Shown piece by piece: positions 1 through 64,000 of a DNA stretch of 64,000 nt; position 1 is the stretch's first letter, and the number at the start of each line of letters is the position of its first letter. The DNA is from Convolutriloba macropyga (Eukaryota), in NCBI RefSeq assembly GCF_964194025.1, contig NC_134479.1, positions 17,794,001 through 17,858,000 of the forward strand, in the 5' to 3' direction. The notes under the pieces were generated by a model. That model saw only the letters and a program-made list of their open reading frames with translations. It was not told the origin of the DNA and ran no database searches. Made by a program: the position numbers and the translations under genes.

Positions 1-1404
1 ATGCAGGTGCATCTGATGAAAAGCAAAAAATTTCCCCACAAACTTCAAGGTTACAAGAGCAGAAGGGGAAGAATTAAGGCGCCTAATCAAGTATAAAACA
101 GGCTCAAAGGCTTCCGTTTTTTAATATTTAAAGTAAAAAACAATAAAAATTTCATGAAATGAGCAAAGTTAATTCTCTCGATTTCTCGGCCAATAGAAAA
201 ATTAAGAAACCGTTTCACTATGAACATGAACGTGGTTTTCCGCCCCCTATCGGCCCAATGCTGCGCTGATATTATTGAGAAAAAAAGCAGGAAGAGATAT
301 TAGAGTTTCTGAGTTGGACCGCAGACAACGGTCCCTTTTCCTTGCTAGTAATTTTAAACCAAAAAAATAATCAAGACTATACTGTTTAAACATTGACAAT
401 TTAACTAAAAAATCCTTCAGAAAATTTTATAAGTTTTTTTCCTTATTCAGTTTGAACATCTATTCGACTAACAAGAAGTATTGAACGATCTCCACCCAGC
501 TCATCTCGGTAACACAACTACGCAACTGGTAATTAGTAAGCTGTACTTTTATACTTACTCCTCTATAAATTAAACACTTTCAGCCCCCCCCCCCCAAATC
601 TTTAAATTGAGAGTTATAGCACAAACAGGTCTTAGGCATATATCTTTGTGTTTGATTTGTTATATCTTTTATCAAGTTAGATCGGCATACATAAAGAGAT
701 CCCTTATTGTGTGATCTGTAACAGACCGGCCTAATCTGATAGAAGAATGATATTTTTTAAGGCATTCCGAATCAATAGCGTTGAGAAAATTTAAAAAAAT
801 GAGCAGTCGGGACTTAAAAAGGAAATATTTCGCAAACATTTCGAAAGGAATTGAAAAATCTTGAACGAACAATTGCCTTCAATTGTCAAACATGCAAGTC
901 AAAAACAAAAACTTTTTCATTTCACACTATTTTTTTGTTTTAAAACAGAAATAAAACTGGTTCCAAGAAATATAGCTGGTGGCAAATAAATTTTAAGCCA
1001 TAAATCAAAAGAAAGTTGACTAAAAGGTTCATATACCCTTGAAAACCAAAAGAAAAACCCTCAAAACTTTAAATCTATTTTTGTGCAATAGAAACTTTCA
1101 CTATAAAATTTTGAAAAAATTTAGCTATCAAGTAAACTCACCTTAAAACTGAGTCAGAATCAGCGAGAAAAAGAAAGAAAAGCAAAAAAAAACATTTTTA
1201 GAAATCGACTAAAAATCATATCGGCCTCAAAAACTTTTACACTGCCAATCTTCACCCTTAATCACTAAACCTACTTCATTTTAAGAAAAGTCAGATTGAA
1301 AACACAATCAATGTGCCAAAACTGCGCTGAAAATCGCATTCAGTTCAATACTTTGGCATTTGAGGCTGTTGGCCAGTTTTCTGAGTTGGTCCAAAAGATA
1401 CTGA

Positions 1405-1960
1405 ACTGGATATCTGCTCTGGTTGAAAACCGAAATTTTCAAACCACTGGATTTTCGTTGGCCTTCGGTCGACTGGGTCAGCTTATCTCAGTAACAGCAA
1501 CAAAAATGTTGGCTGCTAGAGATGTTAGTCTGTAGGTTACTTTGATTGAGAAAGGTAGTTGCAATGATTTGTTCTGTTCATCTGGGCTTGTTTGTTTAAT
1601 GTTGTCGATCAATGAAAGGTTACAGTCAATTAGACATTTGTAACCCTTCTATAACACAATGAACGGGGAGTACAAAAAATGTGCATTTTTTGTACTCCCC
1701 GTTCATTGTGTTATAGAAGGGTTACAAATGTCTAATTGACTGTAACCTTTCATTGATCGACAACATTAAACAAACAAGCCCAGATGAACAGAACAAATCA
1801 TTGCAACTGCCTTTCTCAATCAAAGTAACCTACAGACTAACATCTCTAGCAGCCAACATTTTTGTTGCTGTTACTGAGATAAGCTGACCCAGTCGACCGA
1901 AGGCCAACGAAAATCCAGTGGTTTGAAAATTTCGGTTTTCAACCAGAGCAGATATCCAGT
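1405..1960. repeat. 556-bp near-perfect palindrome (277-bp arms, 2-nt spacer)
   Basis: 1405-1681 is the reverse complement of 1684-1960 with centre AAAAAATG-TG-CATTTTTT. I saw one mismatch. ORFs 1296..1535(+) and 1830..2021(-) translate to the same peptide because of this symmetry. Confidence 0.95.
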
Positions 1961-3409
1961 CCAAGACGTGCTCCATTGACAGATTTGGAAAAAAAGTGGA
2001 TGAAAAAATAACGAAGAGCATAGAAGATTCGAGCGCAAATTTGGGCCATAAATACAGAACGTGTTAGAATATGAAACTCTGAACGGGCTGATTTAAGAGA
2101 ATTAAAAGCACCATAGCAAGATAGACTAAATTGCCCTATGTACTTTATACTGGTAAGCAATTATATGTAAAGTTGATGGAAATTGGTGGACAGTATCACA
2201 AATTCTATCACAATTCTATCACAAATTGATGGACAGTAAACACCCTCTACAAATCACCTTATGAAAAATGAACGTCACAAAAAACGAACACATGTAAGTA
2301 AAAGGCGGGATCAGCTAAGAGTTCTTAAAATTAGAATGGGAGAGTTATAATGACAAGGAAACTTGTTTTCCCCAGTAAAGATGTAAGCGCAAATTCAGCG
2401 TATTTTTTTACAACAAAAATGCGATAAAATAAAGAATTGCGTGAGAATTGCGCTAAAAATTTTTTGAAGTCAACCCAAAAATCGTTTGTTATCAGACGTT
2501 GAAATGTGCTGAGACTGTGCAAGCGCGCTGAATTTTTAGTGCCTCTCTTACAAAAATGCAGTTCAGCATTTTTAAGCGCCTTTCTCACAAAATGTTTCAT
2601 TATTAAACCAAATCAGTAAAACTCTCAAGACTGAATGTTGCTGTGGAAGAGATGTCGAGGACCCCGGACTGTGAGCAGGCGAGCAAAATTATGAAAAGAA
2701 ATGAGCTGAAGTGAATAAGCATTTCAGAAACCAGCGGATTTGGTACATATTTTCCAGAAAATTCATTGACCCTCATTCAAAGGAAACGAAAAACAAGTAA
2801 AAATGAAGAATACTTGATATTTTGATGTTCGTTGCTATTGTGATCTCCAATGCTGTGATTCCGACCCTTCTTGGTTTGAGCTTCCACGACCGCCAGTTCC
2901 TGGGCTGGGGATTGTTCTGAAGTGTCACTAAGACAGGAACTCTTTTCTCCTTCATCTTGATCGTCTTCTTCGTCTTTGTCTTCATAATCAACTACTGCAA
3001 TTTTTCGCAATGAATAGCATCTTGCTCTCTTCATAGTCAGTTCCTCACTCTTCCGTTGTTTCTATGAGTTTTCAGAAAAATGTTTCCTTATCATTACTTG
3101 TTCCGCTTTTTCGACAGTCTTAAAAAGCATTGTACCAACCATGGAACGCCAATTATAGTTTTCACACAACCTTTCGGTCCATAAAACTGTTCCAGAAAAT
3201 TTTGAGCAGGATAAAGACAGTCCAATGAGGAATCGGATCTAATCCGGCATTAGCCCAGCTTTCGGTACGTTAAAAGCAAGCCCTAATTACAAATTATGCG
3301 TTAACATATCAATTCGTTGTTATAATACAGCTTGAGAGCTACAAATAATCTGCACTCAATCAACTGGGGGTCACAAATAGAAAAAAAGGTCTGTTCACAT
3401 TTTATTTGT

Positions 3410-6400
3410 TCACATAAAGCAGATCTGTTCAAGAATTTTAGGGGGTGGAAAGGAAACAGATTCTTTTACGGAATTGTCTTCGCCAGTTTGAGAAGAATGT
3501 TGATGATTCTTCCTATCCATTTTGCCTTGTTGATTCCTTGTAGGCAGAGATTTTGGCGACCTTTTGAATCCACAATTTTGTTTCGGATCATTGTCCCCCG
3601 CCGGTAATTTTTTAGCTTTGAGGTTCAACCTAACAAGTGATTTCTTGCGAGTCAGATCGTTGTTGAATGAGCGGTCTAAAAGAGTAAAATTTATGATGAC
3701 AAGACATTCAAGTCGTTTAGCAGACACAACATTATTCCATAATTACTAATTGAAGTAGACATACAAATAACAATTGAACCTACAGAAAAAAAATACAAAT
3801 TAAAATGTACGTAATTAATGCCTTTTTCCATCCCAGTCTTTTTTGATTGCGCTAACTTTTTGAGCTGAAGATTTAGACATAGAAAGGTTTCCAATCACAT
3901 ATAGCCACAATTTTCAATTTTGAGCGTTAGTTTCTAATTCCAATTGAAAACATTTCTACGCATTAATCTCCTGCTCAAAAACTTAGTGCATCAAAATAGT
4001 GTGGGAATGAAAAGGGCGTTGTGTACAATATGCGCGTCTCTGAAAATAAAAGAGCTCAATTTGTCAACCGAAGAATAAATTCAAATTTACAGACATCAAA
4101 TCAGAAGAAATAGTAGTGGAACTACTTTGCTCCCTGGGACCACAAAAAGACGAGGTGACAAAATTCATAATCATCTGATTCTAGTTTAAGTGCGGGTTAC
4201 CCCTGTTCACGACTTAATAACAACTTTGAAGAGCTTACAAGAAGCCTAAATTCACGTTATTAGCATTCTAATCCACGCAACTATCGGTGAGAAAACTATA
4301 AAGCTGTGTACCTGATACCTAGAAAATAATATGTATAATTAGTCCCGCCCGCTCCTACTAAAACACGATCCGCGCGACTTTAGTACCAAAAACCTAGGGT
4401 TCGCTAACCTAGAACAGCGCCTCACGTAAAATAATTCAAAAAAGGTTAGAATTATATAAAAAAAATGAGCATCAATCACAATGGCTCATTTCAGTAAACT
4501 TGGAGGATCTTCAATATCCTCTTGATTCTCTAATTTGGAACACCTCAAGAGCTAAAGGACTCCCAGGTTTCGTGGCTCATCCAACATTCAAAATTTGGTA
4601 GATGTAGGCCGCTTGCAAGGTCTTCGTCGGTGTACATTACGTCGTCAATCTTAAAAATTCACCGGAGTCTGCGTTTGCGGACACGAGTGACAAAATTTTG
4701 TCACCCATTCCCGCGTGGGAGAAAAATGGTTATATTGTGGACAACAGTGACAAAAAAATTGCGCACAATCCTAGCAAAATTTCAACACTGATCTCGTAAA
4801 AATCACGTTTTTCGGTCAAGTTTTTCTGCCGCAATTGGTGAGCAGGGGTATCTTCATCAGTGCACATTAACCTTTACTTTATATTCAAAAGCTTTGACAG
4901 ATTAAAATAACAATTATCCCTCACTTCATTTTGATAAGAAGTGCCAATTATATCCCATGTTGTCTCCTTTAATCACTTTCAGACGGATTAAAATTTTAAT
5001 GACCCCTCACATCCTTTTGATAAGAACCAATTATATCCCCCTTTGTCTCCTTTAATAAGTTTTAGAAGTCTTGCGTGGAAAATAGTTACCGTAGCACGGA
5101 TGTTAGGAACGCAAATTTCAGGACAATAGTGAACTTAGCTGGCAGATTGCTAGAAAATAGCCGTAATAGCTTCGTAGATCTTCAGTCTCAAAACAGTAAA
5201 AATGACGGAACAAAAAAATTAGTCTTTTCATTGAAGGCTGATATATTATTTTGATATAAAAACTATATAAATTTTTTCTACCTCTGTTAGATGCTCTCTA
5301 ATAACCTTCATTTATAGTGACACACACCCATTTGACCTTATCTCTTGAGTTAAAGTAAAGAAAAGTCAATTTCAAAGTGAGGAAGTCATTTTTGAGAGTG
5401 AGGTAAGTTAAGTGTTACCAAAAATTTAATCACGCAAATGAACGAGAAAAATTGCTCCTCTAAGAGCCAAAAATGGCGTCACGCACGCACTTAGGTTGAA
5501 ATTGCATGAACGATTCAACAAAAAGCAGATTTGAAGTGGTTGTGACGTCATATGGTCGTAACAAAAATCGCGAAGACGAAATAAAAAACCAAGAGAAGGC
5601 CAATAATAGTCCCAGCTATCGCAGTGCGGTTATTAATAAAAATCTGTCCGCCTGTCTCACGTGTCATTAAAATCTGCAATCGCGGACATCAGTGGCATAT
5701 ATTCCGAATTTTGAGTAAATTTGCAATGTTTTACCTCACTTTCACGGTTGTCCGCGAAAACCTATAACGCCTAATCTTAATGCAACTAATGCAGGTTGAA
5801 AAACCTTCAAACCAGCTTAAAATGGCCTACACAGTAGTTTTTAAAACTTGATAAACATTGTCAATTTTTACAGGGATATTTGAGAGCTTTTACCTTGCTG
5901 CAAAGAGACAAAAGAAAAGGGGGAAATTGACATTCTTTCACGTTTCCGGTTTCGGTTATTCTGTATTTGTATACGCAATCGGTACTGTGTTTGCTGGCTA
6001 TTCCCATCTTCGTCTTTAATTGATTTGTGATCACTTCAAGAATAGTTTGAAAGAGTCGCTCTGCATTGTTGCTTATTATCGAACGACGCTCATTCAATGA
6101 ACAATTCAGTTTTACTACACTTTTGAATGAAATGGTGCAATTTTTCAAAAGCCCATTGAAATCAAATGGCAAGACAAGATTTGGAAAAGATCCGAATTTC
6201 GTCCCTAAAACGAATGGATTGTCTCCGGATGGTTCATGCATTTTACAATAACCAGAAATTATTTTTGTAATGTCCCAGGCAAATGACTGTTAGTGGCTTG
6301 CTGATCAAATCAGTGCCAACCACAAACAAAATCCAAATGTCATGTCTTCTATGTGTTCTGCAAATCGCACCAGTTAAATTCGAGTTGTAGTCCGACTTTA

Positions 6401-9400
6401 TTTCTGTTTTTGTTTTAATAAAAAATTTAAGACTCGCAAGAAACCGGAAATTATTTTATATTTCGAACATTGGCGCAACTATTGGTGAGAAAATTAGAAA
6501 TTTATGAATAACCACGCCTGCTTGCAAACTTAAATCCGAGTTTTTTTAGTATCAAATAAAAAGATTAGTCAACCCATGTGGCCCCGCACAAAAATCGTCT
6601 CAAAAAAGTTGGTGATGTAAAATGAGCATCAGTTACGTTGGCTCATTTCACTACAAAATGAGGATCTTCTCTATCCTTTTGGTTCTCTTCAAGATCTAAA
6701 GGAATCCTGCGTGTGTTGGTTAATCGAAAAACTCAAAAAGTCCTTGTCAGTGGATGATAGTTGAGATTATACACAGTTTTGGTCGCTCTCAGATTAAAAC
6801 TTTTAAACTAGCTGAAAGTGGTCTGTTGAAGTCTGCTTTTTTGAACCGAGACGCTCTCTTTTTTATTTTCCATGGTTTTGGAGATATTCCGTTGGCGGAA
6901 AGGAGCAAGGTAAAAGTTAGGGCCATGGAAATCCTCAAAAAGTTTGATGTTAGTTAATACAATGCTGGAATGAAATTAAACAGCATAGGGTCCGGATTTT
7001 GATCTAAATGGGATTTCGATAGAAAATTAAAATAAGCTTCTTCCATTTGGAGAAACTTCACTGTATACATGGCAAACTCTCACGCTTCAGATTGCGATAA
7101 AACTATATTTGTACGTGTTTGTGGATTATCGTTTATTGCATCAATGGTTTTGTTTGTTTCCCTAAACTTCGTATTAAATCGATTTTCGATGTCAATCTTT
7201 TAATCTTTTATCATTTGCTGAAGAGCACTTTCAAAAGCTCGTTGTTCATCTTTCCTTATCATTGAACGACGCTCATTGAATTAACTTTTCGTATGCGATA
7301 TATTTCAACGAAATGGGTGTATTTTTGTTTAATAGGCCACTGGAATCAAATGGTTGGAGAATTGAAAACAAAACTATACTTTCATCCCAAAAACTCGACT
7401 GTTTTTCCTTTTTCTACAGAGTTGTCAGTCTCTAGATGGTTGATACATAAAAAATGTCTTGATTGAAAAATGCCCGAAATCAGTTTGATTGCAAAAATCA
7501 AAAGTCAATTTTCTAAAGTTCGAGACAAAGCAGGGACTGTTGGTGGCTTGTTCTTCTTATCAGTCCCAACAAAAAGCAAAATTCAGAGCCCGTGGATTCT
7601 GTGTGTTCTGTAAATTGCACCAGTTAAGCGGCCTCAAAACAAAATTGGGAATGGTTTCAAATAATCATTGGTGGCAACCCATTTCTTAAGATATACTCCT
7701 GAGCGCCGGCTTCTGACTGAGTTTTATCCCTTGGCAAAATGACATGGGGGCAAAATGGCATGGAGGAGTAAAATTATGAACTCCCACTGTCAATGGCAAA
7801 CACCTTTGACAGGGGGAGTTCGTGAGTATGTGGGAAAACACTGTTTGTTAAGCGCACCATTGTTGAATCTCCGCAAATGTACAGAACACTTCCAATTTTT
7901 CAACACCAGATCACTAAAGCAGAGCAGAAAAAATAATTTTATCTTGCATATAATTGCTTGGAAGGAGCAGACACATTATTTGTATACTTCACCGCAGATT
8001 TTTACCTAGCTAGCTGAACAGAATTATCAATTTTGCAAGTCACGCTTTTTTGCCTTTCCTTAAGTTTCGGATAAAAATATAAAAACAAATTTGCGCTGTT
8101 ACTGTAGCAGAATTTTGGCTCATTCATGGACTGAAAAGAAAATTTTGACCGTTCGAAATCACCAATGTTTTTCTAGCTTTTATATCCGATCCACTTCCGC
8201 GCAACTTTTTAATCTTGTCGATCTTATAAACTATTTTTCTTAAATATCTCGATATGATTTCTGTTTAAAACAGTCCACACTGTATGCTCTTTTTATTATT
8301 TTAGTATAATAGATCACAAAACGGGTCGTTTGTCACCAAACTAAAAATTACGCAGAATGTAACATCGAAACTAATATTTAACGGGGCACGTCAGTCTCAA
8401 CACGAAAAACCAAAAAACCAATATAAAATTTCACTCTAAATAAAGTTTAGGTAAATTTACCTGAAGAAACACCTGAATTTATCTGAATCGTTAAGGAAAA
8501 TTGTTCCCACCTGAACTGCACCTGAAGTTACCTGATATTTAGCTGAAATTCTTAAGAGTGTTGTAAAAGTTCATTCATTTAGTGCTCGTCAGTTTCACTG
8601 AACTTACCAGAGTTACATTCGCCATTGGGAGCATTCCGAACTCGATTTTTCTCTAGCCAGCTTTCTTCTGGTGATGAGGACTTTATGATATTTTGGAGGT
8701 TACGGCGGAGGACAATGTCACCAAAAGAGGGCCGGCTTCTTGGTAGACAATCTACAGAATATAAACTTTACTTAACTTTATTTGATAATCTTGAAGCACT
8801 TTTTATATGGTTTCAAAAAAGCTGCATTTTAAGATTTTGCATAGATGATGTGCCCTAGTCGAACTGTGAGAGTGGTAAGTCAATATCTAGTAATGATATA
8901 GACAACGATATCAATTTTTTCCAGTATACAAAAATTTCGGAACAATTTCAAATCTTGCGAGTTTTTCAGATTAAAACAGTTGGCGAGTTTTTCAAAACCT
9001 AATAGAACAGTTGAAAAAGAAAGTCTGCAAAACTTTCAGCACGGATTTAAGAAAACAGATGGGTCATAAGAGATCCGAAAGTTTTAGAGCTAAACATGAG
9101 CTATTGAAATTGTTAGCACGCTGGTTCGAATGAGGATACTGGTCCAATCCCAGTGCTCGCCCAATCTCAGATCCATTCCACTCCATTATACTGATCCATT
9201 CCATGATAAAAATTTTAAAGATGCTGAGCACTAATTTAATGAGACAGATCAGATATCTGGCAATAGATTGAGCAAAAACCAAACACATCAGATTAAAGCT
9301 AGCTTGAATGGCGTGCCAGATTCAAGATGATTTATTGCACTCAATTCAGGACAGCTCCAACCACATTTCGTAGGTTTTTCCTGTTTTAGCAAAATTTGTC

Positions 9401-9638
9401 GAGATTGGCAACAATGCGAATATTACCGACCAAATGCCTTTTCTTTGTACTTTATTTTGTCACGTCCTATTATGCGCAATCTAGCGACAGACATAATGCG
9501 AAAATTGGCGACTAATTCTCCCGAACAAAGGACTGGAATAGAGTCGGCGACAAGATCTAAGGATTAAAGTCAATAACACTTGTCACTAGATTGCACACAC
9601 ACACCCACACACACACACATACACACACACACACACAT

Positions 9639-9680
<42 letters not shown>

Positions 9681-12600
9681 TGTAAAATGCGAAATTTACA
9701 AACCTATATACCAAAACTTGAGCGCGTCGGACTTATTCGCACTCGCTTACTTTCCTGATCTTAAAACATATGTGCAGAAAACAGCAATACGCAGAGTATA
9801 TATACTCAGGCAAATGTGCTTTTTGCAAAGAAATGCACGTGTTGTTTCTGCTTAATTTATTGACATATAATATAGCTGGTCTCAATATGTAAGTGCTCAG
9901 AATCTTGACATTTGTACTGAGGGAACATCCCAGTAAAATTACGGTGAAATTGAATCAGTATTCAATTCAATGCTGATAATGAGTAGCAGGTTATAGCAAA
10001 TAAACACAATAACTTTTTAAATAAAAAATGAGCTGTCGGAAAAGTCGATTTTCAGTGATTTCAAAACTCAATCAAAAATCTGACGTGAATTTTTCGAAAA
10101 TGCAAAATGGCAAGTGTAATAAGGTTTTTGGTTAACGCCCTTTTCAGACTTCATGAGTTTCCCATCATATTCACCAAACACAAATAACTTCTAAAAAACT
10201 TAAGTTATCAAAAATGGTCAACAAGGTATGTTGCATTTCATAGATGAAGCCGCTTGCAGAAACTCAGATTGACTTTGAAATCTTCAGTCGAACACATTTA
10301 CCATTTTGTTTTTAAAATGAATTTTGCACCTAGCTGCCTCGCAATGTCTTAAATACTGTTTTGAACACGCGGTTCCCGCCAAAAACATTGTATAAAGATT
10401 TTTGATGTAGTCTTAAATAGTGCTTTGAACACGCAGTTCCTGCCAAAAAAACTTTGCATGAAGGTTTTTGATCTAGTACCTAGTTCGTATATGCATCTAA
10501 AATAGTTGTTTGCATAAAATCAAGAAACATTTTGGTGTCAAGCAGTTGTAATTTTGCCTCAAAAAAATTTTTACTAATAAAAACATTCACCTGAAAAAAA
10601 TTGCACTATAAAATGTAGTGGTTTGACCAAATCTACAAACAAATATGAAAATTTGAGCGCGTCAGACCTATGTGCACTCCCTTACGTTCGTGATCATAAA
10701 AAATGCGTGCGGAAAAGGGATGCGCAGAGCATATATACTCAGGCAAATGTGCTTTGGTTTTAAAAAATGCACCTGTTGTTTCTACTAAAATTGTTGATAT
10801 AAAATCTGGGTGGTCTCTATATGTAAGTGCTCAGAATCTTGAAACTTTTTAATGAGAGATTAGACCAGTAAAATTACGGTGAAAATGTACAAAAATTCAA
10901 TTTAAGGCTGATTATGGGTAGCGGTTAATAGCAATTATGTGCAATGACTTTTTTTGCTAACAATTGAGCTGTCGAAAACGTCGTTTTTCATTTTGATTTC
11001 AAAAATCAACCAAAAATCCGACGTACATTTTTTTAAAATGCAAAAAGGCGAGTGTAATAAAGTTTTGGGTTAATGATCTTTTTAGACTTCATGAGTTTCA
11101 AATCATTTTCACCAAGTGAATAAAGCAAAAAACTTCAGAAAAAAATGATCCACAAGGTATGTTGCATTTCATGGATGAAGCCGTTTGCCGAAACTCAGAT
11201 TGAGTTTGAAATCCTTAGATGAAAATTCTTACTCTTTTGTTTTTTTAATAAATTTTGCTCACCTAGCTGCCTTGAAATGACTTAAATAATGTTCTCAACA
11301 CGCGGTTCCTGCCAAAAACTTTGCTTAAAGGCTTTTGATGTAGTCTTAAATAGTGCTTTGATCTCGCGATTCCTGTCAAAAAAAAACTTTGCATGAAGGT
11401 TGTTGATCTAATACCTAATTCGTCTATGCATCTAAAAATAGCAGTTTGCAAAAAATCAAGAAACGTTTTGGTATCAGGCAGTTGTCAATTTGCCTCCAAA
11501 AAAACTTCACTGAATCATATTTTCATTTGAAAAAAATTGCACAACAAAATGTAGTGATTTGACCTAAAAAATTAAGGCATTGGTTTCGTTTGCAAAACTG
11601 TTGGTTCCCTTCACTGTTTTTATTAACCACTCAAGATAATTTTTTTTCTCCTTGGCATCTTAATCATCAGATCTCGTCAATAAATATTAGCAGTTGAGAT
11701 CCTGAAATTCAATGAACGAATCCTACAAAAAATTTAAAGTTTCGAACCATAAAAAACAATCCCGGAAAAGTTAGTATTTTTACTTCAATAAACATCAGAT
11801 ATTTTTCATTTGCGTTTTTTGCGTTACGCTACATTGCTATAAAGGCAAACATTGAGAAATTTTGGTGTTGTAAAAACCATACTCGTAGGTGCAAAAACTA
11901 ATGAATTTTACAATTCTTCAACTAATAATATTGGATCCAACATCTCTCTCTCTCTTTCTCTCTCTCTCTTTCCTTTCTTTCTTTCTTTCTGTTTTATTTG
12001 AAGTTCAGAACTATGTTTTAAATCTTTTACTTCATTAAAACTGGACTGTTTTAATCTCCGAGCTTTTTGAGAACATTATGATTTCATATTTGGTGGCAAT
12101 GAAGCAGGTTATTAACAACCTTAAATTTTCCACGAACTGACAGCGAGGTTGTTGCTGTTTTGAAATATTTTGTTTATTTGAGTTAGAAGCCTGGTCCGCA
12201 GATTCATTTTTTGAAATACACCATCAAAAAAGAAATATACAATTACAAAAATTTTCTCCAATGTTTTGAATTTGCAAAAAAAAAACTACCGATTGTCAAA
12301 TTGAACTGCTTAAAAACCTACTTGATCCAAATTATTCCTCCGAAAACTAGAAGATACGCGTGCTAAAAATCACTCAAAAATTCAAGCACATTTTTTGCAT
12401 GAGATATAGCCGGTCTATCATCGAGACGACACGTGGATATTTGTGAAAAAACCCAGATCAACACAATCTTAAAAGCAATAAAAAAAACTAACAATTTTGC
12501 TAGTGGGTTTTGTTGCAGATAAAACCGTAGCCCAAAATTTTGTCATTTTTAACAAAAATGTCAAAAAGAAAAATTTAACAAAAACTTTAATTGAAGCTCA

Positions 12601-15600
12601 TCGGAAAATTTTATTAAGACAACGAAACAGGAAATAAAGATAAGTATTCTAAATAACCTGAGATCACTTTTTGCGAAATTCTGAAAAAAACATAAAAGAA
12701 CAATACTACCCAAGAAATTGCTGAAATGATTTATCCCAACACTGATTGACCACGAGGCACAAAAGAAAACGAAAGTCAAATAAAAGGCAGAACCACAAAG
12801 ACCTGTAACAACAATATTTCTGCTCCCAGTAATGAAGAAAAACAATTTAAACTTTCACCCTCTATTATAGAAAACTGAGAAAAAACTAAAACTGAAAAAA
12901 CGTATGAAAAAATCAAAATACAGGTCTGATAACAAAAAATCGCAAAGATTTTTAATTTATAAAAAATGATAAAGTTAATTTTCACTTACTGCAGATCAAA
13001 TTAACGTAAAACATATAACTAATTCCTGAAAGATACGGAAAAGCAACACAAAACAAATTGAATTAGGTTTAGTTAAAAGCCCATTAAAAAATGAGGTAAC
13101 TATCATCGGTCGAACAGTTTTAGAGAAACGATTCAAACAAGAAACCGAAGGAGAGAAAACTTTTCATAAATTTGGATTTAAAAAAGCCGGATGCGGCTCA
13201 ATTTGGCCAATTTTTTTCAACATACCGAACGAAATAAGACAGAACTCGAATACAAAGATTAATAAGATCGATTTTTTTTCTTTCTCTCTCTCTTCCTATC
13301 TGCTTTCAACTTTTCAGCGTAATGAATTTTTTCCACTTGCGTCATTGAATTCAAATCTTTGCATCCTTTCTCACTGACATTTCCATTAACAATCCAAGAG
13401 TAATCTTCTTTAATCCCTCTCCGAATCGTTAAGACGAAAACTAATACTGGCCTTATGTTGGAGCTGAGCTTAAGGAGCATGCTTAGGAAATTAGAAGCAT
13501 AAAAATTGTGAAGGGAAAACTCTTTTATATTAGTTGTTCGTTAGTGTGCTTTCTGTTCTCATAACAACTGCTTAGTCATAATAATAGTCACAAAATTGTC
13601 TTATCTTTAGCAATCCGGTTCAATTCGATACTCAAAAACTAAGATAAGCGAATTGTCAGAAGCTGAATTGTAAGGCAACGGTAATATAGCGGATATATCT
13701 TTACAAAGGCGAACAGCAAAATATATCCGGACAGATTTTGAATCACTGAACCAAACTGGGTGTAAAGCTTTCCTCGTCACAACTGATTAGAAGAGCAGCT
13801 GTTCCACCTTTGGTCAGTCAAAAACTTGAATAAAAGCTGTCGAGTGGCATAAAAGACACCGCGAGGGTGGTAGAATAGAGTCGCCTAAACGCTTAGTAAT
13901 TTAACAGAAACTCGCAAAATTCTAAAAACGTTCTATCCATACGTAAGGTTGATACCTACTAGAAGTTAGATCTAATAAAATTCGATTGGTTTTCACTCGA
14001 ATCATGTAAAATAAAAAATAGCCAAAATGAATTTGTAAAAACTAAGCAAAATTAGCTCATTTATCCATGTAACAGATTGTCGCTCTTTATATTAAAATCA
14101 ATAATACATAAACTTATCTGTATCGCTCTATCACTTGTTATCATCATGTGAAAAACGGCGTTTCTTAAACAAGAGTGGAATTTTTTCTGTCCCGCAATTT
14201 GGTATCGAACGTTGTCAAATTCATGGAAAACCTTACAACAAAAAACTTTGTACAATATTGAGTTTTTTTGTATGCTTTCACAAAATCAAGGTGATTTTTT
14301 CGTTATATATTAGTTAATCCTGCTGAATCTAAAGTACAAACTCTTCTTCTTGATGCCAATTTTGGGCACAATTCGACGCTTCAAACCAACTACCCGTCGA
14401 TCATAATTCCGGTCATTATACTTTGATTCCGTGTTCTCATTATCATCTTCGACATCATCGGGTTGTCTTTGATCACCCTCGACAAACGAATTCTCCTCAA
14501 TCGAAGCGTCAAAGTCAAAGATTTCAGGCTTGCTTTGTTTCTTGATTACAAGTTTTTCAACTAAAATTGATCAAAGTTCATCTGATCAAACGTAAATTAA
14601 AAGCTGATCAAACAACATGTAGGCACTGAAGTGCGAATAAATGATCAATTACTTTGAGCTTACATTAACGCGATCTTTTCACAGTTCATCGACCTATATT
14701 TATCATATAATGATTTTAAAATGCCTTTGTTAATGAATGCTATTCTCTGTTAAAGATACATTACAATTCCAAAAAATTTCAAATTAAACCAAAATCTCAT
14801 GTCATTCTCACGAAACTTAGTGAAAAGAAACTCATAGAACTAACCGAAACTTTGTTAATGCTCACGAGAAAATTTAGATTAAAAATTATAAAAAATGTAG
14901 ATTGAAAACTACTTAGCTTCTTTGAGCATGCATCATAATCATGACTGGCAAATTTCAGAAAAAAAACCCGTTTGTCTGAATATCACCTTCATTGTTTCGG
15001 TGACAATGTTGCAGAGGAACTTTAGTTCGGCTGGTTTTTTTTCAGTCAATTTTGGCTGTGGGTGGTGTCATATGCGTGTTATTAGAAAGCAACTAATTGA
15101 GCGTAGAATATTCCAATCCAGTAGGTTGCAAAATTCGCGATTTCTTAGGGACATTTCACCTGTAAGCGGTTTGTACGCATGTGTACGTTCGTGAAAAAGC
15201 AAATTTTGTTTCACAGCAGAATTATTTGTCGGATTTGTAGCATAGACCAGTTTTTAAGCCAGAAAAGACAACAATGAAAACTTTTCGTCACTGCTGTCCA
15301 CGCCGTCATTTTTGTCGACGGTTACAAACCGCGATAACTATCAACATGTCAAGTAAACCGAAATAAAAAAAATCTAATTGGTATTTAGTTACAGAAACGT
15401 TTCCCTCAAAACAAATTGCGTGCATTAAGAAAAAATAGCAGTTTTGCGATAAATCGCGGGTCACAAGAGCTTTTAAACCTCTAGAATTGGGTCTCAAGTA
15501 GTTATTAAGTAGTTACTAAGTTTTAGTCTAATTGAATGCTCAAAATCATGGACAATTGTTCCGTTATCCACCAAAACAAAAGACGGCTTTCATGCTTTTT

Positions 15601-18600
15601 GCGTCTAGTCCACGATTAACACAGCTTTCTCATCGTAAAAAACAAGTTAAATTGAAATAAGAGAAAAACATTTGTCAGTGTTATTCTCGAATACCAAAAA
15701 CAGCCTGTTATTAGCAAATTTAACTTCTACAACGTGATAATGGCCAGCGCTTGAATTTCTTTTTTTTCTAGAGGATCTAATGTATTAGGTTTGCCATTCT
15801 TTAGTCGCAAATTTAAGTTGCAATAGAGCAATTTCTTTTTTCCTTATTTTTTATTCAAACTCCTTTGTTACTAATTGTAATTCTGCGTTATGTCTGGATT
15901 AAATAAAGGCATCAAATTTTTCACACGGAACTAAAATCTAAGATAATTGGAAAACTTCTCTTAAATAAAATATCATTTGTCAACATGATATTGACCAGGT
16001 AGTTAATTGACGATGTTCGCGACTTATTCAGTCTTTATTTTTTTAAAATAGAGGCTAAGTTCCCTACTTTTCAAGTCATTCTATCCAAAGTTCGCCACTT
16101 TTTCAGTTACTCAAAACAGCGCCAACAACTCGTTAGCAATTGGTTTTTAATTTTATTCAGATAAATTTTTTTTTCGATATTTCGAATTGAAGCTTGCGCA
16201 AAATCACATTTTCACAGCGATAAAGAAAGTATAATCTTCTTTCACTACAGCAAAACCGGTGTTGTAGAGTTCCTGAAAAACATTGCAGTTTTGTGGGATC
16301 TGACCGGTTATTTTGAAATCAAGGTCTTCAGAGGAAAAACAGTACCAACGCATGACACTTTATACTTGTCTTGGCTTTGACAAACACCCAAACCTGATAA
16401 GTTAACTGCTTGCTTGAGTTCAAGATTCATCGGGCAGAACAGTACTCTTGAAGTAAGGATCTTCAAGTTTTTCGCGCTGTTGGCCATCAAACTCTTAATG
16501 ATTGAATAACTCAGAGAATGGTCGTTTGACATCCCACGGAATATAACATTTTGTAGGCCCCAATGCAGGGGTGTAAGATAACTATGGCGCATTGAGGGTA
16601 ATCAAAGTAGTCCATATTATCAAAAAAGACAATTATCGTCCTCATATTTTAGGTAAGTTTCATGCAGACAAACGCAGGATCCTATTCCAGCTCCAAGGAC
16701 CTCAAGATCCAAATTATCGTTTTAATTTTTCATCAGGTCTGTCTAATTCTACTGCAGGCAAGAAATCGCAGCATTCGGCAATGAGGTAGAGACCGCGATG
16801 TGTCGGGATTTCGCAGAGAATGTTACAGGATCTAATGTGATTGTCGTCTAAGCCCACCAGGACACCATCGTCTAGGTCCCAGGAATTTAGTTGTAAAATT
16901 GGCGCCGATTCCTGAATGTTCCCTATAATGAGCCAGAATGTAAGAGAAGAAAGCAGCGCTCATAACGGATCGCCTTGTTGGACTCACTGCTAATAACAAT
17001 TGTTACAACCGGCTGTGTTGAGAGTAACAGAAATTTCTAAAAGCCGCAAGAGAAGCATTACTTCAACAAATTTTCTTATTCGCTGCGTTTTACGAAACCG
17101 AAAGCATTGGAAAACTTCTCTTAAGTAAAATATCATTTTTCAACATGATATTGACCAGGTAGTTAATTGACGATGTTCCCGACTTATTCAGTCTTTATTT
17201 TTTTAAATAGAGGCTAAGTTCCCTACTTTTCAAGTCATTCTATCCAAACTTCGCCACTTCAGTTACTCAAAACAGCGCCAACAACTCGTTAGCAATTGGT
17301 TTTAATTTTATTCAGATAATTTTTTTTCGATATTTCGAATTGAAGCTTGCGCAAAATCACATTTTCACAGCGATAAAGAAAGTATAAACTTCTTTCACTA
17401 CAGCAAAACCGGTGTTGTAGAGTTCCTGTAAAACACTGCAGTTTTGTGGGATCTGACCGGTTATTTTGAAATCAAGGTCTTCAGAGGAAAAACAGTACCA
17501 ACGCATGACACTTTATACTTGTCTTGGCCTTGACAAACACCCAAACCTGATAAGTTAACTGCTTGCTTGAGTTCAAGATTCATCGGGCAGAACAGTACTC
17601 TTGAATTAAGGATCTTCAAGTTTTTCGCGCTGTTGGCCATCAAACTCTTAATGATTGATTAACTCAGAGAATGGTCGTTTGACATCCCACGGAATATAAC
17701 ATTTTGTGGGCCCCAATGCAGAGGCGTAAGATAAATATGGCGCATTGAGGGTAATCAAAGTAGTCCTTATTATCAAAACAATTATCGTCCTCATATTTTA
17801 GGTAAGTTTCGTGCAGACAAACGCAGGATCCTATTCCAGCTCCAAGGACCTCAAGATCCGAATTATCGTTTTAATTTTTTATCAGGTCTGTCTAATTCTA
17901 CTGCAGGCAAGAAATCGCAGCGTTCGGCAATGAGGTAGAGACCGCGATGTGTCGGGATTTCGCAGAGAATGTTACAGGATCTAATGAGATTGTCGTCTAA
18001 GCTCACCATCGTCTAGGTCCAAGGAATTTAGTTGTAAATTTGGCGCTGATTCCTGAATTTTCCCTATGAGCCAGAATGTAAGAGAAGAAAGCAGCGGTCA
18101 CAACGGATCGCCTTGTTGGACTCACTGCTAATAACAATTGTTACAACCGGCTGTGTTGAGAGTAACAGAAATTTGTAAAAGCGGCAAGAGAAGCATTACT
18201 TCAGCGAATTTTCTTATTCGCTGCGTTTTACGAAACTGAAAGCATTGCGAAAATCTACTTGCAAAACAGCGCAGGAACTTAACGAGGTGAATATTTTTCA
18301 GACGAAAGCTTAGTCGAATGTATTATGGCTTTCGCAGCACCATTCGCTGGGATACCCAATTGGAGACTTTAAAAAGTATGATGCTTCTGAATTTGCTTCC
18401 TTTGACAAGCATTTAGCTATTAGCCTCCCCGAGATTTTCCCTACTGCAATAGGTCAAAACTACCTCTTTGAACAAGGCTGATATCGCTTCACTGCATAGA
18501 GCTTGTAAGCGAATTCGGAGATTTCACCCCGGTAACCTGTGTTTACTAGCTTAATCAGTACTCTCAGGGTATTTTGCTATTGATGTGATGCGGTACCCAA

Positions 18601-21308
18601 AAGTGATGCGTGCAAAAGATATTCGGAACACATTTTCAATCGACCTGCTGCTGCAAATTTGGAAAACGAGATCAGCTGTTTCAGAACATATTCTTCACTG
18701 ACTTGATAAACTTGTAATTTAAAACTCTGAACTGCACTAGGCTTTTTTCAGTAGTGTGCAATGTTTTCAAGAGCATCAAGAATTGCCCAAAACTGAGGAT
18801 GCTTGAAACTGTAGATTACCTTCAAGGACATTTTTTAGGTTTGCCGTTTCAAAATTTTCCGATTTATCCTGGTACGCCTACGTCTTATTTCAGTTTAGAA
18901 GCACAAGAAAATTTTCCCTATATTGTCAACGACGAATGAGCAAAGCTGCAAAAGCATTTCATTAAAAAGGTATTTTACAGTTTTCTAATGGCTTCTATAC
19001 ATGTATTTTGTCAATTTTGGTTGCCGTACGCTCATGTTATCAAAATCGTTCAAAACAGTAGATCAGCAGGTATAGTTTTGCCCGACTAGAAGAGCATGAT
19101 TTCAAATGAAAAACTTTATATTTTTTACTATCTGCTTTCAGAGCTTTAATCTATAGATTTGGTAAACATGTTATGCAGTCTTGTTTAATCCCTGCGCTTC
19201 TTAAGCCTCAGAAGCAAGCAGTTTTGTATGAAACGGGTCAACATATTTAGAATCTAGTCATCAAATCCCTTGTAGTATAATTCCGTAATATCTTTTGCTA
19301 ATTGTTATTTAACACTATCCACCCCTTTTCAAAATTTGGTACTGGATCACTTTTTTCCATCAGCCAGAGTAACAATATCGCTTGAATTTTTAAAATTTGT
19401 TTGGTGTTTCGCTTCATAATTATTCAACTCCCTTTTATATTACAAAAAAAAGGTTTTGATCAATAAAATGATCGGATTCAGTAAACTGTTCCAATTCATT
19501 TTCAGCAACAAGTTCAATTAACACAAAAGACAATGCTTAATTTTTCCGGAGCTTTCCTTTTAGAATTCTAGGTCTTCAGGAGTTTAACTGCTACAAATTT
19601 TGGAATTATTGCAATGAAAAGTTCTTTGCAAGCTTGATGCCTAATGGGTGCCATCACAATTTTATAGTTCATTGGAAAATCAGAGATCCTTTCTGTTGTA
19701 ACTTCTCGTAGGAACTTTAATCAATGGTTTCTAACCAACAAATTTCCGTCTAGGCCAAACTATTTTGGCACAATAATTGAAAACATCAAAATTGGACCAT
19801 GTTGACACGTGAGCCAAGATTATGTCAGCTAATCAAGGTAAAGGACATCCCACTTGTTTGAATGTTAACAGATAATGTTTACCTTCTGCATTTGTCAAGG
19901 ATTGCGCCTTCTCGAAATCATACACATCAACATTTTGCAACTTACTAGATTTCTTGATTATTTTTGGCATCTGAACTGCCTTTTCGTCATTAAAGTTCAC
20001 TTGATGTTCTACTGTGTTATGATAATCGTAATTCGAGCCAAGAAAATAGATATCGCCTTTCAGACGATCCGACATTTCTGTTTCCTTCGGTCGGTTTTCC
20101 TTATTCTGCTTGGACGGGTTTTTTCGTTTCCGTTTCCCCCTTATTAAAAAAGCTTTATTAAAAAAATAGTTCAAAAGATATAACAACATCACTATAAAAT
20201 TAACAGTCAAAAATAATTATAATTAACAATCAAAAATCTTATCCAGCGGAATTGAGTGTTAGACAGAATTTAAGAACAAAAGTGACCCAATATTGCCTAA
20301 TTTTTGTAAACAAGTCTTGACAAGAGATATAAACATATGTAAATTTGAAACTGGTAAAACACTTCCGCATTTACAATGTTTTACTCGCAAAAAAAAAGAG
20401 AATAAAAAGATAACATTTCATTAACATTCAATTTGCTGAGAAAATTTTATGACCTAAAAAACCCCTTAATTGACCAATCAAGGCGAAAATCGGTTGGATC
20501 ACACAAAAATCCCCCCCCCCCCCCCATAATTACAAATCCGGAAATCTGTACTCAAAAACCCTCGTTAAAAATAATATAAACCTGCGTAACTTTCCAATTA
20601 CCAGTCCTAGTTTTTGAAGCACATATAACAGACGATATAAGAGAAAACAGCTTGGTGAAGAAATCGGCTTACTGCCGCCTCTAGTTGATGGACTGAACTG
20701 CTTTAATTCTTAATCATTTATAACCCACAAACGACTGTATGTTGACAGTTTTCTTCCCTTCGACTGTATGTTTACAGTTCTTTCATTTTCTTCCCCGGTA
20801 ACCGCCTTGAAAGATTATTTCCTGTACAGCTTAAGATCAACTAGGCTTATCTGGAATCTCATTTGACACGAACTCTCGTTCAAAAGCTAATTCGGTTAGC
20901 GAGAATGCACTTTCTTATGTTCTGACAAGTTCATTACAAAGTTAACTCAGGGGTTTTGTACTAGAAAACTAAATTCTAAGGTGCATCCTATAAATATCTA
21001 CGTTCACAGACCTCTTCTTACTGTTAAACGACATATTACTAACAGGAACAACTAATATAACTAACAGGAACGATTAACTAAATATTATAGCTTACTGGAA
21101 GAGGCTTTGCAGGAACTGTATCTTTTCCTCTTCGTTGCTAGAGTTGAATTTATTCTTGATTTTTCCCTTAATTTGGTCATCCGTCAAAAATGCGTACTGC
21201 GTCTTGAAATGAGCAAACACGGTGGATTCAAATTTGCTCAAACTAAACACACTTTCAGAAAGGCTATGATGCATATCTTGAGAGTTCAATCGTAGTTCGG
21301 AAGTACTT
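3410..21308 (-). CDS. Putative unannotated multi-exon gene (internal exons 21308-21096, 20139-19883, 14560-14342, probable 3675-3410); Lys/acid-rich protein with an HMG-box-like helical segment
   Basis: Exons start after pyrimidine-rich AG acceptors; the first three end at GT donors (GTAAGC, GTAAAC, GTTTGT). Phases chain without stops (2-2, 2-1, 1-1, 1): ...FLQSLFQ|GKRKRKNP...NAE V EKLVIKK...KKK N RSFNN. The 5' exon and true 3' end are unresolved. Confidence 0.5.
5132..5634 (-). mobile_element. Degenerate copy of Helentron-type non-autonomous element (HINE/DINE-1-like)
   Basis: Termini resemble the copies at 23002 and 30838: TAGCTGGCAGATTGCTAGAAAATAGCCG at the left end and AATAG...GCTATCGCAGTGCGGTTATT at the right. 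Shares the internal block GTGAGGTAAG...AATCACGCAAATGAAC. Confidence 0.45.
9593..9680. repeat. (CA)n microsatellite
   Basis: About 40 CA units with a few interruptions. Confidence 0.97.
9700..11565. repeat. Diverged tandem duplication, unit ~935 bp (~9700-10630 and ~10635-11565)
   Basis: Colinear matching blocks, e.g. TTGAGCGCGTC(G/A)GAC at ~9718/10653, ACTCAGGCAAATGTGCTTT, CAAGGTATGTTGCATTTCAT and AAATGTAGTG.TTTGACC at ~10611/11547. Confidence 0.9.
11944..11990. repeat. (CT)n/(CTTT)n simple repeat
   Basis: Directly visible low-complexity tract. Confidence 0.85.
15946..18247. repeat. Recent tandem duplication, unit ~1.15 kb (15946-17105 and 17106-18247)
   Basis: Both units begin ATTGGAAAACTTCTCTTAA and end CGAAAC.GAAAGC. 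ORFs 16308..16592 and 17461..17643 are near-identical. Confidence 0.95.
16250..18950 (-). mobile_element. Decayed CRE-clade non-LTR retrotransposon (RT remnants)
   Basis: Minus-strand translation gives CRE-type RT motifs in order: PIAVGKI..GRLIAKC (~18455-18410), QLGIPANGAAKAIIHS (~18363-18316), LQVDFRNAFS (~18265-18235), VQQGDP (~18120 and ~16980), NSWDLDDGVLVG (~16888-16853). All are broken by stops or frameshifts; boundaries are approximate. Confidence 0.75.
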
Positions 21309-21494
21309 CTGAAAATAATTACAGAAACCTTTGTGAAACTCAGAAACCATTTTCTTATCTCAACTTCTGGGAACAGATACAACCCTTAAGACAATCAAAG
21401 AGGGACACGCACCGAATTCACCACAGCTAGTTGGGAGCTCTTTCAATAATAACTTGAAAAATAATTGCAGCATAAATCACAGCAAGTATATTTA

Positions 21495-21616
21495 TTTATC
21501 ATTAGAAAAAAATACCTCAAGGTTCGAATTTTCATAATTTGACATTAGAAAAAAATACCTCAAGGTATTTATCATTAGAAAAAAATACCTCAAGGTTCGA
21601 ATTTTCATAATTTGAC
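21495..21616. repeat. Short tandem repeat cluster (CATTAGAAAAAAATACCTCAAGGT x3)
   Basis: Visible directly; two of the copies extend with TCGAATTTTCATAATTTGACA. Confidence 0.85.
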
Positions 21617-23001
21617 AGTTGAGAAATTCAGAAATTTTGAAAAATTGCAAACGTTATTAGCTGGAAAATTCAAAGGTTATGTATCCACTCACAACAATGT
21701 TTCTGCTTTGATTCTATAATAGGAAATGGACTTTACAATGTACTTCAAATGGACTTTACTGAGTTTTTTTTAACTAGCTTTCTGAATAGGAGCGCAGCAA
21801 CATGAAAAAATTGATAAATTATTTTTAAATTTGGAGGGGTAAATTTAATTTTGTACAAAATAAACTCAATCATTATCTGCAGTCATGAGCTTCTAGAACT
21901 CCCAAAAAATCATTTCGGAAAAACGAGTTTTTCGTTTTCTTCCCAACCAACATTTTTTTAAAAAAGTTTTTTGATTCAATCTATGTGGTCTAATTTCTAC
22001 TGGCCTCTACAGCCTTATTGCTGAACATATCACTCAAGCACTAGAAGAATTGCAAAGAACACACATCACAAACAACAGAACAAACAATGCAAAAATTTCT
22101 GGAAACCGAAGACCTTTTGATAGGTTCGGTGGTCAAACAACCACCAAGTGTTTGTGCTAAAGGAGACTAATGTAGCGGACGAAATACTGAATGTATGCCT
22201 TCATAGAATGCAAGCCAATCAGAGACTGAGAAGACTCTATTCTCTTATATATAGCGATAGCACGGCTGACTTCAGTCAGTCTATTAGATAGTAGATACCC
22301 TATGCACGTAACTTCTGTATTGACTCCGGTGTTATGTAACTTATTCACCGTAATAATTCAAGCTCGTCTTTACGGTTTTACTGAGTCGGTTAGTTTGAGA
22401 GAACTAGGCGCGCAGAAATATCTAGTCCTAACTCTTTAGTCCTAAGGCTGCAAAAGGAGCACAAATAGGGTCTGCCTTACTGACATTGAAATTTTACGAG
22501 CCTCGTAGTTCCATGCACTCCTTTACCGAAACAGTTTTCTAGAAATATTAATTTGTCTCTCATTAGAACATAAGAATTGTTAAAGAGATCAAAATCGAAA
22601 ATTGCTGAGCGCAAATTCAAGTAATTAAAACGAAGCATAGATAGGAAACCAAAACAATCTACAATAAACGCATAACTTATAAGGTAACAAAATGGCTGGA
22701 AACGCTGGCAACTGAAGTAGAGATTTTAGAGAAATAACCGGTCTCAACGTCAAAATTTTCCTACAGAAACCTTTGTTAGTCGAACTACGACAACTCTAAA
22801 ACCTCAGCTTTAAGTCTAAGCGTTGCGGGGGGGAGGGGGTACTTTTTGCGGTATAACGAAAACACTATGGTTATTCGAGTTTATTATAAACCACTATTCG
22901 GTGACAAAATAGAACAAACTTTTCGTAAGACTTTTAGTAATAAACCGTCACCAATGGAATTCAGGTACTTAGAATTGTGAAGTGCGATCACGCAAAACTT
23001 G

Positions 23002-24102
23002 AAACATAGCCGGCAGATTGCCGGAAAATAGCCGCGATAGACGCTCGTGGCCTTCCAGGAATTGAAACACCTAAAGAAAGAAGATAGACAGATCGACCAA
23101 TAGTCCTTCAATAGACCACTAGACTTTTCGGGTTAGCTTCGGACTGACAATTTTTGGCACATACGTTCTATAAGGAAAACGCCCTTAAAGAGCTATTTCA
23201 AAATTGATATTCGAAATCAAAAACTCAAGACTAATAATCACAAATTAGGGCATATAAGTGGCACAACTTAGATGCACACTATTAACTAGTAAATCTTCAT
23301 TAAAAATTAAAGTTCCATAAGTGAGTTCAGAAGTCAATTTTTTGAGTGAGGTAATTCACGCAATTGACCTAAAAGCAGAAACAACGTCACGCACACAAAT
23401 TTTAATTGCAAAGCAATAGAAGTCACTGAAGTCAATTCCAAGAAGTCAATTCCAAGAAGTCAGGTCGTAAGAATCATCGATGGAGACGACGAATTAAAAA
23501 AACATAGCAGGACAAGTCCTGACGTACAATTAAAAGAATTTTCATTGACTAAACAGAAAAACTAGACCTAGAATGGACTATGAAAGAATTGAGAAAACCA
23601 TTTTAAAAAAAATCAGAACAAAAAAATAAGAAATAAACAGAAAATCAATGTCAAAATGCCGCATGTGAACAAAAAACCACTAGCGAGAAGTGAAAATTTA
23701 ATTCAAACAAAAAAACTAGGCCTAGAATGAGCTGTGAATTGATTGGGAAAACCATTTAGAAAAAAATCCTATCCAAAAAATCGAAAAAACAGTAAAAATC
23801 AGAGAAATTGCCGCATGTGAACAAAAAACCACTACTGAGAAACCGAATTTTTGTTCAAACACCGTTTTCTCACTCTTCTTTAAATTTAGAGCGAAAAAAA
23901 TTTACGCTGCAAAACCACTCGCTTTTTCGCTCCATTTCCTGTTTCGGCGTGACCAAAATCACCAATCCAATTTGACTTCAAAAATCATGAAAATGTGTGA
24001 ACAGATCTTAAAAAAAGACAGCGCCCCAATACAATTCAAATTCTTTGAATTGTAAAAAACCATGATGTCCCCAATAATAGCCGCTATCGCTTCGCGGCTA
24101 TT
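23002..24102 (-). mobile_element. Helentron-type non-autonomous element (HINE/DINE-1-like)
   Basis: Minus strand reads: 5' AATAGCCGC sub-TIR with adjacent inverted copy, internal ~180-bp duplicated core, 3' GCGGCTATT sub-TIR, hairpin CCGGCA-ATC-TGCCGG, then CTATG and a T run. The body is colinear with 30838-31622. Confidence 0.65.
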
Positions 24103-24279
24103 AAAAAAGTCAAGGACTAAATAAAACTCACTGCATGAAAACACGAGATTAACGAATCTGTACAAATTAAGCAGATGCATCTGACAAAACCGATATAGCA
24201 AATTATTCACAGCAAGCCGCAGCGTTTCTAATGATTGTAGTAGTTTCAAAGTTTGCTAAGATATAAAAAGACATGTTTG

Positions 24280-25100
24280 TATGTCAACAGTTGTTTAGAA
24301 GACAACAAGCTTCGCATTCGACTGAAAAGTGGATCTCATGATTCATCTCTTCCAAAGACAGTGATAAAACGTCATATCAAAACTCACTTGAATCTCTGAG
24401 CCCCTCAACACTAAATAGCTCTACATTGAGCGGAAACCTTCGAAATTATTTCAATGGATTCTTAAAGATTTATTCTTGTTATAACTAAACTTTCCTCCCA
24501 TTTCCTCCATCTGCGAAAGGTTCCCTTTGGGGTAACATTGGGAAGAACTCTTTGTAGTGTCTGTGAAACATTGCATTGTCAGACTCACTTTTTTTTACTT
24601 GTATGAATCATCCTGTTGCACCTAATGGCTTCTTTGCGAGCCTTGAAAGCATTTTCATCTGATGCAGGTGCGGTAGATCCTCATATGATTTCAGCAGCCT
24701 CTCAATAACGCGGTTTTACAGTCAGTTGTTATCTTCTTAACTTTCTGGTTAAGTATATATCAACTTTGTCAGCAGGCTTTCTATTGGCGAGAAAACTTTT
24801 ATGAACTGAACTTCTTCCGTTCAGAGTATCAAGCATCGTTTGCCGTGAACAAACTTTGAAGTCTGAATGTTCCAAGATTCCGTGCTAATGTGTGATCCGA
24901 CGAAACGTTTCCATCCTTTTTGTTTTGCAACTTTTCGAGCTCTTCTGGAGATTGGCAAATTTTACCGCACCTTGACCGTAGGTCTGTTTGATATTTCCTT
25001 TCTTTAAAGCTGCCTCGGGATTTTTTGGAAGTCTATCTTTTATGTGTAGAATCCCTTGTGTAAGATTTCAAGTTGTAAAAAGATACCAATATTAGCGTAT
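24280..25100 (-). mobile_element. Heavily decayed Penelope-like element fragment
   Basis: Minus-strand KPADKVDI (~24780-24757) resembles the Penelope K-P-A-D-K-G motif; LHKGF lies upstream and FPNV downstream in the expected order. No intact ORF. Confidence 0.4.
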
Positions 25101-27201
25101 CTTAAATTCAGCAGCTAAAAATTGAATATGACAGAATATTAGCCCACGCAAAAAGGCACGAGCTTAACGGTCACTCGAAAAGCCGAAACGGTCCAGCAAA
25201 AAAACTTGCATGCAGAAGTTACACGTTTACAGTAATTGCTTCCAACTTCCTTCGAGAGCAAAAACAGCAAGGATTATAGATGCCCTCAAACAGAAAAACA
25301 ATCCTGGGTAAATACATAGAAAACAGAATTGTCAACTATAAAAGGCTATGACGCCCAACTAAGAAAATTACCTTGAAATTTGAAATCAGGTTACGCTGAT
25401 TCAGAAGACATAAAAAAATGATTCAGGGGAAGTAATTACTGTTTATTAGAAACCAACTGAGCGTTCACAATGCTTATACGTACAGTTCGAAAACAAGCAA
25501 AGTTCGGAATGAAAAAAAAAAGATTCTCAACGTTTAAGAAGCGAACGAATGCGCCTCGGCTGAAAAAGAACCTATAGAAGAGCAGTACTCCTACTTGAGT
25601 CATAAAAATTCGTTAGAATAGTCAACTCGGGTCGACGAAAAGCAATTAGACAAAACATTGCATTCAATATAACAAAGTTCAGTCTTTCAGATTTCTGTCG
25701 TTCAGTATTTTGGGTGAATCAAACAGTCTGAGACCTGAGACTTTACCAGTTTATCTCGTTTTTCAAGACGATATGTCACGAAAAACTATCGAAGAGACCA
25801 AAAACCGGCCGCACGAAGAAAAAGGCATATAAAAGACCAGCAGTACAAAAATTATTGCTATAGACTTCACTTAGGAACCATAATGTAGCCTAATTCATTA
25901 AAATTAGAAACAAATAATTTCAACGGCTGCATTGAAAACAAAAATAAGGGATACTAAATTGATATGATCAACCAATTTCAAATCTGCTATCATCAACATA
26001 AGATTAAATCTGTTAAATACTGCATAATATGCGAAATTTACGAATCACTTGCAAAGTTAACAATTGGATTTCCAATTTTGGATCGAGTTTTCATTTATAA
26101 AAGAGGAACGGGGCAATGCAATGAATAATTAAACTTTTACTATATATTCGCATCATTTTCATTAATTGCACCGTTAAGGAAGATTTAACACATGTAATGC
26201 ACAAACGATCAAAGTGAATGTTCAATTATGCACTGGTTCGGAGCAATGATCAAGCGCATGTCTAATGATCAAGCGCAATTATTTGCGAAATGCTTACAAA
26301 ATAGCAAAAAATGTCTATTCGTGTTCAAAATTGTTAGGCAAGCATTTCGTTCTGATTCTCATTCGGCTCTGCGCCATTTAGGCTCTAATTTCTAGCTCGG
26401 GTACTGCAAATTTGAATACTGAAGAGTTGATAAATAACTTTGCTACATCAACAGTTCCCTCTCTCCCATTACAACATGACTACCACAATATTTAGTAGTC
26501 TTTCATTGATATAAATCATTTATTGGGTTAAAGAGTTAGCACAGCAAAAAAGTTGACCATTAGTTTGTTCACACACGCTAACAAGAAAAAGGTTATCCGA
26601 AAGTAAAGGGAAGATTAAGGGGAAGGTTATCCGACGATAACAGTATTCATAAAGACATCCGCGTCTGAAATATTACAGATTTTGATACGGTTCATAAATC
26701 TTTTACGTAACATTAGCTAATTCATAAAATGGATCATATAGCAGCGTGTGCAGCAAATTTGTGGTAAAGGTCCATTAACATTACCCGCTACCGTCGGGCG
26801 AATTGCTCTCAAACGACTGGCGAGCGGTTGCCTTTGTCAGAAGCTGGCTGTGGCTTTGGGAGGCTAGCTTGAGCCTAATTGAGGTGGGTGGGGTGAGTGT
26901 GCAGGGAGTGGTGAGAACTGCCCGGGGTTCCGAGTGTCTGAGGTGGAGGGGGCGGGAGGTCGAAGTTGTGGGTTTATGATTTGATAACTCAGTATTGATA
27001 ACTCAAAATAAGAACCAACAGGACTAATATAATTGCTATAAACTTCGTTTGAGAGCAATTAAACAACAGACTTTATTTGAGAGCAATTAATAACAGCAAA
27101 TAGGAACTTGTTTTTGAAGTTTATTTATTGCATCATTCGAGGGTTTAATCAAGTCTCAATTGTGCATAGCCAGCTCCTTTTTCACGACTCTTATAAATCA
27201 A

Positions 27202-29293
27202 CTACAAAGAATTCAGCTCTCCAATTCGCTGCTCCCAATATAAACCATCTGAAGGCAACCTCTTGTTGAACGGAAACAGGAAATACAAAACAGGAACTGA
27301 GGTCCCGAAAACTTGACGGATATTTGCGCGCCAACCCCGAGAATACTGTCTCACGTCATGCAGGGCTTCATACGACGTCTGACCTTCGAACAGTAAATTG
27401 AGCAACCATCCACTGTAGAAAATTGAAACAACAAGAATGGCAAAATTCAACTGCAGGACCAAAATGAGAGCAAATGTTAAAGTGTGTCCGTAGAAAATCA
27501 GCCCGATGCACCATCCAGGTATGCATAAGACGAGGAGGTACCAGGCATGTGTCATTTCGTCGATGGCGTACAGGTGGTAGTCCACAATGACGTCATAAGA
27601 CTGGATCATCACAATCATCGATATGTAGAGCAGATAGAATGTGAACACGAAGAAATATCTAAAACAAAAACCATTTTGAAATATCGTCCATTTTATTTTT
27701 TTTTGAACTAAATCTTTTTATAATACATATGATATGTTACTGTCTATTAAAGATCTCATTGTTATCATAACTTGGCAAATAGCTGTATTTACCGAGTATA
27801 TCTCCACAATTCACTTTTTTTGCTCACAAGATGAAAAATCGCCAATATGCTATGGATGAAACTTCTAACAGCTTGCTCAATTAACTCAAAACTGGATTAA
27901 TCCGTTACCACTGATCACTCAAACTTTGTAATAATGCTATAACTAAAATAACAATACTAAAAATTAGTCATTATTTTCTGCGGATAGTGTCACATATTTC
28001 CCTAGCATCAAAAGAACTAATTTTTGAGGACTTCCTTCCGCAGAAACATTCTCAATTAGCACAAATTGATTTTATTACAACTTACTTCAGTCCCGAGAGA
28101 GATGATAAACGCGCGCTGATCTACAATGTGTCTTTTTAATCAGCAACTAGATCAGACTTGAAACCTGTCCCTACAATTTACTCCTCCAAACCCTTAATCC
28201 ATAGTTCTTAAAAGTTGATTTTTGGTTGTTTTGTCTTAAGCCCTAAATCAATTCCGACTATTTTTTTCAAAATCCCCAGTGGTAATACGTCTGATTCCAA
28301 ATCTTTCTGCTCAATCTGTAAAGTCTACACTCTTCTCTTTCTTCCAGTTGCATGCTTTTCAAAACTCGGAATTTAGTTTATTTCGCAAGAATAGATGACA
28401 AAATTTTTAATATTTCGTCCATATTTTATATGAATAGTACTCAAGTTCAAGGCAAAAACTGACGTAAACTGCAATATAGTGATGAAATATTGTCGATATA
28501 ACCCAAAAATCTCTAAGCATAATTTTTCGAGCATAATTTTTCGACTCTAATATGTATAATGTATCTAATATGAATCTAGTATCTCGGAATTTAGTATATG
28601 TGGGCATACAAATTACAAAAACTTAAAATTACAACAGCTGCACCGCGCTGCCAAAACACTGCCGTCAACAAGTTAAATTGCTTTCTAGTTGAGAGCAATG
28701 AGAAAACGTCGCATAAGAAATGGTCAGACAAAAACTGGTAGCACGAAAAATCGCAAATGCCATCCGGACTAACAAATAATTGCAACAGACTTCCCCTGAG
28801 AGAAATTATGAACTTAATCAAAATTAGATTACTCACCGCATGTTGAAATGCCCAATACATGTCGAAAAGAGAAAGCAATGATGATCGCGTTTCAACACAC
28901 ATTTGTTGCACTCAAAACAGTGCGTGCATCTAGGAGGTCGCTCGTGGTTGCAAACAAGACAAAAGGTCCAGTTCGATTTGAACAGATTCGGATCCGAGGT
29001 CCTTACGCCTTCGAATGAACTGTTCACTGAACAAGTTTTGTACCAGTTCAGTAGAACTTGGACCAACGCAAACCCGAATATCAACCCATGCGTGAATCGC
29101 GAGTCCTTTGAATACAAATTGGGGTGCAGGTACAAATAAGTTGCCATCGTGTTGACAAACAGATACAAACCCATGAATACAATTGTAGCCGTTGCTAGAG
29201 CTGGCGAGTTTTTAGGCGATTTTTTGTGTCTGATAAAATCGCTTCGTAACTCGTGGCTTGAAGTGACTTTCTTCGGAAGGTTGGGTACGAAAC
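27202..29293 (-). CDS. DHHC-type palmitoyltransferase (ZDHHC22/24-like); exons 29293-28837 and 27658-27202, 5' end unresolved
   Basis: CLVCNHERPPRCTHCFECNKCVLKRDHHC..CIGHFNMR joins via a phase-2 GTGAGT..AG intron (28836-27659) to YFFVFTFY. Downstream are TM helices, QTSYE (TTxE-like) and YSRGWRANIRQVFG (PaCCT-like). Confidence 0.92.
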
Positions 29294-30211
29294 CTTAAAA
29301 AATACAAAATGAGAAACAACGAGTTGCAAAAAAATTGCCTTTAACTGTCATCAAACTCTAAACAATCATGGAACCGTTCAAAATCACTTCGGAACCGTTC
29401 ATATTTGACTATATGCGACATGGAGATTAAAAAGTTTAAGACTTTGATAAGCTGAAGATATCTTTCAAAAAAGTTCCAAAATGCATAATTTTCTTTGGTC
29501 AGTCCGTATAGCCGCTGCGGCCATTAAAACTAATACCCGTTTTTCAGAGAGAACAGACATCTTAGAATGTTTTCAGTAATCGATGGTTAACTGTCATCGA
29601 ACTCCAAAACAATCAAGAAACCTTTCGAACCGGTTATATTTGACTATATGCGAGTTTTTTTTTGAAAATTCTTTTATATTTCGCCACATATATCAGTCGC
29701 ACAAAATTGGCAAACCAAAAAAGGGACATTCATAATCAATGGTTGTAATGCTAGTTAATTATAAGATCTGAATTATACCAGGTTTCGTCGGCAAATTTCT
29801 TGAAAGAAGTTAAAACTAATTTTAGCATAATCAAAGTACCACGCCCACGTTCGGAAAAATCGAAAGCAGACTACTTAGCCACAGCAGCCCTGCTGTACAC
29901 AGAGAGTTTTACCTGCGTGGTTTGCATGACTATGGCTGTGGTCGCAGCATTGCTGTTGAGATGTTGCATGTATGCCGATTTCGACACTGTTGTGAACTGT
30001 TTCTGCTCCCATTGCAGCCATGTAGTAATATTGCACAAACTAATCTGAAAGTAGTATCATCACTCATATTCTACTACACTAAAATTATTGTACGTTACAG
30101 ATCAGGGCATAAAAAAACTGCAGCAAGTCTTCACAACTAACAAAAGATTGTTTATCAAACTCTAAACTGAACTAATATTTACAGCTATTTAACAAATAAA
30201 AAAGGACGAAA

Positions 30212-33200
30212 TTAAAAATTGTCGTGATCGGCGTTGTTATCGGTCACATACATCTCTCGATTCTCATAGTTCCAGAATCCATTCAAATCGATCAGAATAT
30301 TTGTTACTGTTTCGCCCTGCCCACTCGATATAAGGTCATCAAATGTTATCTTAAGAGGATCTGCAGGTTTCACCATATCGAAGATTTCGTCTTTGATGTC
30401 TTCGAAGGCTACAGGTTCCTGTTCGTGTTGGCGTAGTTGGTCCTATAAACAACAGTTAACGCTGAGCTGCAATCATTAGATTCAAATAGGGTTTAGAGCG
30501 AAAATTATGCAACGATATTGATCCATTACAGTCTCAATGAAAAAGTTAGTATCAATTAGTTCAATAAATCGCTGAAACAATCTGTTGTCTTTTAAAGACA
30601 CGAATAACACGGATTCTATCATTTAAAACTATTTATTAAAATCAGAGACACAACGAACTTGAGGATTTCTTTGCAAAACAATTGGTTGGGTAATCACGAC
30701 TCCAAAAGATCGATAGATTTTCAATCCAATGGCAATTTTTTTCCCGAAATCAGAAGCCAACACAAATATTGCCGTCAAAAATGGGAAAATAGCCGCCGTT
30801 GACCCGCTTGACGCACATTGTGATTGAAACAAAAAAAAACATAACCGGCAGATTGCCGGAATAGAGCTGCCTGCCGTATCATATAAGACAGAAACAGATA
30901 CAGACCTAAATTGAAAAAAAATCGACGCCGCTCAAAACGCTAGGTACAAAACATTCAGCCATAAATTAATTAAGCTTGTTATAATTCATTCTGCAGAAGC
31001 CTTTTATTAGGGACCTTTACTGCACATAGTCTAAGGTCAAAGGAAAGCATAACTTTTAAAGCGCAAGTCATTTTATTGTGTGAGGTAAGTCACGTATGAT
31101 CAAACTCTAATCACGCAAATGAACTTTGCTATAGAATTTTCATTGAGTAGACAGAAAACTAGACCTAGAACGGACTATGAGTGAATTGGGAAAACCATTT
31201 CCAAAAAAAATATCCAAGGAAAAATTGGTTCAAACAAAAAAGTTGGCCTAGCATGAACTATGAATGGAATGGGAAAACCATTAAAAAAATCCGATCCAAA
31301 AAATTGAAAAAAAAACAGTGAAAATCAAATTGAAATTGCCGCATGTGAACAAAAAATCACTAGCGAGAAAGCGAAATTTTGTTCAAACACCATTTTCTCA
31401 CTCTACTTTATTCACCCCGCAAAACCACTCGCTTTTTCGCTTAATTTCCTGTTTCAGCGTGATCAAAATCACTACTGCCATTTGACTTCAAAAATCATGA
31501 AAATATGTGAACAGAACTTTAAAAAAAGACAGCGCCCCAATACAATTCAAATTATTTGAATTGTGATAAGCCAAGAGCACCGCAACATAGCTCCACTCAG
31601 CATGCAGCTTCGCAGCTATAATAAGAGAGAAATTGACAGAATTTTTTTGAGTGTCAATTTTTTGTATTTGGTTTGCATATTCGGTTAGATTCCAAATTAC
31701 ACTTAGTTCGTGTTGTTTAAATTCTTTTTCCGACTACCGAGAGTTAACTAATTAGTAACCTATTTTAGTCCATTTTTTAAAATTGCCGTTGACATTACGA
31801 ACGTCTTTGTTAAATCTTCCGACGCCAATAAATTTGGATCACTCTTGTTCACAAGAGGAATGACCGAATAAAACGATTTGGATCATGCCTGAATTGATCT
31901 GAAGAAGTAATGAAGAGAGAACACGTCCAAGTAGCCAAGGTTTCTGATATCCAGAAGCTTAAAGATGTATTGCAAGGCTTGCGGTTCTCGTCTATTTTCC
32001 AGAGCCAGAACAAAGTCCAGATATGTCTTGTAGTCCATTTCACCTTCGTATGTTAAGCATTCCTGTCAACAGAAAACAAAGGACATCAAAAAGTTGTTAT
32101 TTTCCAGGATTAATCTTCTGAAATCTTTTGATACAAAAGGGCTGAAAACCATCTGTAACTATTTTTTAACAAAAATGACGTCTTTTGATGGAAAATAAAA
32201 CCAACTTCCAATATTCGATCGCATCTCAAAATTAAAATACCATTGCTTTGTATAGCAAATTGGGCATGTCATATTGATTGTTCCAATAAAAATGCATATT
32301 TTTTGTACAAACCTGAAAAATCCTGTCCAGAAAAGCCTGGGTCAATGTTCCAGTGCCATAATGAGCCAGCTCTTCTTTACTCAACATTCCATTATGATCT
32401 TTGTCCAAGTTCAAGTAATCGCCATACACTCTTAGTGCCGACGTTGCAGAGAACCAGTTATTGTTCAAGGATTCCTTCGTCAACTCTTCGTCTCTGAGCT
32501 CAAGAAGATCATCCAGGAAACTGCAGGCTAATATGTCTTGAATTTTAATTTTCCCGGATCGCATTGGATCGAGGAAGAAAAAGAACTTGCGCACCGCAGA
32601 GCAAACGTAAAACGAAAAGAATGTCTGGTCCAATTTTCCTAACTGAGGCAGAGTCGGAATCAGTTCCAGTATGTAGTTCTCAAGATCACTTTCCTTTAAG
32701 TAGCCCTGAAATAAATTTCGAAATTGAAACATAAACCGACCGGGATTCCAACTATTGACCTCCCGCTCCCTCACCAGAGGCACTGCCCACTAGGCTATTA
32801 GGCCCTTCTTGTTCCTTGAGAAGTCAAAGAATGTTCTAGAAAAGCGCAAAATGGTTAAGCAAAAAAATTGCATAAAAAAGACGTTTACTATAATTGCTAC
32901 GAAATTCGTTCGAGCGCAATTAAACACTCCATGGTTCTTTCTTCTGAGAAGCCCCCAGCTTGGGGCTAAAGTATATAGCTCCTCTCCAAATACCAAATTA
33001 CCGTCAATATACTATAATGACCTGGCAAAATCGGGTGGGTGCTATTCCGAGAGGGCAATAAATGGATGGGGGCTATAGTCAGGAAAGTCTGCCTCTTTGT
33101 GAAAACTCAAAACTCTGTACCATTTTTCAAATAACTAGTTTTCATATGTGATTTTGCTTACAGTCCTACTATTATAAGACCTGAAGGCAATTTTCAAGTA

Positions 33201-36200
33201 ATTAAAACAATTCTACAATTAAGGACTCGAACCTGGCCAGCAACGTCGTACAAGCTCAGTCCAATTCTGGTCTGATGCAACCACACTTTCCGCATCACAT
33301 AATTGAAGAAGTTCATGATTGATATTCTTCCGTAAGGATCACTTTGATATAGCTTAGCAAACACACTGGGCGAAAAGAAGGGTTTGCACTTTTCTCCCGC
33401 CTTGTCTGCTACTTTTGTGAAGTCTTCGTACGTAATCATTTGATCGTCACCGACTCCAAACCCACTCACACTTGAAGGGTTAGAAGAGTAGTTTTGCTCC
33501 AATAAGTACCAAAGATTTTGTAACTCCTCGTTGTCTAAAAATGTATAGCGATTCTATCGTTTTTCTTCTACAAATAAGATCTCCGCATTAATTTCAAAAA
33601 TCTATTAACACATTTTGATCACAAGGATGTGGAAAACTTATTGCAATTATTTGGCATTAGAAAAAGAAAAACAATCACGAAATCAACGAAACTTGCGTCA
33701 ATAGCAAAATTGATCAAAAGGCTATTCACTCGCAATGTTAATGTACAGGGATAACCATAACTCTTCCAATTTAACTTCTAGTGAAAAACAACCATAATTC
33801 AATGGACAATGGTAACGTTTTCGGCTCTCTTGTTGGTCTGAAGAAAATTTTTAAGTCAATAAAAAACACGCGCAAACATTTTGATTATTATCGAACCAAG
33901 TGCCGGAAGTTCATGACCGAAGTTCCCTACATTCATTAACTATGGCCACTTCATCACGGGAAAGATCCTGTCTTTATTTCACAAAGATAATTTGCAACAA
34001 AATGAACAAACTCGACGCTAGCCTTTCCAATGAGAAAGTTGCTATAGTTGATGGATGTAGGGTTACGGCCAAGATTTAATGATTACGCTAGTTAAACTAA
34101 AATTTTTTATCATAGCCTAAAAAACTCATCGTGCCAAACTTTTTTCGCAAAATGACTGCAAATAAATCACTGTATCAGTTCAACATTAAAACAAAATTCT
34201 TCGGTCATACAGCTAACAATTCAGAGATCCTTTAGGAATGCGAAAAAGCAATCACTAATGAATTATTTACGATATTAAAAAAAGAATCCTAATACCAAAT
34301 CAATAAAGGAATATTTCTCGTTACTGCTAAGGGATGGCAACCTAAATATCTTCAGACATAATGACATTCTAAAAATACACAAAACTTCAGTTCCACTTTT
34401 AGGTCTCTTATCGACATCGATACCACAATTTGAGTTAAAGCAACAGCTATTAAAATCTTAAAGTGTACTCTCAAATCAAGACAGACAAAGATTAGGGTCG
34501 AATTAAAATAATTTTCGTTCACATGATCTAGCCAGTGAAAAAGGAGTATCAAGTTAGCTTAAAAATATGCCAGCGAATACGCCAATTAATAATATCGCTG
34601 GGATCTGGTCAAGATGCAATCAATGAACGAAAAAGCGGCACATGCACTTCATTGTCCTGTGGGGTAAAAACATTTGATACTCAACGAAGTGGGGGATTAC
34701 TCCGCAAAACAATTGGTTTGGTAATCAAGACTCCAAAAAACCGATAGATTTTCAATCCACTGGCAAAAATTTATCCCGAAATCAGTAGCCAACACTTTAA
34801 ATATCAGGAATCGGTCAAAAAAGCAGCAAATAGTAATTGATGTTGACAGAACCCCATTCTATCCACTCATCTCCGCATGCACTGGTGGAGCTGGAACATC
34901 AGCTTCAAGACATCTGAGAATATGTTAAAAGTTATCTAGACAGATCAAAAAGACTGTAAATGCTGACACTATAACTTACCTCAGAGCAAAACTTGGCTTT
35001 GTCCTTTTAAGGTCCATACTTTACATCCGAGGCTACAGTACACCAATTCGGTGCGAGTTTACTGACGTTTCATTAACAGTAGTTGTGGAAGAAGTGAGGC
35101 TATTATTTTAATTCATCACCACGTCTTCTTAGAATTTAGCTATCAGATTTGCTGTCATTGAATTTCTTTTCAGTATTCGTCATTTCTCCATATAATTATG
35201 CATCTTCATTTTATAGATAGAGAGATAAAATATTTAAAAACCGATTGCTGCATGTAGAAATAGCTTGAAAGGCACCGGGCCAGGGTTAGAAGGCACCTAG
35301 ATTACTTTCTAAACTACTTTCTATTAAACTGAAATCTCAGAAAACTTATTGTAACTCGAGTTTTACCCAAAGATGCACGCGGATGGTTCTGTTGTATTCA
35401 ACAATATCGTCTCAGACAACGCAAATTCATCACCAAAACTTTGTATGTCCAACTGTTTTTAATTGCAACTTATTAGTGATGGTAGACTATATTGGAAACC
35501 ATTCTTCCAATCAACCATTTGTCAGCGGAGGCCTAGCTATACCCATCTGACGTTCTCCTTTATGCCAGCTATCTATTAGAGCAATTTTGGGGGCGCTAAC
35601 TATTTTGGTTTTCTCAGGCTTTTGTTTTAAAGATTTTAAGTCAGGATGCTCGAAAGAGTTCTTTTGGCAATTTTGAGTCTATCTCCAGAAATAAAAGTTT
35701 TGTGCAGCAAATGTTTTATTCACAAGTCATCTGAGCTGTAGCTATCGTTCTCTCTGTTCTGAGAGTGGCAATTAGATCAGAGCACAACATTTGATGTTAA
35801 ATATTTGCACGAGATAAAGTAAGAACATTGTACAATTTAATCTTTATAATCCCGGATGTTTATGGGCGTGTGAATGAGTTAAACTTTACTAACAATGGGG
35901 TAAATGCACGCGCATGGATTGTACAAATATGTTTAAGCATGGCACGAATGTATGAGGGGCATGACACTCCCACTTCTTCAGAAAAAAAATTAATGTCAAG
36001 TTTTCAATTTTCAGTTTTCAATGTCTTCTGATCTTAATTTATTCGCAATGAACTGTGATTCTGACGAGGCGCAGGCTGTCAGTTCTGTGTGCGAATCATC
36101 ATCCAGCGAGAAACACCAGAGAAATGTTGTCTGGGCGAGAGGGCTATGGAATTTTGTGTCAGCTGGAAGTGTGTCGTCTGTTCCAGAGGTGACCCGTGAG

Positions 36201-39200
36201 GAAATTGAGGGTCAGAGTATGGGTGTTGGCATTCTTCGCGGGGAGCCTCTGATGGAGTTCAGCAGCCCCGAGATGCAAGTAAGAATCTTGAAGTATGTGT
36301 AGAGGTAGTAATCGTGTCGTAGTTGTTGTTCACTGCATGAATTGTGAATGCATGTTGTGCTGTTTGGTTTTTACAGCAGTTGGCAACGGGATTGAGGACG
36401 CCATTGGATTTCGAAGGACGCTTCGCCAGCAACGAGAAGATCAGGCCAGATTGGGCTTTTCAGTCATGGATGTGCGAGGGTGTGTATCCTCGTGACATCT
36501 TAAGTTACCACCCGAGGCCACATCGCACTGAAAACTTGTCAGGCTTCTTCAACTTCCGTGTGTTTGGGGGCGAACGTCTGTATGATCCTAGCCTGCTCAT
36601 TGCAAACTCGTTCACGTACACAGGCCCTCATGTAGATTCTAAGCCCACGCTGCCCACACTTGCTGTTCTCCTCTTTGGCGTGAAGCTCTGGATTATATGT
36701 CCAGACATCAAGACAGACACGGCAGCGTTCATTAGAGGGCTGAATTTGAAAGAAATGTGCAGCTTCCTCAAAGTAATTGCGCAATTAGTTCGGTTTTGAC
36801 TGTTTTTTGTTCCTCTGCTGACACTATGAGAGCATAGTGCGGTTGATGTTCTTGATTGTCAAATGTCATGCTTGTTCAGGGGCCAGCAGGGAAAGGATTC
36901 ATATTCGTGATTCAACGGCCTGGTGACACGCTGTATCTGCGAGAGATGGCTGGGCACGCTGTCCTCACTGTCAATGGTCTCCCTGGCATCGACTGTGGGA
37001 TCATTGAAGAGGGCTCGTGTCTGCTATCGTCACCAGTGGTCACGGATTTGTCTCCAGAGAGGTTGCACGGGTTAAGTTGGATCGTTCCGTCTGGTAGTCG
37101 TGCTGGAGGGCACGATTATCAGCATCTGAAGAGGAAGCACAAGGAGGATCCCGTGAACAACCCGGCACCCCCTGCTCGTAAGAGGAAGCAGAAGAAGAAG
37201 GCCCGGTTTGGAAGAACTCAGCGCCCAAAAAGTTAGCTCAATGACAAGTGGTATCAAATTTTACTGCACTTTTTTTCCCAAATAGTATTGAATAAATAGC
37301 GAAAAATTGAAAACTGAATAATACGAGAAATGCGGTAATACCCATATAGCACAAAGCACAATGTTTACGGTCTGTATATTAAATTTGAGTTGCGTAGCTC
37401 AAATAACAAGATGAGGCTTTTGTTTTTCGTATTTTAAGAAATTTTATAAATAGCACACAGATCCGATAAAAGGTAAAATTAAACATAATATAGTGCACAG
37501 AAGCACGTGAAAGAGGGCATATAGCACGAAGGTTGTTATGATAAATAACTGTGTTAAAAATTACAGCGCTAACTTTTATAGTTAAGCCAGGCTTTTGTTT
37601 TAAAATACACTGTTTTTTTTAATAAAGTTAAAAAAAATAACACGAAATTAAACTTTTTGGTTCCTTCATGAAGTCCAATCAGCACAAAATTACGCATTTA
37701 ACACAAAGCAATAGCTGAGGAGTGTGTATAGAGAAAATGAGAGCTTTTGAACAAAGGGCACTACCAGGCTTTTGTTTTAACTGCAGCAAACTTTTTATAA
37801 ATATCACATTCAGAGGGTAATTGTAATCGATTACAACATAAGTACTAAGCTTAGCCACTCATATGACGTGAGCAGGCACATGTAGGAGCTACGCTGAGAT
37901 TTATAGAGAGATTGAGCCAATAGAGTTGTCAGGCTTTTGTATTAAAGAAGCATTAAAAATAAAGCAACAATAAAACTTGTTCGTCAAATAAAACATAAAT
38001 TAATTTAAAAATATTTGCGTTTAAGATTTTGTTTTACCCATATGACATTAAGCACATAAACTCGGATTTTTTCAAATCATTGAAATATTTTTTATTTTTT
38101 CAAATCATTGAAATATTTTTTATTTTAGAGCCAACAAGCAGCACACAGCTTCTAGACGAGGGAAACAGCAGCGAATAGCTGCAAGCAGAAGGGTGGGGAG
38201 AGGAGGGGGACAGGGGGGAGAAACGAAGCATCGTCATTAAGTTTTAGTAGGTATATCCACTTTATTTATACTTGAAAAATTTTCTGGTTATTAAATTGAG
38301 AAGTAGCACACATATTGAATCCGCGATATTCTAACATATTTGTAGCAATTATTCGTTTCGGTAGTTTTGGTGGACGAATTGTATAATAACTTTCATACAG
38401 CTCCAGAAATAAATGTATTTTTTTTCTGTTTTTTTTTCAATTTATATGAGTATTTTTTTTCTTTTCACAATTATATAATTAAATCTTTCAAGACAAAATC
38501 TTTTATAATTGAGTATAGGACTGAGAGTAGCACAGGTATAATAAATTGTTTGTGAGTGAAAAACACCCAGAATCAAATCAGTAACTAATGGTTTATGAAG
38601 ATTTTCAGATCTATAAAAATGATGTCAAAGATATTGTTTGTTGCATTATTTGCTATGATTGTTACGAGTGTTGATATTAACAAGTGCATTTTATTGAGCG
38701 AAGAGAACAATTTTGGGACAAATTTGAAGTGGTTGTGTTGTGATGGAGTACAATTTTTGATCGAGGATGGAAAAATTACAGCAAAAGCAGGGGCATGCGA
38801 AAATTCCCAAAATAAAGTGAAGCCTTCAGCTGGCAGCATGTTAATGATAGCCAGTTTTGCAATTGTGCTACAATTACAGTTGTGTCATTAATATAAGAGT
38901 AGTAGGAAAGTGGTGAAGGAAATCAGTTTAATGAGAGCAAGTAGATAGAGTTGAGTAAAGTGAACAAAACTTGAAAATTTCAAAAACAAAGAAACTTTTA
39001 GTTTTATTTACCATACGTTGAATCTGTAAATGAATTAAAGTTTGGAGAAGCCTGATCTATATATTTTTCATTAAGCACGCGACTCATAAATCACTTGAGG
39101 ATAAATGGGGGGCGGAACATTCGATTGCTCTGACTCTGGACAAGATGCAGATTGAGAATCCGCTGTATCAACAGTAGTTGTTGAAGGGCTAAAAAATGGA

Positions 39201-42200
39201 TTTGGTAAATTTAAATCACGTCGTCGGAAAATTAATCCCTTTTCGCGAATACGATGATTAGGGTGTTGTCGCAAGTAGTCGTAATCTTCATCAGAAACTA
39301 CCAAAATGGGCTGTGATTAAATAGTGTGGGCAGAAATAGTTAGGCGAAATGAGAAACGTCTATGAACTTGAATGTACCGGTGAAAAAGATAACTCAAAAA
39401 GTGTAGACCGAAAGATAACATCAAAAAGTGTAGACCGAAAGACAAAATAAATGTAGTGATCGCAAACACAATATAAGGTGTCCAGTGCACCGTCTCATCG
39501 AATTTTGCTGTTATCTGAGGATGAAATTGTTTCATGCGATTAACAATAGGTTCAGTAACTTTTTCGAGTTCTTTATAATTACGTCTCTCATGCTCAGGAA
39601 TGTGAATTAGTTGGAGATGAACCTCCTCTACTAATTGTACTCGAGCAATGTCAACATCAGACATTTGTGGCATAGAATCAAGAGATGGAAGTTGATTGAA
39701 TAAAAAGCTAAGCGGCGTTGGTAAATTAATGTCGAGTCTAACTGGTGTTGTATACTGACAGGTAGACCAATCTGATCTTAAATGTATATTAGGTCCTTCT
39801 AATTCCTGTCCACACGCTAAAATAATAATGCAAACTTGGCACCCTTGTCTATGTTCTTTACTTAGGGGATGAATAGAATTCGGAGATCTAGTCGAGAGCA
39901 GAAAGTTTGGCGTTGCACTAGTAATCAGCCATCTACCATGGCCTAACGATTGAGCCTTTTCTTTGATAGGTAATTGAATTGATCTGATGCTACAAACTTC
40001 GAGTGCGGATAGAGTGTCTTTAAAAAGCAAAGTAGCCAGACATGAGTCCTTCGATTTTTCCATCGCAAAAGAAGAGAAACAAATTGAGTAAAGCTTAGAG
40101 CCTATACATTCTTGTAAGTCAAATTCAGTCAAAAGTGCAGCTTCACTTTGCGTTTCTGTTACTGCAATGTAAGGCGTTTCTAAAACCCAAATGGTTGCTC
40201 TTGTTGACTCTTTAGTTGGCATTGGAACTGGAATAGCGTGAAATACATCTAAAGCTGTAGAGCCTGATGAAAAAGGTATAGATAATGTTAACATAAGACC
40301 AGAGTCGACACTAACAACACTTGTAACAAGTCGTGTCTCATAATAAGACATCACATGTTCTATTGGAATTGAAAGTGTTAGTCGATCTCTGGTGTATTGA
40401 GTTTCTAGCAAAACTTGTTGTAAAATTCGAATAAAAATTTTGCGAGGTATAAGAGAAAGTGGCAGCATACCATCTGCAATGGCAGTAGTCGAGCTCAAAA
40501 TGTTCATTCTAAAAGCAAAAAGAGCAGATCTATATGTGCGCAGATTGGTGTATACAGACGTTAAAATAGAGTTCAACAGTCCAATGTGGTGATTGACTTC
40601 TTCACGGATATAAAGAAATTGGTCACAATTTCGCATGTAGTTAATGCTGCTAGCCAATGTGTCAAACTGTGTCTGTAAAATTTTAACGTTAGATCTCTGG
40701 ACTTCAGCTAGATGTTCTGTGGATTTACGCAGGTCTCGGAGTTCCTTTCCTACTACAAAAAATTTCTCGTTCGTGGCGTTTTGGACACTAGACCATTCTT
40801 GCTGTAATTGGTTCATGTGGTTGATGGAGTCTACAATAGCTTTTCTATTCTGCTTACCAATCTGATTGCATCCGCCAAACATTCGTCCTAATGTACAGGA
40901 TAGTTTGTCTTTGAATCCCATGCCCAGACCACAGATTCCAGCTGCAGCGCCTGCTAACAGGGCAACGGGAATGCCTCTTCGTTCTCGATGTTGATGCTCT
41001 GTAACTTTTGAGGGGAACAGCTCTGAGTTCTTGCTGAAGTTTCACCAAGTCGTTTTCGGCTCTTTCTTTCTCTGCAATGACTTCGGTAAGAACCCATTGT
41101 GAAGTGAAGTTGGTGGCAGTGATGTTACTGTAGTCAAGTTGGCATCCCTTGTTGGGGTGATTCCAGAGTGTGTCCATTCTTTGTGCGATTTCAGAGATAA
41201 ATTTATCAATTGTTAGGTCAAAATTTGGAAAAGACAAAACAAATTGAATCTGTTCAAATTTTTCAGCCAATAGTATTTTTCGATGGTAATTAAAAACAAT
41301 GCCATTATTTTCTGAGTTTCCTGCTATCAGAAAAGGAAAGATTATTAATTGAACAAGCGAAATTGAATACAAGTTGTAACCAAAGTTGGCCATTCTTTAG
41401 TTGAAATTTGTTTTCTTAAGTTCGCCAAATGTTAGTACTGCTCAATTCGGCTGATTTTTGGATAAATGATCTAAATATGTGAATATTTTGGTTTGTATTC
41501 TGAGTGTGTTGAACTTTATCAGAAAAGGTTATGTTTGAACTGACGGGAGTGATATCCAAAGTTTAGTCAAATTAACTTTTATCAAATGTTACTAGATTTG
41601 TTTGCTGTTTCAGTGGAGCACAGGAAGGACATAGTTTGCGTACTTAGATAATCTAAACAATTAGTTTGCGAATCGGTCAGAGTTCGATGAGCTGGCTTGA
41701 TAGCGTTTTGGTACGTTCACCTCTCGGCGAAGTTCATATGCCCTGTTAGTTCCAACGCGTGGATCTTGATCTGGTGGAACTAATGAGCGGCACCTTCTTT
41801 TTGATTTATTTGGCGGATCCAAAGGAACCGCTTGTGAAAACACGCTGGTCGGTTGAGTAGTGGCCCGTGTAACGTAATTTGGATAGTTTCGGGTATCAAT
41901 GAATTCGGCACTCTGAGTAGTTGGTTGGAAGTGTTGGTTTCCTTCTACCACAAATTGCTCCTCAGTATTTTTATACTCTTCGTGACAAAAGCCTGGCCTG
42001 TTTTCCTGGTTTTGGGTCTGTAGAGGTCGCAAAATGGGCTGCTCATCATCTGATTGTTGTAATATGGGGTCTGAATTTCGTCCATCAGCAACTAAATTTG
42101 TGTTATTATCATTTTCACGTCGGTTTATATTTAATTGCAGTTCCGGATTATTTGCAAAGTATGTTGGAGCATTAAAACGTGATCTCACACCAAATTGAAT

Positions 42201-45200
42201 AATTGAGGAACCATTAGATGGTCCCACTATGATTGGCGAGTGGTGGGAGGCTAGATCTTTTAGGGTTTGGTCAAAAATTTGAGGTTCAGAGATTATTTTT
42301 GTGATTGGGTCGGCTTTAAAGATTTTGGAGTCAATCTCTTTCAAATCTTCAAACTCGTATTTTGGTTGAATTGGACGCAAACGAATACGATGTACGAGTT
42401 GTGTATCGTTGGTATTAACTTTGCGAACTATATAGTTTGAATTTGTTAAAACTTGCTCAACGCAATAGAGCGGTAACCATTTGGTTACTGATTTAGCAGC
42501 AAAGTCTTTTGTACTACTTATTTTTGGGTTCATTAATAGGCAGTACGAATACAATACTAGAGGTTTGGAAAGAGCTTTTTTGTCATAGAAACGACGATAT
42601 TTGTTGTATGCAACTATGGAATTATCCCTAGCACCAGCAAAGAGCGTGTTCATACGGTCTTGACTTTGTTGTAAAAAGTCTTGAGTTGGTTGCGCTTTTT
42701 TGACAGTTAAATTATTGAATCGCAAGTCAAGGGGCTTTGTCGGCTGACGGCCATGAAAGAGCAGGGTCGGGGGGCATCCTATTGAAGAATTATAAGTGGT
42801 GTTATAGACAAAAGCTGCGATATCAACATAATGATGCCAGTCTTTTACAATTATATCTTCATAAATATGCAAAATTCGTTTTACTATAGCATGGCTACGT
42901 TCAACTGCACCAATTGTTTGAGGATGTTTTACAGATGCCAATTTTAGTTCAACTTCTAGCAATTCACATAAAGTTTTCATCATCTTTGACGTGAAAACTG
43001 AGCCCAAATCACAAAATGGTTGATGGAAGGTATGCGTGCTGCATAAAAATTTGAAGCAAAAATCTGGCAACGTTTTCCGCCGATGCATTTTTCATTGGGA
43101 TTAGAAAAAGATAACGGCTGAAGATATCCATCGCAGAGAGTATTTGTGTATAACCTCCGGAGGGATTAAGTTTGCCTACAATATCTACTTCCATCAAATC
43201 TCCCGGAAAATATTGTTCTGACGCAATTGGTAAAAGAGGTGTTTTTAGGCTGTTTTGCTGAACTGATTTGATTTGCAAACAAGATGAACAATTGGACACA
43301 TACTCTAAAAGAGTTTCTGTAAATTCAGGAAAGTAAAACCTCTGGCGAAACTGGTTTGCAGTTTCGGCTGTTCCAATGTGTCCCATAAATTTGCTATTGT
43401 GAATTCTAAACAGAATCTCATGACGAAGGTGCTTAGGAAGAACCAACTGACGTATAAAATTCTGTCCGGTGTTATCGAAAATTTGCGATAAAACACATTA
43501 TTATACAATTCCAATCGGTTCAACTGTTTATTATATTTTTGCAATTCGGTATTAGAGTAAGTTGTAACTGGTTTCACTTTTCTCTTGATCCAATTGATCA
43601 GTTCTAATATTGCCATCTTTTTGTTGCTCCTCAAAAAGATTCAAGGACTGGTTGTTATTGCTGAGATCAAACTCATCTAAGGGGTTAGCTTCTGCGAGTG
43701 AATTTAAGGGGAAGTCAAAAGAAGGCTCAAACACTTCAATCAAATCAGAATCTGGTTCCTCTAAATAACACTGTAAAGCTGTAAGACTATTGTCTGGAAT
43801 TTTTGGTCGGAATTCGACAGCAACGTCTTTAAGTTGAATTCTGGTTTCCAATTTTAGTTGGAGCTTTGTAGCAGGATTAATATAGATCCTAGACAAATAA
43901 TCTACGGCTACGTTAGCTTTACCTGGGACATGCCCCAAAACAAAATTGAAATTAAGGACATGATCAACTGCATTCCATAAGGGAGTTGGAACTGTCTTTG
44001 CCTGGAAAAAACTAGTCAAACTTTTGTTGTCAGTCAACACTAAGATAGGTTTTTTAGTCCCCCATAAGATGTGCGCAAAATTATCAAAAGCAAAATGAAC
44101 TCCCAGAAACTCTTTTGCATAAATTGATAATTTAAGTTCCGTTGCATTAAAGATTTTAGAACCAAAAGCCACGGGAGCGTATTGCTTCTGTTCTAGTCCT
44201 TCCTGGTTCAGTACATAGTCCTCTACCATAAGGACGTATCCTGCGGAATAATAGCTTGCGTCGGACAATATTACATATAGTAGATCTGTTTTTGGTGGGC
44301 GAAGGGTTATTTTACAAGCATTGTTTAGCATTTCTATTAGTTCACTCATCGATTTTCGGTGCTCATCCGTAATTTCAAAATTGTTGTTACATTTTAGTAG
44401 TTTGTAAAATGGGAGCAGTCTCTCACTGAGGTTCGGTAAATAGGTTCTAAAGTATTGAAAGAAACCAACAAGTCTTTTGAGTTGCTTGAAGTTTTTTGGC
44501 ATTTTGAGATTTGATAAAAATTTATCTATTTTTGCCTTTATGGGGGATGTTCCTTCCGATGAAATTGTTCTACCTAAAAATGTGATCTCGGGGACACCAA
44601 TTTCACATTTTCCCATTGATAACTTAAGTCCTGAATTTCTAATACACGTAAAGATAGCTTTCAAATTTCCGTAAAGACCCTGAAAATCAATTGCGCCTGT
44701 TCCCAAATCATCCACGTACTGGAAACATTGGTCATTAGCTATACATGAATCAAGGTACTTTCTCATGAAAGAGCTGAAGGCACTGACTGATCTACTTAGT
44801 CCCTGTGCTAACCTAGTGTACGCAAAGGTTCGGGAGGCAAAATTGAAGGCTAATAACTGGACAGATAATGGGTCAGACATCTTAACCGCATAATACGCCT
44901 GACTACAATCTAGTTTTGCGAAAATTCGTTTGCCCGCTAAATGTGCTCCGACATCTTCCATAGTTGAAATCGGGAAATTGTTAGAGTTGTAGTCATGGCG
45001 TATTAAGTGATTAATACGCCTAAGGTCAACTAATAGTCGGAGTTTTCCGGACGGTTTGTGTTGCGCAAAAAGAGGGCTCGAGTGTTTGGAATAGGGCAGT
45101 GTAGTGATGATTCCAAAATACTGCATTATAGCTTAATCAATGAGGATTTCCTCGCGCAAGTGAATTGCAGTGGGTGGGCTCTGAGTATAAACTGGTCGCT

Positions 45201-48200
45201 GTGTTTCAGGTGTGAGCTTAATCTTAAACTGGTCATTTCCACCGACATCATAATTGTGCCGCGCAAAGACATCATGAAAAGAAACTAAAAGTTCTTCAAT
45301 TTGTTCCTTTTCTTGTTCAGTTAAAATTGAATTGTCCCACCGAAATTTTGAAAGACATTTTTTCCTAGACTCAGAATCTTTTGTTGGATCAAGCTTTTCT
45401 TGTTCTTTCAAAAATTTGAGTGTCTCAAATATTCTTTTGTGAATACCGGTTAATGCATCTGGGTCCTCACAATTTTCAGGTGTAGGAAACCAAAAGCAGT
45501 CTGTTGGAAATGGTAAACTTTGCTGGGAATTGTCAACAAGCTCGTTTATGTTGCTGCCATCTATATTTAAGAGCGCTGGGTCAATTGGTTGTAAATACTT
45601 TGCTTGCTTAGGCGTTAAAATTGTAAATCGAGCAACTACTGCTCCCTTTGGTACTGAAACTACATTTGGGGTTACATTTAAGAAAGCTATTGGCGTTTTT
45701 GAAGATTGGATTTTTGAAAAGGAGCTGGTTAAACAAAGACCTGTTGATCTTTCAAAACGTGGGTTAGGATCTACAATTCCAATTGTGTTGTCGGCTAAAA
45801 TATTGTCGAGAAAACAATCTATTGTTTCCTGACTATTTGGGGAAAATGTCCAATTTTTGGATTGTTTTGAGAACGTATTTATGTTTTTCAAATTTCGTTC
45901 TCGTTTTGCCATTACGCATTGTCATTTCTGAAATTTGCAGAAATTTCAGGCAGGTGTAGTTTTTGTGATGCTACGTCAATTAGATTTCTATTGTTTTTAT
46001 AGAATGGAAGACCTAAAACTGGGTTATTCATTTTGGGCAACAACAAAAACTTTTCTGTGGATACTTGATTAGCGAGAGTGAAGGTGATTTCAACTTCACC
46101 TAGGGTTTTTGCATGGGTTGCGTTCGCATTTAATACTCTGCGGTGCAGATGATTTGATTTTCTCAAGCATGGACGGTGTAAGAGCACTAGAGAAAGCACC
46201 AGAGTCCACTAAAAACTTTAAGGAAAGTGATTTAAACGTTAGGGGAACAAAAAACAGATTTGAGGAAAAAGGATCATAACAGCAGTTGGAAAAGGGGGTT
46301 GCAAATGTGGCTGACCTAGTTTTTTTGCTGATCAAATGGCAGTTGCTAATTTCTTTCAGGTTGAGGTTTGGACCAGCAGTACTGCACTGTGTGTCCATAC
46401 TTTCCACAATTGCGGCAGTATCTCTGGTTTTTGATGGGCATTGTATTTGACCAGTGTCCTGCGTATGCTGTTGGATAGCCTGATGCTGGGTAACCTTGTG
46501 CTTGCACACCCGCTTCATCAGTTGTCGCTGACTGTTGGCCGTGGGACTGATAGCCATAAGCCTTGTAGACTGGCTGCTGTTGTCCTGTTGTTATATAGCC
46601 CGGTCTTTGAGAGCTGATTGCATTGTGACTCTGATTATTTTGATGCCAGCTTCTTTGTTGGAAAGGTTGTTGCATCTGCCAGTTTTTGTTAAACTGGTAG
46701 GGCGGATTAAACCGCTGTCTTGGGTAAAACCCACCTCTGCCTCGATAGAAATGGTGCGGCTGTCTAAAATTACTATAAGGAGCATTAGAGTTTGCATTTT
46801 GAATTTTATGCTCTTCCAGTGACTTCGCTAATTTGTCTGTTGTTTCTTTCAGCTGTTTGATTTTTATTTAAGGCACTCATACTCTGAATAAGTGAGGTCA
46901 TTTGTGAGGCTGAGATTTCACTAAATGCTGTTCCGACATCATCTTCAGGGTATTGCTCTTCAAGCATCGCCCTTCTAGAAGCCCGTTCACATAAGTCTTC
47001 TACAGTGGTGTGGTCAGGAAGAGTGAGTAGATACTTTTTAAGCTTATTTGGCAAACCATTAATAAAGTTCTCCTTAACTCTTCTGACTCGCTCATTAGAA
47101 CGATCTTCAGCAGCAACTGCTGGCACGCCAGCAGCGGCAGCTCGCGCAGCAATATTTGGGAAAGCAAGACTAGCTAAGCGTTGCAACTCTGTCAAAAAAT
47201 CATGAATGCTTTCCTCTGATTGCTTCAGTTTTCTATTTTGGAATTGGAGTTTATAAAGTTCAATTCTATCAGGGTTTACATACCGGTTTCTCAATGCGTC
47301 TAGTGCTTGATCCAAGTCTTCACGTATGGCTTCTGTAAGCTGGTCATAAAAAACTAAGGCATTACCTTTAAGATGAAGATGCAAGTAGCGATGTTGTTGA
47401 TCCTCGTCGATTGCTGCCAATCCAATGCAACTTCGAAGTTGTCGTTCAAATTGAGTAAAATTATCTTTCTCTGATCCCGAAAAGGGCGTCAAATTGAGAA
47501 AAGGTTGCAACTGAGCCATAGTTTACAACAAGAGATTGCAGAGTTTTACGATTTAGTTGTCATTTCCAATGGGAGTCATATTTAGTTTTAAGAGAAAAAA
47601 TCTCTTGACTCAAACTTGCCAAAAACACTCCTGTCACCATGTCAGCGGAGGCCTAGCTATACCCATGTGACGTTCTCCTTTATTCCAGCTATCTATTAGA
47701 GCAATTTTGGGGGCGCTAACTATTTTGGCTTTCTCAGGCTTTTGTTATAAAGATTTTAGGTCAGGATGCTCGAAAGAGTTCTTTTGGCAATTTTGAGTCT
47801 ATCTCCAGAAATAAAAGTTTTGTGCAGCAAATGTTTTATTCACAAGTCATCTGAGCTGTAGCTATCGTTCTCTCTGTTCTGAGAGTGGTAATTAGATCAG
47901 AGCACAACATTTGATGTTAAATATTTGCACGAGATAAAGTAAGAGCATTGTACAATTTAATCTTTATAATCCCGGATGTTTATGGGCGTGTGAATGAGTT
48001 AAACTTTACTAACAATGGGGTAAATGCACGCGCATGGATTGTACAAATATGTTTAGGTATGGCACGAATGTATGAGGGGCATGACACAATTTCCTACCTT
48101 CTCCGCTAAAATAGGAAAACGTGTCCTAAAAATCATGAATGAAACAAACGGAAGCTTCGGACTTGAATGAAAAATATCTTGTACTGAAGAACGTTTCAAC

Positions 48201-58952: not shown

Positions 58953-61900
58953 TCTCTGAAATGATTGCAATTGCTGTAGAGATTGCTAATTGCTGAAAAG
59001 AATTCAAACTATTGCACTTGCTTCCATTATAACTTATTTTATAATTAATCGTGTGAATGTTTTCTTCAATCCATTCTTCGATACTCTGTCCTCTCCTGTT
59101 GCATGGCTGGGCTTTTAGTTATGACACCCCAATTTTTGGCAACTAAGTAGCGGTGATATCTTGAAAAAAGTAAACACAAGAAATGCCATTGTACTTGGTA
59201 AACTGTCATTTGTGAAGCCAATTAAAGTGACCACCAATTTGGCGGCTCTTTTCATTTTTACATGAGTGACGCATAACCATCGGATATAATCATCAAGTTT
59301 AGTAGAACAGTTTAATCAACAAATGACCCTGTAGTAGTAGTAGTAGTAGTAGTAGTTCAGGCTTCTGCAATGCACGGGTTGAAGCACCCTTGTTGATCGT
59401 TATAAATGAGATATTTTCGAAATGGGGTTACAGTTTTTGCACAGGCAGCAAATTCTCCAAGTGCACATGTCAATTTCGTTAAAACTTCTAAAAAAGAATT
59501 TCCAATAAATGTCGCTGATCCGATATTTTATATTTTTGTTGTCTGTAAGGTCTGTCTGTTTGTTGACAATATTATAGAGATAGGCTGTTCTCGACCAGAA
59601 ATTTTCGTCGCTTTTGAATAATCGTTTTTTCGTAAGTTTGATTTCACCTTTCGCTCCTTGTCTCGTCCGATTATTGTTGTTGAAATGTATAAACTTTTCT
59701 ATGGCAATGTTGTATTTATTGTTTATGAGATCACATAGTAGTAATAAGCTGTGAAGTTCGAAGTAAAAAGACAGAGGTAGAATTTTTAGTTTGATTAAAC
59801 GCTCCTTATATGTGAGAGAAGAACCTATTATCCATTTCGTCGCACTTTTTTGGATTCTTTCGATGAGTACTAGATCGCATTTAGACGGATACCACTCTTG
59901 GCAGGCGTAGGATATAATTGGTACAATGTAACCCGTGTATGCGTTTAACTTAACTTGAGGGAGAGTTCTGTGGTGAAGATTTCTTCTGAGGTACCAAAGT
60001 GCTTTGAGTTTTGGAGGCTCGTGTGCTTGCTTTTTGATGCCAAGTGAGGTTATCACAAACTTGTATTCCGAGATCTTTTTGATGAGACGAGATGTTGACA
60101 GTTTCATTTTTTATTGTAAAGAGTGACTTTTTCTTGAAACAGAGGATCTTGCATTTGTTTTCATGGAGGCGCATTTCGTTGTTATTGCACCATTCATTTA
60201 ATTTCTGGAGGTCAGTTTGAAGTTCATGTTTGTTATTAGAGAGCAATTTGTAATCATCTGCATAACCGTAGGTTTGACTGTATTCGATTTTTTGTGGTAA
60301 ATCATTTATGTAGACGAGAAAAAGTAGTGGCCCCAGGATTGAACCTTGCGGTACGCCGCTAGTGACGTCACGAAGGCTCGACGTTGAGGTTCCAATGCGA
60401 ACACGTTGTTTTCTGTCGTCACAGTAGTTGGCTATTAATCTGAGCGCTTTTCCCCCGATCCCTGATTCCGACAGTTTTGCAACAACGCGGTGGTGGGGTA
60501 CTGTATCAAACGCTTTCTGGAAATCTAGGTAGAAAACGAAAAGTTCATCATGTGCAATTGAGTCGACTTCTTTGTACAGTTGGTCTAGAATGCATAACAT
60601 TTGAATAATTGCTGAACGTTGAGGCCGAAAACCAAACTGGGAATCGTGAAGTGTTCCTTTAACGTGCTCATAGAGTTTGTTGAAAATAAGTTTCTCGAAA
60701 GCTTTTGAGAGGCAACATAGGCAATTAATTGGTCTATACATTTTGATTGCGGTTTTATCGCCCTCTTTGTGTATTGGCGTTATGTCACTTTGTTTCCAAT
60801 ATGCTGGAAATTTACCTTTGTTAATGAATGTTTGAAAAAGTAGAAGTAAGGATCTGCTTATTGTTTTTGATAGATTTTTCAGAAACAGGTTACTTATATC
60901 ATCAGGGCCGTTGGCTTTACTAGTATCAAGTTTGTTTAGTATACTTTCAATTTATTTTTCTGAAATATCAAAGCGATTAAGATCTTTTTCTTCAAAATTG
61001 AACTGGTTCTCAACATTTGATATTTTTGAATTGAAAACACTCTGGAAAAATAAATTGAACAACTCGGCTTTCTCTTCATTGGTGTTAGCAGTTTGTTCAT
61101 TTAGGTGCATCTCGCTTGGGAATGGTGTGACTTTTTTAATTGATCGTAAATATTTTTGAATAACGCTGAATTGGCGTGTTGCGAAAATCTCGCTTTCATA
61201 GATGACTTGATCCTTTTTACAAAGTGTGTTGACTTTTTCTTCGAGACAATCTGTTTTGTTTAGTGTGCTTGGAGCAGGACTTGGATGGGCAATTGCTTTT
61301 CGTTTCAAAGTTGATAGTTTTTTCATTTCATGGGATGTGCTTTTTGACACCCACGGGGGGAGCTGTGATCTGTGCTGAGTTACTCTTGCGACATTTTGAT
61401 CGAAAAGGCGATTGAACCATTCATACCATTGTTTAAGAAGTTCGTCAACGTTACTGTAACAATAGGGGTTAAATGGGTTTTTTGAGATGTTGCAGTTGAA
61501 TTTAATCCAATCTATTCTTTTGTAAGCGTATTTTGGTCTGCTGCGATCGGTCGCTTGATCGTAGTTGCATTCGTATCGTGTTATGTAGGCGTAATGATCT
61601 GAGCATTTTTTGTTGTTGAGGGCATAGTTATTACTAATTTTGGTTTCGATTTTCGAATTGATCCAAAATTGTGATTCGTTTGTTAGGAAGACATCTAGCT
61701 GTTTTTTGTACCCCAAAAAGTCAGTGAAGTTTAGCATTTGTTCAAAATTTTCATCTACGAAATAGTTGAGCCAGGTATTGTCAAGTTCATCTGGTGACGA
61801 CATTTGTTTCCAGTCAGTGGTTGAGAAGTTGAGATCTCCTGTAATGATGATTGATTTTGGCTTTGTTTTCTTCTCTAAAAACTTTAGCGTTTGTGTGAGG

Positions 61901-62316
61901 TCTTCAAACTTCTGCTTGCACCATCTGTATGGGCTGCCTTTAGGTGGGTTGTAAATGCAGACAATTAGGATTGAGTCATTTTTAGTGTTAATTTTTACGA
62001 TTAGGCAACCCTCACATGTGTTCTTAACGAACAGTTCTTTAGATTGAATGTTGTCTTTTACCGCCACTAGAACACCTCCATGTTTTGAGACACCGCATTT
62101 TGAAGTTCTGTCATTTCTGTGAATGACATAATTTTTGAGAAAGGGTGCTTCATTTGGAACTTCTTCTGTGAGCCATGTCTCGGTTAGGCAAAGAATGTCT
62201 GGATTGTAGGGGACAATAGCGTTTGCAAATGCAAATCTTCGTGGTAGATCAATGAAACTATGTAAATTAAACGTTAGAATTGATACCTCTTGTTTTTTGT
62301 CTGTATTTTTTGCGAG

Positions 62317-63058
62317 TCAGGTGGAATACCGAGCATTGTCTAAGTACTCGACCCAATTTTCATCTTGTTTTTCGTATAATGTCAGATTCATTACTTTCAA
62401 GCTTTTTCTGGGGAAACCTGCGTCTACTAAGTCTTTTCGCTTTTTCAGACAGTTATTCAGTTGCTCTTCTTCTTGTAGGGAGTAGTCTTTGCTAATGTAC
62501 ACTGTTTTGCTATATCGTTTCAATCTTGAGAGTGAGAGTAGTAAGATGCGTTTGTCATACATGCATGGCATAGTTGCAAGAATGGTACGATGCCTTCCAT
62601 CTTTGAAAGGAAAGCACCCATGCGCCTGCAGTCCGTCATTTGCAGTTCTAGCCTTTACTGTGGGGTTTTTTTTCAATGTTGTTGTTAGCTGTTGGCAGTT
62701 TATTCTCAATTTCATTTATTTTGCTGCTAATAGTTTCTTTGATTGTGTTTTGAATGTCCTCTTTTATTTCTAGATTGTTCTGTTTTTGTGGTGGACTTTT
62801 TATGATGTCCAGAATCACATCACGTTTGTTCTGCTGTACGCAAGCGTTGCATAGAAGCAGAACGTTTTGATTGACCTGTTGAAGTGCATTTATTATTTCG
62901 ATGCTAAGTTTTTTGCAGCTTGGGGACATGTGCATGATTGTGGCACAGCATACGCAACGGAAGATTGCCTCTTTTTTACCATTTGGCTTAGAACAGGTTT
63001 CACATTGGATACTCATACCCTCTAATTGAATTTGTTTACCAGATGTTTTGGAACTCAT
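62317..63058 (-). pseudogene. LINE ORF1 with PHD finger (frameshifted near 62670); twin at 56592-57328
   Basis: CETC..CVCC...HMSPSC...LLLCNAC PHD-like pattern, coiled-coil segment and C-terminal VYISKDYS typical of CR1-group ORF1. Confidence 0.8.
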
Positions 63059-63171
63059 TCCGTTGTGTGTGTGATTTATAGAAGAATTCGAAGTTTAAAC
63101 GGGTGGAACTAATAAATTGGGGAAAGAAAAAAAACTTATTTACCTTTGGAACCAATTACTGGTACCGTTGG

Positions 63172-63757
63172 TAATTCGTGGGGTTGTACGAACCACACTC
63201 GCAGTTCCCAGCACAGTGGTATTCCTTTGGATGGTCTTTTTTGTCTATGTTTGCGCTGAAATTTGTGCGTAGGATTTTGTTCTTTAATATGGAGCAGATT
63301 CCTCCAAGGGCCTTCCCGTTGAGGTGGACGGCGTCGTTACTCAGGTGTATGCCTCTGTATTCCCACTTTTTACTCTTTTTTGTAATTTGTTGATGAATTC
63401 GTTTGTTGCTTTGGCCTTCTTTTTACTCGCACTGTCGCTTCCTCGTGATGGGATGCCAATTACAAATACTTTCTCTGTCGCAAGGGGCACAAGTTCTTCG
63501 GCTAGTAAGGCAAGTTCTTCAGCTGTTTCTTCTGGCTCTTTGTTCGATGGTGTTGAGCCGGTGAAGATGTCGTTTCCACCAATGAATAAAACTATATTGT
63601 CGTATTGCCCTTTTTCCGGTAAGAATTCTGATAGATGTCGAATTTGCGCTCCTGGAAGTGATAGGATGTTAAAATTTGGAAATCGGAGATGTTTCAATTG
63701 GGAATCTGCAAAAATTATGTTTCTGGTCTTGGAAGTTTTAAAGATATGAAATCGCAT
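63172..63757 (-). pseudogene. SGNH/GDSL esterase ORF upstream of the LINE PHD ORF; twin at 57439-58024
   Basis: Blocks IIFADS, LSLPGA and LFIGGND; after a frameshift near 63370 comes SNDAVHLNGKA (DxxH) and a terminal HCAGNCECG. Confidence 0.8.
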
Positions 63758-64000
63758 TCAGTCTTCTTTTATTCACCCGTCCAAGCTAGGAACGGACGGG
63801 GCTTGAAGGAAAGATAGATATAAACCGTTGGAACCAATAACTGGTACCGGTGGTCTTATTGATATAGTTCCTAGCTTCAAATGATCTGAAATCACACAGT
63901 TTGTAAATTTGTTCTATTTAATAAGTTCTGTCACGCCAAGTCAAGCCTTTGAGAGAAAACTTGGAGAAAACGCACGATGGCCCGGCACTGCCTTCTTTCG

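Follow-up and report, generated by a model that had tools for sequence, protein, structure and literature searches.

The window analysed here is a 64,000-nt stretch of Convolutriloba macropyga contig NC_134479.1 (GCF_964194025.1), and all coordinates are positions within it. It contains a 12.6-kb env-bearing Ty3/gypsy LTR retrotransposon (Metaviridae) on the minus strand. Between env and the 3' LTR, the opposite strand carries a predicted JmjC-domain gene, a degenerate motif array and a second small gene:

35515..35519, unstranded: target site duplication (TSD), left copy CCATT (empty site at 54414-54418)
35520..35966, minus: 3' LTR, 447 bp, with one motif copy at 35616-35625
35967..35979, minus: polypurine tract (PPT)
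36021..36278, plus: predicted JmjC exon 1, 86 codons from the ATG
36279..36376, plus: predicted intron 1, 98 nt, GT-AG, phase 0
36377..36772, plus: predicted JmjC exon 2, 132 codons, with His 36629, Asp 36635 and Lys 36683
36773..36879, plus: predicted intron 2, 107 nt, GT-AG, phase 0
36880..37236, plus: predicted JmjC exon 3, 118 codons and stop, with the distal His at 36955 and a basic, NLS-like tail
37339..38130, plus: degenerate array of ~175-bp units, each with the LTR motif
38622..38891, plus: g2, a small antisense gene of 89 aa
39071..41393, minus: env, in three pieces in this copy (from sequence features, hydropathy and Atlas)
41661..46590, minus: pol, with protease, RT, RNase H and integrase, and several stops and frameshifts
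46346..47519, minus: gag, with a C-terminal CCHC knuckle and one frameshift
47626..47639, minus: primer binding site (PBS) for tRNA-Leu(CAA), 14-nt complementarity
47640..48086, minus: 5' LTR, with the motif at 47736-47745
48087..48091, unstranded: TSD, right copy CAATT

The env-bearing element and its sense genes

The element has the direct LTRs with TG...CA ends, TSD, tRNA PBS and PPT of Ty3/gypsy retrotransposons, and its pol domains are ordered PR-RT-RH-INT as in that group. The two LTRs are identical at 438 of 447 bases, and all 14 nt of the PBS pair with the 3' terminus, CCA included, of a host tRNA whose anticodon is CAA. The two TSD copies differ at one base; elsewhere in the window the target occurs uninterrupted, with CCATT present once, and seven of nine other copies of the element have a perfect 5-bp TSD. 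A preliminary description of this locus had proposed a complete, potentially infectious element with gag-pol-env in the sense direction. The sense order gag-PR-RT-RH-INT-env was recovered, and the element is complete as to LTRs, PBS, PPT and TSD. Its coding capacity is not: gag, pol and env are split by stops and frameshifts, so that three intact ORFs are absent and this copy cannot be called potentially infectious. The same genes are broken in each of the six further near-full members of the family. In other families, env is an open frame in many copies that are nearly identical. The gag product matched Pfam Retrotrans_gag at an E-value of 1.5e-4, below the cut-off.

Sequence features identify env as a class I fusion protein of the F type, with a signal peptide, an RERR cleavage site, a fusion peptide, heptads and a transmembrane segment. 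It had no match in Pfam or PDB sequence searches. In Atlas it matched Fusion_gly/Baculo_F clusters at 0.93 with 206 shared features, a match of low recognition in which the families named in the top two rows are carried by 11-27% of members. The gag-pol-env layout, the PR-RT-RH-INT order, the F-like class I fusogen, the tRNA-Leu PBS and the multi-copy families are shared with the ancient errantiviruses, Ty3/gypsy elements with an F-type env (Chary and Hayashi, PMC13524379). The main text of that article does not mention JmjC, Jumonji, demethylase or antisense. The closest RT relatives of the element are sequences without clade names.

The predicted antisense JmjC gene

The preliminary description reported two antisense genes. 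Both are present, and the larger consists of three exons rather than separate ORFs: the three plus-strand ORFs (258, 396 and 357 nt) join in frame through two phase-0 GT-AG introns into one predicted 336-aa JmjC-domain gene, which is open in this copy. The GT and AG of intron 1 are retained in nine of nine close copies, and the intron positions are common to this family (A) and to a related family in the same genome (B; RT 77% identical). Where homologues lack introns, their alignment has a gap exactly over the 33-codon intron of family B that matches intron 2.

Comparison with family B gave pS and pN values of 0.66 and 0.50 for exon 1, 0.71 and 0.42 for exon 2, and 0.68 and 0.43 for exon 3, with 8, 0 and 0 of 500 bootstrap replicates, respectively, contrary to pS > pN. 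Among ten diverged copies, a frame-blind DNA alignment showed codon position 3 to be more divergent than positions 1+2 in every case (0.21-0.29 versus 0.08-0.21), and third positions in the JmjC exons diverged at the intron rate. These substitution patterns indicate that the antisense JmjC frame is under purifying selection.

Single exons of the gene and the family B read-through had no match to Pfam JmjC and no PDB sequence match. We discarded the antibody light-chain rows in those searches, which match by chance and take in residues of the intron. Exon 2 also matched nothing among longer proteins in a word-index search. A search by profile through 1.84 billion proteins yielded 31 matches, nine of which match Pfam JmjC at E<0.1 and three of which exceed the curated cut-off; one relative in the same genome exceeds the Pfam cut-off for JmjC_2. 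The AlphaFold model of the family B protein (pLDDT 70, low over the intron) contains the double-stranded beta-helix fold, and JmjC proteins occupied all of the best 36 rows listed by Foldseek. VIA-align was less specific: JmjC proteins and plain cupins, CENP-C among them, tied at Z 9-9.7. In Atlas, the features of exon 2 pointed to JmjC/Cupin_8 clusters at 0.92-0.94. The H-x-D...H residues and the cosubstrate Lys are kept in the gene of the window, and by reading the rows we found the H-x-D/E...H metal triad in 21 of 24 element and database sequences, across 20-45% identity. No PHD, CXXC, chromo or Tudor reader was found, as no exon had a Pfam match to one. From homology and the modelled fold, the gene product is predicted to be a compact JmjC Fe(II)/2-oxoglutarate oxygenase, of the family to which histone demethylases belong. 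Scans of viral and metagenome contigs for the genomic context of the database homologues returned no locus. As the gene is missed by single-ORF annotation and by Pfam scans, more such cargo may hide in other genomes.

Judging by its position, the 3' LTR probably also drives transcription of the antisense JmjC gene. HBZ of HTLV-1, a bZIP regulator of a true retrovirus, is encoded antisense beside the 3' LTR and spliced, as predicted for the gene here. The two are not homologous, and the analogy drawn in the preliminary description holds for orientation only: an enzyme is predicted here, and most other lineages have the JmjC cassette between integrase and env, at a distance from the 3' LTR.

Distribution of the cassette and its motif array

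Each of the other six near-full copies has the antisense module between env and the 3' LTR, as do the older subfamilies, so env is not directly followed by PPT and LTR in most members. Nor does the region occur independently of the LTRs, as all 21 fetched loci holding the 35966-37240 stretch have adjoining LTR sequence. The module is collinear in all near-full copies and subfamilies, by which we reject its later insertion as a DNA transposon or LINE, in agreement with the preliminary description.

Divergent JmjC genes are found antisense in many other env-bearing families of the genome. In ten of ten further loci with a distant JmjC homologue, the gene lies antisense inside such an element, nine with env and one beside gag. 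One lineage possesses a second, degenerate JmjC paralogue. The JmjC-carrying elements are spread over at least six clades of an RT tree built from in-genome copies only, from which three RT rows were dropped for low coverage and in which two long rows are unsure. Among 20 loci picked by env alone, ten carry an antisense JmjC gene and ten have no detectable one. The latter include families with many near-identical copies, so these elements can spread without JmjC. Pfam and PDB profiles gave no support to reading the alternative cassette in JmjC-negative lineages as OTU-like.

That half of the env-picked loci lack JmjC, and that the gene is broken or without an ATG in six of nine close copies, would fit a captured host fragment without function. 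Breaks in single copies are expected after insertion, however, and none of the fetched loci holds a host copy of the module that is free of an element. Between-family selection on the antisense frame and retention in at least six RT clades largely refute functionless cargo, which we regard as very improbable.

The preliminary description had noted a periodic motif shared by the antisense region and the LTRs. This is borne out: AGGCTTTTGT has seven matches in the window against 0.32 expected, a number reached in none of 100 shuffles. Four matches lie in the array (spacing 175, 177 and 165 nt), one in each LTR and one in pol. Five of seven other close copies spanning the array have five array motifs, and in the present copy a 28-bp duplication (38066-38121) stands in place of the fifth. 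Outside the motif, the units share only 29-41%, and Tandem Repeats Finder does not detect the 175-bp array. In family B, a motif of its own sits at the corresponding offset in the LTR and occurs twice in the spacer. The LTR-spacer alignment score of family B does not exceed that of shuffles. Eleven lineages with the cassette between integrase and env showed no convincing LTR-shared motif array.

The g2 product has hydrophobic N- and C-termini and a Cys-containing beta-sheet core, and is predicted to be a membrane-anchored surface protein. Its model (pTM 0.41) had no fold match. An 84-aa sense ORF overlapping g2 (38585-38884) was rejected, as cross-family conservation lies in the antisense frame. 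The host-modulating accessory genes proposed earlier thus take concrete form as a predicted JmjC oxygenase and a small membrane protein.

Possible roles of the JmjC product

We suggest, at a probability of roughly 45%, that the JmjC product is an element-encoded anti-silencing demethylase. Antisense RNA would be transcribed from the 3' LTR towards env and spliced to the JmjC mRNA; the introns, lying antisense in the genomic RNA, would thereby survive reverse transcription. The basic tail would carry the enzyme into the nucleus, where its catalytic activity would remove repressive histone methyl-lysine, e.g., H3K9 or H3K27 methyl, from the chromatin of the element. The 175-bp motif array may help the enzyme to act locally, presumably bound by a host factor because the enzyme has no recognised DNA-binding domain. 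g2 is likely a surface protein working beside Env.

Several observations count against this reading: the searches disagree on the JmjC subfamily, reader domains were not found, ten of 20 env-picked loci have no detectable JmjC, and the 11 int-env lineages showed no convincing LTR-shared array. The family profile best matches KDM7A/PHF8 (E 1.7e-5 to 1.8e-4), followed by PHF2, JMJD6 (E 0.01) and KDM2A, but neither the fold searches nor a second profile favour KDM7: the profile of a lineage with an H-x-E-[FW]-G-G motif had no KDM7 match. Among the fetched host JmjC loci, the family profile prefers one (E 6e-6) that we take to be a JMJD4-like gene. PIWI-pathway proteins carry methyl-arginine marks, and an active enzyme could instead target such non-histone host-defence proteins as an arginine demethylase or hydroxylase like JMJD5 or JMJD6. 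Foldseek ranked JMJD5 first and JMJD6 seventh, a JMJD6-named cluster was listed by Atlas, and the compact JmjC-only build resembles these small hydroxylases. Against this, JMJD6 scores 6-9 bits below KDM7/PHF8 with the sequence profile and JMJD5 is not listed there, and the basic tail, kept in most full-length homologues, suggests the nucleus. We consider a non-histone protein target rather unlikely.

An enzyme that modifies nucleic acid, be it element RNA, the tRNA primer or cDNA, has a direct precedent in the AlkB/ALKBH5-like ORF of orchid Ty3/gypsy (Tat) elements (PMC9289625). That cargo is likewise a 2-oxoglutarate/Fe oxygenase with conserved cofactor residues, although it acts on m6A RNA and is recent, in a plant host and limited to one family. 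The JmjC gene is antisense, predicted to be spliced in two families, and found across a deep env-bearing clade; JmjC is not mentioned in the part of the orchid study accessible to us. TYW5 was among the tied VIA-align rows and the basic tail could bind RNA, yet the motifs are of JmjC type and not AlkB type, and a host locus, presumably TYW5-like, scored only 6.5 bits against the profile. Such a role appears improbable. We assign a similarly low probability to a non-catalytic reader or decoy of methyl marks that competes with host silencing factors. The triad is incomplete in three of the 24 rows and the degenerate paralogue occurs in one lineage, but a triad maintained in the other 21 rows at such low identity is hard to explain without catalysis.

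JmjC genes also occur in large DNA viruses: the giant endogenous viruses of Amoebidium have JmjC-only KDM4-like genes (PMC11244446), and LbFV, a wasp virus, has JmjC ORFs (PMC5381508). As described in these sources, the domain lacks reader domains, some of the genes have introns, and a role in countering or manipulating host chromatin was proposed; a KDM4 origin was resolved there. The Amoebidium genes are a precedent for the logic of an anti-silencing role, as is the VANC system described below. Following the proposal for LbFV, histone demethylation might act at host genes, adjusting the germ line, stem cells or immunity in favour of infection, and no targeting domain was seen in the JmjC protein. 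Genome-wide demethylation would be costly to an endogenous element, however, and the LTR-shared motif arrays of families A and B hint at self-directed regulation. Action at host genes appears improbable as well.

Self-directed action recalls VANC of Arabidopsis VANDAL elements (PMC5735166), an element-encoded factor paired with short, family-specific, one-orientation motif arrays in non-coding DNA. Families A and B likewise have a family-specific motif arrayed in non-coding element DNA. VANC differs in belonging to a DNA transposon, binding its motif itself and lowering DNA methylation, whereas no DNA binding is predicted for the JmjC protein. Other retrotransposons carry their own epigenetic enzymes in the form of DNA methyltransferases (DNMT or DAM; PMC5890265; 10.64898/2026.05.21.726589). 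The cargo list of the latter, a 2026 preprint, includes DNMT, TET, methyl-CpG binders and chromodomains, and Jumonji or KDM was not found in the accessible part of its text. Our literature search found JmjC genes for DNA viruses, and epigenetic enzymes of other kinds for retrotransposons, and no LTR element with JmjC.

Evasion of chromatin silencing by animal retrotransposons is, to our knowledge, an open question, and most known counter-measures encoded by elements come from plants and protists and target methylation of DNA or RNA. The small, cofactor-complete JmjC protein, selected across many env-bearing families, is a candidate element-encoded histone demethylase, and its predicted gene structure suggests that genes with introns can persist on the antisense strand of an LTR element. 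More tentatively, and with odds somewhat against it, a deep retrovirus-like clade may carry a counter-silencing cassette that is antisense and exchangeable. A JmjC histone demethylase encoded by the element would act at motif arrays that co-evolve with the LTR, an OTU-like protease would take its place in some lineages, and a small surface protein would accompany the cassette in every case. If true, this would be the first histone demethylase encoded by a retroelement.

Anatomy of the element and its family

The sense-strand architecture of the element is ordinary, and the finding lies in its antisense JmjC cargo. The layout proposed in the preliminary description, with LTRs, PBS, PPT, TSD, gag-pol-env and an antisense module between env and the 3' LTR, is real.

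Features of the window
48086 to 35520, minus strand: the element
38622-38891, antisense to the element: g2, the smaller antisense gene
53695-54817: uninterrupted copy of the target repeat, 96-98% identical to the repeat hit by the element

The 447-bp LTRs are identical at 438 of 447 positions, the PBS pairs over 14 nt with a host tRNA of anticodon CAA, at its 3' end, and the PPT adjoins the 3' LTR. The TSD reads CCATT/CAATT, and the uninterrupted target repeat carries a single CCATT, the empty site. Pfam searches recovered gag and protease (both weakly), RT, RNase H and integrase in Ty3/gypsy order. The third ORF, env, encodes a signal peptide, an RERR site, a stretch like a fusion peptide and a TM segment; it resembles F-type fusogens in language-model features and had no match in Pfam or PDB sequence searches. 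All three sense genes are broken in the window copy.

Elsewhere in the assembly, intron-containing tRNA genes form tandem arrays (G000:C11:45.16-45.22 M and C1:80.69-80.73 M; periods of ~345 and 615 nt), with anticodon CAA in the one gene read; ARAGORN detected no genes in these arrays. The window also holds host exons of a DHHC palmitoyltransferase and of an EF-hand protein similar to a PP2A regulatory subunit (27202-33553, minus strand), and decayed LINE-like pieces (PHD, endonuclease, RT; 49449-51123 and 55083-63927), between which lie a DUF5641 Bel/Pao-like fragment and a 2.6-kb duplication of 99% identity.

Searching the 1.18-Gb eukaryotic assembly, presumably of an invertebrate animal, with the LTR gave at least 44 matches. 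For the element's family (family A) we fetched six other near-full copies (92-98% identity), two partial copies and one solo LTR, as well as 13 older loci (65-89% identity). Every near-full copy has the order LTR-gag-pol-env-module-LTR and broken sense genes. The preliminary description would have been contradicted by env running directly into the PPT and LTR, or by a module independent of the LTRs. Neither was found, since the module lies between env and the LTR in all near-full copies and LTR sequence adjoins its first 1.3 kb in all 21 fetched loci holding that stretch. A 2.9-kb deleted copy with a perfect TSD (L013, G000:C4:42946519-42949450) has lost all but its LTRs, the motif array and a JmjC gene, which is open.

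The predicted antisense JmjC gene

Three plus-strand ORFs at 36021, 36341 and 36856 form the exons (258, 396 and 357 nt) of a predicted joined gene. Its two predicted introns, 98 and 107 nt long, are phase 0 with GT-AG borders, and the predicted spliced product has 336 aa. The splice dinucleotides are kept in 9/9 close copies, and the gene is fully open in three of these, including the window copy. A related family in the same genome (family B; 77% identity in RT, LTRs 99.3% alike in one copy) carries a JmjC gene with 36-45% identity to that of family A and the same intron positions. Intronless homologues have a gap across the 33 codons of family B intron 2, which supports the splice model independently. 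When copies are aligned without regard to reading frame, 10/10 diverged ones show more differences at third codon positions than at the other two, at about the level of the introns. Between the two families, pS exceeds pN in every exon in a codon-aligned comparison, which is somewhat biased towards low pN. That the antisense gene is without function is highly improbable.

The gene encodes a predicted JmjC protein. A profile of both families yielded 31 matches among 1.84 billion proteins; one, a PKD-repeat protein, was spurious. Pfam JmjC was found at E<0.1 in nine of the profile-found homologues, three of which score above the curated Pfam cut-off. A wider profile matched KDM7A and PHF8 best among solved structures, then PHF2, JMJD6 and KDM2A; a second profile, of the lineage with an H-x-E-[FW]-G-G motif, did not match KDM7, and the host gene that scored best among the fetched loci is a different JmjC gene. 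Exons 2-3 of family B were modelled with AlphaFold (mean pLDDT 70, <50 across the intron); with this model Foldseek returned JmjC structures, JMJD5 first, and VIA-align placed JmjC and simple cupins level (Z 9-9.7, rmsd 3.4-4.2). His171, Asp173, Lys189 and His244 are all in place in the window's predicted protein, the metal triad is kept in 21 of 24 element and database rows, and a non-catalytic decoy appears improbable. The C-terminal tail is rich in Lys/Arg in most full-length members. In most family B copies it includes R-K-S-T (L045:2897-2930), which we take to resemble an H3K9 context, perhaps by chance, and which is not a kept feature of family A.

Antisense cargo across env-bearing elements

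Antisense JmjC is a clade-wide cargo of env-bearing elements in the host genome. A distant database homologue, used as query, located 11 further places (10 regions), and in 10/10 fetched regions divergent JmjC frames lie antisense to element genes: between integrase and env in nine, and as tandem copies beside gag in one. From 61 env matches we picked 20 loci with env similarity as the sole criterion. The integrase-env spacer holds an antisense JmjC in 10 of them (E 1e-13 to 1e-30; best E in a reversed control, 2.1), and the other 10 have no detectable one. On a 35-row RT tree, the lineages with JmjC fall into at least six supported clades. Because negative lineages are nested among positive ones under midpoint rooting, the tree suggests that the gene was acquired long ago and later lost or replaced in some lineages. 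Another antisense gene, split into several exons, is present in all six JmjC-negative loci inspected. It has an N-terminal His/Cys region and two conserved motifs, G-x-C-x-F-S-S and G-[YF]-H-C. These motifs are reminiscent of an OTU-type cysteine protease, an idea for which searches with Pfam and PDB profiles found neither a match nor support.

Antisense genes in other lineages
L075 (G000:C2:27.096-27.106 M): tandem 1.14-kb units, at least seven, a JmjC frame in each, gag adjoining
L089:4254-5009 and 6754-8244: two antisense JmjC-like genes in one lineage, one a 497-aa frame bearing H-x-E-F-G-G, the other a degenerate copy without the triad
L094:8130-9383, L096:7656-9016, L098, L104, L106, L108: alternative antisense gene, between integrase and env

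The 89-aa product of g2 is predicted to be membrane-anchored, and the gene is under purifying selection in comparison with family B. Its relatives are antisense across the clade and keep the Cys pattern and hydrophobic ends; its model, a four-stranded sheet between two helices, had no match in a fold search. At L094:9493-9870 and in other integrase-env lineages, the small membrane-protein gene and env are arranged head to head, with ~130 nt between this gene and the env frame, which suggests that one bidirectional internal promoter serves both. In contrast, g2 lies tail to tail behind env in families A and B.

Motif AGGCTTTTGT occurs seven times in the window (0.32 expected), with an array period of 165-177 nt, near the nucleosome repeat length. 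A second short motif lies ~75 nt upstream of it, both in the LTR and in units of the array, and the family A LTR-array alignment scores above 300 shuffles. In family B, a motif of its own, 13-15 nt long, occupies the corresponding LTR offset and is found twice in the spacer; no comparable array was found in the 11 integrase-env lineages examined. A role of the array as promoter or enhancer of g2 is equally plausible.

Precedents and a possible role

Ty3/gypsy elements with F-type env are known across animals (PMC13524379); the main text of that study mentions neither JmjC nor antisense genes, and elements of this kind could be present in its supplements without annotation. Rotifer elements are known to have extra enzymatic ORFs (PMC5408684); also known are an AlkB demethylase in orchid elements (PMC9289625), DNA methyltransferases in other elements (PMC5890265; 10.64898/2026.05.21.726589) and JmjC genes in giant viruses and LbFV (PMC11244446, PMC5381508). 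Searches of the literature, mostly of the main texts of openly available papers, found no JmjC in an LTR retrotransposon. VANDAL elements combine motif arrays with an element-encoded anti-silencer (PMC5735166).

Genomic RNA would start from the 5' LTR. By established logic, the antisense introns, being on the opposite strand, would stay unspliced in this RNA and so pass through reverse transcription. The antisense JmjC mRNA would likely be driven by the 3' LTR. Its product might act on non-histone defence proteins, which we consider rather unlikely, or on nucleic acid or on host genes, for each of which the chances are slight. Our leading reading, with a probability of roughly 0.45, is that the predicted JmjC protein would enter the nucleus and strip repressive histone methylation from the chromatin of the element.

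Follow-up and report, generated by a model that had tools for sequence, protein, structure and literature searches.

Antisense intron-bearing gene of env-bearing LTR retroelements, predicted to encode a JmjC-like oxygenase and exchanged between elements as a cassette

In a 64,000-nt stretch of the Convolutriloba macropyga genome (hereafter the window, whose positions are used throughout), an env-bearing LTR element carries a three-exon gene on its opposite strand. This gene is a conserved feature of the element lineage rather than a one-off capture, is under purifying selection between subfamilies and is swapped between element backbones as a cassette, an observation that is new here. On balance, we favor the reading that the env-bearing LTR elements of this lineage carry their own antisense gene for a nuclear Fe(II)/2-oxoglutarate (2OG)-type oxygenase, which would favor element expression.

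Gene model and host element

Joining the plus-strand exons 36021-36278, 36377-36772 and 36880-37236 (258, 396 and 357 nt, each divisible by 3) gives an uninterrupted frame of 336 codons and a terminal stop. On the other strand, a minus-strand gag-PR-RT-RNaseH-IN-env element spans 35520-48086, and the features of both are as follows.

35520-35966, minus strand: 3' LTR, 447 bp, TG...CA, about 98% identical to 47640-48086
35967-35979, minus strand: polypurine tract directly next to the 3' LTR, with GAAGAAGTGGGAG on the element strand (read from the sequence)
36021-36278, plus strand: exon 1, 86 codons from the ATG; homologous first exons, ending in Q followed by GT, in L002, L004, L005, L006 and L007
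36279-36376, plus strand: intron 1, 98 nt, GT-AG, phase 0, GTAAGA...TTTTTACAG, position common to the relatives
36377-36772, plus strand: exon 2, 132 codons; contains H-x-D, whose His codon is at 36629, and G-x-K-x-W
36773-36879, plus strand: intron 2, 107 nt, GT-AG, phase 0, GTAATT...TTGTTCAG
36880-37236, plus strand: exon 3, 118 codons and the stop codon; contains QRPGD, the distal His (at codon 36955) and a basic tail whose last motif is FGR
37291-37296, plus strand: AATAAA, 55 nt 3' of the stop codon
37297-39070, no strand: AT-rich spacer separating the gene from env, without a convincing ORF
39071-41393, minus strand: env-like gene, broken by one frame change and one premature stop relative to intact relatives
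41661-46557, minus strand: pol with PR, RT, RNase H and integrase; compared with the 1300-aa pol ORF of L012, it is broken by about 6 stops in frame and 1-3 frame changes
46806-47519, minus strand: gag, a weak Retrotrans_gag match (E 1.6e-4, below the Pfam cut-off), 36-65% identical to the gag regions of L002 and L003
47622-47639, minus strand: primer-binding-site-like sequence, starting TGG and adjoining the 5' LTR
47640-48086, minus strand: 5' LTR, 447 bp, pairing with 35520-35966

The frame with its two phase-0 GT-AG introns had been proposed in a sequence-only reading of the window, and every coordinate was reproduced. Homologues were found at eleven loci from two ENA assemblies; apart from these assemblies, the family occurs in a single sequencing run. 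The exon ends are common to ten other loci (exon 1 ends in Q followed by GT, and exon 2 stops just before GT), which shows that the gene model is more than chance. The second intron measures about 70-107 nt in the relatives, at an unchanged codon position. GC content is 50-55% in the exons, 38-40% in the introns and 30-37% in the flanks. The LTR and exon coordinates also bear out that the gene lies antisense within the LTR-bounded unit, with its ATG 54 nt from the edge of the 3' LTR. The introns are kept in all copies; being in antisense orientation in the genomic RNA, they cannot be spliced out and so pass on through reverse transcription. A transcript of the gene would begin in the 3' LTR or shortly inside it, at a putative promoter, and end at the AATAAA.

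The two LTRs match at 443/452 positions in a local alignment, in line with the earlier figure of about 2% divergence, and have TG...CA ends. The element ends are fixed by a paralogous repeat in which the insertion site, at about 54414-54420, is empty, and the target duplication is 5 bp with one mismatch. Pfam matches to Asp_protease_2, RVT_1, RT_RNaseH, Integrase_H2C2 and rve follow each other in this order on the minus strand. Judged by its LTR features and the pol domain order PR-RT-RNaseH-IN, the element is classed as a Ty3/Gypsy-type (Metaviridae-like) element. The env-like ORF, a candidate gene for a membrane fusion glycoprotein, stands third, after IN; its product would have a hydrophobic leader at the N-terminus, a basic R-x-K-R-like site, a heptad-like stretch and a membrane span near the C-terminus. 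No family match to this ORF came from Pfam or PDB sequence searches; it is 50-65% identical to the env ORFs of L002-L005, and omega for env between L005 and L004/L006 is 0.3-0.5. The related copy L009 has nothing that matches part of the spacer (37806-39070). With pol and env both broken, the window element is defective.

Predicted fold and activity of the product

Across the family, the positions of the two introns are kept, as are H-x-D, G-x-K-x-W, QRPG(D/E), the distal His and the basic tail. Alignments A1 and A2, in which relatives are 30-45% identical, show no change in the His and Asp of H-x-D or in the distal His, and a few near-duplicate copies in alignment A4 have single departures from them. 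Among the relatives, the His, Asp, Gly and Trp of the exon 2 motifs are invariant and the Lys of G-x-K-x-W is nearly so, with few exceptions among the copies (P0002 and P0011 have Gln). The two triad His residues are about 73 residues apart. The motifs named in the earlier reading have thus held for H-x-D, G-x-K-x-W and the distal His, but not for the Thr of T-x-x-H-x-D, three residues before the His, which is Arg in most relatives.

The JmjC identity itself is suggested by structure comparison but not by sequence searches. In Pfam at E<=10, neither the exon pieces nor the read-through relative P0008 nor 23 family members (A7) gave any match, including to the JmjC (PF02373), Cupin_8 (PF13621) and Cupin_4 (PF08007) profiles, and phmmer and hmmsearch of PDB with family sequences were likewise empty. 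An AlphaFold2 model of the relative P0014, which has no exon 1 and an unspliced, read-through intron and so differs from the window protein, is of low confidence (pLDDT 42, pTM 0.45, no residue above 70) and has a beta-rich core. In a Foldseek search of PDB with this model, JmjC enzymes make up 48/50 best matches (top E 0.024, prob 0.92), among them JMJ703, JMJD6, UTY/UTX/KDM6B, KDM7A, KDM4 and JMJ13/14, with E-values all >=0.02, TM about 0.2 and a 3Di+AA score that may partly reflect the motif. Fold matches in BFVD are mixed, with JmjC and cupin proteins recurring among the named ones. By hhalign, the family H-x-D was aligned to G-P-H-x-D of E. coli RoxA (P 0.04, probability 1.3%).

A JmjC-like fold and metal site are probable. 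The 336-aa product would most likely be a very divergent Fe(II)/2OG oxygenase with a JmjC-like double-stranded beta-helix, in which the invariant H-x-D and the distal His would hold the metal and the nearly invariant Lys of G-x-K-x-W would hold 2OG. The conserved basic tail may bring it into the nucleus, where it would modify chromatin or another nuclear protein in favor of element expression, a putative anti-silencing role.

It is unlikely, in our view, that the gene is real and selected and its product has another fold or is a non-catalytic cupin-like protein, such as a binding or adaptor protein, with an H-x-D...H unrelated to 2OG chemistry. The lack of any Pfam or PDB sequence match at any threshold, the low confidence of the P0014 model and the hhalign probability would all fit such a protein; however, the deeply invariant residues are exactly the triad, joined by a Lys whose spacing after H-x-D matches that expected for JmjC/FIH-type enzymes, and the Foldseek matches are nearly all JmjC enzymes, not proteins with a different beta-rich fold.

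We give similarly little weight to a JmjC-type oxygenase with a non-histone target (for instance a ribosomal protein, a factor of splicing or RNA export, or a protein of the element itself), like the hydroxylases JMJD6, FIH and the ribosomal oxygenases. JmjC-only small proteins are mostly hydroxylases, no PHD, Tudor or chromo reader domain was found by Pfam in any exon, and JMJD6 takes ranks 2, 3, 6, 7, 11 and 19 of the Foldseek matches, whereas KDM4/5/6/7 demethylases account for most of these matches, at E-values too weak for ranking JmjC subfamilies. The assignment to a KDM2/KDM7/JMJD6 type in the sequence-only reading could not be sustained, since the subfamily cannot be made out, and nothing separates a chromatin from a non-histone target.

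Spread, selection and cassette exchange in the element lineage

In 10 of the 11 loci the gene has the identical position and orientation beside related env/pol. The plus-strand gene followed by minus-strand env/IN/RT is seen in L002-L007, L009, L011 and L012; L001 consists of an LTR plus the gene alone, without env or pol, and the LTR-proximal part of L002 lies in a rearranged tandem array. The env sequences of the carrier lineages are only about 50% identical to each other. No cellular homologue of the gene was found among 1.84 billion representatives.

Between subfamilies the gene evolves under purifying selection. The window copy and L009 give an omega of 0.30 (dS 0.42, dN 0.125; 282 codons), and L005 and L012 give 0.13 (pS 0.59, pN 0.13; 250 codons). 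For L005 against L004 and L006, the gene shows pS of 0.76-0.79 and pN of 0.27. The near-twin L001 gives a dN/dS of 0.78 against the window copy; together with the broken pol and env, this suggests that this particular gene copy may be decaying. Because the gene is a feature of the lineage and under purifying selection, a one-off secondary insertion, which the earlier reading had left open, is not the case. Although the bare LTR plus gene at L001, its dN/dS and the rearranged array at L002 would suit a passenger, either a host gene fragment captured once to no benefit of the element or a host gene family using a solo LTR as promoter, that view is largely refuted and highly improbable in the face of the shared place and orientation in elements with such different env, the omega values between subfamilies, the retention of both introns and catalytic-type residues, and the lack of a cellular homologue among 1.84 billion representatives.

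The gene is also far more diverged than the elements that carry it. Between the compared elements, identities are 95-98% (nt) in the LTR, 92-97% (aa) in env and 91-97% (aa) in pol, and only 53-82% (aa) in the gene cassette. Synonymous sites within the cassette are near-saturated despite LTR/env/pol backbones that are 91-98% identical. The identity troughs end sharply at the start and stop codons of the cassette. A diverged gene with such sharp borders on near-identical LTR, env and pol indicates cassette exchange. Editing as the source of the divergence was ruled out by the substitution spectrum in the cassette (99 transitions and 86 transversions). The exchange presumably comes about by template switching in the conserved flanks when RNAs are packaged together. 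The pattern, diverged and purified gene versions on backbones otherwise nearly identical, is a strong and unusual signal, and points to recombination-driven diversity at one accessory locus, as expected at a host-parasite interface.

Relation to known systems and significance

The earlier statement that no LTR lineage with JmjC cargo has been described agrees with our literature search, in which no description of such cargo in an LTR element was found. The predicted protein shares with JmjC oxygenases (JMJD6, KDM4/5/6/7, FIH and E. coli RoxA) the H-x-D...H order, a Lys, in G-x-K-x-W, predicted to lie on the strand after H-x-D and, in the low-confidence model of a relative, a beta-rich core, but it is small and retroelement-encoded and is without reader domains or profile-level similarity. 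The HBZ gene of HTLV-1 and the antisense extra ORFs of Tat/Ogre-type plant Ty3/gypsy elements lie on the strand opposite to gag-pol-env, adjoining the 3' LTR, and encode bZIP-type regulators or proteins of unknown function. They are likewise spliced, presumably 3' LTR-driven and of a nuclear-type product; unlike the predicted product here, theirs are not oxygenase-like.

The Fe(II)/2OG enzymes with a double-stranded beta-helix also include the TET/JBP family. Genes for TET/JBP dioxygenases are carried by DNA transposons of fungi (Kyakuja-Dileera-Zisupton and others), which are thus likewise mobile elements with a dioxygenase able to act on epigenetic marks, although the enzyme family (acting on DNA bases), the element class and the fungal hosts differ (PMC12730594). 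In bdelloid rotifers, LTR retrotransposons carry ORF3 enzymes (GDSL esterase/lipase and DEDDy exonuclease), and TelKA has a paramyxovirus-F-like env (PMC5408684). There too, extra enzyme genes are spread across diverse env-bearing or env-less LTR elements with modular cargo exchange; however, no oxygenase or cupin cargo is mentioned, and the ORF3s seem to be sense-strand and intronless, as they are placed downstream of pol and introns are never mentioned, whereas the gene described here is antisense and intron-bearing (PMC5408684). VANC of Arabidopsis VANDAL transposons has a demonstrated anti-silencing effect on its own family and diversifies fast between related elements (PMC5735166, PMC10398659). 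A VANC-like mode may be possible for the gene described here, by analogy, but VANC, encoded by a DNA transposon, binds DNA sequence-specifically and is not an enzyme, unlike the predicted oxygenase (PMC5735166, PMC10398659).

LTR retroelements were known already to gain env and, rarely, other enzymes, and DNA transposons to carry TET/JBP dioxygenases or anti-silencing proteins. Neither Pfam nor sequence searches of PDB detect the family, so that it would widen the sequence space known for the fold if the fold is confirmed. More tentatively, a JmjC-type demethylase/hydroxylase of the element might strip repressive marks, or disable a silencing factor, at the element's own copies, with several ancient versions being kept and shuffled between backbones because the host keeps adapting; if true, this rather unlikely scenario would describe a retroelement counter-defence enzyme with cassette-like diversity. 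Should the favored reading of a nuclear oxygenase be true, a chromatin- or protein-modifying enzyme would join the retroelement toolkit, and active erasure of host silencing marks by retroelements would become directly testable.

The inner element and its antisense gene

The LTRs of the inner element, a minus-strand retroelement at 35520-48086, were delimited by direct-repeat search and pairwise alignment, and the pair is identical at 443 of 452 positions of the local alignment. Read on the minus strand, the internal region has a PBS-like site starting with TGG after the 5' LTR and a purine tract (GAAGAAGTGGGAG) ahead of the 3' LTR. The element interrupts one copy of a 1.15-kb repeat (34797-35519 and 48087-48517), and because the other copy (53695-54846) retains the empty site, the ends of the element are fixed and a 5-bp duplication with one mismatch is evident.

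Features of the inner element and its plus-strand gene (window positions)
35520-35966, minus strand: 3' LTR, 447 bp, TG...CA
36021-36278, plus strand: exon 1, length divisible by three
36377-36772, plus strand: exon 2, length divisible by three
36880-37236, plus strand: exon 3, length divisible by three
47640-48086, minus strand: 5' LTR, 447 bp, TG...CA

Minus-strand ORFs for gag (a weak assignment), aspartic protease, RT, RNase H and integrase are arranged in the order of Ty3/Gypsy elements. The integrase is followed by an env-like frame that encodes a hydrophobic leader, a cleavage-like site of basic residues, a stretch resembling heptad repeats and a membrane span at the C-terminus, and for which Pfam and PDB sequence searches gave no family match. 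Compared with the long ORFs of relatives, pol in the window (41661-46557) bears about six in-frame stops and one to three frame changes, and env bears one frame change and one premature stop. If the decay had occurred after insertion, the stops in pol would exceed the number expected from the LTR divergence of about 2%, which suggests that the window copy was derived from an already defective template. The plus-strand gene shows no frame or stop break in the window, and the window sequence is identical to that of contig ctg32041_55x_l in ENA assembly ERZ25071359.

The three exons of this gene join into 336 stop-free codons when the window is translated. The two introns (98 and 107 nt) have GT...AG ends and pyrimidine-rich 3' ends as read from the sequence, and GC content is 50-55% in the exons but drops to 38-40% across the introns and 30-37% across the flanks. 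The exon-joined model is justified because relatives have both introns too: exon 1 ends as ...Q/GT (slash at the junction) across every lineage, and exon 2 in relatives stops directly ahead of a GT that opens an intron of about 70-107 nt. The three ORFs, the two His codons (36629 and 36955) and the AATAAA (37291) noted in the sequence-only reading all lie at those positions in the window. Moreover, 54 nt separate the ATG from the inner edge of the 3' LTR; the gene is therefore within the reverse-transcribed unit, in antisense orientation, where that reading had placed it. A pyrimidine-rich stretch with a terminal CAG (ttttcaattttcag) is found upstream of the ATG at 35990-36020. Because numerous upstream ATGs are present deeper in the LTR, a non-coding 5' exon located in the LTR is possible.

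Other repeats are also found in the window. The two copies of the 1.15-kb direct repeat, the left one of which is split by the inner element, are about 96-97% identical, and because a fragment with an endonuclease-reverse-transcriptase domain (50578-51123) sits between them, the arrangement may represent a duplication or an older element bounded by the repeats. At 55625-63426, two units of about 5.73 kb with 99-100% identity lie in tandem and contain endonuclease/RT ORFs of non-LTR type, and an ORF at 55083-56342 has an Exo_endo_phos_2 domain fused to DUF5641. Tandem duplications are located at 9911-11567 (units of about 935 bp, 76-85% identical) and at 15946-18252 (units of about 1150 bp, 95-98% identical).

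Distribution and selective constraint of the gene

A complete HMMER scan with exon 2 against 1.84 billion representatives found five proteins, all of them short ORF calls, and word-indexed profile searches using the exon-2 and exon-3 alignments brought the total up to 26 homologous pieces, none of which contains a Pfam domain. Homologues came only from ENA assemblies ERZ25071359 and ERZ25074608 and from Logan run SRR14219478. Among the 11 readable loci, 10 (the window itself, recovered again as L008, and L002-L007, L009, L011 and L012) have the homologue on the plus strand followed by related minus-strand env, integrase and RT, with env identity to the window of 48-63% in the distant loci. The possibility of a one-off secondary insertion, which the sequence-only reading had raised against its own proposal, is thus not borne out. 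The remaining locus, L001, is an LTR-plus-gene fragment of 97% identity with the window.

Several of these loci show further rearrangements or neighboring genes. The 97% identity in L001 (9197-11357) covers a window-like LTR, the gene, which has one frameshift, and about 470 bp more, and neither env nor pol follows; the locus represents a truncated element or else a fragment made up of LTR and gene. Locus L002 bears three tandem 2.64-kb units (5254-13250), each composed of upstream sequence, exon 1, intron 1 and exon 2, and exon 3 and the element env are reached only by the final unit; the array is a rearranged LTR-proximal part. In L003, a Drosha-type gene with Helical_CED_Drosha and two RNase III domains (1-4343, minus strand) is located about 5 kb from the element and is called as a single uninterrupted product of 1983 residues, which would be unusually intron-poor if real; its presence hints that ERZ25074608 derives from an animal host. 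Scanning the window and four loci for Rfam families and tRNAs gave no match.

The dN/dS comparison among copies, which had been proposed as a check, points to purifying constraint between the more diverged pairs. The window and L009, members of a subfamily with 77-90% identity, differ with dS of 0.42 and dN of 0.125 (omega = 0.30, 282 codons), and L005 and L012 from the second assembly give pS of 0.59 and pN of 0.13 (omega = 0.13, 250 codons). The window and L001 show 24 differences with dN/dS of 0.78, which looks like drift after insertion. Relatives are 30-45% identical in the exon-wise alignments, and the positions that stay fixed there include His and Asp of H-x-D, Gly and Trp of G-x-K-x-W (where the Lys is almost invariant), the QRPG stretch and, within G-H-x-V-L-T, the distal His; relatives also share a basic tail bearing an FGR motif. 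These results show that the elements carry a conserved, selected, antisense and intron-bearing accessory gene adjoining the 3' LTR. That the gene is a mere passenger is largely excluded by its position, its conservation and the omega values.

Exchange of the accessory gene as a module

Five elements (L004, L005, L006, L011 and L012) constitute one young family. In comparison with L005, the other members are 95-98% identical in the LTR and, at the protein level, 92-97% in env and 91-97% in pol, whereas for the gene itself identity to L005 is only 64-82% in exon 2 and 53-62% in exon 3. Identity per 100 nt in this family is 92-100% in the LTR, falls to 47-78% from the start to the stop codon, introns included, and returns to 85-99% directly beyond. 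The low-identity trough has sharp borders and is located at about 9700-10750 in L005. Synonymous sites in the cassette (the gene as a unit) are near or at saturation (pS = 0.59-0.79), while dS in env of the same pairs is 0.08-0.11, and the single backbone of these five elements bears no fewer than four strongly diverged cassette types. The accessory gene is exchanged as a module.

The simplest interpretation is relocation of deeply diverged gene versions among backbones, via recombination in the conserved flanks. Alternatively, the backbone could have been homogenised around old cassette types instead of the cassettes having moved. Two other sources of the cassette divergence were ruled out. 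Positive selection by point mutation is excluded because omega is far under 1 (0.13), with synonymous divergence equal to or greater than non-synonymous, and hypermutation or editing left no signature, given 99 transitions versus 86 transversions. The usual mechanism of recombination in retroelements is template switching between co-packaged RNAs, by which the relocation of cassettes may have proceeded. In the window's own subfamily (window versus L009), the trough is absent.

Affinity and possible role of the product

The sequence-only reading described the product as a JmjC oxygenase of KDM2/KDM7/JMJD6 type. In place of the joined 336-aa protein, the searches used ORFs found in relatives in which translation continues across an in-frame intron 2 (P0008, P0014 and P0015). 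No JmjC or cupin match was found in Pfam at E≤10 for the three exon pieces, the read-through relative P0008 or all 23 members of the family protein alignment (A7), and phmmer and hmmsearch against PDB, run with the pieces, with P0008 and with profiles of exon 2, exon 3 and the whole family, gave only chance-level matches. An AlphaFold2 model was built for P0014, a 248-aa ORF of L005 type that reads through intron 2 and lacks exon 1, with the 23-row A7 alignment; the model is poor (pLDDT 42, pTM 0.45), yet beta-rich near the motifs. Foldseek of this model against PDB gave nothing at E≤0.001, and JmjC enzymes account for 48 of the 50 best matches (best E = 0.024, probability 0.92), among them rice JMJ703, JMJD6, UTY/UTX/KDM6B, JMJ13/14, KDM7A and KDM4. 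Against BFVD the list is mixed, with several JmjC and cupin entries recurring. When the family was aligned by hhalign with E. coli RoxA, a JmjC-type ribosomal oxygenase (sequence from NC_000913.3), one local match covering the H-x-D stretch only was obtained with weak statistics (P = 0.04, probability 1.3%), placing the family H-x-D onto G-P-H-x-D of RoxA.

The Lys is about 17 residues past the first His, the two His are about 73 residues apart, and no Arg follows the distal His, a combination that we take to fit the JmjC/FIH type and not other 2OG oxygenases. The JmjC claim is supported by the conserved triad residues and, indirectly, by the fold matches of a relative's model, but not by any Pfam or PDB sequence match; no subfamily can be assigned, and the Thr of the proposed T-x-x-H-x-D is Arg in most relatives. 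On the model and these residues, the family protein is likely to contain a JmjC-like metal-binding DSBH, and the gene product is a probable Fe(II)/2OG-type oxygenase. Rival readings are a hydroxylase acting on a non-histone target and a non-enzymatic protein.

Antisense spliced genes adjoining the 3' LTR occur in deltaretroviruses and in some plant elements. Extra enzyme genes (GDSL, DEDDy) are carried by rotifer LTR elements (PMC5408684), TET/JBP dioxygenase cargo is known in fungal DNA transposons (PMC12730594), and anti-silencing is encoded by VANDAL transposons through VANC (PMC5735166). The rotifer genes lie downstream of pol, and introns are unmentioned in that paper (PMC5408684), whereas the gene here is antisense and intron-bearing. 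No description of an LTR element carrying a JmjC-like gene turned up in a literature search, in agreement with the sequence-only reading. In the L005 family, conservation of the 54-nt spacer between the LTR and the ATG equals that of the LTR, and the gene may be transcribed from the LTR or from this spacer. The product could then enter the nucleus via its basic tail and would favour the element by acting on chromatin or on a nuclear protein.
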